56,279 nt of DNA from an uncultured Candidatus Saccharibacteria bacterium (lineage in GTDB: Bacteria; Patescibacteriota; Minisyncoccia; Phycocordibacterales; UBA9973): positions 1-56,279 of the forward strand of contig CAYUDJ010000001.1 of NCBI GenBank assembly GCA_964443635.1. The letters run 5' to 3'. Made by a program: the position numbers and the translations under genes. The notes beneath the pieces were generated by a model. The model saw only the letters and a list, made by a program, of their open reading frames with translations, was not told the origin of the DNA and did not search any database. Below are positions 1-56,279 of this stretch, piece by piece. Each line of letters starts with the position of its first letter. Within the stretch, counting starts at the first letter, position 1.

Positions 1-101
1 CATCTCATCCATTTTATACTGGTAACGAAAAGGTTATCGATACTGCAGGACGTGTTGACCGCTTCAAGAAGCGTGCCGCAGCTGCTTCTTCAAAGAAGTA
101 A
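1..101 (+). CDS. rpmE: 50S ribosomal protein L31, C-terminal fragment (gene starts upstream of window)
   Basis: Frame-3 translation [32 protein letters not shown] matches the conserved L31 C-terminus (HPFYTG...AGRV.RF). Stop TAA at 99-101. Confidence 0.8.
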
Positions 102-110
102 CTATCATAA

Positions 111-136
111 AAGCCGCTCTTTCAGGGCGGTTTTTA
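111..136 (+). terminator. Intrinsic terminator after rpmE
   Basis: GC-rich hairpin 114-130 (ccgctc / gggcgg, one G-U pair, 5-nt loop) followed by TTTTT at 131-135. Confidence 0.6.
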
Positions 137-146
137 TACTGCTTAT

Positions 147-1085
147 ATGGATATTGAAAATCTAAAAAAGAATCCGAAAACCAGCTACCTCGCACAGGAA
201 TACGAGAAGCTTTTGACGCAAGAAAAAGAAGTACACGAATTGATTGCAAGTGATGCATCGATGGCTGAGCTTGGTACTGATGACTTGGCAGCAATCGCTG
301 TGCAAAAGACTGCACTTGAAAACCAGGTTAAGGCGATCGAAGAAAGCGAAAAAGAAGAAGAGGAATTCCCCAATGAAATCATTCTCGAAGCCCGTGCAGG
401 TGCAGGAGGGGACGAAGCAGCACTCTTTGCGATGCAGCTCATCGAGATGTATGAACGATTCGCTGAAACACGCAAATGGTCTACCAAGCGCATCGATGAA
501 TACACACTCGAAATGAAAGGGAAGGATATTTATCGTCTGCTTCGTTTTGAGACAGGGGTGCATCGTGTGCAGCGCGTACCGGTCACCGAGAAAGCTGGCC
601 GTATTCATACATCAACTGCATCGATTGCAGTGCTTCCAATGCGCAAAAAGGTGAAGTTCGTCATCAATCCTGCGGACCTCGATATGGAGTATTCACGTTC
701 CGGAGGAGCGGGTGGGCAGAACGTCAACAAGGTTGAGACTGCAGTTCGTCTCATTCACCGACCGACGGGTATCGATGTGCGCTCTACGAGTGAGCGCAGC
801 CAGCTCGCAAACCGCGAGACAGCATTTGCCATTCTCACTGCAAAACTCCAAATGCTCAAAGAAGAAGAGGAGGCAAAGAAATACTCTGGTGACCGCAAGG
901 CACAGATTGGGACTGCTGACCGTTCAGAGAAAATCCGTACATACAACTTTCCACAGGACCGTATTACCGATCATCGTATTGGACAGAACTTTTCAAATAT
1001 CGAAGGAGTGATGCTTGGCAAACTTGACAAGATTATCGATGCTTTGCAGAGTGGGGAAGTGGGGGAGGTCAGTGATGATGAATAA
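147..1085 (+). CDS. prfA: Peptide chain release factor 1
   Basis: GGQ loop ([18 protein letters not shown]) and the RF1-type PxT tripeptide (RVQRVPVTE). Follows rpmE. The PVT motif lies about 40 residues closer to the N-terminus than in E. coli RF1. Confidence 0.9.
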
Positions 1086-1110
1086 GTATTCTATGGTACT
1101 ATAGTGCTAT

Positions 1111-4100
1111 ATGAATCAAGCTGTTTTTAATCAAAAAGTACTCAAAAAAGGATTCGTTCTCGCGAGTATTTTTTTGAGTATTTTTTTCCTTCCTACGGTA
1201 AGTCGCGCAGCAACTATATTGCAGGATGACTTTACTGGCACAATAATTGATACTTCAAAGTGGACTGAATTTGATACATTAGGCTTGGGGGGTACTGTTG
1301 GGAATCTCCAGCAAAATGACACGTTGCAAATACAAGATAGTGCAACCGGCGGGTATGGAGCTAGTGCGTTAGCTTCAAAAGTTAATATTAGTCCGACGAA
1401 TCTTGAGATTTCCTCAGTTATATCAAATGTTTCTTTTACTTCGAGCCCAATTATGGGGTATGGCGACAGGGATTATGCGAGTCCTGGAAAAAAAGCATAC
1501 TTTATGTTTGTTTATCATAGCGGAGTACTTGGTATATCGTTTAACAACGGCGTTGGTCAAAATACCGGGAGTGCTTGTGGGGCGTTTACCAATGGTGCAA
1601 CATATAAATTAAAAGTCATCTCGACTGGTTTCCAGCTTTACAAGAATAATGTTCTCATATGTACCCATACTCCCGGATTATCGAATCTTGTTTCGGGCAA
1701 ACCAGTTTTTCTTGAAAGTGAAGTAGCATCGAGCTCTTTTGATGACCTTTTAGTTACAGGAGATGGAACTCTTTCTGTTCCAGATGTTCCTACTGGCCTT
1801 TCATTAACTGCACGTACGACAGAGATCCGTGTTGCGTGGGTTGCTCCTGTTGTTCAAGGATTGTACGATATCACTGACTACATTATTGAATACAAACTTT
1901 CGAGTGATTCAGTATGGACAACGTTGAATGATGGAGTATCTACTACAACTTCTACCTCTATCACTGGTCTTACGAATGATCTTGCGTATGACGTGAGAGT
2001 TACGGCAGTGAATGCTGTGGGTAATAGCACCGCTGTATCATCATCAGCTACGCCAAGTATTGGGACAGTACCAAATGCACCAACGACCTTGACTGCTACA
2101 GCGCTCAATCAAGAGTTACGTGTTGCGTGGGTTGCTCCTGCAGTCGATGGGGGATCATCGTTGACTGACTACATCATTGAATACAAACTTTCGAGTGATT
2201 CAGTATGGACAACGTTGAATGATGGAGTATCTACTACAACTTCTACCTCTATCACTGGTCTTACGAATGATCTCAGTTATAATGTGAGGATTAGCGCAGT
2301 CAACGCCGTTGGGGCGGGGACACCAAGTAGTACGCTCACTGCGACACCTGTATTGGTGGTGGTGTTGCTCTCAGATTCATTCACTGGAACGACCATTGAT
2401 ACCACAAAGTGGAATGAAATTGACGGGGCTACTGGTGGGACCGAAGGTGATGTGCAACAAAATGGTGCCTTGACTATTGTTAATAGTGCAACCCCTACTG
2501 TTGGAAGCAAAGCGCTTGTATCTAAAACTGATTTTAAAACTGATAATTTAGAGGTATCAGCGGTTGTTACGAGTTCAACAAGTCCGATGATCGGGTATGG
2601 AGATCGGGTGTATGGTGGTGCCGGAAATAAAGCGTATCTTATCTATGCGTTTGGTGGGAACGTGCTTGGTTTGGTATGGAACAATGGGGTACTCCGTACA
2701 AATGTTGCATGTGGTTCTTTGGTGAGTGGAGCAACCTATAGAATGAAGGTAACTTCAACGGGATTTCAAGTGTATCGAAATAACACACTTGCCTGTACCG
2801 TCACACCAAACATAGCGTATGTCGTTGACAATAAACCCATTTTCTTTGAAGGAGATACTGCAATTGCAAGTAGTTTTGACGACGTGTTGATTATTGGTAA
2901 ACCACTCACTCCTATTAGTCCAACTTCCGTAACAGCTGTTGCTGGAGATACATCGGCAACGGTGAGCTTTTCATATTCAAATATTAATACGACTTCGCAA
3001 GTGACGAGTTATACCGTCACGAGCTCTCCAGGAGGAATAACCGCAACAGGGGTAACCTCTCCTATTGTGGTGACAGGGCTCACCAACGGTACACCGTATA
3101 CATTTACTGTGACTGCCACAACAGTTCCTGTTGGTACTTCTGCCGCATCGTCACCTTCTAGTTCTGTTACGCCTGCATTACCGGCTGCTCCTGATCAGGT
3201 GACAGGCGTAACTGGTATTGCAGTGAATCGCCAGGTGATCATTGGCTGGAATGCTCCTTCAGGCGCAATCACTGACTACATCATTGAATACAAACTTTCG
3301 AGTGATTCAGTATGGACAACATTTGCTGATGGTGTTTCTTTGGCAGTAAAAACAGTTGTCACTGGTCTTACCAATAATGCTGCGTATGATTTTCGGGTGA
3401 GTGCAGTCAATAATGGAGGCACTGGTGCTTCTTCAACGCCAATTTCAGCGACACCCTCTGCTATTACAGCGCTTTCATTTGTTATCACTGGTGAAAGTAA
3501 TGCTGGTGGACAGGTGTTCAATACAGCGCCAACATCTGAAGAACTTGCGCCTACATCAGAAGTTCAAATATTGAATAACACTTCGCTTGTTTTTGAAGAT
3601 CTTGATATTGGTACGAACAATAACATTGATCACTTTGGATTGACGTGTTGTACCACCCATGGCTTTGAACTTGAGCTGGCAAATAGAACCAAGGAGTATG
3701 CATTTACCGATTTGCCGATGGTGTACTTGCTGAAAACAGGACACGGAGGGTCTCGATTGAGTCAGTGGGATGTTGGGCAGTCATACTGGACGAAGTTTCT
3801 TGAGCGTACTGCTGCAGCAAAAACACAACTACCGTCACCGAGACAATGGGTAGTATGGATGAGTTTGGGTATCAATGATTTTTATGCGAGCACTTCAACT
3901 GCATCATTCAAGTCTGCAATGCTCAGTCATATCAATAAAATAAAAGCTGATCTTCCTGGAGCCATTGTTATCATGACGCAATTCCAATCGATGACTGCCA
4001 ATGGAGGATATGTTTCGTATAACCAGGCAATGGCAGAACTAGCTGCAAGTGAGGAGGGTGTGTATGTCGTGGATTCGACAGGTGCTGCATTGGATGATAT

Positions 4101-5133
4101 GAACCATTGGAGCTATACCGGACTCAAGACAGTTGCAGATAGAATGATTACGATAACCAATACTGCAATTGGTTTGATATACCCAGGAGTTCCGACCTCT
4201 GTTAGTGGTATGTCGGGAGACGAACAGGTGTCACTTTCATGGACTGCCCCTACATCAGATGGTGGGTCAGCAATCACTGACTACATCATTGAATACAAAC
4301 TTTCGAGTGATTCAGTATGGACAACATTTGCTGATGGTACCTCATCTGCAACTACTGCATCGATTACTGGGCTTACGAATGACGTTCAATATGATTTGAG
4401 AGTTTCTGCGGTGAACAGTTCAGGTACAGGAGATGCTTCTAGCGTCACTACTGCAACACCGGCATTTATCGCTACAACATATACAGTATCGGGGCCTTCT
4501 ACAGGTGTTGTTAATGCCACATCTTCTTCATTTACCGTGACTCCAAATGGTCCCTATGATGGTACTATTACGATTACACCAGACGGCGGAGGAGTGAGTA
4601 CTCCTATTGTCCTTACTTTTACTGATGCAACTCCTCAGACATTTACTGTTACACCTACCGCTGTAGGTACTGTGACACTTACCTCAACAAATAGCGGCGC
4701 ATTGGTTGATCCGAGTGTACTTATGTATGAAGTCACTGCACTGCCTACTCCTCCCGTAACCAGGACAGTTGTTAGTAGTGGAAGTATTGCAATTGTGCCT
4801 AGGCCAGCGACATGTACCATAGGGCAGTTGTTTAATACCAATACAGGGAATCCGTGCACAAGCACAACTTCTTCTTTACCATCTGTCTATGACTTCACTC
4901 GAAATCTGTCGTACAGGATAAGTGGAGATGATGTGCGACAACTGCAGGTGTATCTCAATACTCATGGGCATCCAGTTGCATTATCAGGCGTTGGTTCGAG
5001 AGGGTATGAAACGAGTTACTTCGGACCTGCTACGCGTGCTGCCCTTATCAAGTTTCAGATTGCAAACAATATTAAACCTGCTATTGGCTTCTTTGGGCCA
5101 TTGACGAGGAGTTTTGTAGGTGCGCATAGATAA
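1111..5133 (+). CDS. Large secreted, wall-anchored multidomain protein: signal peptide, 2 ConA/LamG-like domains, 5 FN3 domains, SGNH/sialate-O-acetylesterase-like domain, Ig-like region, C-terminal peptidoglycan-binding domain
   Basis: N-terminal hydrophobic segment (LASIFLSIFFLPTVSRA). Two related lectin-like modules (DDFTGTIIDTSKWTEFD... and DSFTGTTIDTTKWNEID...). Repeated FN3 signature DYIIEYKLSSDSVWTT...TGLTN...Y..RV.AVN. Esterase-like blocks ITGESNAGG, SLGINDF, DDMNHW. C-terminal PG_binding_1-like GDDVRQLQVYLN...FGPATRAALIKFQ. Confidence 0.85.
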   Translation: MNQAVFNQKVLKKGFVLASIFLSIFFLPTVSRAATILQDDFTGTIIDTSKWTEFDTLGLGGTVGNLQQNDTLQIQDSATGGYGASALASKVNISPTNLEISSVISNVSFTSSPIMGYGDRDYASPGKKAYFMFVYHSGVLGISFNNGVGQNTGSACGAFTNGATYKLKVISTGFQLYKNNVLICTHTPGLSNLVSGKPVFLESEVASSSFDDLLVTGDGTLSVPDVPTGLSLTARTTEIRVAWVAPVVQGLYDITDYIIEYKLSSDSVWTTLNDGVSTTTSTSITGLTNDLAYDVRVTAVNAVGNSTAVSSSATPSIGTVPNAPTTLTATALNQELRVAWVAPAVDGGSSLTDYIIEYKLSSDSVWTTLNDGVSTTTSTSITGLTNDLSYNVRISAVNAVGAGTPSSTLTATPVLVVVLLSDSFTGTTIDTTKWNEIDGATGGTEGDVQQNGALTIVNSATPTVGSKALVSKTDFKTDNLEVSAVVTSSTSPMIGYGDRVYGGAGNKAYLIYAFGGNVLGLVWNNGVLRTNVACGSLVSGATYRMKVTSTGFQVYRNNTLACTVTPNIAYVVDNKPIFFEGDTAIASSFDDVLIIGKPLTPISPTSVTAVAGDTSATVSFSYSNINTTSQVTSYTVTSSPGGITATGVTSPIVVTGLTNGTPYTFTVTATTVPVGTSAASSPSSSVTPALPAAPDQVTGVTGIAVNRQVIIGWNAPSGAITDYIIEYKLSSDSVWTTFADGVSLAVKTVVTGLTNNAAYDFRVSAVNNGGTGASSTPISATPSAITALSFVITGESNAGGQVFNTAPTSEELAPTSEVQILNNTSLVFEDLDIGTNNNIDHFGLTCCTTHGFELELANRTKEYAFTDLPMVYLLKTGHGGSRLSQWDVGQSYWTKFLERTAAAKTQLPSPRQWVVWMSLGINDFYASTSTASFKSAMLSHINKIKADLPGAIVIMTQFQSMTANGGYVSYNQAMAELAASEEGVYVVDSTGAALDDMNHWSYTGLKTVADRMITITNTAIGLIYPGVPTSVSGMSGDEQVSLSWTAPTSDGGSAITDYIIEYKLSSDSVWTTFADGTSSATTASITGLTNDVQYDLRVSAVNSSGTGDASSVTTATPAFIATTYTVSGPSTGVVNATSSSFTVTPNGPYDGTITITPDGGGVSTPIVLTFTDATPQTFTVTPTAVGTVTLTSTNSGALVDPSVLMYEVTALPTPPVTRTVVSSGSIAIVPRPATCTIGQLFNTNTGNPCTSTTSSLPSVYDFTRNLSYRISGDDVRQLQVYLNTHGHPVALSGVGSRGYETSYFGPATRAALIKFQIANNIKPAIGFFGPLTRSFVGAHR
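1828..2409 (+). repeat. Tandem 291-bp duplication encoding two FN3 domains
   Basis: Period 291 nt (cgtgttgcgtgggttgctcctg at 1828 and 2119). The 110-nt block 1873-1982 equals 2164-2273 with a single mismatch (1884 vs 2175). Confidence 0.9.
3268..3333 (+). repeat. 66-nt FN3-coding block identical to 4273-4338
   Basis: atcactgactacatcattgaatacaaactttcgagtgattcagtatggacaacatttgctgatggt occurs identically at 3268-3333 and 4273-4338. Its core also matches the 1873 and 2164 copies. Confidence 0.9.
4273..4338 (+). repeat. 66-nt FN3-coding block identical to 3268-3333
   Basis: Direct comparison of the two stretches shows 66/66 identity. Confidence 0.9.
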
Positions 5134-5183
5134 GAAAAAAATAAGTTGATTTTAGGGCTATTTTCAGTATAATAGTCCGTACT

Positions 5184-5258
5184 GCGTGTATAGTTCAGTG
5201 GTAGAACGCTGTCCTGATAAGACAGAGGCCCTTGGTCCGATTCCAAGTACACGCACCA
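5184..5258 (+). tRNA. tRNA-Ile (anticodon GAU), CCA encoded
   Basis: Manual cloverleaf: acceptor GCGTGTA/TACACGC, D arm GTTC-AGTGGTA-GAAC, anticodon arm CTGTC-CTGATAA-GACAG (GAU), variable AGGCC, T arm CTTGG-TCCGATT-CCAAG, discriminator A, CCA. 75 nt. Confidence 0.85.
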
Positions 5259-5527
5259 TGGGATTTGAAGGATTTCCAACACCAGAACCTGTATCACCTG
5301 AGGTCTTCAAAAGAGCCAACAGTGTTTTGACAGCGAAAAATATCTGGGAATCATTGGAAAAAAATGAAGAACCGTCTGCTCTTGAAAGTGATCAAGACGT
5401 AGTGGAGCTGATTGAAGCATTGGAATTTCTTAAAGATAAAAACAAACTAGAGTATTCTCCTGAAGAAAAAGAAGCTCAAAATAAAAAAATAGATGTATAT
5501 ATTGAAAGTTTGAAAGAAGTAAAATAA
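5258..5527 (+). CDS. Hypothetical small acidic protein (89 aa), uncertain
   Basis: The longest ORF (5186..5527) overlaps the tRNA, so the first ATG outside the tRNA body is used. No recognisable domain and no obvious RBS. Confidence 0.35.
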   Translation: MGFEGFPTPEPVSPEVFKRANSVLTAKNIWESLEKNEEPSALESDQDVVELIEALEFLKDKNKLEYSPEEKEAQNKKIDVYIESLKEVK

Positions 5528-5546
5528 AAAAGAATCCTAAAATAAA

Positions 5547-5987
5547 TTAGGATTCTGCTTTGTGATGTACTATTTCTGCTTTAAATACAACTAACCAAGT
5601 GTTGGTGTGATGGAAATAAAATCTGGTAACCTCGAATTCATCTCCTACAGTAAGAAATTTTTCAAGCAAAATTACTTTAAAATCGATTCCTGAGAGAGGG
5701 GAGAGATCTATCTTATACCAGAGTTCTTTTAAGTAATTTTCAATTCTATGGTATTCATCCTTATATAGTTTGCTCTTTACTTCATAAGAAAGAAGGTTGA
5801 GAACCGAAGATTGTTCTTGAAAAAAACTAAATGGTATAGACACGTAAAATCCTTCGGTTATCTCTTTGGAAGTTAATGTGTGTAAGGAAAACTGAGTCCA
5901 TAAATTTTTATTAAATATTTCCCTCAATTTTTCCTTATTTTCTTCACGCTTGGTTGTTTCAGTAATTAATTCTTTAAAAGGAATCAT
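5547..5987 (-). CDS. Hypothetical protein (146 aa)
   Basis: Clean ORF in an AT-rich stretch with no recognisable motif. Confidence 0.55.
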   Translation of the reverse strand: MIPFKELITETTKREENKEKLREIFNKNLWTQFSLHTLTSKEITEGFYVSIPFSFFQEQSSVLNLLSYEVKSKLYKDEYHRIENYLKELWYKIDLSPLSGIDFKVILLEKFLTVGDEFEVTRFYFHHTNTWLVVFKAEIVHHKAES

Positions 5988-6053
5988 TTCTTATATTTTT
6001 ATTTACATTATCATATATTTACAATCCGTCAATAGTACGATAGAATAGGGGAT

Positions 6054-6755
6054 ATGATATTGAGTGTCGTCGCAACCCCCATCGGAAACCTCTCAGATTG
6101 CTCACCGCGAGCGCGTGAGGTGCTTGAGGGGGCAACGCTCATCGTGGCAGAGGATACACGAACTACAGGGCAGCTATTGAAACTCCTCGGTATCGCAAGT
6201 GGTGAAGGTGCCAAGAGAGAGTTTATATCGAGCCATGCACAAAGTAGTGATAGTGCCCTCCAAAAGGCACTTGCGCGTTGTGAGGAGCATGAGCATATAG
6301 CACTCGTTACTGATGCAGGTACACCTGCTATATCTGACCCGGGGTCACACTTTATCGCCAGCTTTCGCGCACAGTATCCACAAGCAAAGGTTGTGCCGAT
6401 ACCTGGTGCATCAGCGGTTATTTCAGCATTGTGTGTTTCAGGATTTCCCTCGTCTCATTTTGAATTTATGGGATTCATTCCACACAAGAAAGGTCGCCAG
6501 ACGCTGTTTACAGGATTGGTAGAGAAAGAACATACTGTCGTGCTCTACGAGTCTCCACATCGCGTATTGAAGACCTTGGAGGCGCTTGCGGATGTGTTGC
6601 AGGCTGATCGGCAAATCATGATTGGTCGCGAAATGACTAAACAGTTTGAAGAATACCCGGTCGGCACTGCAGCCGAGCTTTTGGCTTATTACCAAAACAA
6701 CCCCGATAAAGTCCGAGGTGAATTTGTGGTAATTATCAGCCCTCGCCACGCCTAG
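6054..6755 (+). CDS. rsmI: 16S rRNA (cytidine1402-2'-O)-methyltransferase
   Basis: Tetrapyrrole-methylase-fold signature VVATPIGNLSD...LIVAEDTRTTGQLL...DAGTPAISDPG, with typical RsmI length. Confidence 0.9.
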   Translation: MILSVVATPIGNLSDCSPRAREVLEGATLIVAEDTRTTGQLLKLLGIASGEGAKREFISSHAQSSDSALQKALARCEEHEHIALVTDAGTPAISDPGSHFIASFRAQYPQAKVVPIPGASAVISALCVSGFPSSHFEFMGFIPHKKGRQTLFTGLVEKEHTVVLYESPHRVLKTLEALADVLQADRQIMIGREMTKQFEEYPVGTAAELLAYYQNNPDKVRGEFVVIISPRHA

Positions 6756-6797
6756 GCGGGACTCGCCCCTAACTCTATTTTTTGATACAATAGGGCA

Positions 6798-7016
6798 ATG
6801 TTAGGAAAACTTCGATTATTATTTTGGACCGGAATTGTGCTCCTGCTCGTGCCGTATATTGGCGTGACTGAGGGTGTAAAGACAATGCTGACGATTGCAA
6901 TCGCACTTATCATTCTGATCACAGTCTTCAAGCTCCGACGTTCCTACAGAGAAATGAAATTCCGCCTCCGCCGATATGAGGAACCAGCTACTACCACCGA
7001 CTCCATTCATGCCTGA
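6798..7016 (+). CDS. Small membrane protein (72 aa, 2 predicted TM segments)
   Basis: Hydrophobic ORF. Its TGA overlaps the ATG at 7009 of the next gene (ATGCCTGA), which suggests translational coupling. Confidence 0.45.
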   Translation: MLGKLRLLFWTGIVLLLVPYIGVTEGVKTMLTIAIALIILITVFKLRRSYREMKFRLRRYEEPATTTDSIHA

Positions 7017-8259
7017 TCCAAACACACAACCTTCTGCCGCTCTCGGTATCAAGACACTTGTCGCAATCGTCGTCATTGCGGGGGTATTTTTCTCAGGTGT
7101 CTATGTCGGTTTTGAACACCGTCCGATCTCTGACAAAATAGCTAGTGTTATCAATAAAGAGATACCCGTGGCTGCGGCAGTAGGTACGACAGCTACTCCC
7201 ACTGACTTCAGTTCATTCTGGAAAGCATGGCAAGTTGTGAGTACAAAGTTTGCTGGAACTCAGCCGACCACTGACGAACGCATGTACGGAGCTATCAAAG
7301 GACTCGTCGGATCGTTCAATGACCCATATACGACCTTTTTCCCACCTGCAGAAAATAGTCAGTTCCAAACTGAAATCGCTGGCTCGTTTGATGGTATTGG
7401 GGCTGAAATCGGAGAGAAGGATGGTGTACTCACAGTGATTGCTCCATTGAAGGGCACTCCTGCTGAGCGTTCAGGATTGAAGCCTGGGGACAAGATTATG
7501 AAGATTGGAGATACCGTTACGACTGACCTCACTGTCGACAAGGCAATCCAGCTTATCCGCGGCAAGGCGGGTACAAGTATTGCACTTACTATTTTCAGAG
7601 AAGACTTTACTGAACCAAAAGTCATCATGGTGACGCGTGAACATATTACGCTTCCGACTGTTGATACAGAAACTCGTCCTGATAAAAAGGTTTTCATCAT
7701 TCATTTATATAATTTCTCTGCTGACTCAGCAGGACTCTTCAAGACGGCGTTGCAGTCATATGTTGCTTCTGGGTACCCGAACCTTATTGTTGATTTGCGA
7801 GGCAATCCAGGAGGATATCTTGATGCTGCAGTACAGATTGGTAGCTGGTTCATTCCTGAAGGCAAGACGATTGTGAAAGAGATTGGAAAGACTCCTGATG
7901 ACGTGACCGTACATACCAGCAAGGGTCCGGTGATATTCCCAAAGGCATCTAAACTCATCGTGCTTGTAGACAAAGGATCTGCCTCAGCATCTGAGATTCT
8001 CGCGGGTGCACTTTCAGAGCAAGGCATTGGTATTCTGGCAGGGGAGCAGAGCTATGGAAAGGGTTCGGTGCAAGAAGTGGTGCCAATCACTGCAGACACA
8101 TCACTGAAGGTCAGCATTGCAAAGTGGTACACACCAAATGGTGTTTCTATTTCAGCAAAAGGTTTAACACCAAGTATTCTGCTCAAAGCATCTCCTGACG
8201 ACAAGGCGGGGAATGATAGCGAACTCGAAGCAGCGGTAGCCCTATTTGCAAAACAATAA
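7009..8259 (+). CDS. Carboxy-terminal processing protease (S41 family) with PDZ domain
   Basis: PDZ-like GLKPGDKIMKIGD, S41 motifs DLRGNPGGYL and GSASASEILAGAL, N-terminal TM anchor. An alternative upstream ATG lies at 6976. Confidence 0.85.
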   Translation: MPDPNTQPSAALGIKTLVAIVVIAGVFFSGVYVGFEHRPISDKIASVINKEIPVAAAVGTTATPTDFSSFWKAWQVVSTKFAGTQPTTDERMYGAIKGLVGSFNDPYTTFFPPAENSQFQTEIAGSFDGIGAEIGEKDGVLTVIAPLKGTPAERSGLKPGDKIMKIGDTVTTDLTVDKAIQLIRGKAGTSIALTIFREDFTEPKVIMVTREHITLPTVDTETRPDKKVFIIHLYNFSADSAGLFKTALQSYVASGYPNLIVDLRGNPGGYLDAAVQIGSWFIPEGKTIVKEIGKTPDDVTVHTSKGPVIFPKASKLIVLVDKGSASASEILAGALSEQGIGILAGEQSYGKGSVQEVVPITADTSLKVSIAKWYTPNGVSISAKGLTPSILLKASPDDKAGNDSELEAAVALFAKQ

Positions 8260-8277
8260 GATAATCATTGTATTCAT

Positions 8278-8724
8278 ATGAAAGTAATTCTTCTCAAATC
8301 AGTTCCAAAAGTCGGTAAAAAAGATGATGTGGTTGAGGTTGCCGAAGGCTATGCGCGCAATGCACTCTTTCCTTCAAAGGCTGCAATTGCTGCAACACCT
8401 GATACATTGGCTGATCTCAAGCGAAAGAAAGCCGGCATTGTCGCTGAAAAAGCACTTCGTCACGAACTGCTTGATATTGCAATCAAATCAATCAGTGGTG
8501 CTGCGGTGACACTAGCGGTGAAAGCCAATAATAAGGGTGGTATGTTTTCAAGTATTGATGAGCAGGATGTAGTTCGTGCACTTGCTGATGATCATCGCAT
8601 CATGCTTGACCGATCATGTATCAAACTTCCACACAGTCCTATAAAAGAGCTGGGTGAGTACACGGTAACAGTAAAGGATGAAGACTACTCATCGACATTT
8701 ACATTGCAAATTATTCAGAAATAG
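8278..8724 (+). CDS. rplI: 50S ribosomal protein L9
   Basis: MKVILLKSVPKVGKKDDVVEVAEGYARNALFP is the canonical L9 N-terminus. 148 aa. Confidence 0.92.
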   Translation: MKVILLKSVPKVGKKDDVVEVAEGYARNALFPSKAAIAATPDTLADLKRKKAGIVAEKALRHELLDIAIKSISGAAVTLAVKANNKGGMFSSIDEQDVVRALADDHRIMLDRSCIKLPHSPIKELGEYTVTVKDEDYSSTFTLQIIQK

Positions 8725-8733
8725 AAAATAAAA

Positions 8734-8762
8734 AAATCTCCGTTTTGAAACAGAGATTTTTT
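8734..8762. terminator. Bidirectional intrinsic terminator between rplI and rpmA
   Basis: Hairpin aatctccgttt / aaacagagatt (one mismatch) flanked by an A-run and a T-run. Sits between convergent genes. Confidence 0.6.
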
Positions 8763-8763
8763 A

Positions 8764-9048
8764 TTAGTTTCGTGTGTCAGTGATGTGAGCTGCTTTGCGT
8801 ACAGTGCTGGTGCCATCAAAGTTTTGCTTGCGCTTGTTGGTGAATGACACAAACCCATCCTTGAGTGCGTAGAGGGTGTGGTCCTTACCGATACCTACTG
8901 AAGTACCAGCAACGATTTTTGTACCGCGCTGACGTACGATGATAGAGCCTGCAGTAGCGTGCTGGCCAGCATACAGCTTTGTACCAAGGTACTGTGCATT
9001 AGAATCTGTTAGGTTTTTTGCGGCCCCTTGGGCCTTCTTATGTGCCAT
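8764..9048 (-). CDS. rpmA: 50S ribosomal protein L27
   Basis: [12 protein letters not shown]...[11 protein letters not shown]...[10 protein letters not shown] is the L27 signature. Start set at the conserved MAHKK rather than the longest ORF (9147). Confidence 0.92.
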
Positions 9049-9141
9049 ATTGAACCACCATCTTACCCCAAACACCCCCTTTTTGTCAATCACCCTACAA
9101 TACTTGTATAAATCTTTAGATTTCTGGGATATACTCTTATT

Positions 9142-9573
9142 ATGCAAGCCTTTTTGAGTCGTCAGTATCGTCCCATATTCACCGTATTACTCCTTAGTAT
9201 CATAGGACTCGCGTACTATGTCGGCACGCTGCAGGCCCAAAAGGGTAGTGGGGGAGGTATTACACTGGCCTGTAGCGATGAGGTACTATCAGCACTTTCC
9301 ATTCCCGCCGCGTCAGCTGTCCAGGCAAAAAAGTCTGTACAAACAGGTGATTTGACAGCAGCAGCCACTGATCCGACTGATCAGGATCAGATCGCAGAAG
9401 AGGGAACACAGAGTCCCGCTGCAACCACAGGAGCATATATGGGATCAAAAAATGGCACTAAATATTACGCGCCTGACTGCCCTGCAGCAAAGCGCATTAA
9501 GCCAGAAAATGTAGTCTGGTTTCAAACTGCAGAAGATGCTAGTCTACAGGGGTACACCGCAGCCAGCTGCTAG
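9142..9573 (+). CDS. Membrane-anchored protein with C-terminal Ada-Zn-binding-like (sunset-type) domain
   Basis: N-terminal TM segment. The C-terminus [36 protein letters not shown] resembles the small Cys-containing domain annotated as sunset / Ada metal-binding-like. Confidence 0.55.
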
Positions 9574-9579
9574 ACCCAC

Positions 9580-10512
9580 ATGATCAGAGCAATTCTCAGT
9601 ATATGTATCATTGGAGCATTCGGGATCCTCGCTCTCGCGATTGTCCGGCCAGAACTCGCGACTACTCTCACCGATCACGTATTGAGTACGGTCACAGAAA
9701 ATCATGAGAATGCACCACTCGAGATTCCTGTTGCACAAGATAGAAAACCAATTGCTGGTGTCCTTATTCCATCGCTTGCGTCGTACTTCGATCATGTCAG
9801 CACAAACACCAAGGGGATTGATACACTGAACGTACAAGGGATCATTGATGCAACAAACAAAGAACGCATCAGCAACGGATTGCCAGCGCTCACACCGAAT
9901 GCAAAACTCATTGGATCATCGAAACTCAAAGTCGATGACATGGTCACAAAGCAGTATTTTGAACACGTGTCTCCAACGGGGCAAAATGTCTCAAGTCTCG
10001 GTACTAAGGTCGGCTATGACTTTGTCATCATGGGAGAGAATCTTGCGCTCGGCAACTTTACCGACGCCACTGACTTGCTCACTGCATGGATGAATAGTCC
10101 AGGTCACCGTGCCAACATTCTCAATACGGGTTATCAAGAGATTGGTGTCTATGCCGCCCAGGGTACCTACGATGGTAGAAAGGTGTGGTTTGCTGTTCAG
10201 CACTTTGGTACTCCTCGTACCGCATGTCCTGTGATTAACGCATCATTGAAGACATCAATCGCGTCACTCAATGCTGACCTAAAGAAAAAAGAAAAAGTTA
10301 TCGCCGCTGCCCGAGCCGATCTTGAGAGTCCTGATCAAAGCAGTGGGGAAGCGTACAAGACCAAGGTCGCCCGTTTCAATACTCTCGTTTCGGAATACAA
10401 CACCCTCCTGCTAGTCTCCCAACAACAGGTTGCCGCCTACAACAAACAAGTGCTTGCGTTCAACAAATGTCTGACTGCATATCAGAATGACGAATCTCTG
10501 AGCAAAGAATAG
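9580..10512 (+). CDS. CAP (SCP/PR1-like) domain protein with N-terminal TM anchor and C-terminal coiled coil
   Basis: CAP blocks NKERISNGLPAL, FEHVSP, GENLA, W..SPGHRANIL...YQEIGV. Confidence 0.75.
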   Translation: MIRAILSICIIGAFGILALAIVRPELATTLTDHVLSTVTENHENAPLEIPVAQDRKPIAGVLIPSLASYFDHVSTNTKGIDTLNVQGIIDATNKERISNGLPALTPNAKLIGSSKLKVDDMVTKQYFEHVSPTGQNVSSLGTKVGYDFVIMGENLALGNFTDATDLLTAWMNSPGHRANILNTGYQEIGVYAAQGTYDGRKVWFAVQHFGTPRTACPVINASLKTSIASLNADLKKKEKVIAAARADLESPDQSSGEAYKTKVARFNTLVSEYNTLLLVSQQQVAAYNKQVLAFNKCLTAYQNDESLSKE

Positions 10513-10718
10513 GGGGAGTGTGTCAAGACCTCTTCGGAGAGGGCTACCTCTAATATATACGAGTGTCGCACAATATATCTTTTACGACGTATATATTCTT
10601 AAATAAGCTTTAATATACAAAGAAGCTAGGTTCTAAATCTAAACCACCACTTCTACTTAATCAGATATCTTTTGAGTAATCATCAAGCCATTATCTAATG
10701 CCGCCAAATAAAAACTTT

Positions 10719-11366
10719 TTACACGATTATCAGTTTTTGATCCTGGTAAATGAGTTCCAGTAACTTTCTGTAAATAATCTTCCTATGCGGATACTGATTG
10801 CTTTTGTCGTGATATTTGCGAAGAAATTCATCAAACTCTATATATCCTTTTGTACGCAAGAGGTACAAGGCATGCTTTCTATAGAGTTCAAACATTTTCC
10901 CTGCGATAATAACACTCATCCAGCCGAATGGGTCTTTACCGTGACTTGGATTTACACTAAACTGTATATCATCGTCATGGTAACTATCTTCCATCACGAC
11001 TTTGTGCATTTCAACCCATTGTCCCATGAATGATTTTCTCCGGAATGTCGGATAATGCTCATCTGGATTTTCAAAAGAATCCAACTTGTCTAATTCATAG
11101 AGAAATCTTTGGCAGTTGAAATTGACCAAATCAATGTATCGAGGTCCAAAAAAGTACCACCAAAACCTTGATTTTCTTGCTTTGTTATAAGCAACTCTTG
11201 CAAATACATATCCTCTACAAAGATCTTCGAGGAATTGTGTATCTACTAAAGAGTTTTTATCCAGAAGATATTGTTTGTATCTTCGGAAATAGAGAATGGC
11301 AAATGTTGCCACAGCGGCAAGCGGTACTAGGATACTTCCCACCAGCCAGATTGAATGTGTCGTCAT
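10719..11366 (-). CDS. Hypothetical protein with N-terminal TM segment (215 aa)
   Basis: Long ORF in an AT-rich region with no recognisable domain. Confidence 0.55.
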   Translation of the reverse strand: MTTHSIWLVGSILVPLAAVATFAILYFRRYKQYLLDKNSLVDTQFLEDLCRGYVFARVAYNKARKSRFWWYFFGPRYIDLVNFNCQRFLYELDKLDSFENPDEHYPTFRRKSFMGQWVEMHKVVMEDSYHDDDIQFSVNPSHGKDPFGWMSVIIAGKMFELYRKHALYLLRTKGYIEFDEFLRKYHDKSNQYPHRKIIYRKLLELIYQDQKLIIV

Positions 11367-11552
11367 TATTATGTTTTTTAAGAACTTCAGATTGTCCTGC
11401 TGAGACAGTTGCTAAGTTATATAGCAATAGCATTATGCATTGATTAAGTATTTTGTCAAAATCCTAGTTCTGAACTACAAGAAAAGTTCGAACATCCTCC
11501 AAGGTTCAGAGTAAAAAAATAGAGCTCATCAAATCGATAAGCTCTATATAAT

Positions 11553-11825
11553 TCAATTGTCCTGACGTTGTCGTCGATCTTGTATCATCTTATCTATAAC
11601 ATCAATCATTTGAAATGACTCAACGTCACCAGTGGCTTCAAATTCCTTATTTGCAGCTTCCAGTTTTTGTTGAAATAATCCCCATCCAATCTCTGGTTTT
11701 TCAGGATCAAATTCTACATTAAGTACAAAAGCTTGATTGAGTATATCTGCATAAAAGATAAAATCATCAATAGTCCATTTAGCCATATTTTGTAGACGCA
11801 AGGATATCTTTTCAGTTTTTGTCAT
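11553..11825 (-). CDS. Hypothetical protein (90 aa)
   Basis: ORF only. Confidence 0.45.
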   Translation of the reverse strand: MTKTEKISLRLQNMAKWTIDDFIFYADILNQAFVLNVEFDPEKPEIGWGLFQQKLEAANKEFEATGDVESFQMIDVIDKMIQDRRQRQDN

Positions 11826-12006
11826 AGGTATACTGTTTAAATTTTCTTAAATTTTCCCCACTCTATCCCTTTTAATTGACAAAGTCAACTATGGGATGTA
11901 TTGTGCAAAGAATATTAATTCCTAGTTACCGCACTAGGTGGTCAGCAATGATAACAGAGGAAGTCTTCACCTCTATCAATTGAAGATGTTCTTAAATAAA
12001 CAAACA

Positions 12007-12819
12007 ATGAGAATAATTATTGATTCTTTCGTGGGAGAATACCGATTTCTCTCAAACTTCTGGCCTTGCTATATCAGCGATGCAATGTATGAAAAACTTT
12101 TGTACCCTACCCTTCAGCATGCCTATGAGGCAGCAAAAGTCAGCGACCCTCTGACTAAAAAATTGATAAGGGATTGTGAGACACCGGGTAAGGCAAAAGC
12201 TTATCACGAAAAAAACAACACCCCAATGCATCCTTCCTGGAACACCTCAAAGAAACTTGAGGTCATGGAGAAATTGCTCATGATCAAGTTTGATGGTAAA
12301 GAGCCATTTTTAACAAGGGCGCTTCTTGCTACTGGAGATCATCAACTGATTGAAGGTAACACCTGGGAAGACACATTCTGGGGAGTGTATGAAGGTGCAG
12401 GAGAAAATCATCTGGGTAAACTTCTGATGAAGGTTCGTAAGTACTTGAACGCAGAAAAACAGGCTATTATATCGGCCCTTGCTGTGCACTCTAATAGTAG
12501 AAAGTTTACCGGTGCTGCCCTGGGTTTGTCCCAACGGGGGTTGTACCAAAAGATGATTGCGTACGAAATTGATAGTGATTCGCAAAGAGAAGCAGTTTCT
12601 GCTTTAAAACTGGAACAGTATCATGCCGCATGCAAACTAATTGAAGTTGATGGACTTGATGGTATTAAGTCTGCCGCTAATTTAGTAGGAACAGAAATTG
12701 CACTTGTGTTAGGTATAGCACACGTAAGAAGGAACTTGGGTTCGATCGACACGTATCCTGCAAGAGAAGGTATTGATGAAGATGCTAATGCAATCCTTAA
12801 AGGCGCTGCGATTCTGTAA
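12007..12819 (+). CDS. NADAR (YbiA/DUF1768) domain protein fused to a Fis-type HTH and a C-terminal extension
   Basis: NADAR blocks FVGEYRFLSNFWP, YPTLQHAYEAAK, W...KLEVMEKLLMIKF, LLATGDHQLIEGN..DTFWG, NHLGKLLMKVR. Followed by an HTH_8-like AALGLSQRGLYQKMIAYEI. The first ATG is used; the longest ORF starts at GTG 11938. Confidence 0.7.
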   Translation: MRIIIDSFVGEYRFLSNFWPCYISDAMYEKLLYPTLQHAYEAAKVSDPLTKKLIRDCETPGKAKAYHEKNNTPMHPSWNTSKKLEVMEKLLMIKFDGKEPFLTRALLATGDHQLIEGNTWEDTFWGVYEGAGENHLGKLLMKVRKYLNAEKQAIISALAVHSNSRKFTGAALGLSQRGLYQKMIAYEIDSDSQREAVSALKLEQYHAACKLIEVDGLDGIKSAANLVGTEIALVLGIAHVRRNLGSIDTYPAREGIDEDANAILKGAAIL

Positions 12820-12837
12820 TTGTTTTCTTAACTTGTA

Positions 12838-12868
12838 AAAAGGCTCACTTGTGGTGAGCCTTTTTGTT
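12838..12868 (+). terminator. Intrinsic terminator after the NADAR-HTH gene
   Basis: aggctcac / gtgagcct stem with 5-nt loop, then TTTTTGTTT. Confidence 0.65.
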
Positions 12869-12881
12869 TATTTCGATATTG

Positions 12882-12909
12882 AAAAATAAAACACCTTGCC
12901 AGGGTGTTA
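12882..12909 (-). terminator. Intrinsic terminator of the convergent NADAR-like gene
   Basis: aacacc / ggtgtt stem overlapping the stop codon. A T-run on the minus strand (complement of aaaaataaa) follows. Confidence 0.45.
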
Positions 12910-13392
12910 TTGAAGACTAAATAGTTTTAAAAGAATTTTCCTTTCGGCTAACAAGATCTCAATGTAGAGCTTTTCAGGAAGAGAAGTTTTAGGGTTCTCT
13001 GGGCCAACGTTATGGTAGATAAAACTTCCGACTGTACTGACAAGTGCCCCTTGCACATCAATCGATTGACGCACCTTTTCTCTAATAAAAGCTGCAATAA
13101 GTAAGCGATGTTCGTTTGAATTATAGGGAATTATTTTATTATCCCAATAGACAAATCTTTCCTCATCTTCCTTTACTAAATTTGTCATTTTTCGGCCATA
13201 CTGAAGAGCTGCCATACCATCAAGTGTGAAAACATATTCTCTTTCTTTCTGGTCTTCAAATTTAATTCCTTGGAGGGCTGCTTCAACGCAATTGAAATCA
13301 TATCCCCCATAGGAAAACGGTGTTGGTGCAAGGTTGCTTAGTATCCGAGCAACAGGATTGCTTGATCCAGAAGTTATGTTAATTCTTTTCAT
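12907..13392 (-). CDS. Divergent NADAR-like protein (161 aa)
   Basis: ILSNLAPTPFSYGGYDFNCVEAALQGIKF mirrors the NADAR N-terminal block (LSNF.P.PF...G..F.S.E...Q..KF). The rest is divergent, so the family assignment is tentative. Start at ATG 13392. Confidence 0.45.
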   Translation of the reverse strand: MKRINITSGSSNPVARILSNLAPTPFSYGGYDFNCVEAALQGIKFEDQKEREYVFTLDGMAALQYGRKMTNLVKEDEERFVYWDNKIIPYNSNEHRLLIAAFIREKVRQSIDVQGALVSTVGSFIYHNVGPENPKTSLPEKLYIEILLAERKILLKLFSLQ

Positions 13393-13509
13393 TTTCGTAT
13401 TTTTTTTTGAGTTAAAGAATTTGTGAAAGCTTAGCATGAGTGACTTGACTTGTCAATTATATCATGTCATGATAAGTAAAGATTTTTAAACCTTTTAAAA
13501 CAATAAATA

Positions 13510-14097
13510 TTGAAAAAGAACGAACAAATCTCGATGATGGCGGCTGCGATTGCTGGCACATTGAGTCTCGTAGCATTTCTTACGTATAGTCAGAAAACAT
13601 TTCAAGGTCAGACCCATCCGAATATCACCTCCTGGTGTGTATGGAGCTTTATAACAATCCTTAACTTTACTAGTTATAAGAAAGTTACTGGAGGTTGGAT
13701 AAAGAGCTTACTTCCTACTGCAAATGCCATTATGACAATTGTTGTTTTAGGTATTGCGCTATGGAAAGGAAGTTTTGGTCACCTTGGGTGGATTAATGCA
13801 ATATGTCTTGTATTTGGCATTGTTGCAGGCATTGTATGGATTGTAGAAGACTCTCCTGCTACTGCTCAGGTACTGTTACAGATAGCAATTGTAATTGGAT
13901 TTATTCCGACAATTACTGCTGTGTATATCAGTCCAGGAAGCGAGCCTTGGCAAGAATGGTTACTGTGGATATTCTCTTTTATTGCACAATTTGTTGCCGT
14001 TAGAAGTACATGGGAAAAGAAAACGTATATTGAATTTCTTTATCCGGTAAACATGATCATTTGCCATGCAATTGTATTTTTGCTGACAGTTAGGTAA
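13510..14097 (+). CDS. Polytopic membrane protein (about 6 TM), paralog of 51705..52292
   Basis: Hydrophobic profile. Shares GQ..PN..SW.(V/I)WS, LLQI..(V/L)I.FIP and YP(V/I) blocks with the 51705..52292 product. TTG at 13510; first ATG at 13534. Confidence 0.6.
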   Translation: MKKNEQISMMAAAIAGTLSLVAFLTYSQKTFQGQTHPNITSWCVWSFITILNFTSYKKVTGGWIKSLLPTANAIMTIVVLGIALWKGSFGHLGWINAICLVFGIVAGIVWIVEDSPATAQVLLQIAIVIGFIPTITAVYISPGSEPWQEWLLWIFSFIAQFVAVRSTWEKKTYIEFLYPVNMIICHAIVFLLTVR

Positions 14098-14148
14098 GAA
14101 AAAAATTAGACTACCCTGCATATTTTAAATAATGTGTGGGGAGTTTTT

Positions 14149-14838
14149 TTATATCTCATAAGACACTCGAATAGCATCCTTTTCCTTTTTGATTTTTCTT
14201 ATTGTTATCGTTCCAATATCATTTAGATTGGCCACATGTGTGCCGCCACACGGGATGCCAAAATCACCATAAAAGACCACTCTCATTGGTTTACCATTCT
14301 GTAGTTTAGAATCATCAAATACGAGTTTTGTTTGTATATTTCTTGCGATGATCTCGTGCGCTTTTGTTTCTATGTCTTTCTTTAATTTCTCAATATCATA
14401 GCCATCTAAATCTCCTGAATACTCTACGTATGCCCCTTGTGGGAAATGGTAGCCCTTGCTGGCAATCCAATCGATATGAAGCTCTTTGAGAACTAGATCA
14501 ATCAAGTGTCCTGCACTATGGAGTCTTGTATTAAGTTTCCTTCTTTCTTCATTCACAAAGCAGTGCACTTTCTGATTAATATTCGGGATTCCAGCTTCAG
14601 CTTTTCCAATATGTAAAACTTTTCCATCAACGTATCGTACTTCCTGTACCTCAAAAATAAATGATCCATCTTCGCTTTTAATGAAGCCTGTGTCGTACGG
14701 CTGTCCTCCACCTTGTGGATAAAAGATTGTTTGGTCGAGTATAAGAGCAGCGCTATCTTCATAGCTGGTTTTCTCAATAATAGATGCAGAACAAGTGAGC
14801 GCCTGCATATCTTTCATATATAAAAGTTCTGTATTCAT
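14149..14838 (-). CDS. alaX: AlaX-type Ser/Gly-tRNA(Ala) editing protein (tRNA_SAD family)
   Basis: Zn-binding motifs HSAGHLI and CGGTHV, with the N-terminal FYPQGGGQPYD block typical of AlaRS editing-domain homologs. Confidence 0.82.
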   Translation of the reverse strand: MNTELLYMKDMQALTCSASIIEKTSYEDSAALILDQTIFYPQGGGQPYDTGFIKSEDGSFIFEVQEVRYVDGKVLHIGKAEAGIPNINQKVHCFVNEERRKLNTRLHSAGHLIDLVLKELHIDWIASKGYHFPQGAYVEYSGDLDGYDIEKLKKDIETKAHEIIARNIQTKLVFDDSKLQNGKPMRVVFYGDFGIPCGGTHVANLNDIGTITIRKIKKEKDAIRVSYEI

Positions 14839-14900
14839 AGTTTTGAATTAGTATTAGCTTTATAAAAATGAGGAAGTCTTTCAACCTCCTCAGAAGATCT

Positions 14901-15419
14901 TTAATTGAGTGCTGGAAACGCTTTGCCATCTCTTTTAAACTCAACTTTGATTTCCCTGCCGATTTTCATTACTGCAACTCCAATGATATTTTTTCGATCA
15001 TTTTCTAGTCTTGGTATGAGGACTGGGAAAGTGCAATTTGATTTAGTGCCGGAAGTGTTCCATTTATCGAATGTAAAGCGGGCAATTTCATTTGCCATGC
15101 CTGTGCCACTCTTACATTCCCAGATAGAAATGATATCTGTATCGAGGTCTATCTCAATCAAATTAACTAGGTATTCACGAGGAGTAGTTAACCTTGTTGG
15201 AGGTAGTGTGACCCCTGGTGCGACAATCACACACCATCCATATTGAAGATGACATAATGTTGCATTGGCATCATTGATAAATGCAGAGAAACATCCGTAA
15301 TTAATGCCGTTCATTGGTTGAAATTTGATGTTGTCTACGTGCTTGAAGGCAGGAAATTCATTTGCGATTTCATGAACCGTTTGACGGTCCAAAGATCGGA
15401 TAAACATGTCTAGGCTCAT
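14901..15419 (-). CDS. Hypothetical protein (172 aa)
   Basis: ORF only. Confidence 0.5.
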   Translation of the reverse strand: MSLDMFIRSLDRQTVHEIANEFPAFKHVDNIKFQPMNGINYGCFSAFINDANATLCHLQYGWCVIVAPGVTLPPTRLTTPREYLVNLIEIDLDTDIISIWECKSGTGMANEIARFTFDKWNTSGTKSNCTFPVLIPRLENDRKNIIGVAVMKIGREIKVEFKRDGKAFPALN

Positions 15420-15538
15420 ATTTTATATTTTTATGGTGAACAATTTTTCTAAGTATAACTACGTCTAAACATTAGGGAATTTTTATATCATATATATCTC
15501 ATTTGTATCTTTTTGTTATATATGCTAGATTCTCGAAT

Positions 15539-16174
15539 ATGATCAAAATACAGGAGATTGTACGCGATATTGTGTACGCAGAAGAAGAGGCGCTCTATTC
15601 CCTTTCTAAGGGGTATATGAACCTTTCTGCGTATGCCAAGCAAATACAAAAAGAAGTAGAAGAAAAGACAAAAAAGGATGTAAAGGTATCTGGTATTGTT
15701 GTTGCGCTTTCGCGGGTACAAAAAACTCTTCACAAGGTTTACCCGCTTGTACAAGACATACGGATCAATAATATAACTACCAAATCTCCTCTTTCAGAAA
15801 TTGTATTTGAGAAGACACCAGCAATTCTTTCTCGACTCTCCTCCCTCTACGAGAAAGTTAAAACTACAAATGACGATTTCCTCACCATGACATTAAGTAC
15901 ATCAGAAGTTACTGTTATCTGTTCTGATAAAATCAAAGCCTCAATTTTGAAACACTTTAAAGAGACACCTCTGATGATAGAATCTGGTCTTGCTTCTCTA
16001 GGTATCTCGATTGATCCTAAATATTATCCAATGCCCAATATCACGTTTTCGCTCATTCGACGTATTGCAAAAAAACGTATTCCACTTGCAGAGACGATTA
16101 CCACTCATACTGAGATTATTTTTATATTTCCTCAAAAGAGTCTTTCGGAGGTTCTTGGGTTATTTAGCGAATAA
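15539..16174 (+). CDS. Hypothetical protein, possibly ACT-like C-terminal domain
   Basis: ORF followed by a strong terminator. Only faint ACT-like pattern (ASLGISIDP...FSLIRRIAKKRIPL). Start at the first plausible ATG. Confidence 0.5.
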   Translation: MIKIQEIVRDIVYAEEEALYSLSKGYMNLSAYAKQIQKEVEEKTKKDVKVSGIVVALSRVQKTLHKVYPLVQDIRINNITTKSPLSEIVFEKTPAILSRLSSLYEKVKTTNDDFLTMTLSTSEVTVICSDKIKASILKHFKETPLMIESGLASLGISIDPKYYPMPNITFSLIRRIAKKRIPLAETITTHTEIIFIFPQKSLSEVLGLFSE

Positions 16175-16176
16175 AT

Positions 16177-16212
16177 AAATAAGCCATACCGTTGGCGTAT
16201 GGCTTATTTATC
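16177..16212 (+). terminator. Intrinsic terminator
   Basis: Perfect 13-bp stem aaataagccatac / gtatggcttattt with a 7-nt loop. Confidence 0.6.
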
Positions 16213-16384
16213 AGAATTTTAATTACTACTGTATAAGTGCTATTTTCATTTTTTCTTGGATTGTTGCTTTAATTTCTTGGTTTGTTAAAATACTGCCGGT
16301 TTATTGACAAATTCAATAGAAAGTTGTAAATTTCATCAAATTCACTTTTGGCGCTTTTGCACTTAAATCTTTAAAAAAAAGAAT

Positions 16385-16837
16385 ATGAAACAGAAATTAA
16401 AATCTATTGCAAAAATAGTATTCCTTTTGATGGTAGACAATCTTATTAATTTAGGGCTTAGTATTTTCTCCTACATGTATGGCTTTAGGCTAATAAAAGA
16501 CGTAAAGCCTGAGTATTTTACTGGGAAGGGACATACACCACCTTATTTGGTAATGCTAATGGTTTTATTTCTTGCAATCTCTTTCTATATCAATACTAAA
16601 GCGGCGTGGAAGACTTTCCATACAAAAGAATCATTAGAAAGAACAAAGGCTGCAGTATCTATATTCTTCAGAAGTATTACGTTTTTTCCTATGGGATTCT
16701 TTATAGTGTTTCTAACATCAGCAACACTATTTGTTGATAAGTTGTCACTTATTTGGATAGAAATACTTTCTGCTGTTTTTGTCCTAAGTTTTATTCTAGC
16801 TGTTTTATGGAAGGAATATCATAGTGCAAAATTATAA
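16385..16837 (+). CDS. Membrane protein (150 aa, about 4 TM)
   Basis: Hydrophobic ORF followed by a strong terminator. Confidence 0.6.
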   Translation: MKQKLKSIAKIVFLLMVDNLINLGLSIFSYMYGFRLIKDVKPEYFTGKGHTPPYLVMLMVLFLAISFYINTKAAWKTFHTKESLERTKAAVSIFFRSITFFPMGFFIVFLTSATLFVDKLSLIWIEILSAVFVLSFILAVLWKEYHSAKL

Positions 16838-16856
16838 AGCATGTTCTAAAAAAATG

Positions 16857-16886
16857 AGGCTGTTCACGAAAGTGGACAGCCTTTTA
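16857..16886 (+). terminator. Intrinsic terminator
   Basis: 11-bp stem aggctgttcac / gtggacagcct with GAAA loop, then TTTT. Confidence 0.7.
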
Positions 16887-16907
16887 TTATTGCCCAGTAC
16901 ATAGTTA

Positions 16908-16935
16908 TTGACATAACAAAAATAGATGATATATT
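16908..16935 (+). promoter_or_regulatory. Candidate sigma70-type promoter
   Basis: TTGACA at 16908-16913, 16-nt spacer, TATATT at 16930-16935. Confidence 0.4.
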
Positions 16936-17056
16936 AAAAGTATGCACATATTTAATGCACAAATTTATACAAACCACATGTGGGTCGGGAACTGTTCCCT
17001 CCCCCTTATTCCTCGTTGGTCGGTATTTTGTGCAAGATAACTCTTTTGTCTGAAAG

Positions 17057-17081
17057 AACCGGCCTATGAGCCGGTTTTTTT
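17057..17081 (+). terminator. Leader (attenuator-type) terminator 20 nt upstream of the GNAT start codon
   Basis: aaccggc / gccggtt stem with 6-nt loop and a 7-T run. Lies between the candidate promoter and the ATG at 17102. Confidence 0.6.
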
Positions 17082-17101
17082 AACCTTAAAAATTACATAG
17101 T

Positions 17102-17659
17102 ATGCAAACAAAACCAATTGTTTTCCTTGAGGGAAAACGTGTCTATTTGCGACCACTTGACCTCTCTGATGTGGAGCTCGTCCAAAAGTATGCCAATGAT
17201 CCTGACGTGCGTCACTACCTTTCGAACCTTCTCCCTGCTTCGCGGCAAGATGAGGAGAATTGGATAAAGAAAGTAATGGAGCGCAATCCAAATGAAATTG
17301 TATTGGCCGTGGTGCTCAAAAAGCAGAACAAACTACTTGGCTGCATGGGTCTACATAGGATCAACTATGTGGACGGTACCGCGGTAACCGGGACAATGCT
17401 GGGGGCAAAGGATGAATGGAACAAGGGATATGCCCAAGAAGCAAAAATGCTTTTGCTTGGATATGCATTTCTCACCCTCAATCTCAGAAAGATTTGTAGT
17501 GCGGCAATAGCTCCCAACAAAGGAAGTATTGCGCACAACCAAAGATGTGGCTACAACATTGAAGGGTGCCAAAGAAAGCACGTGTATCGTGATGGAAAGT
17601 ATCATGACTTTGTTTTATTGGCAGTCTTCAAGAATCAATGGATGAAGTTAAAAAAATGA
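17102..17659 (+). CDS. GNAT N-acetyltransferase (RimJ/RimL-like)
   Basis: LRPLDLSDVELVQKYANDPDV...W...E...W and later GYAQEA...AF..L.L.KI blocks typical of Acetyltransf_3-type GNATs. Confidence 0.8.
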   Translation: MQTKPIVFLEGKRVYLRPLDLSDVELVQKYANDPDVRHYLSNLLPASRQDEENWIKKVMERNPNEIVLAVVLKKQNKLLGCMGLHRINYVDGTAVTGTMLGAKDEWNKGYAQEAKMLLLGYAFLTLNLRKICSAAIAPNKGSIAHNQRCGYNIEGCQRKHVYRDGKYHDFVLLAVFKNQWMKLKK

Positions 17660-17663
17660 TCAC

Positions 17664-17692
17664 AAAGCTGGTGTACCCCACCAGCTTTTTTA
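17664..17692. terminator. Bidirectional terminator between convergent GNAT genes
   Basis: 10-bp stem aaagctggtg / caccagcttt with 5-nt loop, then a T-run. Confidence 0.7.
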
Positions 17693-17697
17693 TTGTG

Positions 17698-18192
17698 CTA
17701 GCTCGAAGAGGGTTCACTCTTTGTTTCAATAACTACGTGGAGTCTATCCTGTAGCGTCTGTATGAGTCTTTCTCCTTCTGGTGAATAAATCCAGGCAAAA
17801 AGCGCAATAGTAGGATTTAGTTCCCTATAGTAGTTGATTGCTTTTTCGCTAAGAGCAAGTGCTATGCCCTTAGTTCGATGCTCCGGTAGTACAAATGCCG
17901 CGCAAAGATACACAGCTTCTGGTAGTTTTTGAATCGGTGTTTTGAATAGTAAATCTTTTTCTGAGATTTTGTTCTGTAAGAACATATCCTTCAATTCAAG
18001 TGTAGTGGGAATAACGAGCACCCACCCAATAGGTTTCTGATCGATATCTTTAAAAAAGAGTGTTTGATACCCAAGGGTGAGAAGTTTTTCGTATGATGCA
18101 CTTGTTATAGGTATTTGACCCTCATCCTCAGTAGTCTGAAAATATTGCTCTGCGACATCGAGCATGAATTGTATTTGGTCTTCCGCTGTCAT
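17698..18192 (-). CDS. GNAT-family acetyltransferase (putative)
   Basis: Motif-A-like VLPEHRTKGIALALSEKAINYY. Confidence 0.55.
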   Translation of the reverse strand: MTAEDQIQFMLDVAEQYFQTTEDEGQIPITSASYEKLLTLGYQTLFFKDIDQKPIGWVLVIPTTLELKDMFLQNKISEKDLLFKTPIQKLPEAVYLCAAFVLPEHRTKGIALALSEKAINYYRELNPTIALFAWIYSPEGERLIQTLQDRLHVVIETKSEPSSS

Positions 18193-18261
18193 GTTGTGAG
18201 TATAGCATTCTAAATATCCCTTTGAGGGGTTCTAAGATAAAACTGTAACTATAAGAGCAAT

Positions 18262-19071
18262 CTAGTTAGAAAAAGGTATCTCTGCCACAACTTGATACTT
18301 TTGCGTTGTGGGCTTGCTCTCGGGTGTGCCTTCCTCAAATTCCTTTCTCTGTACGAGGTATGCGAGTGAACCCTTTGTTATTTTAAAACGATATCCGAGA
18401 CCTGCAGCGTAACACTGTATGTTTGTTGAGTTAGGTACACTATCGGCATCACGATCGGGTAGGTCGTTACATGAACCGGGAGTTGTATCAATCAACTTCG
18501 TTTGAGTTACGCCGTTTCCATAATTCACCGTAAGGAAAACATCAGTATTTGGCATTCCGTCAGGATTGAGAGATGTAGCTTTTTTATAACTCCATGCAAA
18601 AACCGGTGATTCAGCGCATGGGCCACTTTTGAATACGGACAGTGTAGACGAATCGTAGGTGATTTTTGAAAGATCGGTAAATTTGGTGCCATCAGCATTG
18701 ACGTCCCCGTACCCGCGGACAAAGTCGCTTCCCTGTTTCTTGAATATTACTTGCATGACAGAGGTTGTTCCTTCAGATGCAAATGTATAATTTCCAAAGA
18801 GGACACCGTCAGTATAGGATCCGGCGAAAGTCCCAGTCGAGCTATCCTTTTCGAAATTCTTGAATGCGAGCGATCCAGAGACTAAGGAGGCGTCTTGGTT
18901 TTTAATATGTAATGTGTACAAGTCCTTTCCTGTAGTTGCTGTATAACAGCCTACGATAGTGTCACTTGGCTGGTTGGTTGTTGGCGAGATTGCGATCTTT
19001 TTGTGTGGCCATGCAAGTAACGCAATAATTGCGACTATAGCGATGACAAATACGATATGGGATGTTTTCAT
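18262..19071 (-). CDS. Secreted or membrane-anchored hypothetical protein (269 aa)
   Basis: N-terminal TM/signal (IVFVIAIVAIIALLAW). No known domain recognised. Confidence 0.6.
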   Translation of the reverse strand: MKTSHIVFVIAIVAIIALLAWPHKKIAISPTTNQPSDTIVGCYTATTGKDLYTLHIKNQDASLVSGSLAFKNFEKDSSTGTFAGSYTDGVLFGNYTFASEGTTSVMQVIFKKQGSDFVRGYGDVNADGTKFTDLSKITYDSSTLSVFKSGPCAESPVFAWSYKKATSLNPDGMPNTDVFLTVNYGNGVTQTKLIDTTPGSCNDLPDRDADSVPNSTNIQCYAAGLGYRFKITKGSLAYLVQRKEFEEGTPESKPTTQKYQVVAEIPFSN

Positions 19072-19084
19072 AGAGGTAAAAAAT

Positions 19085-20104
19085 TTAATTATTAAGTTGC
19101 GCGCTTATATATGCCCGTGATTTGGGACCATAGACACCATCTGCAGTGAGTCCTACGGATGCTTGGTAGTTGATCAATGCCTGGCGAGTGATTGGGCCGA
19201 ATGCCCCGTCGGCTGTTACTCGTGATGCAGTACCAATCCCTTTTTTGATCAAAAATTTTTGCAGGGTGACAACCTCGGGTCCTCGTGAACCAACCTTCAG
19301 TGTACCAGTTGAAGAACCAGATACCGTAGTGGTTACTGGCGCAACAATCTTTGCAAGTGCAGTTTTGATATCGTTTGGGAGCGTGGTTCCCTGCGCCTGT
19401 GCAGCAAGGAAATCTGATCTAAATTTTATTACGAGAAATTCCGCCAATTCATCCGAGTCGTTTACATCGTCAAGAATCGTATCAAGATATTCTATCTTAT
19501 CTTTGATATTGAGTGTTTCAGTGATGCGTGGATAGGGATCCAGCGCTGTGCTATCTTCATCACGGATCTCAAAGTGCAAGTGTGGTGCGGTCGCTATTGC
19601 GTTGCCGGTGTGACCGACATATCCAATGATATCTCCTGCCTCAAGTACATCGCCTCGTTCAATATCTGCGATCTTGCTCAAATGCATGTAGGTAAAAGAT
19701 TCACCCCCTGGGGCTGCCGTGGTAACAAAGTTCCCTGCACCTGTCCATATACCGGTCTGCATGACTACTGCATCGGTTGGAGACACGATGGGCGTGCCTT
19801 CGGGTGCCATAATATCAAGTCCTTCGTGCGCATGCCCTATGCGAGGATCGCCAAAGTTTTTCGTGAGGTTTTTTAGCGTCACACCAAAGAGTACGGGGAT
19901 GGTGAGGTTTTCAACGCGGTCACTGTCCATGTCATCAATCTTGTTCTGTATATCGGTGGTATCGCGACGCCAGTCAGATATATCACGCCCAAAGCCCGCT
20001 CCGCCGTCATAATCTGTTTGCGCAGCGCGCGCAGAAAGAGGATGTATACATATCGCTATAATCAAAAAAGAAGTACTAAGAAAATGCCGTAGTGATGTAG
20101 TCAT
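19085..20104 (-). CDS. M23 (LytM-type) peptidoglycan endopeptidase with C-terminal PG-binding domain
   Basis: HAHEGLDI...GTPIVSP, GHTGN...APHLHFEI. C-terminal PG_binding_1-like GPEVVTLQKFL...FGPITRQALINYQ. Confidence 0.85.
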   Translation of the reverse strand: MTTSLRHFLSTSFLIIAICIHPLSARAAQTDYDGGAGFGRDISDWRRDTTDIQNKIDDMDSDRVENLTIPVLFGVTLKNLTKNFGDPRIGHAHEGLDIMAPEGTPIVSPTDAVVMQTGIWTGAGNFVTTAAPGGESFTYMHLSKIADIERGDVLEAGDIIGYVGHTGNAIATAPHLHFEIRDEDSTALDPYPRITETLNIKDKIEYLDTILDDVNDSDELAEFLVIKFRSDFLAAQAQGTTLPNDIKTALAKIVAPVTTTVSGSSTGTLKVGSRGPEVVTLQKFLIKKGIGTASRVTADGAFGPITRQALINYQASVGLTADGVYGPKSRAYISAQLNN

Positions 20105-20198
20105 AGTGTATAGACTCTACCACAGGTGAAGTATTACTCGCAGCGTCTATTGACTTATAGTTTATTTGGAGTATCGTTGTGAAAAACCCCATTAACAT

Positions 20199-20642
20199 AT
20201 GAAAAGACTAGTAATCATGTGTCAGGGAAATTACACCCCTGGCATAAAAAACGCCCTTCCTACGGAAGAAGAAGTTCAGGTTGAAAAACTAAAACTTGAG
20301 TACGAACAACTCGGCAAGGTTGTCATTGCTGCCTGTGTAATGCCATGGGCAAAAGATACAGGAAACATCATTGCCAAACTTCTTCTTGGCCATTCTATTG
20401 ACCACAGTGAAAAGATCGTGTGGTCGGATATTGTGACCAGGCAAAAGAAAGAAGAGGCGGATACAATGATTGTTGTTACGTGCAAAGATAATGCTCGTGG
20501 CCTAGCAAAGGATGCTTGTAAAGAGCTTAAAGGTTTCAATATCTTTAAGATTGACCACAAATTTTCCCCTACTGACATGCTGGTCTTTGAAGTAGATAAC
20601 CCTACTCCAAGAATTAACCTCATCGAAATTGCAGTTGTGTAG
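20199..20642 (+). CDS. Hypothetical protein (147 aa)
   Basis: ORF plus a downstream terminator. Confidence 0.5.
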   Translation: MKRLVIMCQGNYTPGIKNALPTEEEVQVEKLKLEYEQLGKVVIAACVMPWAKDTGNIIAKLLLGHSIDHSEKIVWSDIVTRQKKEEADTMIVVTCKDNARGLAKDACKELKGFNIFKIDHKFSPTDMLVFEVDNPTPRINLIEIAVV

Positions 20643-20671
20643 ATCTACAAATCTACTTCATTTATTTAAAA

Positions 20672-20699
20672 ATCTATTGTTACAACAATAGGTTTTTTT
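20672..20699 (+). terminator. Intrinsic terminator
   Basis: ctattgt / acaatag stem with 4-nt loop and a 7-T run. A second orphan hairpin (cccgatataa / ttatatcggg) follows at about 20715-20741. Confidence 0.6.
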
Positions 20700-20774
20700 G
20701 TTATTCAAAATAAAAACCCGATATAATATTATATCGGGTTTGGTTATCTCACCACTGCCATGTAAAATGAAGGT

Positions 20775-21668
20775 ATGAAGCATTCTCGTCTCATTATACT
20801 CATCGTTTTTCTGATCGTTGCCAGTGCTGTTGGATGGGCTATTTGGTCGCCGTCTCAGACGACAGCCCCTGCCACTTCTATAATCCCTCCTCCAGAAGAC
20901 GTACCGTTCTCATTGCCGACAAAAGCTGATACAGGACAGGTTTCCTATCGTGCACTCACACTCACTACTGATAAGCCTGGAAAGGAAATCGCTGATAGTG
21001 TTGGTATGGCCAATATGCAAGCAGTGTTTTTGATCAATCGTGTCGACGCTGGACACTTGAGCAAGGGTGCAGTAATGAGTATTCCTGACTCATTTGATGA
21101 CCCTACAGCCTTCTCGTCATTCCCTGCTACTATTTCAGATCTTGCAGCAGTACCAAAGATCATGCTGGTCTCTCAGCGAGTCCAAGCATTTGGTATATAT
21201 GAGCATGGTGAGCTAATACGATTTGGTCCAGTCAGTACTGGCAAAAAAACAACTCCGACACCCAGTAGGCTTTATTTCACCAACTGGAAAGGTAAGTTGG
21301 TTACGAGCACGGTGGACAATGAATGGATCATGCCCTGGTATTTCAATCTTGATAACAAAGAAGGTATTTCAATGCACCAACTTGAGTTGCCAGGCTATCC
21401 AGCGAGTCACGCCTGTATTCGTCTGACGGAAGACGATGCAAAGTTTATTTATGATTGGGCCGACCAATGGAAACTATCTGCTGATGATGTGGTGATTGCA
21501 CATGGTACGCCAGTACTTGTCTTTGGTACATATGCATACGGCGTAGCCGCTCCGTGGAAGAACCTCCCTAGTGACCTTATGGCTGTCACGATTACTGCAG
21601 ATGAGCTTACAAAAGCTTTGGAGCCGCATCTCGCGGAGATTGCACCTACTCCTTCTACTGAAGAATAA
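20775..21668 (+). CDS. L,D-transpeptidase (YkuD family)
   Basis: Catalytic block GISMHQLELPGYPASHACIRL. N-terminal TM anchor. Confidence 0.85.
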   Translation: MKHSRLIILIVFLIVASAVGWAIWSPSQTTAPATSIIPPPEDVPFSLPTKADTGQVSYRALTLTTDKPGKEIADSVGMANMQAVFLINRVDAGHLSKGAVMSIPDSFDDPTAFSSFPATISDLAAVPKIMLVSQRVQAFGIYEHGELIRFGPVSTGKKTTPTPSRLYFTNWKGKLVTSTVDNEWIMPWYFNLDNKEGISMHQLELPGYPASHACIRLTEDDAKFIYDWADQWKLSADDVVIAHGTPVLVFGTYAYGVAAPWKNLPSDLMAVTITADELTKALEPHLAEIAPTPSTEE

Positions 21669-21670
21669 TA

Positions 21671-21706
21671 AAAAGCGTTTTGTATAAAATACAAAACGCT
21701 TTTTTA
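21671..21706. terminator. Bidirectional terminator
   Basis: 14-bp perfect stem aaaagcgttttgta / tacaaaacgctttt between convergent genes. Confidence 0.7.
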
Positions 21707-21713
21707 AAACTGA

Positions 21714-22472
21714 TTAGATATAGAGACCTACAGTATCGTGGAGTCTACTGGCGATATAATGATAATTGGATTCATTATCAATGTCTATATCAATGCTTAG
21801 CAGATGCTTTCTGATCAGAGACCCTGCGTTGAAGAATTCATACTTCTGGTCGAAGGTTCCTTTGATGCTGATATTAAATTCAGCTGCGCAGTCTTCGATT
21901 GCTATAATGTAATTTTCAATGCAAGGTATATCAATGGGTGCACCTTTACTCCTGTCACAATTCAATACAACATGTGAAATTATTCCAGCGTAGTCTTTCT
22001 GTAGACGCTTGGCAACAGTTGTCGGATGATCATGACAGAGTTCTAACTCCCGCTTATCAAGCTGTAAAATGATGGGCAGTGCATAGTGCTTTCTGAAATC
22101 ATCAAGATCTCTTGGGTCGGGCCATGAACCAGTGATTTGGAGTGCATTGATATGTGAGTCTTTGCACCATTTCATCGCAAACAGTAGTTCCTGGTTAAGG
22201 TGCTGTGCATTTTGATAATCAACGTATTCGAGGCAGTTGATTACTGAAGAGCTGTTGATAGAAAGGGCCTTTTCAAGATCCTTATTTTTTACAGTCCCCG
22301 GGATAGTCTTTGTGGGATCTCCGTACAGCCTCTGATGGCTTGTAGTAGTCCGTATCAGTGGTTTTCCGATATAGCGGTATTTGGCGAGTGTTTCAACCGC
22401 TACTGCTATGGCTTGGGCATCAACGGTATTTCCCGTACCGATGTAGCGGCCTATTGGTGTGATTGTTGTCAT
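21714..22472 (-). CDS. Hypothetical protein co-transcribed with lexA; faint (beta/alpha)8-barrel (PRAI-like) pattern
   Basis: ORF immediately downstream of lexA. INALQITGSWPD and HVVLNCDRSKGAPIDI loosely recall TrpF-type blocks (weak). The longest ORF starts at 22523, 6 nt after the lexA stop. Confidence 0.5.
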   Translation of the reverse strand: MTTITPIGRYIGTGNTVDAQAIAVAVETLAKYRYIGKPLIRTTTSHQRLYGDPTKTIPGTVKNKDLEKALSINSSSVINCLEYVDYQNAQHLNQELLFAMKWCKDSHINALQITGSWPDPRDLDDFRKHYALPIILQLDKRELELCHDHPTTVAKRLQKDYAGIISHVVLNCDRSKGAPIDIPCIENYIIAIEDCAAEFNISIKGTFDQKYEFFNAGSLIRKHLLSIDIDIDNESNYHYIASRLHDTVGLYI

Positions 22473-22529
22473 GTTACAAGGTTTAGTTTCCCGTACCATA
22501 CCACGACAATCTAAATCTATCAATCCTTT

Positions 22530-23096
22530 TTAATACTTTCTCATCACTCCTTTTACAACTGCAGTAATCTGTAGATCATGCTTTGGATAGATCGGTTTGA
22601 AGTCTTTGTTTGCAGGCTCAAGCCAGAAGTTGCCAGATGCATCCTTGCGGAGATATTTCATAGTGAATTCTCCATCTACTTGAGCAATGACTATATCTCC
22701 TACTTTTGCAGTACTGGTTCGCTCTGCAATGACCATGTCGCCATCGTCAATATGTGCATCAATCATCGATTTGCCATCTACCTCCAGAATATACGTTGAT
22801 CCTTTCTTCTCTATAAGGTAGTCCTCAATGTTCATGCTGTCAGTGATCTCGTCAACTGATGCCGGGAAACCCGCTTTGACTGATCCGAGGAGGGGCACGC
22901 TATCAAAGAGATCTGTTGGGAGGAGTTTGCCGAGTTTGTCCTTGGTAACAATACCGGCGGCAATCATTTTTATCACGAGACGATTTACTGCATTCTTGGA
23001 CTTGAACCCAAACAGTGTCGCCATTTCAGAGTACGTTGGCATGCGCTTGTTGGACTGATAAAAAGAAATAAGTTGTTGTTTGTAATCTGTTTGCAT
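22530..23096 (-). CDS. lexA: LexA repressor (S24 peptidase)
   Basis: Winged-helix N-terminus (SNKRMPTYSEMATLFGFKSKNAV), Ala-Gly cleavage site (GSVKAGFP), Ser (VDGKSM) and Lys (FTMKYL) catalytic dyad. Confidence 0.88.
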   Translation of the reverse strand: MQTDYKQQLISFYQSNKRMPTYSEMATLFGFKSKNAVNRLVIKMIAAGIVTKDKLGKLLPTDLFDSVPLLGSVKAGFPASVDEITDSMNIEDYLIEKKGSTYILEVDGKSMIDAHIDDGDMVIAERTSTAKVGDIVIAQVDGEFTMKYLRKDASGNFWLEPANKDFKPIYPKHDLQITAVVKGVMRKY

Positions 23097-23097
23097 A

Positions 23098-23304
23098 CTA
23101 CAGAGATATAAATCGCAGTGCATGGACGAAATCGAAGAAACTCCATGATGACCGTGTTCGTGACTTCAGTATAGAACGCTGAAATCTGTTTGTATATGGA
23201 TAGTGCGATACGGCAACAGTGCTGCGACGCTCCTGCTCGAGTCGGATGGACTGGAGACGTGCCATTTCTGCCTGGACGAGATCCTTGAAATAAGTGTTTT
23301 TCAT
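23098..23304 (-). CDS. Small hypothetical protein (68 aa)
   Basis: Its ATG lies 1 nt after the stop of the upstream small ORF, and its TAG lies 1 nt before the lexA ATG. Coupling supports expression. Confidence 0.4.
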   Translation of the reverse strand: MKNTYFKDLVQAEMARLQSIRLEQERRSTVAVSHYPYTNRFQRSILKSRTRSSWSFFDFVHALRFISL

Positions 23305-23305
23305 A

Positions 23306-23542
23306 TCAGAAGCCGAAATTAATTCCTGAAAACAATCGACCGAATGCACTCTTGTGTTCTTGCAACTTCATTTTCTGAAGTAATGATTTGTGTTTGCGAG
23401 ACTCTTCGCTATAGCTTTCACCTCGCATGATCTTGCGATCAATCTTTTCATTTAATGCTCGCAGTTCCCGTTCGATTACTTTTGTATATTGTGTTCGTGT
23501 CATATACCAATCAGTATACGTGAACGAACGTTCACTCGTCAA
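23306..23542 (-). CDS. Small hypothetical coiled-coil protein (78 aa)
   Basis: ORF between murG and lexA, tightly coupled to the next ORF. Confidence 0.4.
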   Translation of the reverse strand: MTSERSFTYTDWYMTRTQYTKVIERELRALNEKIDRKIMRGESYSEESRKHKSLLQKMKLQEHKSAFGRLFSGINFGF

Positions 23543-23568
23543 TCATTTCCCTGTGGATAACTATCAAA

Positions 23569-24696
23569 CTATTGTTTCTCGTGTGCGAGTGCTATAGATA
23601 ATGCTTCATTTGCGATGATACGTGCAGCATCAGGCTTGAAGAAGGCCTTTGCATGGGCTGACATTGCCTCATAGCGCTCCTTGCTCCCCAATATTGACTC
23701 TATCTCGTTTTGCAATACAGATGGTGTGAGATTTGCTTCCTCGATAACAACACATGCTCCAGTACGAACATAGTGATACGCATTCTTGCGTTGGTGGTCT
23801 CCATGAGCGATGGCATAGGGAATGAGAATGGATGGCTTGCCCCATGCTGCTATTTCAAACAGCGATGAACCAGATCGAGAGACGATGATATCGACTGCTC
23901 CCCCAAACATCTTGGTCTGCACGTCATTCATGAACTTGTATGGCTTGTAGCGGGTGCGTGTCGTGCTTTCTCCTAGACTGATACGAGCTTGTAATGTCAT
24001 CTCATCGTAGTCCTTGTCCCCTGTCTGATGAATAACCTGGTATTTCTGCAAGAGCGCAGGAAGGATTTGCAGTACAGCATCATTGATGACTTTTGCTCCT
24101 TGTGATCCGCCCCAGACGCCGATTGTTGGCATGTCGTTTAGTTCGAAGTACGAGAGAGCACTTTCTCTGGCTGTGTGGTTGATAGACTTGCGCACCGGCT
24201 GACCAGTGATTGAAACTTTCTTTTCATCAAAATACTTTGCTGCCTCTGGAAATGAGAGTGCAATCTTTTGTGCAAATTTCCCTGACCATTTGCTGACGCG
24301 TCCTGGAACTGTATCGCTCTCGTGAATAATGACTGGTATGCGCAACAGCTTTGCTGCAATCAACACTGGAAAACTCGCATAGCCACCTTTTGAAATGATG
24401 ACATCAGGATAGAGTTTGAAGACTTTAAAAATCGCACCAATCGTACCAAATATAGTCTTGAATATATCGATGAAGTTCTGCAATGAAAAATAAACACGGA
24501 GTTTCCCTGCAGTGATCGGAATGAATGTGATGAACTGCTCCTCGAGTATTTGCGCATTGAATGGTTTGTCCGCCATGTAGTAGAGCTTCATGGTGATGAT
24601 GCGTTCTTCGTCGGCGATATGGTTGAGTTCTTCGGCAATGGCAATCAGCGGGTAAAAGTGTCCGCCAGTTCCCCCTCCGGTGAGTAAGATTTTCAT
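23569..24696 (-). CDS. murG: UDP-N-acetylglucosamine--N-acetylmuramyl-(pentapeptide) pyrophosphoryl-undecaprenol GlcNAc transferase
   Basis: MKILLTGGGTGGHFYPLIAIAEEL plus the C-terminal GT28 blocks (SRSGSSLFEIAAWGKPSILIP). Confidence 0.9.
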   Translation of the reverse strand: MKILLTGGGTGGHFYPLIAIAEELNHIADEERIITMKLYYMADKPFNAQILEEQFITFIPITAGKLRVYFSLQNFIDIFKTIFGTIGAIFKVFKLYPDVIISKGGYASFPVLIAAKLLRIPVIIHESDTVPGRVSKWSGKFAQKIALSFPEAAKYFDEKKVSITGQPVRKSINHTARESALSYFELNDMPTIGVWGGSQGAKVINDAVLQILPALLQKYQVIHQTGDKDYDEMTLQARISLGESTTRTRYKPYKFMNDVQTKMFGGAVDIIVSRSGSSLFEIAAWGKPSILIPYAIAHGDHQRKNAYHYVRTGACVVIEEANLTPSVLQNEIESILGSKERYEAMSAHAKAFFKPDAARIIANEALSIALAHEKQ

Positions 24697-24799
24697 TACT
24701 TCTATTTTAGCTATTTTCGCCTTGTGATACAAGCTATTTACTGCTATTGATTTATCTTTATATGTATGCTATAATATCTACAACTAAACTTTAAAAATT

Positions 24800-25339
24800 A
24801 TGCTCTTTTTACGTCACGGTCATGCCACCAAACATAAGTTTGGTATTGATCTCCTTCGCCCCTTGTCTGAAGAAGGCATGGAAAAGGTTAAGAATATAGA
24901 ATTCCCCATTGAATTTGGCGATGTAATAATGTCTCCCGCCATGCGCACAAGGGAGACAGCACATATTGCTTTATATCAACAAAACAAACGTCTTAAAATG
25001 AATAAAATAAGAGACGTACGTTTTTCTCCCAATCTGTATGCTCCGATTCTTCTACCAGAAATGGACGCCATGTATACAAAGCACGGTGACCATGTACTGG
25101 GATATTATGAAGATAAGGACATTGCAAACACCATGCAGATAATAACGATGGCAACAGATGAGGTAATGGGACTTAACGCAGAGGATACCTTGGTTGTTGC
25201 ACATAGTGCAATCCTTAATTTTATCGCCCACCAAATATTTGGGTTTAAGGAGTTATTGGAGATAGATCTGGGAACTGCGGAAGGATTTTATGTTAAGAAC
25301 GGCTGGGATAAGGAGAATTATGAAATCATACGATTCTAA
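24800..25339 (+). CDS. Histidine phosphatase superfamily protein (SixA / phosphoglycerate-mutase-like, 179 aa)
   Basis: N-terminal RHG motif (LFLRHGHA), SP..RTRETA block and second His (VVAHSAIL). The size is closer to SixA-type than to dPGM. Confidence 0.7.
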   Translation: MLFLRHGHATKHKFGIDLLRPLSEEGMEKVKNIEFPIEFGDVIMSPAMRTRETAHIALYQQNKRLKMNKIRDVRFSPNLYAPILLPEMDAMYTKHGDHVLGYYEDKDIANTMQIITMATDEVMGLNAEDTLVVAHSAILNFIAHQIFGFKELLEIDLGTAEGFYVKNGWDKENYEIIRF

Positions 25340-25359
25340 TCCTAAAAACAAATTACTAT

Positions 25360-25397
25360 AAACCTGAAGATGAAAATTCTTCAGGTTTATTTTTTTA
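25360..25397. terminator. Bidirectional terminator shared by the phosphatase gene and the swivel-domain operon
   Basis: Perfect 11-bp stem aaacctgaaga / tcttcaggttt with 7-nt loop, then a T-run. Overlaps the stop codon at 25387. Confidence 0.7.
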
Positions 25398-26469
25398 CGG
25401 TAATGATTCCAGTATTCGTGTCTATCTCTACTGTATCTCCGTTTTTTAATATCTTGCTTGCAATTCCAGTGCCTACAATACAGGCGATATTCAATTCTCG
25501 TGCAGTGATTGCAGCATGGGAAAGTAGTCCACCGGTATCGGTGATGACGGCAGATGCTTTTGCAAGTACTGGCATGAGATCAGGATCCGTTGTTTCTGAA
25601 ACAAGTATTTCGCCCTGATTCATTTTATTCATTTCTTCCTGCATGGCCTGAGGTGAAGCGTAGTTTCTGTTCATGACGAAAACAGTGCCCGTAATGATTT
25701 TGCCTTTACCATGAGCAACCATACCTTTTATTACCTCAGTGACTACCTCTGGTGTATCAAAAACTTTGATGAGTTCTTCTGCCTCACTTCCCTGGTAAAT
25801 CTCATACCCTGATGACGTGTTTACAAAGATGTGACCTGACTTTCGATCAGATATGGTATTGTCTTGTATTTTTTTGCCATCAAAAAGATCGAGTAACTCT
25901 TTTTCCGTATGCCATTCAAGATCTGATTGTGAAATTCCAAATTGCTGAGACAGTTTCTCAATAGTAGTCGGTAAGTATCCTTCTTTATCAAAAAAGATAG
26001 GATTCAGTTCTGTGCGGATAACGTTCTTAAAATTCTGAACCAAATCAACAAGTTCTTGTGCTGAAGTGTTTGTTTCAGATTCTTTAAAGGCTACATCCCA
26101 ATACCGGTAATCAAAATATTCATACAGTCGACATACACGGCCCATTTTTTCAAACATTGCAATTACATCTTCTTTGGTAAGAATATCTTTTGCTTGGAAT
26201 ACAGGGATTTCTTTTTGTACCTGAGCTACAAGTGCTGTAAGTGTTACTATTACTTCCTTTGTCTTTTCTACGGTTCTCTCTGTGCCTTCCTTGTCCATAT
26301 TGCGGACTACATCATGTGAGAGATAGACGGTGTTTTTACCATTTTTGTGGTATGTAACGGAGTCACCAATCGGGTTATAGTAATGTGCCACGATATCCTG
26401 GAATATAAAGGTAGTACCTTCGGATCCATAGTTATAGACGTAATCTGATTTTTTGAGATTTGGAACCAT
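25387..26469 (-). CDS. Phosphohistidine swivel (PEP-utilizer mobile) domain protein, 360 aa, divergent N-terminal region (P1)
   Basis: C-terminal ...ILVSETTDPDLMPVLAKASAVITDTGGLLSHAAITARELNIACIVGT...GDTVEIDTNTGIITV. Catalytic His codon at 25516-25518. Confidence 0.85.
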   Translation of the reverse strand: MVPNLKKSDYVYNYGSEGTTFIFQDIVAHYYNPIGDSVTYHKNGKNTVYLSHDVVRNMDKEGTERTVEKTKEVIVTLTALVAQVQKEIPVFQAKDILTKEDVIAMFEKMGRVCRLYEYFDYRYWDVAFKESETNTSAQELVDLVQNFKNVIRTELNPIFFDKEGYLPTTIEKLSQQFGISQSDLEWHTEKELLDLFDGKKIQDNTISDRKSGHIFVNTSSGYEIYQGSEAEELIKVFDTPEVVTEVIKGMVAHGKGKIITGTVFVMNRNYASPQAMQEEMNKMNQGEILVSETTDPDLMPVLAKASAVITDTGGLLSHAAITARELNIACIVGTGIASKILKNGDTVEIDTNTGIITVKK

Positions 26470-26470
26470 G

Positions 26471-27871
26471 TTAGATAATTTTTACTACTCCTGTATTTGC
26501 ATCAACCTCGAGCGTGTCACCATCTTTAATAAGTTGGGTGGCAACCTTAGTACCAATAATACAGGGAATATTTAGCTCTCTGGATATGATTGCTGCGTGA
26601 CAGGTGATACCTCCCTCGTTAGTTATTACAGCTCCAGCCTTTTTCATGAGCGGAACAAACTCGGGGCGAGTCATACTGGTAACAAGAATGTCCCCTTGCT
26701 GAAATCCTTTATTTTCATGAGGGTCAAGTATTACCCGGGCAATTCCCTTCACATTCCCTTTGCAAGCGATCTGTCCTTTTATACTGTCAGTTTTTTCTAC
26801 TTTGTGTTCAATAAATTGAGTGAGTTCCTGGGTAGCGATATGTATATCACAATGCTCAGTTTTATAGGAATAATCTGGGTATGTTAAAAAAATACAACCG
26901 TTGCTTCGCTGCTCGATCTCATTTTTATTTTCTGAAAGATAGGTAACACCTTTCATATATTCATGCATTAAAACAAGGGGTGCTATTTTTATATCGACAC
27001 CGGCTCTTTCGAGCATTACTACTGACAATTCTGCAAACATTGTTTGCATCTGAGCGATAGGGTCTTTACGAAGATCGCGCATGTGCATCACTAGTTGCGC
27101 AAATTGAGCGATACTTCTTGAATCAGTGTCGAGTGTCTCAAGCCAGAGCAGTTGCTTGCGCATCTTCTCTTCTGAAGATATACGAAGATCTTCGTACTCT
27201 TTTTCCTTTTCAGGTAAATTTTGGCTGATATCTTCGAGTGCGCTGGATATGTCTGAATCGCTTTTTGTCCAAAAATAATCAGTGAATATAAATTTTGCCT
27301 TACGAATTTTGTTTAGAGAATTACCAGTGACTACTTCAAGGAGCTTCTTTAGTCGTCGGCCTTCGAAGGAGATAAATACATTTTCTATTGCCTGTTTCCA
27401 AATCGTATCAAGTGTAGCTTTATGCGCCGGGCCTATAACTGAAAGAATTTTCTCATAATCCACATTTTCAATATAGAGCGTTTCGTTCGCCATTGCCAAA
27501 AATAATTCGTTTACTTTCTTTGCATAGTTTTGCAAGTCAGTATCTGACAAGTCTGCTAGGTTTTTATCAGTAAATTCATCGTAGAGTGCCTGAACATTTT
27601 TTTCAAAAGAAAAATAGCCTTGCTCTAATTCTTTGATAGATGTTTCTTGATTAAAATAGTGTCTAAACTTATCCAGAGCAATCGCAATGTATTCCTTTTC
27701 ATTGAGAGCAAGATAGGTAGTGCGGTCTTTCGTTATACAAAAGATATGCAACGGGTGCACTTTCTCATGCCATGTGACTATCATGAATAAAGGTGAAAGT
27801 GGTGCTTGCAATGAAAAAACAGGATCTTCTCCAATAATGCTTTTGAATTCTTCAATAAGTTTGTATGACAT
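26471..27871 (-). CDS. Phosphohistidine swivel domain protein, 466 aa, helical N-terminal region (P2)
   Basis: C-terminal GDILVTSMTRPEFVPLMKKAGAVITNEGGITCHAAIISRELNIPCIIGT...GDTLEVDANTGVV. His codon at 26597-26599. Confidence 0.85.
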   Translation of the reverse strand: MSYKLIEEFKSIIGEDPVFSLQAPLSPLFMIVTWHEKVHPLHIFCITKDRTTYLALNEKEYIAIALDKFRHYFNQETSIKELEQGYFSFEKNVQALYDEFTDKNLADLSDTDLQNYAKKVNELFLAMANETLYIENVDYEKILSVIGPAHKATLDTIWKQAIENVFISFEGRRLKKLLEVVTGNSLNKIRKAKFIFTDYFWTKSDSDISSALEDISQNLPEKEKEYEDLRISSEEKMRKQLLWLETLDTDSRSIAQFAQLVMHMRDLRKDPIAQMQTMFAELSVVMLERAGVDIKIAPLVLMHEYMKGVTYLSENKNEIEQRSNGCIFLTYPDYSYKTEHCDIHIATQELTQFIEHKVEKTDSIKGQIACKGNVKGIARVILDPHENKGFQQGDILVTSMTRPEFVPLMKKAGAVITNEGGITCHAAIISRELNIPCIIGTKVATQLIKDGDTLEVDANTGVVKII

Positions 27872-27874
27872 ATG

Positions 27875-29359
27875 TTATAAAATTTTAACTATTCCAGTAT
27901 TCGCATCTAGTTCCACCATATCTCCATCCCTGAGTACTTTTGTAGCATTCTTTGTGCCAATGATACAGGGTTTTTTCATTTCTCGAGAAACGATTGCTGC
28001 ATGACAAGTGATACCTCCTTCGTCAGTAATGATACCCTTTGCCATGCGCATCAGTGGAACGAATTCAGGGCGGGTCATACCAGTCACCAATATATCCCCT
28101 TCTTCCATTTTGTGCGAGTCATTGTATGGATCAATGATAATCTTGACCTTTCCTGTCACGAGGCCTTTGGAGCCGATATTTCCTTTGATTTCGCGTATAT
28201 CGCTGCCTATTGCGAGACCATGCTGAGTCGTAAACAGATGCTCCATCTTTGTTTTGTTTGTATCCGCATCGTACTCTACGTATACCTCACCATCATCATA
28301 GTTTATAAAAAGTGCAAATCCGCCAGTCTGTCTTTTCTCAAGGTCTGTCTGAATGGATGAGATAAATGCAGGACCCTTAAGCATTTCTTCAAACGTAGCA
28401 AAATCAAGAAGTGAGACTGGTATGGAGAGTTCTTCACTAACTATCTTTACGTATCGATATATGGCTGTAATGGTCATACTCAATGTGTCACGTAATGAAT
28501 CGCGAAGCTTAATGATGTGTTTTGTATAGACAGCGAGCCTCTGCTCCTCTGCTGAAAGTGTTTCAAGCCATGCCGCATAGGCTGACTGCTTTGCTTGAAG
28601 TTCCTCTGCTATTTCCTGTCGGATATGGGCCCTATCCTCGGCGGTTGCATACTGAAGATATTCTTCCTGTACTTTCTTCTTTGCAGTTGCATGATCAAGT
28701 GATCCACCAAATCCTGCATAGAAATATTGTGTTTGCGTTGTGAGATCATCAAGTGATACATCACGATCAACCATATCAAATACTTTCAATGCACTGCGCT
28801 TATCAAATGAGAGACTTGCAGGCAAGGTCAGTGTCTCCCATATCTCGTCAAGTCGTTCATTGCTGATACTACTCCCTGCTTCAGCAAGCATGCTTTTCAC
28901 GAACTCTTTCTCAAAACCAAATGCATACCAACCATTGCAGTTCGTGTATCCTTCTGCGTCATTGATAGCTTGCAGGCTCTCTGCAATTTCTACAGCAGGC
29001 ATTGCTTTGATGCGTTCTTCTGTGAGCTCTCGATACAGCGTTTCAATCTGAGCAACATATGCTTGGCGCCCCTCTTCAAGTTCTGTAATCACTGACTGAT
29101 CATTCCAGTATTTCAAAAACACTTCTCGTGAGATTGAGTTGAAATGAGTCTCGGTCACCCAGTACGTACTACTTGTGCCTTTTGCAACGGAAAAAGAAAT
29201 ACACGGTATTGTTGTCTCAAACCATTTCTCAAAGTATTTCTTTTGAGTCCAGGCGAGCGAGTTGTTGAGGATGGTGAAGTTATGAACGCCATTAAAAAGT
29301 GTCTGGTCTCCGACTTTGGATTTGTAGAGTTCGAATAGGTTTTCGGCGACTTTTTGCAT
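27875..29359 (-). CDS. Phosphohistidine swivel domain protein, 494 aa, helical N-terminal region (P3)
   Basis: C-terminal GDILVTGMTRPEFVPLMRMAKGIITDEGGITCHAAIVSREMKKPCIIGT...GDMVELDANTGIV. His codon at 28001-28003. Confidence 0.85.
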   Translation of the reverse strand: MQKVAENLFELYKSKVGDQTLFNGVHNFTILNNSLAWTQKKYFEKWFETTIPCISFSVAKGTSSTYWVTETHFNSISREVFLKYWNDQSVITELEEGRQAYVAQIETLYRELTEERIKAMPAVEIAESLQAINDAEGYTNCNGWYAFGFEKEFVKSMLAEAGSSISNERLDEIWETLTLPASLSFDKRSALKVFDMVDRDVSLDDLTTQTQYFYAGFGGSLDHATAKKKVQEEYLQYATAEDRAHIRQEIAEELQAKQSAYAAWLETLSAEEQRLAVYTKHIIKLRDSLRDTLSMTITAIYRYVKIVSEELSIPVSLLDFATFEEMLKGPAFISSIQTDLEKRQTGGFALFINYDDGEVYVEYDADTNKTKMEHLFTTQHGLAIGSDIREIKGNIGSKGLVTGKVKIIIDPYNDSHKMEEGDILVTGMTRPEFVPLMRMAKGIITDEGGITCHAAIVSREMKKPCIIGTKNATKVLRDGDMVELDANTGIVKIL

Positions 29360-29361
29360 GG

Positions 29362-32300
29362 CTATTTCCCAATTATAGTCACAGTTCCGTTATCAGCATC
29401 TACTTCAACCACATCACCATCTTTAAGAATTTTTGTTGCTCGCTTGGTTCCGATAACACATGGCTTCTTGAGCTCTCGAGCAATAATTGCCGCGTGGCAA
29501 GTAATACCTCCTTCGTCAGTGATAAATGCCGAAGCCTTTTTCATCGCAGGTACGTATTCAGGACGAGTCATTGATGCGACAAGAATTTCGCCATCCTTAA
29601 AGTTATCAATCGCTTCGAGTGAAAGACAGACACGGATTACCCCGGTGACTTTTCCAGCAAAAGCTGCTTGTCCGTGGAGTATAGTCACGTCTTCATCAAT
29701 TACTTCTGAGAATTGATCAATGAATTCTTGTGCTTGTGAGCCCGTGAGTATTGTTCTTTGTAAAGTTTTTGGAGCGTAGTCAACAAAGAGTTTTGCGCGT
29801 TCAACGAGCTCATTTTGGAACGATGGATCAGTAGTCTTTTCAACCTCTTCGGGTAAAAGGAATTTGATTGACTCTTCAGATATATTGAGTTTTCGAGCCA
29901 GCGCATCCAATACGGGTTGGCTGTAGTAAATACTCGAGAGTATGTTTGCTTTGCGTTCATCTTGCCATGAGAACAAATGCGATAGGATTTCAGTGAAATC
30001 GTGTCGTCCCCCATTCTCTATTGTTTCGATATGCTCAGTTTTATTTTTTTGAGCCAGCTCTTTGATGAAATCAATGGAGATCGTGTTGCGACCTAAGTAC
30101 GAACTTTGTATCCAGGCATATTCTTTTTCAAATGCTTGCAATATCTCCTGCTCACTTTTTCCTGAATCAAACAATTCTTGAGCATACAATTCAGCTTTAC
30201 GTAGGAAGGACATTTCTGATGGTTTGATAGTCTGCGGATCAATCTTGTATTCCTGCTTTAATTTCTGCTCAGCAACATATGAGGCGCATTCTACGATGTG
30301 CGCAATCCCACCACTCGCCCACAATCTGTCCACCTGTTTTTTCAAAAGATCCTTCAGTTCATCGACAGAAAGCTGGTCCAAATCGGCCTCTTTGTATACA
30401 GCACCCAGTACCGCTTCTTGGTATGTATTTCTGTATTCAGTTATCAGTTTTTGGATATCGTCCAAGTTTTGTACTTTATTCCAAAATATTTCGCCGAGTT
30501 GTTGGTAGTCGTTCTTGTCGTAATGCCACTCTACATTTTTGCTGTGTGAAATACAGAGGAAGTGTTTATACGATAGATTCCATGGAAGTTTGAAGCCAGA
30601 AAGTGTTGCGACACTGCTGATGAAAAATGGATATGCGTTAAAACGTTGTACATCCCAATCAATATCCTTCAGCTGATCTACTAGAGATGTGCTTTTAGTA
30701 AGGATTTTGACGATTCCGTTATCCGCATCCACTTCTACCTCATCGCCATCGTTCAAAATCTTCGTGATATCTTTTATGGCAATAATACAAGGCTTGTTCA
30801 ACTCGCGCGAAACAATCGCTGCATGACTGGTGATACCACCCCTTCCTGTGAGAATCGCGGCAGCCATTCGCATAAGGGGCACGAATGTTGGAGATGTTTC
30901 TACAGCAACAAGGATTTCTCCTTCTTTAAAGTTCTCGAATTCCTTTGCTGAATTAATGATTCGTACTTTTGCAGTTACTTTGCCCTTTGAAGCACCGATC
31001 CCTCTGAGCTCTGTGGTTTGGTCATTTTTATGAGTGTCGATGTAGAGATCATAGACGATAGAATACTCCTTATCCTTTGCGGTCAGGATCGTTTCTACGC
31101 CATGAGTATCAACCACACAAAAGAACGGGTTCTTTCTTTCCATGACTTCATCTTTGTTTGCAATGTTCTCGTCAGGATTTTTAACAAGTTTTTGCAACTC
31201 TTGAGGTGTAAGGAGGAGGACATCTGAAAATTCTAAACCATTAACTTTTCCAATAGTTGTGAAAATGCTATGCATTCGTTCAGCCATCATCATCTCGAGC
31301 ATTGTTGCTTGTGCTCTGTAGTACGCAGCATTGACTGATACTGCTACCAATCCATCGCATTCATCAATATTGTTTTTGTACATTCGGTCAATATAGTTCT
31401 TCTCTACGACATTGTTGATTTCTTCAGCAAGTCTTTTCTGTGCGTACTCTATGTCGATAGGATCCCCGGCCCACTTGCTGATACGTGCCCATGAGAACTT
31501 CTTGAGATAGACAGCTATTGTATCCTTGAGTTCAGTGTCAGAGTCAATACGAGATACGAGTTCAGTCACTGAATGATCTGGGTATTTCTCGACATACTGC
31601 TCAGCAATGCGACGCATTGCTGCAACTTCTTCTTCAATCCATGATTCGCGTAAATAGGGATGAACTTTTTCAAACAGATCGGCTTCTGTTGATACAACGC
31701 CCATCTTCTTTGCAAGAGGTGAAATCTGGTTACCGATGACAGTGGTAGCAGTCCAAAAACCAATAAATTCTTGGTAGTTCTTAAACAGAGATTCAAAGTT
31801 AGTAAGGATGTAATCGTCATCTTTTTGAAGAGTAGTAATTATTTCTTTGAATAACTTGCTGCCCTCAGCGTCAGTTCTTAATGCCAAATCTTTTAGCTTT
31901 TCTCCTTTGTAGAGCTTTTCCAAATAGGCATTCAAGTTATTGAACGTCTTGATATCGTGAAATGCGTATCCATCAATCGTGAAAATTCCACCAAGATCGC
32001 AATTTTCTGTTATCCGCTTTACAACAGATGCATCACTCCAATGAGTAAACAAAGACCATATCAATGGAGATTGCACCCAGCGACCATCTTCGATCCAAAG
32101 ATCTTTATTCAAAATACGTAAATCTCGCAACAAATCATTGGTGCTGATAATCCTTACTATCCCATTATCTGCATCAACTTCAACGATGTCCCCATCCTTC
32201 AGGAGTGCAGTCGCAAATTTTGTTCCAATAACACAAGGCTTATTGAGCTCGCGAGCAACAATAGCGGCATGGCATGTGATACCACCTTCATCGGTAATGA

Positions 32301-32952
32301 TTGCAGCGGCTTTTTTCATGGCAGGGACGAACTCAGGAGTCGTCATTGCAGAGACAATAATGTCGCCTTCCTGGGCTTCATCAATCTGCTCTTTGCGTTT
32401 GAGAATGCGTACAACGCCCTTTGCATAACCTTTGTTACCAGCTTGCCCAACAAGTGTCGTCGCATCTGTTGGAGGAGTTTCAATTTCAAATACATAATCA
32501 TTGTGCAAAGCTCGGTATTCAGAAAGTGAACCGACAAAGAGTTCACTGCCATTCATGATGGATGCGCGCTTTCGGGCTTGGAGGATTTCTTTTGCAGGAG
32601 GATTGTCTATTTCATTAAAAAGTATGGTGCTTTCCAACCCCTTGAGTTCAGGATATATCTTTTGGAGACTGAGACGAATCATGTCGTCACTTGTGCCAAA
32701 GTAGCTATCCACATCACGGATCTTGAGTGCGCGTGTGCGTAGATCTGCTGGGGTGCGCTCATCCACACCAGAGTAGTACATGAAATCAAAAGCATACATG
32801 TAGTCATATACTTTCCGCATGAAATCTTTAAGTTCTTCTTTTGTAGTAACAAATTTCTTGTCCCAGTATTGTTTGATATCAGCAAGTTCACGCTCATGCT
32901 GGTCGAGCATATTGGGAATAAATGAAGGCTCTGCTTGTATCTTGACCTGCAA
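29362..32952 (-). CDS. Triple-module protein (1196 aa) with three phosphohistidine swivel domains separated by divergent helical regions (P4)
   Basis: Swivel domains at about aa 168-270, 650-752 and 1093-1196 (nt about 32143-32451, 30697-31005, 29365-29676), with GGITCHAAIVAREL, GGITSHAAIVSREL and GGITCHAAIIAREL. The ORF begins at TTG 32952; the first ATG is 14 codons later. Confidence 0.8.
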   Translation of the reverse strand: MQVKIQAEPSFIPNMLDQHERELADIKQYWDKKFVTTKEELKDFMRKVYDYMYAFDFMYYSGVDERTPADLRTRALKIRDVDSYFGTSDDMIRLSLQKIYPELKGLESTILFNEIDNPPAKEILQARKRASIMNGSELFVGSLSEYRALHNDYVFEIETPPTDATTLVGQAGNKGYAKGVVRILKRKEQIDEAQEGDIIVSAMTTPEFVPAMKKAAAIITDEGGITCHAAIVARELNKPCVIGTKFATALLKDGDIVEVDADNGIVRIISTNDLLRDLRILNKDLWIEDGRWVQSPLIWSLFTHWSDASVVKRITENCDLGGIFTIDGYAFHDIKTFNNLNAYLEKLYKGEKLKDLALRTDAEGSKLFKEIITTLQKDDDYILTNFESLFKNYQEFIGFWTATTVIGNQISPLAKKMGVVSTEADLFEKVHPYLRESWIEEEVAAMRRIAEQYVEKYPDHSVTELVSRIDSDTELKDTIAVYLKKFSWARISKWAGDPIDIEYAQKRLAEEINNVVEKNYIDRMYKNNIDECDGLVAVSVNAAYYRAQATMLEMMMAERMHSIFTTIGKVNGLEFSDVLLLTPQELQKLVKNPDENIANKDEVMERKNPFFCVVDTHGVETILTAKDKEYSIVYDLYIDTHKNDQTTELRGIGASKGKVTAKVRIINSAKEFENFKEGEILVAVETSPTFVPLMRMAAAILTGRGGITSHAAIVSRELNKPCIIAIKDITKILNDGDEVEVDADNGIVKILTKSTSLVDQLKDIDWDVQRFNAYPFFISSVATLSGFKLPWNLSYKHFLCISHSKNVEWHYDKNDYQQLGEIFWNKVQNLDDIQKLITEYRNTYQEAVLGAVYKEADLDQLSVDELKDLLKKQVDRLWASGGIAHIVECASYVAEQKLKQEYKIDPQTIKPSEMSFLRKAELYAQELFDSGKSEQEILQAFEKEYAWIQSSYLGRNTISIDFIKELAQKNKTEHIETIENGGRHDFTEILSHLFSWQDERKANILSSIYYSQPVLDALARKLNISEESIKFLLPEEVEKTTDPSFQNELVERAKLFVDYAPKTLQRTILTGSQAQEFIDQFSEVIDEDVTILHGQAAFAGKVTGVIRVCLSLEAIDNFKDGEILVASMTRPEYVPAMKKASAFITDEGGITCHAAIIARELKKPCVIGTKRATKILKDGDVVEVDADNGTVTIIGK

Positions 32953-32964
32953 CGTATCGAGAAT

Positions 32965-34110
32965 CTATGGTGTCGCACTAGTATTTTCCCATACTTCAAT
33001 AACACCATCGTTCATATAGAAAAGTACTGGTGGGACGTTCGGGTTTTGTGGGCCACCGTAGCGTACGAACTTGTTGAGAACTGTTTCGTACCAACCTTCC
33101 TCGATCATATAGGTGTAGTCACGCGTGTATTCCTTGATGAATTTGATTGAAGTATCTTCTACGAGAGCAGTAAGTGTGGTAATCGGTCGGCTCTGCACCA
33201 CATAGAACTTCCCTGCTTCAAATGCCCATTCGATATCGCATGGAAAGCCGTAGTGACGCTCAATGGTCATGATGATATTAGAAAATTCATGGATCTCGTC
33301 TTCGGTCAGTACCTGAGATGCTGCCTTTGCATCATCAAGGTTAATCCATTCATTCCCTCCTCCCTGTTTTCGATACATCGCGCGGGTCTGGTTTGAAACG
33401 TTGATATCGATGATGCGGCGTGGCTCTTTCTCAACAACATAACTGTCAGGAGTTACTGAGCCGGATACGATCGCTTCTCCGAGTCCAAATCCAGCCTCAA
33501 TGATGAGTTGGTTGCGATCTTCGGTAACCGGGTGCACAGAGAATGCAATACCGGACACTTCTGAGTTCACCATTTTCTGAACGACAACAGCAACGGAGAT
33601 TTTCGTGGTGTGAAGTCCTTTTTCAAAGCGATAAAAGATTGCACGAGGAGTAAACAATGATGCCCAGCAATGCTGAACCTTTTCAAGAAGAGTATCTTTG
33701 GTTGTGTTGAGGTAGCTGTCGAGTTGTCCTGCCCATGCGTGATCAGCACCGTCTTCTGCCGTCGCACTTGATCGCACTGCGACGAATTCACTGTCGAGTG
33801 CTGCAAACTGTGTCTCGATGTCAGCTGCAATGTCGGCTGGCATGTTTGCATGCTTGATGAGTCCTTGGATCTGTTCTGATGCTCCATCAATACTGTGCAC
33901 TGCCTTGTGATCAACTGCATCCAAAATAGCGTCAATCTCCTGGAGGAGCCCTGCCTTGTGGAGGAATTCATCAAATGTAGTAGAGAGGACGACGAAGCCG
34001 TCTGGTACCGGGATGCCGGCATTCATCATTTCACCCAGAGAGGCGCCTTTACCGCCGGCGATGAGCGAATCACCTTTGTTTAATTGACTAAATTTCCTGG
34101 TCAACTCCAT
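32965..34110 (-). CDS. Stand-alone ATP-grasp nucleotide-binding domain protein of the PEP synthase/PPDK/rifampicin-phosphotransferase superfamily (PPDK_N)
   Basis: GGKGASLGEM...GIPVPDGFV...VAVRSSATAEDG...AGQ..S...V..CWASLF..RAI.YR...MV.S..SG.AFS..P...IEA.FGLGE.IVSG.VTPD...IEWA...G.FYVVQSRPITTL. Ends with TAG in frame with the next gene. Confidence 0.88.
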   Translation of the reverse strand: MELTRKFSQLNKGDSLIAGGKGASLGEMMNAGIPVPDGFVVLSTTFDEFLHKAGLLQEIDAILDAVDHKAVHSIDGASEQIQGLIKHANMPADIAADIETQFAALDSEFVAVRSSATAEDGADHAWAGQLDSYLNTTKDTLLEKVQHCWASLFTPRAIFYRFEKGLHTTKISVAVVVQKMVNSEVSGIAFSVHPVTEDRNQLIIEAGFGLGEAIVSGSVTPDSYVVEKEPRRIIDINVSNQTRAMYRKQGGGNEWINLDDAKAASQVLTEDEIHEFSNIIMTIERHYGFPCDIEWAFEAGKFYVVQSRPITTLTALVEDTSIKFIKEYTRDYTYMIEEGWYETVLNKFVRYGGPQNPNVPPVLFYMNDGVIEVWENTSATP

Positions 34111-34120
34111 ATGACACCCA

Positions 34121-35239
34121 TTATACCTTTTTTTCGTATCTTGACACGTTCAGTATTATCCCCACCGCAGCCAAGGCAATAGCAAGTGAGCTTCCTCCGT
34201 GACTGATGAATACGAGCGGCACACCGGTCAGTGGGAAGAGTCCAACCAGAGATGCAATATTGAGGAATGACTGCGCCAATATGAGTGAGATAATACCTAC
34301 TACGAGATATCGTGAAAATGCATCTGGTGCGCGTATAGCAATCTTGTATCCACGGACTGCGAGGAATACGTACAGGATAACGAGGATCGTACTACCGAGG
34401 AATCCAAACTCTTCACCAAATACTGCGAATACTGAATCTCCTTGTGGCTCAGGCAGGTAGTTGAACTTCTGAACACTCTGCCCCAGTCCCCGACCAAAAT
34501 ATCCACCGGATCCAACAGCGATGAGTGACTGCTGGAGCTGGTATGACGCGCCTCGTGGGTCGCTCGATGGGTTGAGATATGTTGTGAGACGATCACGGAC
34601 ATATGGACGGAAAAAGACGACTGCAGCAAAACCGACGATACCGATACCGATGACAATCAAGATCTTCTTCCAGGCGACTCCAGATACAAACAACATGCCG
34701 CATGATGCAACGGTGATCAGAATCAAGCTCTTTGTATCAGGTTGACGAAGCAAGACTGCCGCAACAATGCCGAGCAATACGATCAATGGTGCGATCTTGT
34801 ATTTCACTTCTTCCTTTTTCTTGTGCGTCCATGCAAGCCATGAGGAAAGGTATATAACGAATCCAATTTTCAAGAGTTCTGCCGGTTGAAATGATAATGG
34901 TCCAATAGAGAGCCATCGGCGAGCTCCGCCATGGGAGAATCCGAGGTGTGGGATGAATACTGCTGCGGTGAGGATGAGGCTGGCGATGAATATATAAAAA
35001 GCGTGCTTTCTCCAAAACATGTACGGAATCTTTGTTGTCAGCCACAGGGCAAGTAGACCCCCGACGTAGCCAAATACTATTTGGTTGAAGAGAACGCCAT
35101 AGAACTTGGTCTCGCTCTTTGCAAGAATACCAAGACTTGCCGAGACAAAAGACAACAGGCCGATTGTACTGATCAATATGACAATACCAAAGAAATATCG
35201 ATCAAATGGTTTAAGAGGTTGCTTGGTGGCAGTTGGCAT
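34121..35239 (-). CDS. ftsW: SEDS-family peptidoglycan glycosyltransferase FtsW/RodA
   Basis: 10-TM profile and conserved blocks (LQPAELLKI, LLLRQPD, GGYFGRGLGQS, LPEPQGDSVFAV, FPLTGVPLVFISHGGSS). dcw context next to mraY. Confidence 0.85.
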   Translation of the reverse strand: MPTATKQPLKPFDRYFFGIVILISTIGLLSFVSASLGILAKSETKFYGVLFNQIVFGYVGGLLALWLTTKIPYMFWRKHAFYIFIASLILTAAVFIPHLGFSHGGARRWLSIGPLSFQPAELLKIGFVIYLSSWLAWTHKKKEEVKYKIAPLIVLLGIVAAVLLRQPDTKSLILITVASCGMLFVSGVAWKKILIVIGIGIVGFAAVVFFRPYVRDRLTTYLNPSSDPRGASYQLQQSLIAVGSGGYFGRGLGQSVQKFNYLPEPQGDSVFAVFGEEFGFLGSTILVILYVFLAVRGYKIAIRAPDAFSRYLVVGIISLILAQSFLNIASLVGLFPLTGVPLVFISHGGSSLAIALAAVGIILNVSRYEKKV

Positions 35240-35251
35240 TGGATAAATGTA

Positions 35252-36322
35252 TTAGCTAATGAGTGCGATGACAACGCCCATGATTGCGCAAATAACAGAG
35301 ACGACCCAATATCTCATGACAACCTTTTCTTTTGACCAGCCAAGTGCGGCAAAATGATGATGTAATGGTGCTATTTTAAATATTCGACGCTTGCCACAGT
35401 ATTTGTATGAAAATATTTGAAGAAATGATGACGCACTTGATACGAGGAGTGGAAGTGCAATAAGTGGCAGTATCAGTACTGTATCAGTGAGAAATGCAAC
35501 AACGGTCAATACAACGAGAAGTCCCATCATACCTGTTTCACCCATATAAAATCGTGCAGGAGGAATATTGAACCACAAGAATGCGAGTATCGCACCTGAG
35601 ATGACACCACAGAGCGCCGCAATATCGATTTGGGATTTGCCGAATGCGATGGCTGCATATGCAGCAAAAATGATTGCGAGTACCCCACCTGCAAGTCCGT
35701 CCATGCCGTCAATAACTCCACCGGAAAATACTGCAATTAACACAACAATGAAAAATGGGATGAACAGAACACCAAGAGGAAGCACAAGTGAAGAAAACGG
35801 AATCGCAATACTGGTGACCCCTAGTTTTGCATAGAACCAATATCCAATGACAAGACCAAGTACGAGAATGAGAATAATTTTGACGTACCGAAACATGATA
35901 TCGCGATCATATTTCTTTTTCACCACAGCTTTGCCCCTGATCTCAAAGATATCGTCGATGAGACCGAGAAAGCTTGCGAGCAAGAAACTTGCCAAGGGCA
36001 CAAGTGTCTGGCTACGGCTGTAGAAGTCGAGCTTTGTAGTGAGATCTGACGGAACTACCTTTGAAATAATCCACATGATGGAAATTGTGATGACAACAGC
36101 AAGCCAGATGAGAATGCCGCCTACTCGCGGCGTGGAAACTTCGGCCTCGCCATTGTGAATCTTTGCAAAGTCAGTATTGGTAATAGTTTCGTTTACTGCA
36201 CGATTCTGCTTTTTCCAGAGCTTGCGTCGATACATAAATCCAGTAAGTCGTGGAGTGATAGCAATACCTATCATAAAGGCAAGGATTGTCGGCAGGAAAA
36301 TTTTGATTGCGTTTTCTATCAT
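35252..36322 (-). CDS. mraY: Phospho-N-acetylmuramoyl-pentapeptide transferase
   Basis: Blocks GLIDDI, DGMDGLAGG, NIPPARFYMGETG, APLHHHF. Confidence 0.9.
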   Translation of the reverse strand: MIENAIKIFLPTILAFMIGIAITPRLTGFMYRRKLWKKQNRAVNETITNTDFAKIHNGEAEVSTPRVGGILIWLAVVITISIMWIISKVVPSDLTTKLDFYSRSQTLVPLASFLLASFLGLIDDIFEIRGKAVVKKKYDRDIMFRYVKIILILVLGLVIGYWFYAKLGVTSIAIPFSSLVLPLGVLFIPFFIVVLIAVFSGGVIDGMDGLAGGVLAIIFAAYAAIAFGKSQIDIAALCGVISGAILAFLWFNIPPARFYMGETGMMGLLVVLTVVAFLTDTVLILPLIALPLLVSSASSFLQIFSYKYCGKRRIFKIAPLHHHFAALGWSKEKVVMRYWVVSVICAIMGVVIALIS

Positions 36323-36870
36323 GCAGTTTGAAGTGTTGTTACTGGTTCATCTTTTTTGCCAAGGAGTGCGTCTATTTTTTGCTTTGTTTCAGTATATTGG
36401 GGCAATTCTTCGATTGAACTCACCCCATATGACTGCAGGAGCTCAAGTGTTGGAGTATATGCAAGCGTTCTGCCCGCAGTTGTTGCCTTAATGAGTCCAC
36501 GCATCTGGAGTGCGCGGATACTATATGCAGAGTTGACCCCACGGATAAACTCGATCTCAGTTTTGGTAGCACCGCTATGATAGGCAATGATTGCGAGCAC
36601 TTCGGCACTAGCTTTTGAAAGATCCTTGGAGAGTTCTTCTTTACGAATGGTTTCAATCAGTGCTGTATGCTCAGGACGGATAACGAGTGCAACTTCCCTT
36701 TCATCTTTGACGAGCATGTATGCGTGTCCTTCGAGAGTTGCACCAAGCTCCGTTACAGCAGCTTGTATGTCTTCAGATGAAACATTCAGGCGTTTTGCAA
36801 GCGAAGAAATACTCTGCGGCTCGGCGGTGGCAAAAAGGATTGCTTGGAGTTGTAATGTGGTGTTAGACAT
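36319..36870 (-). CDS. scpB: Segregation and condensation protein B
   Basis: AILFATAEPQSISSLAKRL and IIAYHSGATKTEIEFIRGVNS..IR.L..RGLI blocks. Overlaps scpA by 8 nt and mraY by 4 nt. Confidence 0.85.
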   Translation of the reverse strand: MSNTTLQLQAILFATAEPQSISSLAKRLNVSSEDIQAAVTELGATLEGHAYMLVKDEREVALVIRPEHTALIETIRKEELSKDLSKASAEVLAIIAYHSGATKTEIEFIRGVNSAYSIRALQMRGLIKATTAGRTLAYTPTLELLQSYGVSSIEELPQYTETKQKIDALLGKKDEPVTTLQTA

Positions 36871-37639
36871 AGGATTCTTCGGCAGATTCTAGGTTTGGGA
36901 TAATCGGCACTTCATCATTTTTCTGAAGCGTGATATCACTGAACAAGTTTTCTTGTTCAGCGGCGACCAGTCCTCTGCGTACCAGCTCTAGCATACCAAG
37001 AAATGACACAATCGTGTAGACGCGTTGGCTTTTTTCATCAGCGTCGGGCGACTGTACGCGGATTGCATTGAACGAATACTGCATCGCGCGCTCCATACGC
37101 TCGGTTAGTGTCGCAAGCACATCAGATATTGAAATGGTCTTGAATACTCGTGCCTCAGGTTTTGAAGCAACCGGTACAGGTATTCGTGCAAGGGTTGCAT
37201 CAATAAGTCCTGGTAATATATCTGCTGTGATCTTCGGGTCAGGCGCAAACACAGGTGTATTTTGTCGCGCTATACCTCCGAGAGCTATCTTCTTGCCGTA
37301 TGTGCGGACGAGTTCACCTGATATATGAGAAATAATAGAGTACAGTGCAACACGTCGTTCGAGATCGGTAATACTTTCAGACTCTTCGGTAGTAAGTTCA
37401 AGATTTGGCAGGAGGGATCGTGCTTTTATTAAAATAAGTGTTGCCGCAACCGACAAGAAATTTGCAACCATATCAGGTCGCATGCCTTTTGCCTGAATGT
37501 ATGAGACGAAGTCGTCGGTGACGGCTGTAAGGGATACATCGCTTACAAAGAGTTTGCGTTTTTCGATCAACTCTAACAAGACCTCAATTGGTCCTTCGAA
37601 CTGTTCGTGTTTTATGAGAAATGTCGTATCAGTTTCCAT
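36863..37639 (-). CDS. scpA: Segregation and condensation protein A
   Basis: FEGPIEVLLELIEKRKLFVSDVSLTAVTDDFVSYI is the ScpA N-terminal signature. Confidence 0.85.
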   Translation of the reverse strand: METDTTFLIKHEQFEGPIEVLLELIEKRKLFVSDVSLTAVTDDFVSYIQAKGMRPDMVANFLSVAATLILIKARSLLPNLELTTEESESITDLERRVALYSIISHISGELVRTYGKKIALGGIARQNTPVFAPDPKITADILPGLIDATLARIPVPVASKPEARVFKTISISDVLATLTERMERAMQYSFNAIRVQSPDADEKSQRVYTIVSFLGMLELVRRGLVAAEQENLFSDITLQKNDEVPIIPNLESAEESYV

Positions 37640-37670
37640 GAATTCATACAGTATACCCCAAAATGTGAAA

Positions 37671-37696
37671 CGGGTATTCTTCTAGAAGAATACCCG
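37671..37696. promoter_or_regulatory. Perfect 26-nt palindrome upstream of scpA (candidate operator or structured element)
   Basis: cgggtattcttctagaagaatacccg is fully self-complementary and lies 32 nt upstream of the scpA ATG. Confidence 0.4.
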
Positions 37697-37768
37697 GGGG
37701 CGAATGTGATATGAAATTGTTTAAAAATGAACGAAAAGGAACAATAATAATGAAGGAAAGAATGGGGT

Positions 37769-37826
37769 GATATCTAAAAAGTTTTAGATATCGGGGGGTG
37801 TATACATATAAAGAATATATGTATAC
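37769..37826. repeat. Two adjacent perfect inverted repeats (11-bp arms each)
   Basis: gatatctaaaa-ag-ttttagatatc (37769-37792) and gtatacatata-aagaa-tatatgtatac (37800-37826). Neither is followed by a T-run on either strand. Confidence 0.5.
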
Positions 37827-38048
37827 AAAATAAAAAGTGCACGATGGTCCTGACGAATGTCAGATAAATACATTATGTGCAGACCAATTTGAGGGCTTGT
37901 AGTGCCGTGAATATGATGTGCATTTGCAGTGATCATATTCCCTTTTGGTTTGCTCATTTGAAATGAACGTTTGTGAATAGAGAAACTATCTACTCACACC
38001 ATATAGACGGCTGATACGGGGATATATTACAAAAAAACCAGGACTTTC

Positions 38049-38882
38049 TTATGAAATTTCGTCCTTCTTGTACACCCCGTAGACCCTCAATTCTTCTGTC
38101 AGAGGGGTTATGGCATCAATGGCAGCATAAAATTGGGCTACTGTGTCAAATTCGACATCCATATAAAAACAATATTTCCAGTCACTACCTGCGAGCGGAA
38201 ATGATTGCAATTTGCTCAAGTTTATATCCGCTCCTGCAACTACGGTGAGCACCTTGGCGAGGATTCCCTTTGAATGATCGGTATGAAAATATACTGATGC
38301 TTTGTTGGCATCAGCGGGGATCTCGTGTAGTCCATTCTTTTGTTGTAGGACAAGGAATCTCGTATAGTTATTTTTATATGTTTCGATATTTGGGTTAATA
38401 ATATCAAGGCCGTAGAGATCGGCGGCTCGTTTACTTGCGATCACTGCAATATGAGTACTTTTATGCTGGTGAATATGTCTTGCACTCATGGCAGTATCCT
38501 CAGACTCTACCAATTTCCAGGGGTGTTTGTTGAGGAAATCAAGACACTGCAAAAGGGCCATTGGATGAGAATGCACTTCACGGATGTCTTCCCGTTTAAC
38601 CCCTGGATTGACCATCAGGTTTTGATGGATCGGGAGATAGACTTCGCCGACGATTCTCAGGTCGCTTTTTTGCAATAAATTATAATTAGGCAAAATACTG
38701 CCAGCAATTGAGTTTTCAATGGCCATAACTGCCCCATCGCTTATAGTAGTATCCCCCGCCACCTTTACGACTTCTTGGAAATTTGAGCAGAATACGAGCT
38801 CAATATGTTCTCCAAAGAATCTTTTTGCTGCCTCTTCATGAAAAGATCCTTCAAGTCCTTGTATCGCGATTCTTTGGCTCAT
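38049..38882 (-). CDS. pheA: Prephenate dehydratase (PDT + ACT domains)
   Basis: IAIQGLEGSFHEEAA, ENSI.GS, TRFLVL motif and a C-terminal ACT regulatory domain. Confidence 0.85.
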   Translation of the reverse strand: MSQRIAIQGLEGSFHEEAAKRFFGEHIELVFCSNFQEVVKVAGDTTISDGAVMAIENSIAGSILPNYNLLQKSDLRIVGEVYLPIHQNLMVNPGVKREDIREVHSHPMALLQCLDFLNKHPWKLVESEDTAMSARHIHQHKSTHIAVIASKRAADLYGLDIINPNIETYKNNYTRFLVLQQKNGLHEIPADANKASVYFHTDHSKGILAKVLTVVAGADINLSKLQSFPLAGSDWKYCFYMDVEFDTVAQFYAAIDAITPLTEELRVYGVYKKDEIS

Positions 38883-38885
38883 AGA

Positions 38886-40223
38886 TTACTCTGACAAAAG
38901 TTGATCGATACGGTTGATGTCTCGCGGGAAAGCCGTCGCTTCTTTAATATTTGGGAGTCCGAGAAAGCGCGCAGTCAGACGCTCAAGTCCCATGCCGAGT
39001 CCTCCGTGTGGTGGAAGTCCGTATTTAAATGCCTGCAAATAAAATGAGAATTTTTCAGGATCAAGACCTTTCCATTTCATTTTCTCAACCAACTCTTCAT
39101 AGCGGTGTTCGCGCTGGTTTCCAGAAATAAGCTCAAGACCTCTGAACAACAAGTCATAGCACTTTGTTCGGCCTTCAACAGCGGGGTCATCCATTGCGTA
39201 AAATGGGCGCTTGGTTCGAGGATAGTTTGTAATAAAGATGAAGTCTGAGTTAAATTCTTTCTTGGCATATTCACAGAGCCATCGTTCATGTTCTGGGTCA
39301 AGATCTGGTTCCTGTGTGCAATCCACACCTGTTTCTTTAGTAATAAGAACTTGGGCATCTGTGAGCTTCATTGAAGGGAACATATCGCCATCTGGAATCA
39401 ATGGGAATGTCGCACCAATGAGTTCAAACTCCTTTGTGCATGTTTTTTTGAGGTGCTCAGTCACATGCCGAAGTAGGCGTGTTTCAAGCTTCATCACATC
39501 CTCAGGTCCTTCGATAAATCCCATCTCAAGGTCGAGTGATGTGTATTCGTTGAGGTGACGAGCGGTCGCATGCTTTTCCGCACGAAATACATTCGTAACA
39601 GTAAATACACGTTCAAATACTCCAACCATCATTTGTTTGTAGAGCTGTGGACTTGTTGCAAGAAATGCCTGTTTGCCATAGAAGTAATCAAATTTAAATA
39701 CTTCGGTACCTCCTTCTGCATCACCTCCTACGATTGCCGGTGCACGGAATTCAGTAAAGTTTTCTTGGGTAAGAAACTCTCGGAAAGCATGCAGGATGTG
39801 GTGTTGCACCTTAAATATAGCTTTTTCTTTTGGGCGACGAAGTGTGAATGGTCGGTAGTCGAGCAAGGTATCAAGGTTGAGCTCTGCATCAAGAGCAAAA
39901 GGCAATTCCTTTGCTTGGCTCAAAATAGTGATCGCGGTGACTTCAAGCTCAATATCGCCATTTTGTTTGTCAGCGACAATATTGCGTTCAGGGCGCTTGT
40001 TGACGATACCTTCTACTTGCACCACTGACTCAGGACGAGCTGTCTTTGCAATCTCGATGACCTCTGCACGGTTTGGTAGCACAACACCCTGGATCATGCC
40101 GCTCATGTCACGGAAGTCAAAAAAGACCATTTTGCCCTGGTCGCGACGGACATCAACCCATCCTTTCAAAAGAATCGTCTCCCCTGCGTGTTTTCCTGCA
40201 TCTCCAATATATGTTCTGTTCAT
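38886..40223 (-). CDS. aspS: Aspartate--tRNA ligase, archaeal/type-2 form (possibly non-discriminating); AsnRS not fully excluded
   Basis: Class IIb motifs: OB-fold N-terminus, FRAE...ARHLNEYTSLDLEM, GGLGMGLERL, C-terminal FPRD. About 445 aa without the bacterial insertion domain. Confidence 0.75.
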   Translation of the reverse strand: MNRTYIGDAGKHAGETILLKGWVDVRRDQGKMVFFDFRDMSGMIQGVVLPNRAEVIEIAKTARPESVVQVEGIVNKRPERNIVADKQNGDIELEVTAITILSQAKELPFALDAELNLDTLLDYRPFTLRRPKEKAIFKVQHHILHAFREFLTQENFTEFRAPAIVGGDAEGGTEVFKFDYFYGKQAFLATSPQLYKQMMVGVFERVFTVTNVFRAEKHATARHLNEYTSLDLEMGFIEGPEDVMKLETRLLRHVTEHLKKTCTKEFELIGATFPLIPDGDMFPSMKLTDAQVLITKETGVDCTQEPDLDPEHERWLCEYAKKEFNSDFIFITNYPRTKRPFYAMDDPAVEGRTKCYDLLFRGLELISGNQREHRYEELVEKMKWKGLDPEKFSFYLQAFKYGLPPHGGLGMGLERLTARFLGLPNIKEATAFPRDINRIDQLLSE

Positions 40224-40282
40224 AGTTTCCTCATTCTACTAGAAAACAGGTAAGAAAAAAAGCCCCGACATATATCAGAGCT

Positions 40283-40879
40283 TCAAGAGAAATGGGGTTC
40301 ATCATAACAGAATTGGTTGACCAATATTGTTGACTCTCTACCCATTCTCCAAGCAGTTGCTACCGGCATCTCGATGAGCTGTGCTGGCAGCGCTGGCTTG
40401 ATCGTCAGTACCCTGGTGTCAGGATTGTTGTATTCGACAAGCACTTCTCCGCGTTTGAGAGGAAGCGGCTCATGAACCAAAAAGAATTCAAATATTTCTG
40501 CATAGTCACCTAATAAGACGAACGCATGAATGAGAACTCGTTTTTCAAAATCCGTCAGTGTCTTGCGTTGGATCAGGTTGTGTTCTGGATCTGTTTCGCA
40601 GTAATACTGGGAAGCGACAATCTGGCCATTGATCATTGTCCACGCAGTTTCTGCGGCAGTGGCGATCACGGTGTCGTCGGCGCATGGGCTGATTGTCAGC
40701 ACACGGACCGCTGGATCAGTACGACCTACGAGCAGTTCCCCTGTTTCGAGGTGAAAATGGCTGTGTGTGCGCCGCAATCCAAACAGTCTGATCTGGTTGT
40801 TGTATTTTTTGAAAAAACGCAACAGCTCATCCACAATCGTTTGCTCAGGTACACTGAGCTGGAGCGAAGTATTTTTCAT
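40283..40879 (-). CDS. Hypothetical protein with internal two-fold repeat (198 aa)
   Basis: GELLVGRTDPAVRVLTISP...ATAAETAWTMINGQIVASQYYCE parallels GEVLVEYNNPDTRVLTIKP...MPVATAWRMGRESTILVNQFCYDE. Confidence 0.55.
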   Translation of the reverse strand: MKNTSLQLSVPEQTIVDELLRFFKKYNNQIRLFGLRRTHSHFHLETGELLVGRTDPAVRVLTISPCADDTVIATAAETAWTMINGQIVASQYYCETDPEHNLIQRKTLTDFEKRVLIHAFVLLGDYAEIFEFFLVHEPLPLKRGEVLVEYNNPDTRVLTIKPALPAQLIEMPVATAWRMGRESTILVNQFCYDEPHFS

Positions 40880-40944
40880 ATTCGTTGTTTTTTGAGGGTT
40901 AGGAAACGTTTTACTGAACGTACTCCTTTTTTAGGGAGGCGTCA

Positions 40945-40974
40945 ATAAAAAAAGCCCGGAGTGTTTCCGGGCTT
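40945..40974 (-). terminator. Intrinsic terminator of the MT-HExxH-GNAT-like operon
   Basis: gcccgga / tccgggc stem with 5-nt loop. An A-run on the plus strand gives a T-run on the minus strand. Confidence 0.7.
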
Positions 40975-41105
40975 CAATCTAAAAAGAAGTGCTATTTTGT
41001 CCGCTCTTTAATTATTAAGAAATTAGTATCATCACAAGCGTGATCGTATAACTTTGAAAGTCTTTCTAATAACTGATCAGTATGTTTTTTATACTGTTCA
41101 ATTAT

Positions 41106-41990
41106 TTATATCCAAAATGCCTGGATGAATCTTTGGGTATTGAATGTCTTGAATGATTCTTTCCTCCAGAGTTCAAAGGCATATGTCAGGAGCTGATCTG
41201 AAATAGGTAAGAAGTGTTTTTTGAAGTCGTTGTTGATTGATCCAACATTCATTTTCTGATACCCCAGTTCTTGCGCTATCTTTGCTTTCTCGTATGAGAC
41301 TTGAAGTCCGAGGTTTGTGTATCCGCGGAGTGTCTTGTTGAAGCCGCTCAGGCAGTATGTGACGCCATGTCTGATACCAATAGAATATGCCACTAGTGCA
41401 GGTCCATCGTATGCTGCTATACCGAAATACTGAGCGTCGTTGAACAATTCCAAAAACCGTTGGTCATTGGATGTCCGGTCAGTAAACTTTTCACTCACTG
41501 CCGCACGTTGTTGCGCCCATGTCCTCCAGAATTCCTTCAGGTCATGTGTAGGAATATTTTCAAAAGGCTTGAAAACAAGATGGGTATTTTGTCGGAGTGC
41601 CTGGTTATAGTGCTTTCTGATTCGCGTATCTTTTAGATTCACAAATGCATCGATATCCATGACAACTTCTACATCTTCAAGACTGTCTTCTTTACGAGAA
41701 TTTTCTACTAATAAATTATATGCAATGAATTGTGGATTAAACTGTTTTGTGAGTTCTGAGATAACCTCGCTGGGATACAAAGTAAACAATAACCGTAGTT
41801 CGTTATGTTTTGTCTTGTGGATGAAGAAATAAGTTCTATTTTCATTTGTAATGCTATAAAATTCTATCCCTATATTGTTCAAGAAGTTATGCATTACCTG
41901 TGGCTGGGTAAAGAACATCTGTGGGAGGTCTGAATTTCCGACCGCTGCCACTATTTTTTCGTACGAATCAAGTCTGGATATATTACTCAT
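41106..41990 (-). CDS. Hypothetical protein, tentatively GNAT-fold / DUF2156 (MprF C-terminal-like) acyltransferase
   Basis: Loose resemblance to DUF2156 blocks (L.DTRIRKHYNQALRQ; GIAAYDGPALVAYSIG). ATG 41990 overlaps the upstream stop (ATGAGTAA). Confidence 0.35.
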   Translation of the reverse strand: MSNISRLDSYEKIVAAVGNSDLPQMFFTQPQVMHNFLNNIGIEFYSITNENRTYFFIHKTKHNELRLLFTLYPSEVISELTKQFNPQFIAYNLLVENSRKEDSLEDVEVVMDIDAFVNLKDTRIRKHYNQALRQNTHLVFKPFENIPTHDLKEFWRTWAQQRAAVSEKFTDRTSNDQRFLELFNDAQYFGIAAYDGPALVAYSIGIRHGVTYCLSGFNKTLRGYTNLGLQVSYEKAKIAQELGYQKMNVGSINNDFKKHFLPISDQLLTYAFELWRKESFKTFNTQRFIQAFWI

Positions 41991-42627
41991 GTCTAACAAT
42001 TCGATCTGTAAATTCCTTAATAAAGAAATCTGAACCTTTTTCTCTTACCATTTCTATCGCTTCTTTATATCCGGGTGACATTTCTTGTGAATAATAAGCC
42101 TCTATTTCGGATTGTTGTTCTATTGAGAATAAGCTTGGAATAATTTTAAGTAATACAGCAAAAACAATAAGGTGGTATTGTGTTGCAGGTAGAAAGTCTT
42201 TATATGTTTCGAATATGTACTCCCAATATCTTTTTGTTGAAAACCCTATCTCTTTTCTAGGAGAAGCTGCAAACCTATGAATAATTTCATGAATAATGGT
42301 GTCTAGTAGTATTGTATCTCTAAATCTGTCGCCATCTCTAGTATAAATATTTAACATTAGCGGCACTGACATTGCGCCTAGTCTGCCCTTGCCGTATAGA
42401 TAAAATTCATAATCATATCCAGGATTTACCCCAAGGGTTCCTATCAATGCTTTAATTACCCTGTCTTCATTGTTAAATTTCTCCCATAGGCTTTCAACTT
42501 TTTCCGTATCCTCAGCAACTTGATCAACAGATGGATATGAAAAATTACTTTCTAGAGAGAGTTTCCTGTAATAACCATCTAATGGAAAAGCGTATAGTAT
42601 ATGTACTTTTGGTATGTATTGATTCAT
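41983..42627 (-). CDS. Putative zinc metallopeptidase-like protein (HExxH motif)
   Basis: DTIIHEIIHRF contains HExxH. No other domain recognised. Start lies 1 nt after the upstream stop. Confidence 0.45.
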   Translation of the reverse strand: MNQYIPKVHILYAFPLDGYYRKLSLESNFSYPSVDQVAEDTEKVESLWEKFNNEDRVIKALIGTLGVNPGYDYEFYLYGKGRLGAMSVPLMLNIYTRDGDRFRDTILLDTIIHEIIHRFAASPRKEIGFSTKRYWEYIFETYKDFLPATQYHLIVFAVLLKIIPSLFSIEQQSEIEAYYSQEMSPGYKEAIEMVREKGSDFFIKEFTDRIVRHE

Positions 42628-42628
42628 A

Positions 42629-43240
42629 TTATTTTTTTATAGCCACTATACTAATAATGTGCCAATGTTTCATATCCTGAAGATTGTTAATTTGTGCCCA
42701 GCCAAATGTATCTTCAAATTCTCGTTCCCCAACAAAACGTATCTCAAGATCAGAAAAATAATCTTTTACTTTTTTGATAGTAAGAAAGGTTTTGGTTGAT
42801 TCAGGAATGTTCCATCCGTCTCTCTCGCCAAAGAAGTTGCCACAAAAAATGCCTCCGGGTTTCAACGACTTTAGTATTTTAAAAAGAACCGCTTCAAAAT
42901 CCGTAGGTGGAATATGCGATAAAATGTGCGTTGCAACAGCCAAAGAAAAAGTATTTTCACTAATTTCTGTCTGTTGGATGGTGTCTTGAATGAAATTAAA
43001 ATCCGGGTTGATTATTTTATTTGCAAGCTCTCTCGAGGCCTCGCTACTATCGATTGCTGTTACCTGAAATCCTTTTTCTAGTAAAAACATGCTCTCAATC
43101 AAATGCCCTGCTCCTACATCAAGCGCCTTTCCTTTATCAGGTAAATATTTTTCAACTACAACACGAAGTAACTTTGCCGGGAGTGCGTCCTTGGCAAGCT
43201 CATAATATTTTTTCCAAAAGCTGTTTGAGTTTCTGTCCAT
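42629..43240 (-). CDS. Class I SAM-dependent methyltransferase
   Basis: Motif I ALDVGAGHLIESMFLLEKGFQVTAIDSS and post-I/II blocks (LKPGGIF). The longest ORF extends to 43282. Confidence 0.78.
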   Translation of the reverse strand: MDRNSNSFWKKYYELAKDALPAKLLRVVVEKYLPDKGKALDVGAGHLIESMFLLEKGFQVTAIDSSEASRELANKIINPDFNFIQDTIQQTEISENTFSLAVATHILSHIPPTDFEAVLFKILKSLKPGGIFCGNFFGERDGWNIPESTKTFLTIKKVKDYFSDLEIRFVGEREFEDTFGWAQINNLQDMKHWHIISIVAIKK

Positions 43241-43354
43241 GATCTTGTACATACTAGTTTGCCACAAAACCATTGAAAACAAAAGGTTTTATAATTTTCT
43301 GGGATTGCGTTTTATGAGATTTCGTTATATACTACTGGTATTAAAGAGGATAAA

Positions 43355-43386
43355 TAAAAAAGCGGTCGTTTTGACCGCTTTTTTAT
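43355..43386 (-). terminator. Intrinsic terminator after trpS (bidirectional shape)
   Basis: agcggtc / gaccgct stem flanked by an A-run and a T-run. Confidence 0.7.
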
Positions 43387-43404
43387 TTGTTTGTATAGGG
43401 TTTA

Positions 43405-44382
43405 TTACATCAACCCAACTGCTTCATACACACTACTCAGCTTCTCCATCGCAATATTATTTGCTTTCATTGCACCCTGGAGGAGGATTTCCTGTACGAG
43501 CTTTGGATTATCTTCGTATTGTTTGCGGCGGGCACGCATTGGAGTGACAAATGCAATGATATCCTTGATAAGGAGTTTTTTTGCGTCACCGTAACCAAGA
43601 CCTTTTGTATATTGAGCCTTGAGTTCTGCTGAATTATCAAAAAGTTTATGAATCTGGTACAGGATCATGTCATCAGGGTTTTTCTCTTCATCTTTGCCAC
43701 GTGAGTCAGTTGCGATACTCATGACAGCTTTGGCGATCTCCTCATCTGTTGCAAACAGTGGAATCGTATTGTTGTAACTCTTCGACATTTTCTGACCATC
43801 AGTACCTGGTACTGTAGCCATGTCTTCAAGAATCAAATCCTTTGGCAGGGTGAATGTTTCCTCAAATTGATTATTAAACTTCTGTGCAATATCGCGTGCG
43901 TACTCAATGTGTTGCTTTTGATCCTTGCCAACTGGTACCACATCAGGTCCGTAGAGAAGAATATCTGCTGCCATCAATACTGGGTAGTTAAAAAGTCCCA
44001 TACTTGGTTCAATATCCTTTGCAACAGCATCTTTGTACGCATGTGCACGCATCATAAATGGCACGGTAACCAGTGTATCAAATATCCAGCACAGATTTGT
44101 ATGCGCAGGAACAGCTGATTGCTTGAACAGAATGACTTTTTGTGGATCAAGCCCGATACCGAGATAGTCGAGAATCAGATCGTGTGAGAGTTTTTGCATC
44201 TGATCTTTATCCTGGATGAAGTTGAGTGCATGAAGATCAGCAAGCATAACAAATGTTTCGTACTCATCTTGCAGGTCAACGAATTGCTTCATGGCGCCAA
44301 AATAGTTACCAATGTGTGGCCGACCGGTCGGCTTTACACCTGAAATAAGACGTGGTTTTGTACCAGATTGTGGGGATTTCAT
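43405..44382 (-). CDS. trpS: Tryptophan--tRNA ligase
   Basis: SGVKPTGRPHIGNYFGA (HIGH), KMSKS, length 325 aa. Confidence 0.92.
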   Translation of the reverse strand: MKSPQSGTKPRLISGVKPTGRPHIGNYFGAMKQFVDLQDEYETFVMLADLHALNFIQDKDQMQKLSHDLILDYLGIGLDPQKVILFKQSAVPAHTNLCWIFDTLVTVPFMMRAHAYKDAVAKDIEPSMGLFNYPVLMAADILLYGPDVVPVGKDQKQHIEYARDIAQKFNNQFEETFTLPKDLILEDMATVPGTDGQKMSKSYNNTIPLFATDEEIAKAVMSIATDSRGKDEEKNPDDMILYQIHKLFDNSAELKAQYTKGLGYGDAKKLLIKDIIAFVTPMRARRKQYEDNPKLVQEILLQGAMKANNIAMEKLSSVYEAVGLM

Positions 44383-44457
44383 GTGTATATAGTATCAAAA
44401 ATAACGTTGTAATGGTAGTAAACAGTGCATTTCGTCCCCCATGAGCCAAGTGCTACA

Positions 44458-45858
44458 ATGAACGCAATGGCAAATCCCTCCCACCCTTCTTCTCTCGCGA
44501 ACCTCCGCGTCCCCCCGCACCACCTCGAAAGTGAGCAGGCAGTACTCGGCGCGCTCATGCTTCGTCCGGCAGCTATTCACGATATTGTCGATCTCATCAC
44601 TGCTGAGATGTTTTATGCAAAAAAGCATAGTCTCCTCTTTAAATGTATCAGTGACCTCTCATCAAAAAATGAGCCGATTGATGTGCTCTCAGTTGCAGCT
44701 CGATTGAAAGAGAAAAAACAGCTTGCGGATATTGGTGGAAACTCATACCTCAACGAACTCATGGGAAATGTCCCATCGACGGTAAATATCCGTCACTACG
44801 CGGAAATCGTCTACAAGAAGTTCATTCTTCGCTCACTCATCGATTCATCTGAAGCAATCGCAAGTCTCTCATACGAAGAAAACGACATGGATGTTGCCGA
44901 TATTCTTGATACCGCTGAAAAGAGTATCTTCAAGATTTCATCAAGTATGAACACAAAGAGCGCATTTGTCTCAATCAAGCAGACATTGATGGAAACAGTT
45001 GAACAAATTCATCATCTCCATGAAAACAAAGACGAGCTTCGTGGCGTACCGACTGGCTATGCCGATCTCGACCATCTCATTGCAGGGCTTCAAAAGTCAG
45101 ATCTTATTATTCTCGCAGCACGTCCAAGTATGGGTAAGACAACATTTGCGCTCGACATGGTGCGCAATGTCGCACTCTCTGGTACTCCAGTCGGTGTGTT
45201 TTCTTTGGAAATGAGTGCCAACCAGCTCGTCCAGCGTATGCTCTCTGCAGAGTCTCGTGTAGACGCATGGAGCATTCGTACAGGGCACGGACTCACACCA
45301 AACCACTTTACTGCGCTCCAAGAAGCTGCCAGTCGCCTGCAAAAGGCACCAATCTATATCGATGATCAAGCTGGTAACTCTATCGTTAAAATGCGTTCCG
45401 TTGCTCGTCGTCTCAAGAGCGAACACGGACTCGGACTCATTGTTGTCGACTATCTCCAGCTCATGACGACATCAAAGAACTACGACAATATGGTCAACCA
45501 AATCACTGAAGTGTCTCGATCGCTCAAGCAACTCGCCCGTGAGCTCGATGTGCCAGTGCTCGCACTCTCACAGCTTTCTCGTAATGTGGAGCAGCGCGGT
45601 GGCAAGCCTCGCCTCTCTGACCTTCGTGACTCTGGATCTATCGAGCAGGACGCCGACCTCGTGATGTTCATCCACAGTGAAGATCGCTACAAAGATCATG
45701 CTGAGCGCAGCAATATCATTGATATCCTCATTGAAAAACACCGTAATGGTGCGGTCGGCGCAATCCAGCTCATGTTTGATGCAAAGACGACATCCTTCTT
45801 GCCGATGGACAAGGCGCACGCACCAGTCAAAAAAGCTATGTCACTTGATGACTTCTAA
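44458..45858 (+). CDS. dnaB: Replicative DNA helicase
   Basis: PPHHLESEQAVLGALM, Walker A ARPSMGKTTFAL, VVDYLQLM, SQLSR..E.R, LSDLRDSGSIEQDAD. The longest ORF starts at GTG 44425. Confidence 0.92.
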   Translation: MNAMANPSHPSSLANLRVPPHHLESEQAVLGALMLRPAAIHDIVDLITAEMFYAKKHSLLFKCISDLSSKNEPIDVLSVAARLKEKKQLADIGGNSYLNELMGNVPSTVNIRHYAEIVYKKFILRSLIDSSEAIASLSYEENDMDVADILDTAEKSIFKISSSMNTKSAFVSIKQTLMETVEQIHHLHENKDELRGVPTGYADLDHLIAGLQKSDLIILAARPSMGKTTFALDMVRNVALSGTPVGVFSLEMSANQLVQRMLSAESRVDAWSIRTGHGLTPNHFTALQEAASRLQKAPIYIDDQAGNSIVKMRSVARRLKSEHGLGLIVVDYLQLMTTSKNYDNMVNQITEVSRSLKQLARELDVPVLALSQLSRNVEQRGGKPRLSDLRDSGSIEQDADLVMFIHSEDRYKDHAERSNIIDILIEKHRNGAVGAIQLMFDAKTTSFLPMDKAHAPVKKAMSLDDF

Positions 45859-45872
45859 TACTATTGAAATCT

Positions 45873-46472
45873 ATGGATGAACACGTTTCGCGGCTCTCAA
45901 AACTTTTCTTGCAATTCCCTGGTATTGGCGAACGTCAGGCGCGTCGTTTTGCATACTTCATATTGAATCAACCTGAGAGTTATGTGGGTGCACTTGCTGC
46001 AACACTCAAAGACGCACGTGGTGCAGCACACACCTGTACACGATGTCTCCGTATATTTGAAGGACAGTCAGGACTCTGTAGTATCTGTCGTGACGGTTTG
46101 CGCGATCAAAACATGCTAGTGGTAGTAGAAAAAAGTCAGGATATTGATTCATTCAAAAAGACTGACTACCACGGACTCTACTTTGTGCTTGGAGGACTGA
46201 TTCCCATCGTTCAGAAAAATATCCTTGATGGCACAAATGCAAAGCGACTCGTAGAGCGTGTGAAGACCGATACAGGTCTCGACGAAATTATTCTTGCATT
46301 CCCTATCACACCAAACGGCGACCATACTGACCAAGCGATTCGTGAGCTTCTTGCACCCGTTGCTCGCCCGGATCTCCAGATTTCTAGCCTCGGCCGAGGA
46401 CTCTCTGCGGGAGCTGAACTCGAGTATGCTGATGCTGAGTCGTTGTCTGCCTCGCTCAAAAAACGGGAATAA
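45873..46472 (+). CDS. recR: Recombination protein RecR
   Basis: FPGIGERQARRFAYF HhH, C4 zinc finger CTRC...CSIC, Toprim region. Confidence 0.88.
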   Translation: MDEHVSRLSKLFLQFPGIGERQARRFAYFILNQPESYVGALAATLKDARGAAHTCTRCLRIFEGQSGLCSICRDGLRDQNMLVVVEKSQDIDSFKKTDYHGLYFVLGGLIPIVQKNILDGTNAKRLVERVKTDTGLDEIILAFPITPNGDHTDQAIRELLAPVARPDLQISSLGRGLSAGAELEYADAESLSASLKKRE

Positions 46473-46505
46473 AAAAATCTCTTACAAGTTGTAAGAGATT
46501 TTTTA
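46473..46505. terminator. Bidirectional terminator between recR and rplU
   Basis: Perfect 10-bp stem aatctcttac / gtaagagatt flanked by A7 and T6. Confidence 0.75.
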
Positions 46506-46506
46506 T

Positions 46507-46857
46507 TTAAATAGAAGTGATAGTTACCTTGAGTTGTGGCTGTTGGTGACCGTTCTTTTTGAAGTATCGTGACTTCTGTTTGTACTTGATCACGGTGAGC
46601 TTTGGAGCGCGTCCAACACTTGCAACTTCACCAGTTACGGTAGCGCCTTTGATAAATGGAGCGCCGATTACTGTAGCTGAGCCACTGTCAGTGAGGAGTA
46701 CTTCTTCGAAGGTTACTGCATCGCCCTTTTTGAGGTCTGCTATCTTTTCGATAGTGATAGTCTCACCAACTGCTACACGGTATTGTTTGCCGCCTGATTT
46801 GATGACTGCAAAACCGTCATCGGTGGTCTTTTTTGTTGCTTTTGTTGCTGTTGCCAT
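46507..46857 (-). CDS. rplU: 50S ribosomal protein L21
   Basis: FAVIKSGGKQYRVAVGETITIEKI...VIKYKQKSRY is the L21 signature, with an N-terminal basic extension. Confidence 0.9.
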   Translation of the reverse strand: MATATKATKKTTDDGFAVIKSGGKQYRVAVGETITIEKIADLKKGDAVTFEEVLLTDSGSATVIGAPFIKGATVTGEVASVGRAPKLTVIKYKQKSRYFKKNGHQQPQLKVTITSI

Positions 46858-46967
46858 ATAAGAGCCCCATTATACCTATCCTGCTAGGATTTGCAAGTGG
46901 GTTTCCGGCTATGTTTTATAGGCTTTTCCTCTGGCGACTCTTCTCGGAATGCTCTATACTACAAGCA

Positions 46968-47882
46968 ATGATTTCCCGTTATACACACCAAGGTCTGACT
47001 TGGATTGACCTCGAGTCCCCAAGCTCTGAGGAGGTACGCCATATTGCTGAAGAGTTCAGTCTCCCCAACCTTGTCACCCAGGAAATGTCCACATTGATGC
47101 TGCGCTCCAAAGTCGACTCATACCCCGACTTCATGTACCTTGTACTTCATTTTCCAATGCTTGCAGGACAGTCTGATAATACTGAACAAGAAGTGGATTT
47201 TATCATCGGCAAGGAATTTATCATTACTATTCGGTATGAAAAAGTGGCAGCAATCAGTGAATTTGCACAGGTGTTTGAAAAGGCCTCGCTTGGTGGTGGA
47301 GAGCACCAGATGACGCATGGAGGTTTTGTCTTCACTCAACTCATGAAAGTATTTTATTCTCGACTACTGAACGACCTGGAAGACATCACTACCATCATCA
47401 AGGATGTCGAATACTCTATCTTTAGCGCACAGGAAAGCTCGACAGTGCGAAGACTCTCTACCGTTTCACGTACGTTGCTGGACTTTAAACAAGCAGTTCA
47501 TTTTCACCGCGATATCCTACAGTCATACCAGACAGCAAGTGCGAGATTGTTTGGAAACGGCTATGTACATGCAGCTGAGAACATTGTGTCAGAGTTCAAC
47601 AAGGTTTCTAACGTGCTTGAAAATCATCGTGATGTCTTGATGGAACTTCAGCGCACCAATGATTCGCTCCTCTCTACAAAATCAAACGAGATTATGAAGA
47701 CATTTACTGTCATGACGTTTATCATGTTGCCACTGACGCTCATTACAGGGATATTTGGTATGAATACGCTTTCTGATCTTATTTTCATTCGCAGCACCCA
47801 AGATTTTTATTTTGTCCTTGGTGCAATGCTTCTCACTGGGTTGGTCATGTTTTTATTCTTCAAGCTCCGTAAATGGCTCTAA
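46968..47882 (+). CDS. corA: CorA-family magnesium transporter
   Basis: GIFGMNT (GMN motif) between two C-terminal TM helices. Start set at ATG 46968 (MISRYTHQGLTWIDL), because the longest ORF overlaps rplU. Confidence 0.85.
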   Translation: MISRYTHQGLTWIDLESPSSEEVRHIAEEFSLPNLVTQEMSTLMLRSKVDSYPDFMYLVLHFPMLAGQSDNTEQEVDFIIGKEFIITIRYEKVAAISEFAQVFEKASLGGGEHQMTHGGFVFTQLMKVFYSRLLNDLEDITTIIKDVEYSIFSAQESSTVRRLSTVSRTLLDFKQAVHFHRDILQSYQTASARLFGNGYVHAAENIVSEFNKVSNVLENHRDVLMELQRTNDSLLSTKSNEIMKTFTVMTFIMLPLTLITGIFGMNTLSDLIFIRSTQDFYFVLGAMLLTGLVMFLFFKLRKWL

Positions 47883-47885
47883 TAT

Positions 47886-49262
47886 ATGGCACTTCATCTC
47901 TACAACACCAAAACTCGCTCGATTGAGGAATTCTCTCCGCTCAATGCGCCGACCGTCACAATGTACGCCTGCGGTCCCACTGTCTATGATTTCACACATA
48001 TTGGGCACATGCGCAAATATATTGGGGATGATATTCTTCGTCGCACGCTTGCGCTACTCGGCTATGAGATCAAACACGTCATGAATATTACCGATGTTGG
48101 ACACCTTACCAATGACTCAGATGAAGGTGACGATAAATTTGAAAAAAAAGCAAAACTTGAAGATAAGAGTGTCTGGGATATCGCAAACTTTTACACTGAC
48201 TATTTTCACAAAAGCATGCAGGCGGTCAATATCTTGCCCCCAACTATTGAATCAAAAGCTACAGAACACATTCCACAAATGATCGCGCTTGTTGAGAAGC
48301 TCTTTGAGAAAGGCTTTGCGTATGAAACTGACCAAGCAATCTATTTCGATGTTTCCAAAGACCCAGCCTATGGTGCACTCTCAGGACAAAAAATATCTGA
48401 TAAGGAAGTCGCTGTTCGAGATGATGTAGTTATTGACCCTAACAAGCGCAATCCTGCAGATTTTTCACTTTGGTTTAAACGTGTTGGTAAATTTGCTGAC
48501 CACACCATGTATTGGCAAAGTCCATGGGGAGACGGGTTTCCTGGGTGGCATATCGAATGTTCTGCGATGAGTATGGCCTACCTCGGCGAAACAATCGATA
48601 TCCATACTGGAGGTATCGATCACATTCCTGTGCACCATGAGAATGAAATCGCGCAAAGTGAGTGTGCGACTGGGCATGAGTTTGTGCATTTTTGGGTGCA
48701 TCATGACTTCTTGCTTGTCGATGGTGTAAAAATGTCGAAGAGTTTGCAAAATTTCTATAATCTGGATGACATACTTGCAAGAAATATCAACCCTCTTGCG
48801 TTGCGCCTTATGTTCATGCAAACGAGCTACCGCAAACCATTGAATTTTACATGGGATGGTCTTGAGGTTGCACACACACAGTTCAAAAAAGTCCAAAAAT
48901 TCGCTTCTCATCAAGATACTATCGGTACTATCAATGAAAGCTACCTCGCCGGCTTCAAGGACGCACTTTCTGATGATATTAATACTGCAAAGGCTATTGC
49001 ACTTCTCTGGGAGCTCGTCAACGACATGACCCTAGCCGATCCTGATAAATGGGCGACATTACTTGCCTTTGATGAAGTGTTTGGTTTTGATTTAAAAAAC
49101 ACACCAAAATTCAGTATTACCAAAGAAGCCCAACAACTCGTTATTGAACGTGACAATGCCCGTGCCGCAAAGGACTTTGCTACATCTGACAAGCTCCGTG
49201 CAGTACTCGAAGCACTCGGCTACGACGTCAGTGATACTCCTGAAGGAACAAGACTTTCATAG
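47886..49262 (+). CDS. cysS: Cysteine--tRNA ligase
   Basis: CGPTVYDFTHIGHMR (HIGH), GWHIECS, KMSKS. Confidence 0.92.
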   Translation: MALHLYNTKTRSIEEFSPLNAPTVTMYACGPTVYDFTHIGHMRKYIGDDILRRTLALLGYEIKHVMNITDVGHLTNDSDEGDDKFEKKAKLEDKSVWDIANFYTDYFHKSMQAVNILPPTIESKATEHIPQMIALVEKLFEKGFAYETDQAIYFDVSKDPAYGALSGQKISDKEVAVRDDVVIDPNKRNPADFSLWFKRVGKFADHTMYWQSPWGDGFPGWHIECSAMSMAYLGETIDIHTGGIDHIPVHHENEIAQSECATGHEFVHFWVHHDFLLVDGVKMSKSLQNFYNLDDILARNINPLALRLMFMQTSYRKPLNFTWDGLEVAHTQFKKVQKFASHQDTIGTINESYLAGFKDALSDDINTAKAIALLWELVNDMTLADPDKWATLLAFDEVFGFDLKNTPKFSITKEAQQLVIERDNARAAKDFATSDKLRAVLEALGYDVSDTPEGTRLS

Positions 49263-49265
49263 TTG

Positions 49266-50981
49266 TTAACTCGGCATAGTGTCGGGTGTCACGTGTGCAC
49301 CAACTGCAGGAATATAGACTTTGAATACTGATCCCTTTCCAAGTCCTTCGGATTCAATAATTACGTCACCCTTATGGGCGATTGCAATCTGTTTTGCGAG
49401 ATAGAGCCCAAGACCAGATCCACCAGTATTGAGTCGTCCACCTTCACCTCGACTAAATTTCTCAAACAATTTTGCTCTCGTCTCAGGTGAAATACCGATA
49501 CCACTATCGCGCACTGCAAACCATACAGTAGTGTCATCCCTCGAAAGAGAAATCTCTACAAAGCCACTCTGTGTATATTTAATACTGTTGTCAGTGAGGT
49601 TGAGGAATACTTGCTTGATCTTTACCGGATCGGCGTTGACCATGAACTTGTCATAGTTCGGCAAACTGAGCCGGAAGTCGAGTCCTTTTGCCTCTGCAGG
49701 GATTTTCATTTCGTTATAGAGGTTCGTAATAATAGTTGAAAGGTCGGTCGGCATGAATTTATATTTCATTCCACCCTGCTCGATTTTTGATACGTTGAGC
49801 AAATCCTCCACGATACTCACGAGTCCTTGCGCGGAGCTATAAATGCGCTTTACTGCAACATCTTGTTTCTCAGCAAGCGGTGTAAACGATCCTTCGATCA
49901 GCATTGAGGCATACCCTTTGATCGCAGTGAGTGGACTGCGGAGCTGATGGGATGCTAGGGACAAGAATTCCGTCTTGAGCTTATCGAGCCCTTTGAGTTT
50001 TTCGTTTGCTTGGGCAAGTGACGTATTTAAGGCTTCAAGGTTTGCAGAAAGTACTTCAAGACGTTCTTTTTGCTCGATCTCACGTTTTACTGATCGGACA
50101 AGTGCATACCCAATCATAATAACTAACAATAGTGTCGCCAAGAGTACGATACGAATATTTCCTATTGTACGAACAAATAATGCTGCAGATACAAGAAATC
50201 CCAATGCCCAAACCAGCGCCTGAGTGGCAATTAATTTAATATCAAAAGCTTTAAATTTAATAATAAGGTATGCCAAAATTCCAACAAATACAGGAACTCC
50301 GACCAAGCCAATTTGTCCAATACCCCAATTATCTGTAAAGACTTCAACAATATTACCAAGAGAAAACGATAAAAGAAATATAACAAGTGCGGTTGTTATA
50401 ATGAAAATTTGTGCTCGAGTTTCGCGGATTACAGCACTATGATATCTACGAATTCCTAAAATAATAATCCAAACAACAAACAATATTTCAATTATGTATC
50501 CGTACTGTGCCAGAGGGCCTTCAATCGCAGCTCTATCACAATCAGCTAAATTAAATCCAAGTAAACTAAACTTTGTTGATGCAAAAATTATGACTGGCAA
50601 AAGCATTGCACCAAAGACAATCTTCTTGTTTAGCGATATATCTTTTTTATCAATAAAGACATAGAGGAAATAAACTGATCCGGCATATATAAAGGGTTCA
50701 AACAGGTTAATAAGCGACCAAAAAAACATAACAAGTGAAGGTTTTTCAGATGCCCACAGCACAAGATCTCCAAATATCCACAAAGAAAGAAATACCGTTA
50801 TAGAAAAAAGTATATTATTAAGAAGTATTTTTCTACCCTTTAAATAAATCAAAATGCCTAAAAAAAGAGACACAGTGATTGCAAAAAAATGCGAGTAATA
50901 AATAAGCGGTGCGAATACATTATCCGATATGATCAGATACTGTGAAGGCGCCCATTGACATGCAGTAATTAATTCTTCCAT
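49266..50981 (-). CDS. Sensor histidine kinase with N-terminal multi-TM (7TM-type) sensor region
   Basis: H-box LASHQLRSPLT, N/G boxes (NLTDNSIKYT, DSGIGI, GGSGLGL), about 7-8 N-terminal TM helices. No response regulator in this window. Confidence 0.85.
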   Translation of the reverse strand: MEELITACQWAPSQYLIISDNVFAPLIYYSHFFAITVSLFLGILIYLKGRKILLNNILFSITVFLSLWIFGDLVLWASEKPSLVMFFWSLINLFEPFIYAGSVYFLYVFIDKKDISLNKKIVFGAMLLPVIIFASTKFSLLGFNLADCDRAAIEGPLAQYGYIIEILFVVWIIILGIRRYHSAVIRETRAQIFIITTALVIFLLSFSLGNIVEVFTDNWGIGQIGLVGVPVFVGILAYLIIKFKAFDIKLIATQALVWALGFLVSAALFVRTIGNIRIVLLATLLLVIMIGYALVRSVKREIEQKERLEVLSANLEALNTSLAQANEKLKGLDKLKTEFLSLASHQLRSPLTAIKGYASMLIEGSFTPLAEKQDVAVKRIYSSAQGLVSIVEDLLNVSKIEQGGMKYKFMPTDLSTIITNLYNEMKIPAEAKGLDFRLSLPNYDKFMVNADPVKIKQVFLNLTDNSIKYTQSGFVEISLSRDDTTVWFAVRDSGIGISPETRAKLFEKFSRGEGGRLNTGGSGLGLYLAKQIAIAHKGDVIIESEGLGKGSVFKVYIPAVGAHVTPDTMPS

Positions 50982-51175
50982 AGTAGAATATGCTCATCTG
51001 GTTTAATATTTGACACTTCGTTTGCATTCCATACTGTAATCGAAGGTATGGTTTCCTCATCTGTAAACACAAAAAAATCTTCACGAACAATGTAGCGTTC
51101 ATAACTCATTACAAGAGATGTAATTATTACTACAAACAATACGATCATAAAAATTTTTGATTTTGTATCAATCAT
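50969..51175 (-). CDS. Small single-pass membrane protein (68 aa)
   Basis: ATG overlaps the SET gene stop (TAATG) and its 3' end overlaps the kinase start by 13 nt. TM segment IFMIVLFVVIITSLVM. Confidence 0.5.
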   Translation of the reverse strand: MIDTKSKIFMIVLFVVIITSLVMSYERYIVREDFFVFTDEETIPSITVWNANEVSNIKPDEHILLWKN

Positions 51176-51645
51176 TACTTTGCGCGAGCGTATAATTTTT
51201 GAAAATAACGAGGCACATAGGGCATATATTTGTCGAAAACTTTCTTTGGGAGATGCTGAATTGAACGGATACTCTTGCGACAAACAGAATGACCACAACT
51301 ACAAGACATTTCCCATCGTTCATCAGCTTCAATCGTGGAGTAATCAATTGTTATTTCTTCGCCTTCCTTGAGGTCGCGCAGTGCAATAATTGCAACTTTA
51401 CCTTTTATACCTGCTGTCGGATTACAAGAATGATTTAAAAACTTCCAAGGCTTTTCGGGATCAATCCATTGATTCTCGGCAATACCAACCCAGTTTGGGT
51501 TATCGAGTGCATCTTTTTTATTCTTGTTGATTTTAAATTTTATGTCGCCCTTAATATAGCGGATCAAATCACCTTTCTTTGCTGGTTCGCCAATCATTAC
51601 TCCCATACCAGCAATCTTACTTGTTGCGATATATATATGTTTCAT
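51175..51645 (-). CDS. SET-domain protein (putative protein lysine methyltransferase) with post-SET Cys cluster
   Basis: GMGV...G, FLNHSCNPT, EGEEITIDYS and CSCGHSVCRK motifs. Confidence 0.8.
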   Translation of the reverse strand: MKHIYIATSKIAGMGVMIGEPAKKGDLIRYIKGDIKFKINKNKKDALDNPNWVGIAENQWIDPEKPWKFLNHSCNPTAGIKGKVAIIALRDLKEGEEITIDYSTIEADERWEMSCSCGHSVCRKSIRSIQHLPKKVFDKYMPYVPRYFQKLYARAK

Positions 51646-51704
51646 AGTGTAAGTTATTATTATACCATTTTTATAATACTAAAAAACCCTCAGCTTGTCC
51701 AAAT

Positions 51705-52292
51705 TTAGACAAGTAAGGGTTTTGCCCGAATAACTATAATAAATATGACTAGGTGCCAAAATGCATAGTGAATCGGGTAGATCATTTTTAATTGGCTTTG
51801 TTGTGGAATCTCCGCAATCAACAGAAGTGTGTACGCAACAGTCCATATCATCCATGGTCCAGCTTTTTCAGAAGCAGGATCTCCTTTTGTCTCAAGTACA
51901 ATAGGTATAAATGATATCAAAACAGAAATTTGTAGTACTATAGCGGTAGTTATATTTTCACCACTCAGTTGCCAGTAAATTGTTATACCTATATCGGCAA
52001 TTAGTATTACTATTTCGTACCATTTTGGACGCTCAAATTTTCCCAAAACAAGGAAAATTATTGCTGACATAACACAACATATTGCACACACTATCGGCAA
52101 GCTTTCAATAAAAGAAATTGTTTTATGAAGACTTAAATAGTTGAGGCAAACAATTGCATTACCATACGACCATATGACCCAGCTTCCCGTATTGGGTTTG
52201 ATTTGTCCTGTGATGACATAGTAGTCATACCAGACATAGCCGATGATTTGAAGTATTCCTGCACAAAGACCAATAATTTCAAAGATGTTCAC
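51705..52292 (-). CDS. Polytopic membrane protein, paralog of 13510..14097
   Basis: Same length (195 aa) and shared sequence blocks with the 13510 product. Confidence 0.6.
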   Translation of the reverse strand: MNIFEIIGLCAGILQIIGYVWYDYYVITGQIKPNTGSWVIWSYGNAIVCLNYLSLHKTISFIESLPIVCAICCVMSAIIFLVLGKFERPKWYEIVILIADIGITIYWQLSGENITTAIVLQISVLISFIPIVLETKGDPASEKAGPWMIWTVAYTLLLIAEIPQQSQLKMIYPIHYAFWHLVIFIIVIRAKPLLV

Positions 52293-52339
52293 GTAATGTA
52301 TTTTTTATTATTATAGCAAATAAATATGAATTTGTCAAT

Positions 52340-52370
52340 CAAAAAACCGTCTCTGTGTACAGAGGCGGTC
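52340..52370 (-). terminator. Intrinsic terminator
   Basis: 10-bp stem accgtctctg / cagaggcggt (one G-U pair) with 4-nt loop. T-run on the minus strand. Confidence 0.65.
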
Positions 52371-52390
52371 ATTTCATTTTTTACTCTAAT

Positions 52391-53038
52391 CTAATCAGGT
52401 GTAACACTTCCGTTCCACATAAGCCCTATAGTAATAAGGTTTCCATCAGATTTTCGTTGTAATCCATAGGCAACCCATGGTGCAAAACCTGCAGGAAGAT
52501 TGAGTTGGATACGAGGGCCAATTGCAGACTCTGTCTGAAAAAAACCCCCAACTCCAAGCCATTTCGTAACCGAGTACATTGCATACCCTTGCCACCATAC
52601 CCCGGCAGACTTTGAGTAGTAAGGATTGAGTAATATAGTCACCTTCCCTTTTGCTCGCTTGTCGTCGGCTTTATTTTCGGCGTAGAGATAGCATGATGCT
52701 GAAGCTGTAAGCGCCTCGTATTCATCCCATTCCAGTCCGGGAGCAATACCTCCTTCGACATACCAATTTTTACCAAAAGTTTTACTGGTTATATATCCCA
52801 ACATAAGTGTTTGTGCCTCAGGTTCCTGTGAGCATTGTAGGTACATACCACTCCCTTTTTTACCTATAACGGAAACCCATTGTTCCGCATAATAATTTGT
52901 AGGAATAGCAGAAAAATTTAGCTCTGAACCTGTTTGTGTTGTCTGCACTTCAGCAAATAATGAAACCTGCTGTGCAGAAAGATTAGTCTTTTTAAAGAGA
53001 AAAAATAAAAGAATAAGTACTAATAATATTTTTTTCAT
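52391..53038 (-). CDS. Secreted beta-rich hypothetical protein (215 aa)
   Basis: Classical signal peptide MKKILLVLILLFFLFKKTNLSAQQ. Aromatic/Gly-rich alternating pattern. Confidence 0.6.
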   Translation of the reverse strand: MKKILLVLILLFFLFKKTNLSAQQVSLFAEVQTTQTGSELNFSAIPTNYYAEQWVSVIGKKGSGMYLQCSQEPEAQTLMLGYITSKTFGKNWYVEGGIAPGLEWDEYEALTASASCYLYAENKADDKRAKGKVTILLNPYYSKSAGVWWQGYAMYSVTKWLGVGGFFQTESAIGPRIQLNLPAGFAPWVAYGLQRKSDGNLITIGLMWNGSVTPD

Positions 53039-53086
53039 GTTGCGTAGTTTTCACTATTTAAGCATGAAATATAAGATTAGTCAATA

Positions 53087-54544
53087 TTATTCCTTTGGTT
53101 TTAAAAGTGGAAACAGCTGTGTCTCCCTCAGTGGCTTATCTACAAGGAACGCAAACAGTCGCTCACCAAACCCAAATCCGCAGGTCGGTGGCATGCCGTG
53201 CTCAAGCATTTCGACGAACTCCCATTCGGGCATCATTGCTTCGTCATCCCCTCGCTCGATGAGTTGTTGTTGGAGATCAAATCGTGCGCGCTGATCAATC
53301 GGATCATTGAGTTCTGAAAATCCATTCCCTACTTCTGAACCTGCAAGCAACACTTGGAATCGTTCAGTAACTCGAGGGTCGTCAGAACAAGATTTTGCAA
53401 GAGGGGAGACAAGTTTCGGAATACGCACAAGAAATGCCGGACCACTGATACTCTTGCGACAGTATTTCCAGAGTGTATCCATGAGACGCTCACGATTTTC
53501 ACCGGTATAGACCACATTGAGTTCTTTGAGTTTTATTTTCATCTCCCCTTCACTTGCTTCGAGCACATCAATCCCCGTCTGTTTCTTTATTTCTTCGACA
53601 TAGTCAACAGTAGTCCATGTGTCATTGAGATTGAATGTGTGACCGCGTGTCGTAAATGTTGTTGTACCAAATACTTTCTCAGCGATTGTGCGATAGAGAG
53701 ATTCCACAAGCTTCATGCCGTCCTTGTAGTTGGCATATGCCCAATAGAACTCCATGTTGGTGAACTCCTGAAGATGATCAGGACTTGATCCTTCGTTACG
53801 ATACACACGACCTATCTCAAATGTCTTTGGAAATCCTGCAGCCATCAGACGCTTTTGCCAAAGCTCGCCAACAGAGATGCGCATAAATACATCGAGATCA
53901 AAGTCATTGTGCTTGGTCTTGAATGGACTTGCTTCTGCACCGCCGGTCGTAACCTCAAGTGTCGGAGTTTCCACTTCAAGAAAACCAGATTCTTTCAAAA
54001 AGTTTCGAGTGACTTCCCAGAATAATGACTTCTTGTAGAACAAATCACGCAGTTCCGGATCCATGAGGATATCAAGATATCGCTTACGGTATCGTTCATC
54101 ATCATTGGTGATGCCATGCCATTTCTCAGGAAGTGGAAGGAGACTCTTTGCGAGCATGTTCCAGCTGGAAACAAAAAGTGCCTGTTCACCTCTTTTTGTT
54201 GTATATGCAATACCGGTTGCCTCAATGAAATCCCCGATGTCAGTTGTCTCATTAAAGAGTGCATACGCATCTGCGTCCATTTCATCACTCTTGAGAAAGA
54301 GTTGCATTTTCGCAGTGCCGTCAAAAATATCACAGAAGGTGAGTCCTCCTTGTCCACGCTTGGACATAATGCGTCCCGCGAGTGTGATAGCGTCCTTGCC
54401 AGTCTCATAGATAGTAAAGCGATCCTTAAAGAGCTCGATGCTGTCAGTACGTGCTGTCTCTGCAGGGTACGGATTAATTCCCTTGTCTTCCAATATTTTC
54501 TTTTTCTTGAGTCGCTCGTCGCGCAGTTCTTCAATGGATGCCAT
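53087..54544 (-). CDS. lysS: Lysine--tRNA ligase (class II)
   Basis: OB-fold N-terminus, VYRNEGSSPDHLQEFTNMEFYWAY, C-terminal GFGFGERL. Confidence 0.92.
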   Translation of the reverse strand: MASIEELRDERLKKKKILEDKGINPYPAETARTDSIELFKDRFTIYETGKDAITLAGRIMSKRGQGGLTFCDIFDGTAKMQLFLKSDEMDADAYALFNETTDIGDFIEATGIAYTTKRGEQALFVSSWNMLAKSLLPLPEKWHGITNDDERYRKRYLDILMDPELRDLFYKKSLFWEVTRNFLKESGFLEVETPTLEVTTGGAEASPFKTKHNDFDLDVFMRISVGELWQKRLMAAGFPKTFEIGRVYRNEGSSPDHLQEFTNMEFYWAYANYKDGMKLVESLYRTIAEKVFGTTTFTTRGHTFNLNDTWTTVDYVEEIKKQTGIDVLEASEGEMKIKLKELNVVYTGENRERLMDTLWKYCRKSISGPAFLVRIPKLVSPLAKSCSDDPRVTERFQVLLAGSEVGNGFSELNDPIDQRARFDLQQQLIERGDDEAMMPEWEFVEMLEHGMPPTCGFGFGERLFAFLVDKPLRETQLFPLLKPKE

Positions 54545-54620
54545 AGTAAGGCTATTTTAGCAGGAATTATATAATAAAAAAACCCCACACTTAATAAGTA
54601 TAGGGTTTGTTAATTATTTC

Positions 54621-54914
54621 CTATTCAGGAATTACAATGTCGGTTTTTAACCATCCTCCAATAGCACCACCCCATGATCGTATTGTTATGTTTCGATCGT
54701 AAGATCTTCCCATAAAGGTTGTATTTTGTTCTTCAGCTCTAGTGTTCTCGAATGCATCTTTATAAGTAATTTTAACTCTTACATGCAGTCGATCACAGTT
54801 GTTTTTGATTTCACTAAGAAGTTTTTCCAAATCATGGTTAAATTCTACGGTTATGCCTTTTAAGGGAATCTCTTGGAGAGGTCCTGCCGAGAATGAAATA
54901 ATATTTGCTATCAT
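54621..54914 (-). CDS. Hypothetical protein (97 aa)
   Basis: ORF only. Confidence 0.45.
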   Translation of the reverse strand: MIANIISFSAGPLQEIPLKGITVEFNHDLEKLLSEIKNNCDRLHVRVKITYKDAFENTRAEEQNTTFMGRSYDRNITIRSWGGAIGGWLKTDIVIPE

Positions 54915-55021
54915 TTAATTTATTTTTAATTGTGATAAGAACTGGAATAATTATAGCATATCTAAGTATAAAAGTCAATATAAAAACCCTTGTTTCCAAA
55001 GGCTTTTCTGGTCACTATTTT

Positions 55022-56104
55022 TTAAATCCCCTCCTTTTTCAACTCTTCAATCACCTCTTTCGCATGTTTTGAAAGTTTCTCTGGAAGTTTGATATCAAGC
55101 TTGATGATGAAGTTACCGCGCTTGGATGAGCCAGTTGCAGATGGTACGCCATAGCCTTTGAGTGTCACTGTATCCCCGACTTTCGTTCCAGCAGGAATAG
55201 TCACTGGTATTGAGCCGTCCAATGTCTCGACTGCATACTGCGCTCCAAGGAGTGCATCGGTGAGCTTGATTGGAAATGTCATGCCGAGGTCGTTGTTGTG
55301 ACGAAGTATGGTCTTGTGTGGAGTAACCGTAATGCGCACATAGAGATCCCCTGACTGCCCACCTTTGATCGCCTCACCCATTTCTTGGAGACGCAATGTC
55401 TCGCCGTTTTGAATACCGGCAGGAACAGATATCTTGATTGTACGAGGTTCATTGACCACACCTTTGCCACGACATGTCTCACACGATACCTTTGGAATCT
55501 TGCCTATACCTTCACATTTGCCACAAACTTGGCTTGTCGCAATAGATCCGAGAATGGTTCGCTGAATATTTTTTACAACTCCTGCACCATTACACTGGCC
55601 GCATGTTTCGACTTCTGTTCCCGGCTTTGCGCCATTTCCTTTACAGGTCGTACAAGCTGAAGGTTTAGTCACGCGAATTTCTTTTTCTATACCAAAGATA
55701 GACTCTTTGAAGTCCAGACCAATAGATGTCTGCAAGTCATTGCCACGGCGATTCTTTGCACGACTTCTCCCTCCACCAAAAATATCTCCAAACATATCGC
55801 CAAGGTCGAATTCAAATCCTTCTTGTGAGAATCCTCCGTTTTGAAAACCTCCAAAGTCAAAACCGCCGAATCCTTGGCCGCCTCCGCCCATCTGTGGGCC
55901 AGCTGAGCCGAACTGGTCATAGCTTGCGCGCTTCTGCTCATCAGAGAGCGTCTGGTATGCCTCGTTCACTTCCTTGAACTTTGCTTCATCTCCGGTCTTT
56001 TTATCAGGATGGTATTGGTGTGCGAGCTTGTGAAAAGCTTTCTTGATCTCGTCTTTTGAGGCCTGTTTGTCTACTCCCAAAACCTTGTAATAGTCTTTAC
56101 TCAT
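55022..56104 (-). CDS. dnaJ: Molecular chaperone DnaJ
   Basis: J domain (DYYKVLGV...HPD), G/F-rich linker, four CxxCxGxG zinc motifs. Confidence 0.92.
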
Positions 56105-56161
56105 ATGTGTATTTTACCATATTTAGGCAAAAAGAAAACGCCCCTTTCGGAGCGATATTCT

Positions 56162-56239
56162 CTAGCGGTGGCGCATATTGACGGTCTTGCCCTCCTTTTT
56201 GCGCTTGTTCTTTGCCGCGATTTTGCGTTTCTTGTTCAT
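56162..56239 (-). CDS. Candidate micro-ORF encoding a 25-aa highly basic peptide
   Basis: ATG...TAG reads MNKKRKIAAKNKRKKEGKTVNMRHR. Followed by a weak hairpin plus T-run at about 56127-56158. Below the ORF-track length cutoff. Confidence 0.3.
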   Translation of the reverse strand: MNKKRKIAAKNKRKKEGKTVNMRHR

Positions 56240-56279
56240 AGTGGGAATACTATAGCATAGATTGGAAATAAAAAAAGCC

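Follow-up and report, generated by a model that had tools for sequence, protein, structure and literature searches.

A putative one-to-many dikinase locus in an uncultured Saccharibacteria bacterium, with an ATP-grasp domain detached by a single stop codon

How might one nucleotide-binding domain supply phosphate to six phosphohistidine swivel domains, and is its presence on a protein of its own an evolved arrangement? These questions are raised by a locus in a 56,279-nucleotide stretch of DNA (hereafter the window) from an uncultured Candidatus Saccharibacteria bacterium, where five co-directional open reading frames (P1 to P5) fill positions 25387-34110 of the minus strand. A preliminary description had listed these genes as nearly abutting, with gaps of 12, 2, 3 and 1 nt, and had proposed that a split, stand-alone ATP-grasp protein serves several His-swivel modules; the coordinates and gaps were confirmed. 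In Pfam searches of the five proteins, PPDK_N (PF01326) was matched by P1 alone (32965..34110; E 1.4e-97), and the PEP-utilizers swivel domain was found three times in P2 (29362..32952) and once in each of P3, P4 and P5. The PEP-utilizers_C TIM barrel (PF02896) gave no match at E<=0.1 in any of P1-P5; the locus is hence, in agreement with the preliminary description, not a conventional PEP synthase (PpsA) or PPDK. Those enzymes combine a TIM barrel with a central swivel, whereas the window has no barrel and several swivels, each C-terminal to a helical domain. They nevertheless have in common with the locus the N-terminal PPDK_N domain and the GGxTCHAAI motif with its regulatory-Thr position, and archaeal PEP synthase (8a8e) shows the greatest sequence similarity to the window's grasp and swivels. 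Scores against the PEP synthase models TIGR01418 and PRK06464 (cutoffs 739.75 and 598) stay below threshold, at 320 and 326 bits for P1 and at 325 and 349 bits for P2 over its three swivel stretches.

The ATP-grasp domain itself (33157..34110, P1 residues 1-318) aligns with residues 6-321 of the rifampin phosphotransferase (RPH) RPH-Lm and also with archaeal PEP synthase. It keeps the GGKG Lys, the VRSSATAED Arg and the DIEW and VQSRP motifs, which hold catalytic residues of RPH and PEP synthase, with Ser in place of RPH Thr136. P1 had been taken to consist of this domain only; PPDK_N is indeed confined to it, but residues ~319-381 belong to the first variable domain, of which they make up the N-terminal quarter. 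All six swivels have an intact catalytic His, and their motifs are as first reported (GGITCHAAI four times, GGITSHAAI and GGLLSHAAI once each). Those of P2 lie at 32143..32457 (swivel a, GGITCH, His228), 30697..31011 (b, GGITSH, His710) and 29365..29682 (c, GGITCH, His1153), and those of P3, P4 and P5 at 27878..28192 (GGITCH, His453), 26474..26785 (GGITCH, His425) and 25390..25734 (GGLLSH, His318, a subtype without Thr at position -2), all on the minus strand. Pairwise identity among the six is 40-67% in protein and merely 64-72% in coding-segment DNA, and they are therefore true diverged paralogues, not collapsed repeats. Metagenome-assembled data with repetitive domain content might suggest a chimeric or collapsed assembly, or faulty annotation, but given this divergence, an identical 8.7-kb sequence in a separate assembly, and the recurrence of the architecture across many phyla and sources, such an artefact is scarcely credible.

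What separates P1 from P2 is an in-frame TAG (32965..32967, minus strand), which lies in the frame of P2 and precedes its TTG start by four codons. The codon is TGG (Trp) in relatives: the window reads GCGACACCA-TAG-ATT, whereas the locus of another member of the Saccharibacteria, L001, reads GCGACACCA-TGG-ATT within a single fused gene of 1650 aa, equivalent to P1 plus P2. All three of the closest homologues keep this Trp. The TAG is shared by an independent Logan assembly, whose sequence does not differ from that of the window over 8724 nt. The stop falls not at a domain boundary but within the first acceptor domain, 'a' (variable family 0), whose N-terminal 63 residues form the P1 tail (32968..33156), collinear with an internal module of the fused L001 protein; the C-terminal three-quarters (32458..32964) consist of four in-frame codons (ILDT) and P2 residues 1-165. 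The first variable region, originally given as 170 aa, is actually 231 aa long and cut by the stop. In an AF2 model, the L001 orthologue of domain a is one compact domain (pLDDT 93.9), with the Trp between a beta-hairpin and the next helix, and the tail left on P1 bears family-invariant K, R-D and W-E residues.

A free-standing grasp subunit as an evolved design, the view taken in the preliminary description, was rejected, with TAG replacing a conserved Trp in mid-domain and the relatives fused. Judged from these sequences, the stand-alone ATP-grasp protein is here the product of one G-to-A change, TGG to TAG; this change, within the first variable domain, has cut P1 off from P2 in an ancestral fused gene, whose grasp-bearing chain had ~1580 aa and three substrate-domain/swivel units. 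A truly free grasp gene (315 aa) does occur naturally in an archaeal relative (L017), so that the notion of a stand-alone ATP-grasp holds there but not in the window.

The consequences for the window genome may be considerable. Module a is probably crippled by the stop in its acceptor domain, and P2 may be left untranslated; no Shine-Dalgarno-like sequence or obvious ribosome-binding site was seen before its TTG. Disruptions are also found in relatives: the L001 orthologue of P4 contains two in-frame TAA codons, and in L004 there are ORF fragments that overlap, along with a 100-aa piece made up of a swivel alone. Some of the array may be in decay. Together with the loss of an invariant Trp from a compact domain, such features favour a reading of the window locus as a decaying remnant, in which the nonsense codon uncouples the grasp and abolishes P2 translation while the family is functional elsewhere. 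We consider this reading doubtful, though with an appreciable chance of being right. It has to accommodate 1196 codons after the TAG, as well as P3-P5, in which no further stop or frameshift was found, the six intact His motifs, and strong purifying selection over the divergence from L001 (pN 0.11-0.23 against a saturated pS of 0.71-0.86). Moreover, P3-P5 are each provided with a start and depend on nothing but a grasp in trans, which P1 still supplies, and the free grasp gene of L017 is a natural configuration.

The relatives place the locus in a much wider context, comprising at least 541 homologous protein clusters from Patescibacteria and DPANN archaea. The best 120 of these homologues are 660-2042 aa long; in about 100 of them a single N-terminal grasp is joined to 2-5 swivels, and PF02896 is missing from the precomputed Pfam lists of all 120. 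The family architecture is one N-terminal grasp followed by 2-7 tandem modules of variable domain plus swivel, often accompanied by satellite module genes, such that stand-alone variable-plus-swivel genes adjoin the grasp-bearing gene. Ten independent loci each contain exactly one grasp and 3-8 swivels, one of them as a single 3111-aa ORF with 7 swivels, and another being the archaeal L017 with its free grasp. This comparative architecture lends support to the initial proposal that one ATP-grasp serves several His-swivel modules by an RPH-like logic.

Swivels do serve as regulatory appendages; certain pyruvate kinases, for example, have a PEP-utilizer domain of this kind at the C-terminus, and matches to the window swivels include the NCBIfam model PRK06354, for pyruvate kinase, and the chains 2e28 and 3t05 of that enzyme. 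The variable-plus-swivel units might be non-catalytic, acting as sensors, regulators or a phosphate buffer. That is highly improbable in our estimation, for the catalytic His is kept in 352 of 352 swivels of the wider family, every locus has its one dedicated ATP-grasp, one variable family has an RPH-like catalytic motif, and phosphatase genes lie adjacent (see below).

Downstream of domain a, the acceptor domains of the window (minus strand) are domain b (31012..32142; family 4, 377 aa), which is 66% identical to its L001 orthologue (pN 0.20, pS 0.82); domain c (29683..30696; family 7, 338 aa, with a WQDERK motif); the P3 domain (28193..29359; family 5, 389 aa, with R286-D287...R290 and R343); the P4 domain (26786..27871; family 5, 362 aa, with MRDLRKD); and the P5 domain (25735..26469; family 6, 245 aa, with conserved Y31, Y116, K148, R152 and R209). 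Their mutual relationship, asserted from the outset, is borne out by a BLAST match between the P3 and P4 regions (2e-19) and by hhalign profile-profile matches among the long types (96-99.5% probability over ~335 columns). At least 14 variable-domain families were recognised, mutually homologous by hhalign and each with distinct conserved polar residues. Variable-domain family co-varies with swivel subtype, the subtype without Thr at position -2 always going with family 6, and the module is therefore the unit. All-distinct families occur in 93 of 117 proteins, against 90.5 +/- 4.3 expected, so that combinations are indistinguishable from random; nearly all module architectures among these proteins are unique, which argues for independent modules and not for an ordered pathway.

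This essentially random composition and order fits poorly with a collinear pathway. It speaks against readings in which phosphate is relayed from His to His in a fixed order, or in which the modules work stepwise, as an assembly line, on a single substrate or polymer, such as a glycan or wall precursor that is phosphorylated repeatedly. Such schemes find some encouragement in the position of the window locus between ftsW and murG, in Ddl-like and Mur-ligase genes upstream in L004, and in the resemblance of RPH subdomains to the PTS components EIIA and HPr (PMC4844700). Placement in a cell-wall gene cluster is not conserved, however: L005 lies between TrpRS and AspRS, in a syntenic backbone as in the window, and L001, L007, L009 and L016 have unrelated gene contexts. 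As different polar residues are also conserved in each family, we regard a relay or assembly line as unlikely.

A recurrent neighbour is a histidine-phosphatase-superfamily gene, which abuts the array in six of the ten loci; comparable genes directly adjoin the dikinase genes in L001, L014, L016, L017 and L019. In the window it is encoded on the plus strand (24800..25339; 179 aa, RHG...SPxxRxxET...AHS; Pfam His_Phos_1, 23 bits against a cutoff of 21.7) and is convergent with P5, with a hairpin of 13-bp stem between the two (25358..25390) that is terminator-like on both strands. The protein is probably an accessory of the dikinase system. PADLOC anti-phage defence models gave no matches for P1-P5 or for the phosphatase.

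The closest parallel in domain order is provided by RPH-Lm (PDB 5FBS, 5FBT, 5FBU, 5HV1) and other PRK06241 small-molecule dikinases, including PigC and RedH, which like the locus have a grasp, a helical substrate domain and a C-terminal His swivel, and no TIM barrel. Sequence profiles of the variable domains found no matches in the PDB. An AF2 model of the P3 domain (pLDDT 93.8) had RPH at all of Foldseek ranks 1-6 in the PDB, weakly (probability 0.54-0.95, E 0.05-0.3, TM ~0.3), and the RPH rifampin-binding domain is thus weakly indicated as the nearest solved fold for the P3/P4-type domain. RPH-Lm has Arg666-Glu667..Lys670 at a distance of 159 residues on the N-terminal side of His825, and its second phosphotransfer requires both Arg666 and Glu667 (PMC4844700). 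P3 and P4 have R-D-x-x-R/K 160-167 residues before the His, equivalence to the RPH motif being judged by spacing, and R-[D/E]-x-x-[K/R] is present in 30 of 30 family-5 domains, ~160 residues before the His. The motif is restricted to family 5; the four remaining modules of the window lack it. Family 5 also occurs in ~800-aa grasp-variable-swivel proteins, although its profile matches mostly 450-500-aa variable-plus-swivel proteins without a grasp. Different from RPH, the short (~235 aa) variable domains are without a solved structural relative; the family-0 model matched neither RPH nor any other PDB entry.

Against NCBIfam RPH and PRK06241 models the variable domains are unmatched, save for the 60-200 residues adjoining the swivel in four modules, and scores are 3-6 fold below cutoffs. 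The RPH models NF041857 and NF000283 (cutoffs 999 and 1700) give 286 bits for P1 and 175 for P2, and the ~800-aa single-module relatives, at 317-359 bits, also fall short. With PRK08296, the model for carriers of two-component dikinases (cutoffs 578-730), P3-P5 score 83-94 bits over the swivel and at most ~40 preceding residues. That NCBIfam scores lie far under the RPH and PEP-synthase cutoffs throughout was counted against the best reading, as was the steric problem of 3-7 swivels per chain reaching one grasp site.

That best reading, to which we assign a probability of roughly 60%, is that the locus encodes a modular one-to-many small-molecule dikinase related to the RPH type. The single ATP-grasp would bind ATP and pass its beta-phosphate to a swivel His, by way of a pyrophospho-His from which the gamma-phosphate is then lost. 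Six swivels would be chargeable, three on the ancestral P1+P2 polypeptide and three on the satellites P3, P4 and P5, and each, as the fixed partner of the variable domain that precedes it, would dock back on that domain and transfer phosphate to the bound acceptor, yielding AMP, Pi and phosphorylated acceptor by swivelling, as in RPH. With module a probably disabled, charging in trans could still reach the other five, as long as translation of P2 begins at the TTG that follows the stop by four codons. The histidine-phosphatase-family protein might dephosphorylate a product or reset phospho-His. Phosphotransfer both in cis and in trans, the diversity and identity of the acceptors and the role of the phosphatase are all inferred.

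Biochemically, charging in trans is known from the two-component dikinases HpeHI, CreHI and PpsAB (PMC12167813), in which a separate grasp subunit charges a protein with a RIF-binding-like domain and a swivel, the grasp-free architecture of P3, P4 and P5; in the Hpe pathway, too, a phosphatase acts later, and the window has its adjacent phosphatase-family gene. These systems have one grasp per carrier, whereas the window has one grasp for many; their grasp is separate, whereas in the window family the first modules usually share a chain with it; and they act on phenolics, in the aromatic catabolism of free-living bacteria, whereas the hosts here are ultra-small symbionts. RPH, likewise, is a single module of ~865 aa with one substrate domain and one swivel, against six in the window (three on the ancestral grasp chain) and 2-7 per chain in relatives. 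Enzyme I, HPr and EIIA of the PTS resemble the locus as phospho-His carriers in which one energy-coupling domain feeds several branches, but their donor is PEP, used via a TIM barrel, instead of ATP via an ATP-grasp; the swivel is the sole homologous part, and no ordered relay is evident in the window.

By its sequence relationships, then, the window locus is a member of a large, uncharacterised one-to-many family of ultra-small bacteria and archaea. Family-specific polar residues, the RPH-like fold and motif of one family and the random assortment of families indirectly suggest that the divergent variable domains may select different acceptors, in which case distinct variable-domain families would serve distinct acceptors.

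The dikinase locus consists of five co-directional ORFs on the minus strand (25387..34110) that almost abut, with the gaps of 12, 2, 3 and 1 nt and the coordinates of the preliminary description reproduced: P1 (32965..34110, 381 aa), P2 (29362..32952, 1196 aa, with a TTG start), P3 (27875..29359, 494 aa), P4 (26471..27871, 466 aa) and P5 (25387..26469, 360 aa). A hairpin with a 13-bp stem (25358..25390) marks the end of the operon. Pfam searches confined the nucleotide-binding ATP-grasp domain (PPDK_N, E 1.4e-97) to P1 and placed three copies of the phosphohistidine swivel domain (PEP-utilizers) in P2 and one each in P3, P4 and P5. The catalytic His is intact in all six (GGITCHAAI four times, GGITSHAAI and GGLLSHAAI once each), and no match to the TIM barrel (PEP-utilizers_C) was found in P1-P5 up to E 0.1, both as originally described. 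The six swivels share 40-67% protein identity and their coding segments 64-72% DNA identity, which makes them old paralogues rather than an artefact of assembly; the locus is matched identically, across all 8724 nt, by a Logan assembly of SRR10036065. A promoter-like site on the minus strand (GTGTCA-16-TATAAT, 34120..34147, 10/12 matches) ends 10 nt upstream of the P1 ATG, within the 3' end of ftsW, and may serve as the locus's own promoter; promoter-like sites in the region do not in total exceed those in shuffled sequence.

The separation of P1 from P2 is of a different nature. In the P2 frame, the P1 stop is a TAG followed by four sense codons (ILDT) and then the P2 TTG. In L001, the locus of the nearest relative that has a long contig (also a Saccharibacteria member), the grasp and three swivels form one continuous gene of 1650 aa, with the junction reading ...ENSQATPWILDTLQEK... 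where the window has ...ENTSATP*ILDTLQVK...; the corresponding DNA is GCGACACCA-TGG-ATT in L001 versus GCGACACCA-TAG-ATT here, a single G-to-A difference, and the Trp at this position is invariant across the three nearest homologues. Reassignment of TAG as a sense codon is ruled out, since TAG terminates 12 of the 51 long ORFs in the window (TAA 36, TGA 3). The stop lies inside the first variable domain of the ancestral chain (domain a; 231 aa, comprising P1 residues ~319-381, the five codons of the junction and residues 1-165 of P2), away from any domain boundary, and each of the two polypeptides carries some of that domain's family-invariant residues. The L001 orthologue, 70% identical to the window domain, forms a single compact domain in its AF2 model (pLDDT 93.9), in which the Trp sits after a beta-hairpin and before the next helix. 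Because the TAG interrupts domain a, the supposedly ATP-grasp-only P1 and the supposed first variable region of 170 aa must be given up as such: they are two halves of one broken module, and what looks like a stand-alone ATP-grasp was split off by a nonsense codon. The preliminary description as a whole is real except for this split.

Downstream of the TAG there is neither another stop nor a frameshift, which makes the mutation either recent or tolerated; damage to module a is probable, and the function of the remaining modules would depend on translation of P2 from its TTG, upstream of which no clear ribosome-binding site was found. Between the window and L001, synonymous sites are saturated (pS 0.71-0.86, giving no dN/dS value) and non-synonymous differences amount to 0.11-0.23 across the grasp, domains a and b (the first two variable domains), P3 and the swivels; given this low non-synonymous difference, the array has been under purifying selection. 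Lesions recur in related genomes and affect different modules: the P4 orthologue of L001 (L001 7982-9409) carries a pair of in-frame TAA codons, at a distance of four codons, within its variable domain, and a further related locus (L004) contains overlapping fragment ORFs, among them a swivel-only piece of 100 aa. These could reflect decay, errors of metagenome assembly, or breakage that is tolerated because modules are autonomous.

The array belongs to a large family. Searches with P2 returned at least 541 homologous protein clusters at E<=1e-30, the best 120 of which are 660-2042 aa long and lack the TIM barrel (PF02896) in their precomputed Pfam lists. Where the source names a taxon, nearly all are Patescibacteria (Moran-, Paceibacter-, Buchanan- and Parcubacteria) or DPANN archaea (Woese- and Nanoarchaeota), the two exceptions being labelled Flavobacteriaceae and Limnohabitans. 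In about 100 of these 120 best homologues, a single grasp at the N terminus is fused to 2-5 swivels, most commonly three; each of the ten loci with usable flanks (the window, L001, L004, L005, L007, L009, L014, L016, L017 and L019) encodes exactly one grasp and 3-8 swivels; and the catalytic His is kept in 352/352 full-length swivels. One grasp with many swivels is therefore the rule of the family, and the earlier claim of one ATP-grasp for several His-swivel modules holds as architecture. A truly free grasp gene (315 aa) does occur in an archaeal locus (L017), ~4 kb upstream of module genes that lack a grasp. At the extremes of size, a single 3111-aa ORF of a Parcubacteria locus (L014 1646-10981) carries one grasp and seven swivels, and in an archaeon a 2388-aa ORF with four swivels (L019 5028-12194) is followed by three more module genes, giving eight swivels in four genes. 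Satellite genes of the P3-P5 kind, each a variable domain plus swivel, are common. With a profile of the P3/P4-type domain, 698 representative proteins out of 1.84 billion were matched (E<=1e-3), mostly stand-alone carriers of 450-500 aa, with some grasp-variable-swivel proteins of ~800 aa and some giants, whereas a word-indexed search with the P3 variable domain returned only 4 close proteins; a related-locus search with a narrow alignment likewise returned 4 loci only. That one-to-many is an architectural principle common to Patescibacteria and DPANN archaea is well supported.

The segments between swivels (350 extracted) are bimodal in length (~235 and ~380 aa) and cluster into at least 14 families. 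The six variable domains of the window represent five of these: family 0 (domain a), family 4 (domain b), family 7 (domain c, the third of the ancestral chain), family 5 (P3 and P4) and family 6 (P5). As had been proposed, the variable regions are distantly related: in profile-profile comparisons, the long families are interlinked at 96-99.5% probability across ~335 columns, and the short ones at 100% to one another and more weakly to the long ones. An Arg ~35-55 residues ahead of the domain end is common to all five window families; conserved polar residues differ family by family, among them R286, D287 and R343 in P3, K148 and R152 in P5, and R10, D11, R145 and D148 in domain a. Since variable-domain family and swivel subtype co-vary (position -2 of the swivel is always Leu or Met with family 6, and Thr with families 0 and 5), the variable domain plus its swivel constitutes the evolutionary unit. 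Families are found at any position within a protein, nearly all module architectures are unique, and complementary sets, sought as avoidance of duplicate families within 117 proteins, were not found: all families are distinct in 93 of the 117, which cannot be told from random draws (90.5 +/- 4.3). Such random combinations and near-unique architectures speak against a multi-step pathway in collinear order and favour modules that act independently.

Similarity to rifampin phosphotransferase (RPH) bears on what these modules may do. The AF2 model of the P3 variable domain (pLDDT 93.8, pTM 0.91) has Listeria RPH as all six of its best PDB matches (prob 0.54-0.95, E 0.05-0.3, TM ~0.3), followed by unrelated helical proteins (prob <=0.14), a suggestive but weak match. 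It is supported by the motif R-[DE]-x-x-[KR], found 144-167 residues upstream of the catalytic His in 30/30 family-5 domains, and by NCBIfam alignments into RPH/PRK06241 that run 60-200 residues upstream of the swivel in four window modules; in RPH-Lm, Arg666-Glu667..Lys670 precedes His825 by 159 residues, and the second phosphotransfer needs both Arg666 and Glu667 (PMC4844700). Profiles of variable families 5 and 0 have no meaningful match among PDB sequences, a model of the short (~235 aa) family-0 domain (the L001 orthologue m39bd2e3cc959, pLDDT 93.9; window counterpart 32458..33156) finds no PDB match with Foldseek (best prob 0.28), and all curated family scores are far under the cutoffs. 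By analogy, the locus proteins would operate like RPH-type dikinases, but they lie outside the RPH, PRK08296 and PEP-synthase families. The RPH-like logic suggested earlier is supported by comparative architecture. The short family-0 domain may have a fold not described before, or else be a RIF-binding-like domain in strongly reduced form.

The flanking ftsW and murG genes are uninformative. A backbone of CysRS-RecR-DnaB-TrpRS ... AspRS-ScpA-ScpB-MraY-FtsW is collinear between the window (36863..49262) and a related locus (L005), in which the dikinase locus lies between TrpRS and AspRS; in the window it lies between ftsW and murG, and the other loci have unrelated neighbours. By gene order, the locus has changed its place and its ftsW-murG insertion is lineage-specific. 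A link to cell-wall synthesis was rejected because the position varies on the syntenic backbone, and so was a link to defence systems, PADLOC giving no matches. Within ~150 nt of a dikinase gene, a small histidine-phosphatase-superfamily gene is found in 6 of 10 loci from bacteria and archaea, as a raw count with no genome-wide background: in the window (24800..25339, plus strand, 179 aa, with RHG, SPxxRxxET and AHS intact; Pfam 23 bits against a cutoff of 21.7), L001 (10960-11505), L014 (871-1500), L016 (9205-9855 and 15286-15924), L017 (7336-7974) and L019 (17744-18355). None of the neighbouring phosphatases reached a curated subfamily cutoff; weak similarity is to SixA, CobC and dPGM. In L014, L016 and L017 the array is followed by a HAD phosphatase, which lies behind the multi-swivel gene in the first two and behind a swivel gene of 478 aa and an ORF of 98 aa in the third. 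Paired with a kinase, a phosphatase could either dephosphorylate the product, which happens in the Hpe pathway, or reset phospho-His. A 285-aa protein shared by L001 (14129-14986) and L005 (14811-15665, right behind the dikinase gene; 65% identical) has no Pfam or NCBIfam match and is absent from the window. Elsewhere on the plus strand, a protein of 1340 aa (1111..5133) combines five fibronectin-III repeats with a SASA/GDSL esterase domain and, at its C terminus, a peptidoglycan-binding domain; it probably acts at the surface or in host interaction. A plus-strand NADAR-domain protein with an HTH tail (11938..12819) adjoins a minus-strand match to phage GP30.3 (12907..13437, PF08010) at lower GC (0.37-0.39), a stretch that may be a mobile or phage-derived islet.

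To our knowledge, all characterized swivelling-His dikinases (PEP synthase, PPDK, glucan water dikinase, RPH, PigC, HpeHI, CreHI and PpsAB) have one nucleotide site, one carrier His and one acceptor site, whereas in this family a single ATP-grasp goes with 3-8 intact carrier/acceptor modules. In the two-component dikinases HpeHI, CreHI and PpsAB, a separate grasp protein is able to charge a protein composed of a RIF-like domain and a swivel, and the HpeHI carrier alone is then able to move phosphate between substrates (PMC12167813). The P1 grasp keeps the ATP-positioning residues of RPH and PEP synthase; it would charge every swivel His, those of its own chain in cis and those of P3-P5 in trans, and each swivel would hand phosphate over at its own variable domain. 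A multi-acceptor function is a reasonable hypothesis, with small molecules the default acceptors by analogy. The boldest reading, with a probability of roughly one in three, is that ultra-small symbionts of the Patescibacteria and DPANN share a combinatorial phosphotransfer hub in which different swivel-plus-acceptor cassettes, up to eight of them, are all charged by one ATP-grasp, in cis and in trans. These cassettes would be freely shuffled, gained, lost and apparently exchanged between the two domains of life. Each would phosphorylate a small molecule of its own, host-derived or antagonistic, so as to trap, activate or inactivate it, and histidine-phosphatases and HAD phosphatases dedicated to the system would close the cycle.

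No description of multi-swivel proteins or dikinases was found in the literature searched, and a Saccharibacteria genetics preprint makes no mention of them. Their current source labels are 'phosphoenolpyruvate synthase / PPDK' or 'PEP-utilizing enzyme', the former inflating the gluconeogenic capacity inferred in CPR and DPANN metabolic reconstructions. With high-confidence models, the acceptor-domain families (at least 14, at least one without a solved structural relative) are defined targets for substrate discovery. Multi-swivel proteins are among the largest in the very small genomes of Patescibacteria and DPANN, which lack most biosynthesis; such an investment implies an important function, possibly linked to the symbiotic lifestyle. 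One ATP-grasp for 3-8 carrier/acceptor modules would alter understanding of the dikinase superfamily, and the combinatorial hub, if real, would be a one-to-many dikinase without precedent and would give this enzyme superfamily a new organizing principle.

Follow-up and report, generated by a model that had tools for sequence, protein, structure and literature searches.

In an uncultured Patescibacteria-type bacterium, a long kinase gene resembling those of rifampin phosphotransferases is interrupted by a single in-frame TAG codon. Comparison with homologues strongly supports the view that this codon is a lineage-specific TGG-to-TAG nonsense mutation in a conserved tryptophan codon of a formerly continuous gene. 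The gene lies in the 56,279-nucleotide stretch of DNA analysed here, which is referred to as the window throughout. The TAG marks an ordinary gene-splitting event, by which a gene has recently undergone fission or entered incipient decay; it is neither a recoding signal nor a recoding device. Our complete account, to which we assign a probability of about 0.75, is that the mutation split a gene of approximately 1582 codons, its first part (ORF A) now providing a free subunit and its second part (ORF B) being translated by re-initiation. The ancestral gene would have had the architecture ASSS, an ATP-grasp domain followed by three modules that each combine an X-domain with a phospho-histidine swivel.

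A stop codon at a conserved tryptophan

On the minus strand the junction reads ...ACA CCA TAG ATT CTC GAT ACG TTG CAG GTC AAG..., with ORF A (34110..32965, 381 aa) and ORF B (32952..29362, 1196 aa) in the same frame and the TAG (32965..32967) as the single stop between them. One G>A transition at position 32966 (C>T on the plus strand) converts TGG into this TAG. An initial annotation, made from the sequence without database searches, had already described this arrangement, and it proved accurate with respect to the junction sequence (TAG at 32967..32965, TTG at 32952..32950), the one stop separating a 381-aa PPDK_N ORF from a 1196-aa three-swivel ORF in one frame, and the position of the first ATG (32910..32908), 14 codons into ORF B when counted from the TTG. 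Continuous reading through the TAG yields a product of 1582 aa, in agreement with the roughly 1580 aa proposed there.

The shared frame is more than a coincidence, as homologues align without a break across the TAG (59-68% identity, 99-100% coverage). The closest homologues of the read-through query are uninterrupted single ORFs of 650-690 aa with the domains PF01326 and PF00391, and longer single-ORF genes of the types ASS, ASSS and ASSSS, encoding 1100-2396 aa, were found at six loci (L008, L022, L025, L044, L061, L066). Of 47 homologues, 35 have tryptophan in the column occupied by the TAG, among them every one of the closest, and in the five cases where the codon was read from the DNA (L004, L006, L007, L008, L025) it is TGG. 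The nearest copy of the first X-domain (X1) is that of L025, where GCG ACA CCA TGG ATT corresponds to GCG ACA CCA TAG ATT in the window, so that the three codons before and the one after the tryptophan codon are the same; the X1 and swivel module of L025 is 69% identical (alignment from read-through residue 283) and located at a different position. A TGG allele of the window gene itself was not present among 5.8 billion protein clusters, a scan of GTDB genomes with the entire unit of ATP-grasp and X1 gave relatives at 67% or less, and a scan of JGI metagenomes for close relatives of X1 found nothing. A recent nonsense split, one of the options offered by the initial annotation, is thus strongly supported, since the TAG stands where a gene that was originally continuous had a conserved TGG. 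Orthologues encoded as two genes with a proper start for the second, which the annotation had considered as the contrary outcome, were not what we found: orthologues of the ATP-grasp-X1-swivel module are fused.

The break does not coincide with a domain boundary. Read-through residues 318-381 (32968..33159, minus strand), the C-terminus of ORF A, constitute an N-terminal fragment of X1, a putative substrate-binding domain. The assignment to X1 follows from L025 and L022, where the same segment comes after a swivel and not after an ATP-grasp domain. The fragment aligns with residues 319-382 of fused homologues and keeps K326, R330 and G369, which are near-invariant in the family; near-invariant X1 residues are retained on either side of the TAG. 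In the structural model of an orthologue (P0002, pLDDT 88.8) the fragment forms a strand-helix-hairpin unit (323-377), and W383, the equivalent of the TAG codon, is inside the helix 378-394. The break is about 66 codons beyond the ATP-grasp boundary, within X1 and, as judged from this model, in a folded domain and not in a linker. Splits of a different kind are frequent among relatives, in which a free ATP-grasp gene accompanied by several module genes is a common architecture. These stand-alone ATP-grasp genes stop near residue 315, after SRPITTL, so that natural splits occur at the domain boundary with an adjacent ATG, about 66 codons upstream of the break in the window. Another locus (P0038/L088) was considered as a candidate for a second mid-domain split; its X-domain is of a different type. 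Region-wise identities seemed to hint at faster evolution of X1 in the window, an interpretation that was dropped when Tajima relative-rate tests, run with proper outgroups, detected neither acceleration nor excess change in X1; the apparent effect is attributable to tree position and module shuffling.

The cassette and its start signals

ORF A (32965..34110, minus strand) matches PF01326 with E = 1.4e-97 and consists of the PPDK_N domain (residues 17-317) and the 64-residue X1 tail. Its upstream neighbour is ftsW (34121..35239, minus strand), the 3' end of which contains a promoter-like site, GTGTCA-16-TATAAT (34120..34147, minus strand; 10/12 matches), which ends 9 nt upstream of the ORF A start codon, an ATG. 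ORF B (29362..32952, minus strand) has three PF00391 stretches (E = 4.6e-80) with GGITCHAA/GGITSHAA motifs. It begins with the C-terminal part of X1 (32952 down to 32461), which is followed by swivel 1 (32460..32143, His at 32271..32269), module 2 (32142..30691, His at 30825..30823) and module 3 (30690..29365, His at 29496..29494), all on the minus strand.

The designation of ORF B as a triple-swivel gene holds for the ORF itself; the cassette as a whole, however, has six swivels, as three further swivel genes follow downstream on the same strand. ORF C (27875..29359, 494 aa, His at 28003..28001) starts 2 nt past the stop of ORF B and encodes the fourth X-domain and swivel module. The fifth is encoded by ORF D (26471..27871, 466 aa, His at 26599..26597), which is in frame with ORF C and separated from it by a TAA and one codon, and the sixth by ORF E (25387..26469, 360 aa), with the motif GGLLSHAA (His at 25518..25516). 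The motif histidines correspond to residues 614, 1096 and 1539 in read-through numbering, and to residues 453, 425 and 318 of ORFs C, D and E, respectively. While PF00391 was detected three times in ORF B and once each in ORFs C and D, the swivel of ORF E was recognised from NCBIfam matches; ORF E was subjected to the NCBIfam scan only, and its matches were to swivel regions only. No other Pfam domain scored above threshold in ORFs A to D, the only sub-threshold match being Epimerase_2 over a swivel of ORF B, and PADLOC defence models had no match in ORFs A to E. A MAFFT alignment of five window modules was tried for judging the span of X1 and abandoned in favour of homologue searches, as the X-domains are too divergent. 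ORFs C, D and E have swivels without an ATP-grasp domain, and ORF A contains the sole ATP-grasp domain in the window. Together with ftsW, murG (23569..24732) brackets the cassette.

The likeliest re-initiation codon of ORF B is a TTG (32950..32952, minus strand) located 12 nt past the TAG, which is an ancestral leucine codon (within DTLQ). An alternative start is the first in-frame ATG (32908..32910, minus strand), 54 nt downstream of the TAG; it represents an ancestral methionine codon, since L025 also has FIPGMLDQHEREL. No promoter-like site was found upstream of ORF B. The initial annotation had pointed out that no Shine-Dalgarno sequence is visible there, which is true but not distinctive: a Shine-Dalgarno core precedes just 3 of the 48 ORFs in the window, with 4.8 expected at random, whereas 16 of the 48 have a TATAAT-like box at a distance of 4-15 nt upstream of the start codon (2.5 expected). 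The absence of a Shine-Dalgarno sequence and the TTG start are normal for this genome and do not represent an anomaly. Same-strand intergenic gaps in the window are mostly <=13 nt.

Fission, decay and recoding

We favour a process where a single G>A transition changed Trp codon 382 (TGG) within the first X-domain into a TAG. Ribosomes would stop at this codon and release the 381-aa protein, an ATP-grasp domain carrying the X1 stub, while some of them may re-initiate at the TTG or the ATG to produce ORF B. With its conserved residues now divided between two polypeptides, module 1 has probably lost its activity, unless the fragments come together again. The free ATP-grasp domain could still serve modules 2-6 in trans, and such an action is plausible by analogy, because one ATP-grasp domain already has to serve ORFs C, D and E and because PpsAB, HpeHI and CreHI act in trans. 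The transition in a tryptophan codon, the pre-existing downstream TTG and ATG, and the preserved frame all resemble gene fission by nonsense mutation and re-initiation; a break away from the domain boundary, by which one domain is sacrificed, does not.

Plain pseudogenisation would mean that ORF B is untranslated, that ORF A is perhaps destabilised, and that the first part of the cassette has lost its function, with further lesions yet to accumulate; in our opinion it is unlikely. The break is in the middle of a domain and at a conserved tryptophan, ORF B is preceded by neither a Shine-Dalgarno sequence nor a promoter, and the X1 stub could destabilise ORF A, which would favour decay. The family also decays in this manner elsewhere: in two other MAGs (L090, L083) free ATP-grasp genes are followed by truncated X-domain stubs with nothing coherent downstream, and a further MAG (L052) has a TGG>TGA change at a conserved tryptophan of the ATP-grasp domain. 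The latter is probably another nonsense mutation, as recoding of TGA in L052 was rejected for want of a clear gain in ORF length under table 4. Pseudogenisation is, however, difficult to reconcile with the state of ORF B, which is open over its 1196 codons, retains each of the three catalytic His motifs and has swivels that are 82-87% identical to those of orthologues, and which has a TTG so close to the TAG in an operon where translational coupling, at gaps of <=13 nt, is the rule for all other genes. Furthermore, the mutation is common to two strains, and the swivels of ORFs C, D and E continue to depend on an ATP-grasp domain, for which ORF A is the only source in the window. A comparison of strains for a signal of selection was uninformative, as the 6 SNPs of L003 are all in ftsW and L087 has no coverage of the junction.

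The remaining explanations dispense with a nonsense mutation or give the stop a function. A sequencing or assembly error, with TGG as the true codon and the gene fused, would require only one wrong base and had been among the options of the initial annotation. Yet the identical 381-aa ORF and the TAG are found in SRR10036065, SRR10036063 and GCA_013558375.1; in the last of these, 6 synonymous SNPs distinguish the adjacent ftsW from that of the window. As the TAG recurs in three assemblies independent of the window, including one from a slightly different strain, and the base is identical in four assemblies and at least three read sets, an error is contradicted and extremely improbable, all the more as the change is a substitution and not a homopolymer indel. 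The mutation is real and common to at least two strains, although the strains carrying it are almost identical to one another. That TAG is a sense codon, by code reassignment or as pyrrolysine, has a negligible probability, with nothing in the window specifically in its favour. TAG terminates 9 of the 48 ORFs in the window, including cysS and murG, which end there with complete model coverage; if reading continued past the TAG, the eight TAG-ended ORFs other than ORF A would all reach another in-frame stop within 9-68 codons, and the residue aligned with the TAG is tryptophan, not lysine or glutamine. The initial annotation was therefore right in regarding TAG as a genuine stop elsewhere in the window and reassignment as unlikely.

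Its proposal of regulated read-through, by which a free ATP-grasp protein and a tethered polyprotein of ~1582 aa would both be made, received no support. In its favour, no shift of frame separates the two ORFs, and the product would restore an ASSS architecture known elsewhere; the base after the stop is an A, a comparatively leaky context in E. coli amber suppression, and some basal read-through by near-cognate decoding is unavoidable. Against this, none of the 47 homologous proteins or related loci has a stop at the TAG column, the closest all having TGG, and the 108 nt from the stop onwards fold less stably than shuffled sequences (MFE -17.3 vs -20.3, z = +0.92), so that a stimulatory RNA structure is not indicated. 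The window encodes a single tRNA, a tRNA-Ile, and no suppressor tRNA; cysS and murG terminate at TAG at their expected ends, and the stop is at a conserved residue within a folded domain and not in a linker. Programmed read-through is accordingly highly improbable. The same applies to a leaky TAG that is kept to provide mostly free ATP-grasp protein for six swivels, and a little tethered ATP-grasp-X1-swivel polyprotein as the only form with an intact X1, which we consider very doubtful; if true, it would amount to a bacterial read-through switch controlling how much of the catalytic subunit is free and how much is tethered. More likely than this leaky-stop reading is that single-chain ASSS polyproteins and two-component arrays repeatedly convert into each other, with a live intermediate of this process seen in the window; both forms would belong to an undescribed Patescibacteria-type system where many different substrate modules are supplied by one ATP-grasp domain.

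Known dikinase systems and multi-swivel cassettes

The ATP-grasp and swivel domains have sequence matches in the PDB, RPH and the PEP synthase ATP-grasp included, with E-values of up to 1e-109; the middle domain X1 has no PDB sequence match. With a PPDK_N domain, a His swivel and no PEP/pyruvate C-terminal domain, the proteins resemble RPH-like/PpsAB-like small-molecule dikinases. The His-pyrophosphoryl/phosphoryl relay established for the dikinase family (PMC12167813) is presumably also the chemistry of the window proteins.

RPH of Listeria monocytogenes (PDB 5HV1/5FBS) is the top Foldseek match of the modelled orthologue (E = 1.8e-38; whole-chain TM-score 0.45). The uninterrupted homologues share with it the order of ATP-grasp, middle domain and C-terminal His swivel (GGxT[S/C]HAA) and the lack of a PEP/pyruvate TIM barrel. 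They differ in the size of the middle domain, as X1 has ~230 aa in the window family vs ~430 aa in RPH, and the window has up to six different X-domain and swivel modules per ATP-grasp domain, three of them on one polypeptide. An assignment as RPH proper, the rifamycin-inactivating phosphotransferase, was rejected, as the NCBIfam equivalog model NF041857 gave 286 bits for ORF A and 175 for ORF B, well under its cutoff of 999.

PEP synthase and pyruvate phosphate dikinase have homologous ATP-grasp and swivel domains and provide the best NCBIfam and PDB sequence matches. Despite the corresponding database names, the window proteins are not PEP synthases: they are devoid of the C-terminal PEP/pyruvate-binding domain, and the models TIGR01418 and NF005057 score 320-349 bits, far below their cutoffs (598 and 740; scores of 326 and 349 stand against the cutoff of 598), and cover only positions ~1-340 and 336-460 of 784-798.

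In PpsAB (phenylphosphate synthase), HpeHI and CreHI, a free ATP-grasp protein of ~40 kDa charges the histidine of a separate substrate-binding and swivel subunit in a transient complex (PMC12167813), and the HpeI structure 9goj matches the window ATP-grasp domain. ORF A has been separate from ORF B in a similar way since the mutation, and ORFs C, D and E have always been so. In those systems, however, the gene boundary is at the end of the ATP-grasp domain and not 66 codons further within an X-domain; ORF B has no dedicated start and simply begins after the mutated tryptophan codon; and there one ATP-grasp protein serves one partner, compared with six in the window.

The two ORFs should consequently be annotated as one gene disrupted by a W382-to-amber mutation and not as a canonical pair of ATP-grasp and swivel proteins, as a recoding site or as PEP synthase. 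The mutation itself is routine, and its main value is that of a natural experiment on whether an ATP-grasp protein cut in mid-domain is able to go on feeding swivels in trans. More worthwhile than the TAG are the cassettes of one ATP-grasp domain and many swivels. In these small genomes a single ATP-grasp domain precedes as many as six divergent X-domain and swivel modules, which are fused into polyproteins of up to ~2400 aa or encoded by separate genes, their order being shuffled between relatives. This organisation suggests a putative multi-substrate system for small-molecule phosphorylation in Patescibacteria-type organisms. We found no description of such arrays in CPR/Patescibacteria in the open-access literature that we searched; one survey lists rph-like matches in CPR genomes (PMC8651080). 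The dcw-cluster context of the cassette is not conserved: an orthologue close to ftsW and murG was encountered only in L068, the other orthologues being located in unrelated contexts.

Conversion of a conserved tryptophan codon to TAG

The ATP-grasp gene (ORF A, minus strand, 34110..32965, 381 aa, with a PPDK_N ATP-grasp domain, PF01326, at residues 17-317, E = 1.4e-97) and the triple-swivel gene that follows it (ORF B, minus strand, 32952..29362, 1196 aa), whose three PEP-utilizers swivel domains (PF00391) each carry a GGIT[C/S]HAA histidine motif, lie in the same frame, and the sole interruption between them is one TAG (minus strand ACA CCA TAG ATT CTC GAT ACG TTG CAG GTC). Re-reading of the minus strand and its translation confirmed this arrangement as initially annotated, together with the opening of ORF B at TTG, the first ATG 14 codons further on (32910..32908), and a read-through product of about 1580 aa, which we compute as 1582 continuous residues. 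Of the proposed origins of the stop (a nonsense split, a sequencing error or regulated read-through), we favour the first: the finding is a genuine nonsense mutation, W382amber, shared between strains, in the gene for a multi-module dikinase polyprotein.

When ORF A, one residue and the first putative substrate-binding domain (X-domain, here X1) of ORF B were joined as a query, the best matches after ORF A itself were single proteins of 650-690 aa with both PF01326 and PF00391, 59-68% identical over 99-100% of the query, so that the closest homologues span the position uninterrupted and are not pairs of separate genes. The stop column is occupied by Trp in 35 of the 47 homologues of a 48-sequence alignment, all the closest included, and this residue lies within a conserved WENxxAxxW motif. 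The same picture was obtained by tblastn against 80 loci of GTDB species genomes, none of which has a stop at the TAG position. The closest copy of X1, in a MAG labelled Candidatus Saccharibacteria (L025; X1+swivel module 69% identical to that of the window, aligned from read-through residue 283), reads GCG ACA CCA TGG ATT TTG GAT ACG TTG vs GCG ACA CCA TAG ATT CTC GAT ACG TTG in the window. The Trp column and this codon together show that the TAG arose from a conserved TGG by one G>A transition. The downstream TTG (Leu) and ATG (Met) were already sense codons in the ancestor and did not arise as new starts.

Errors of assembly or sequencing are very unlikely, because the TAG is present in all three public contigs on which, besides the window-length one, the exact 381-aa protein is called, and because no near-identical fused version was found among the 5.8 billion protein clusters searched. 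Two of these contigs (from SRR10036065 and SRR10036063) are 100% identical to the window in DNA, and the third (L003, GCA_013558375.1) has six synonymous SNPs, all in ftsW. These six differences cluster within 112 bp (L003 128..239, window 34436..34547), the remaining ~2.2 kb of the contig being identical, a pattern suggestive of a short stretch exchanged by recombination between strains.

Position of the break within the first module

Stand-alone ATP-grasp genes in relatives encode 315-340 aa and end right after SRPITTL. Natural splits traceable across the stop by tblastn have it at query residue 315-316, and three of the four (L070, L075, L080) show an ATG 0-4 codons away. The stop in the window sits 66 codons beyond this natural split point. 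The tail of ORF A (residues 318-381) is part of X1 rather than of the ATP-grasp; in two related loci (L025, L022) the equivalent segment comes after a swivel, not after the ATP-grasp. In an AlphaFold2 model of the orthologue P0002 (mean pLDDT 88.8) the equivalent Trp, W383, lies within a helix (378-394) placed between a preceding strand-helix-hairpin unit and a following helical bundle, and near-invariant X1 residues, all five kept in the window, are found both before (K326, R330, G369) and after (R465, R513) the stop, so that the mutation is predicted to cut a folded domain in two.

Breakage between the ATP-grasp and the first module seems to be recurrent. In L058 a lone in-frame TAA (position 9951) separates the ATP-grasp from an immediately starting X-domain (WDYYGFWKQ), with no Met/ATG near it in the translation and the next Met ~29 codons on, while in L090 (1836) and L083 (4633) a free ATP-grasp gene carries an X-domain stub of 70-76 aa, after which the sequence no longer codes coherently. 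A second, independent Trp-to-stop case in the dikinase family is an in-frame TGA at the near-invariant Trp of GGNEW in an ATP-grasp homologue (L052, Patescibacteria MAG H43-bin098_1, position 8763), where translation with table 4 did not clearly indicate that TGA is recoded.

Re-initiation, read-through and the proposed working of the split enzyme

Among the 48 ORFs of 150 aa or more in the window, an SD core occurs upstream of 3 (4.8 expected at random) and a TATAAT-like box 4-15 nt 5' of the start in 16 (2.5 expected), a survey which suggests that leaderless or short-leader mRNAs are widespread. The SD sequence reported as missing before ORF B is indeed absent, but given its rarity this is uninformative. 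ORF A has a strong promoter-like site (GTGTCA-16-TATAAT) whose end lies 9 nt 5' of the ATG, and none comparable precedes ORF B. Within operons, most same-strand pairs have the start at -17 to +13 nt from the previous stop, an exception being 147..1085 / 1111..5133 (25 nt apart). As SD cores are rare and these gaps are short, the TTG 12 nt past the new stop is a plausible re-initiation site.

Nothing beyond the shared frame of the two ORFs favours programmed read-through of the TAG, and that frame is already explained by the nonsense origin. The stop is conserved in no homologue, whether in the alignment or in the GTDB loci, RNA folding 3' of it is weaker than in shuffled sequence (z = +0.92) and thus offers no stimulating structure, and the sole tRNA gene in the window is a tRNA-Ile. 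We therefore consider regulated read-through very unlikely and regard the TAG as an ordinary recoding candidate. Reassignment, already thought unlikely, is excluded within the window, where 9 of the 48 ORFs terminate with TAG: cysS and murG do so with complete model coverage, and each of the eight TAG-ended ORFs other than ORF A reaches a second in-frame stop within 9-68 codons.

ORF B still runs uninterrupted through 1196 codons and keeps every catalytic histidine, and swivel 1 is 82-87% identical to its orthologues. Raw identities made X1 appear unusually divergent, a view dismissed by Tajima relative-rate tests with true outgroups (P0010, P0014, P0015, P0016), which gave balanced changes (e.g. 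22/20, 23/18). There is no sign of relaxed constraint, which fits a very recent mutation and continued use alike.

The P0002 model is structurally similar to Listeria rifampin phosphotransferase (RPH; Foldseek E = 1.8e-38), and the ATP-grasp to HpeI. In this family the His of the swivel attacks ATP held in the ATP-grasp at its beta-phosphate, the gamma-phosphate is hydrolysed, and the phospho-His passes its phosphoryl group to a hydroxyl of the substrate that the middle domain holds; PpsAB, HpeHI and CreHI have the ATP-grasp on a subunit of its own, which acts via a transient complex (PMC12167813). The unit probably shares its mode of action with small-molecule dikinases of the RPH/PpsAB type. 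It is neither RPH proper nor PEP synthase, as it falls far short of the cutoff of both curated models and has no PEP-binding domain. ORF A probably now serves, as a free subunit, the swivels of modules 2 and 3 of ORF B and of the downstream genes C, D and E, while module 1 would be lost, or would rely either on the two X1 fragments re-associating non-covalently or on rare read-through. The free ATP-grasp recalls the two-component dikinases, but their defining gene boundary is lacking here, because the split arose by accident within a domain.

A cassette of one ATP-grasp and six swivel modules

The triple-swivel picture holds for ORF B itself, but the cassette is larger. Three further minus-strand genes follow with gaps of 2, 3 and 1 nt, namely C (29359..27875, 494 aa), D (27871..26471, 466 aa) and E (26469..25387, 360 aa), each with a divergent X-domain and a C-terminal swivel and without ATP-grasp, which gives six swivel modules per one ATP-grasp. 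The six X-domains have no Pfam, PDB-sequence or PADLOC match. The cassette is flanked by ftsW (minus strand, 35239..34121) on the ORF A side and, beyond an opposite-strand histidine-phosphatase-like gene, by murG (minus strand, 24732..23569).

When the 80 related loci were scanned for motifs of the ATP-grasp (A) and of the swivel (S), the forms found were AS, ASS, ASSS (L008, 1526 aa; L025, 1651 aa; L044, 1607 aa; L061, 2029 aa) and ASSSS (L066, 2396 aa) as single ORFs, and also a free A with as many as five individual S genes behind it (L058, L026, L040, L075, L080). By its architecture, the 1582-aa product would be a typical member of the ASSS form. Relatives differ in module order (A-X?-m2-X1 in L025 vs A-X1-m2-m3 in the window), so the modules have been shuffled. 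No description of arrays of one ATP-grasp with many X+swivel modules was found in the literature searched, and we consider this system of Patescibacteria-type genomes a more interesting lead than the TAG.

The closest full-length orthologues (L004 1803..4112 and L006 9079..10509) lie in unrelated gene contexts. One has an HTH regulator and a serine recombinase as neighbours, and beside the other are pyruvate kinase and a MazEF pair. The behaviour of the cassette is thus that of an accessory, possibly mobile, unit and not that of a component of the cell-division cluster. The small plus-strand gene between E and murG (24800..25339) has a weak His_Phos_1 match and may encode a partner phosphatase; on the P0116 contig, too, a His_Phos_1-like gene stands ahead of genes for a swivel and an ATP-grasp. 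Genes C and D share one frame, separated by TAA and one codon (CAT) before the ATG (minus strand, 27869..27877), and this junction, which coincides with a natural module boundary, may be an older fission or a potential fusion point.
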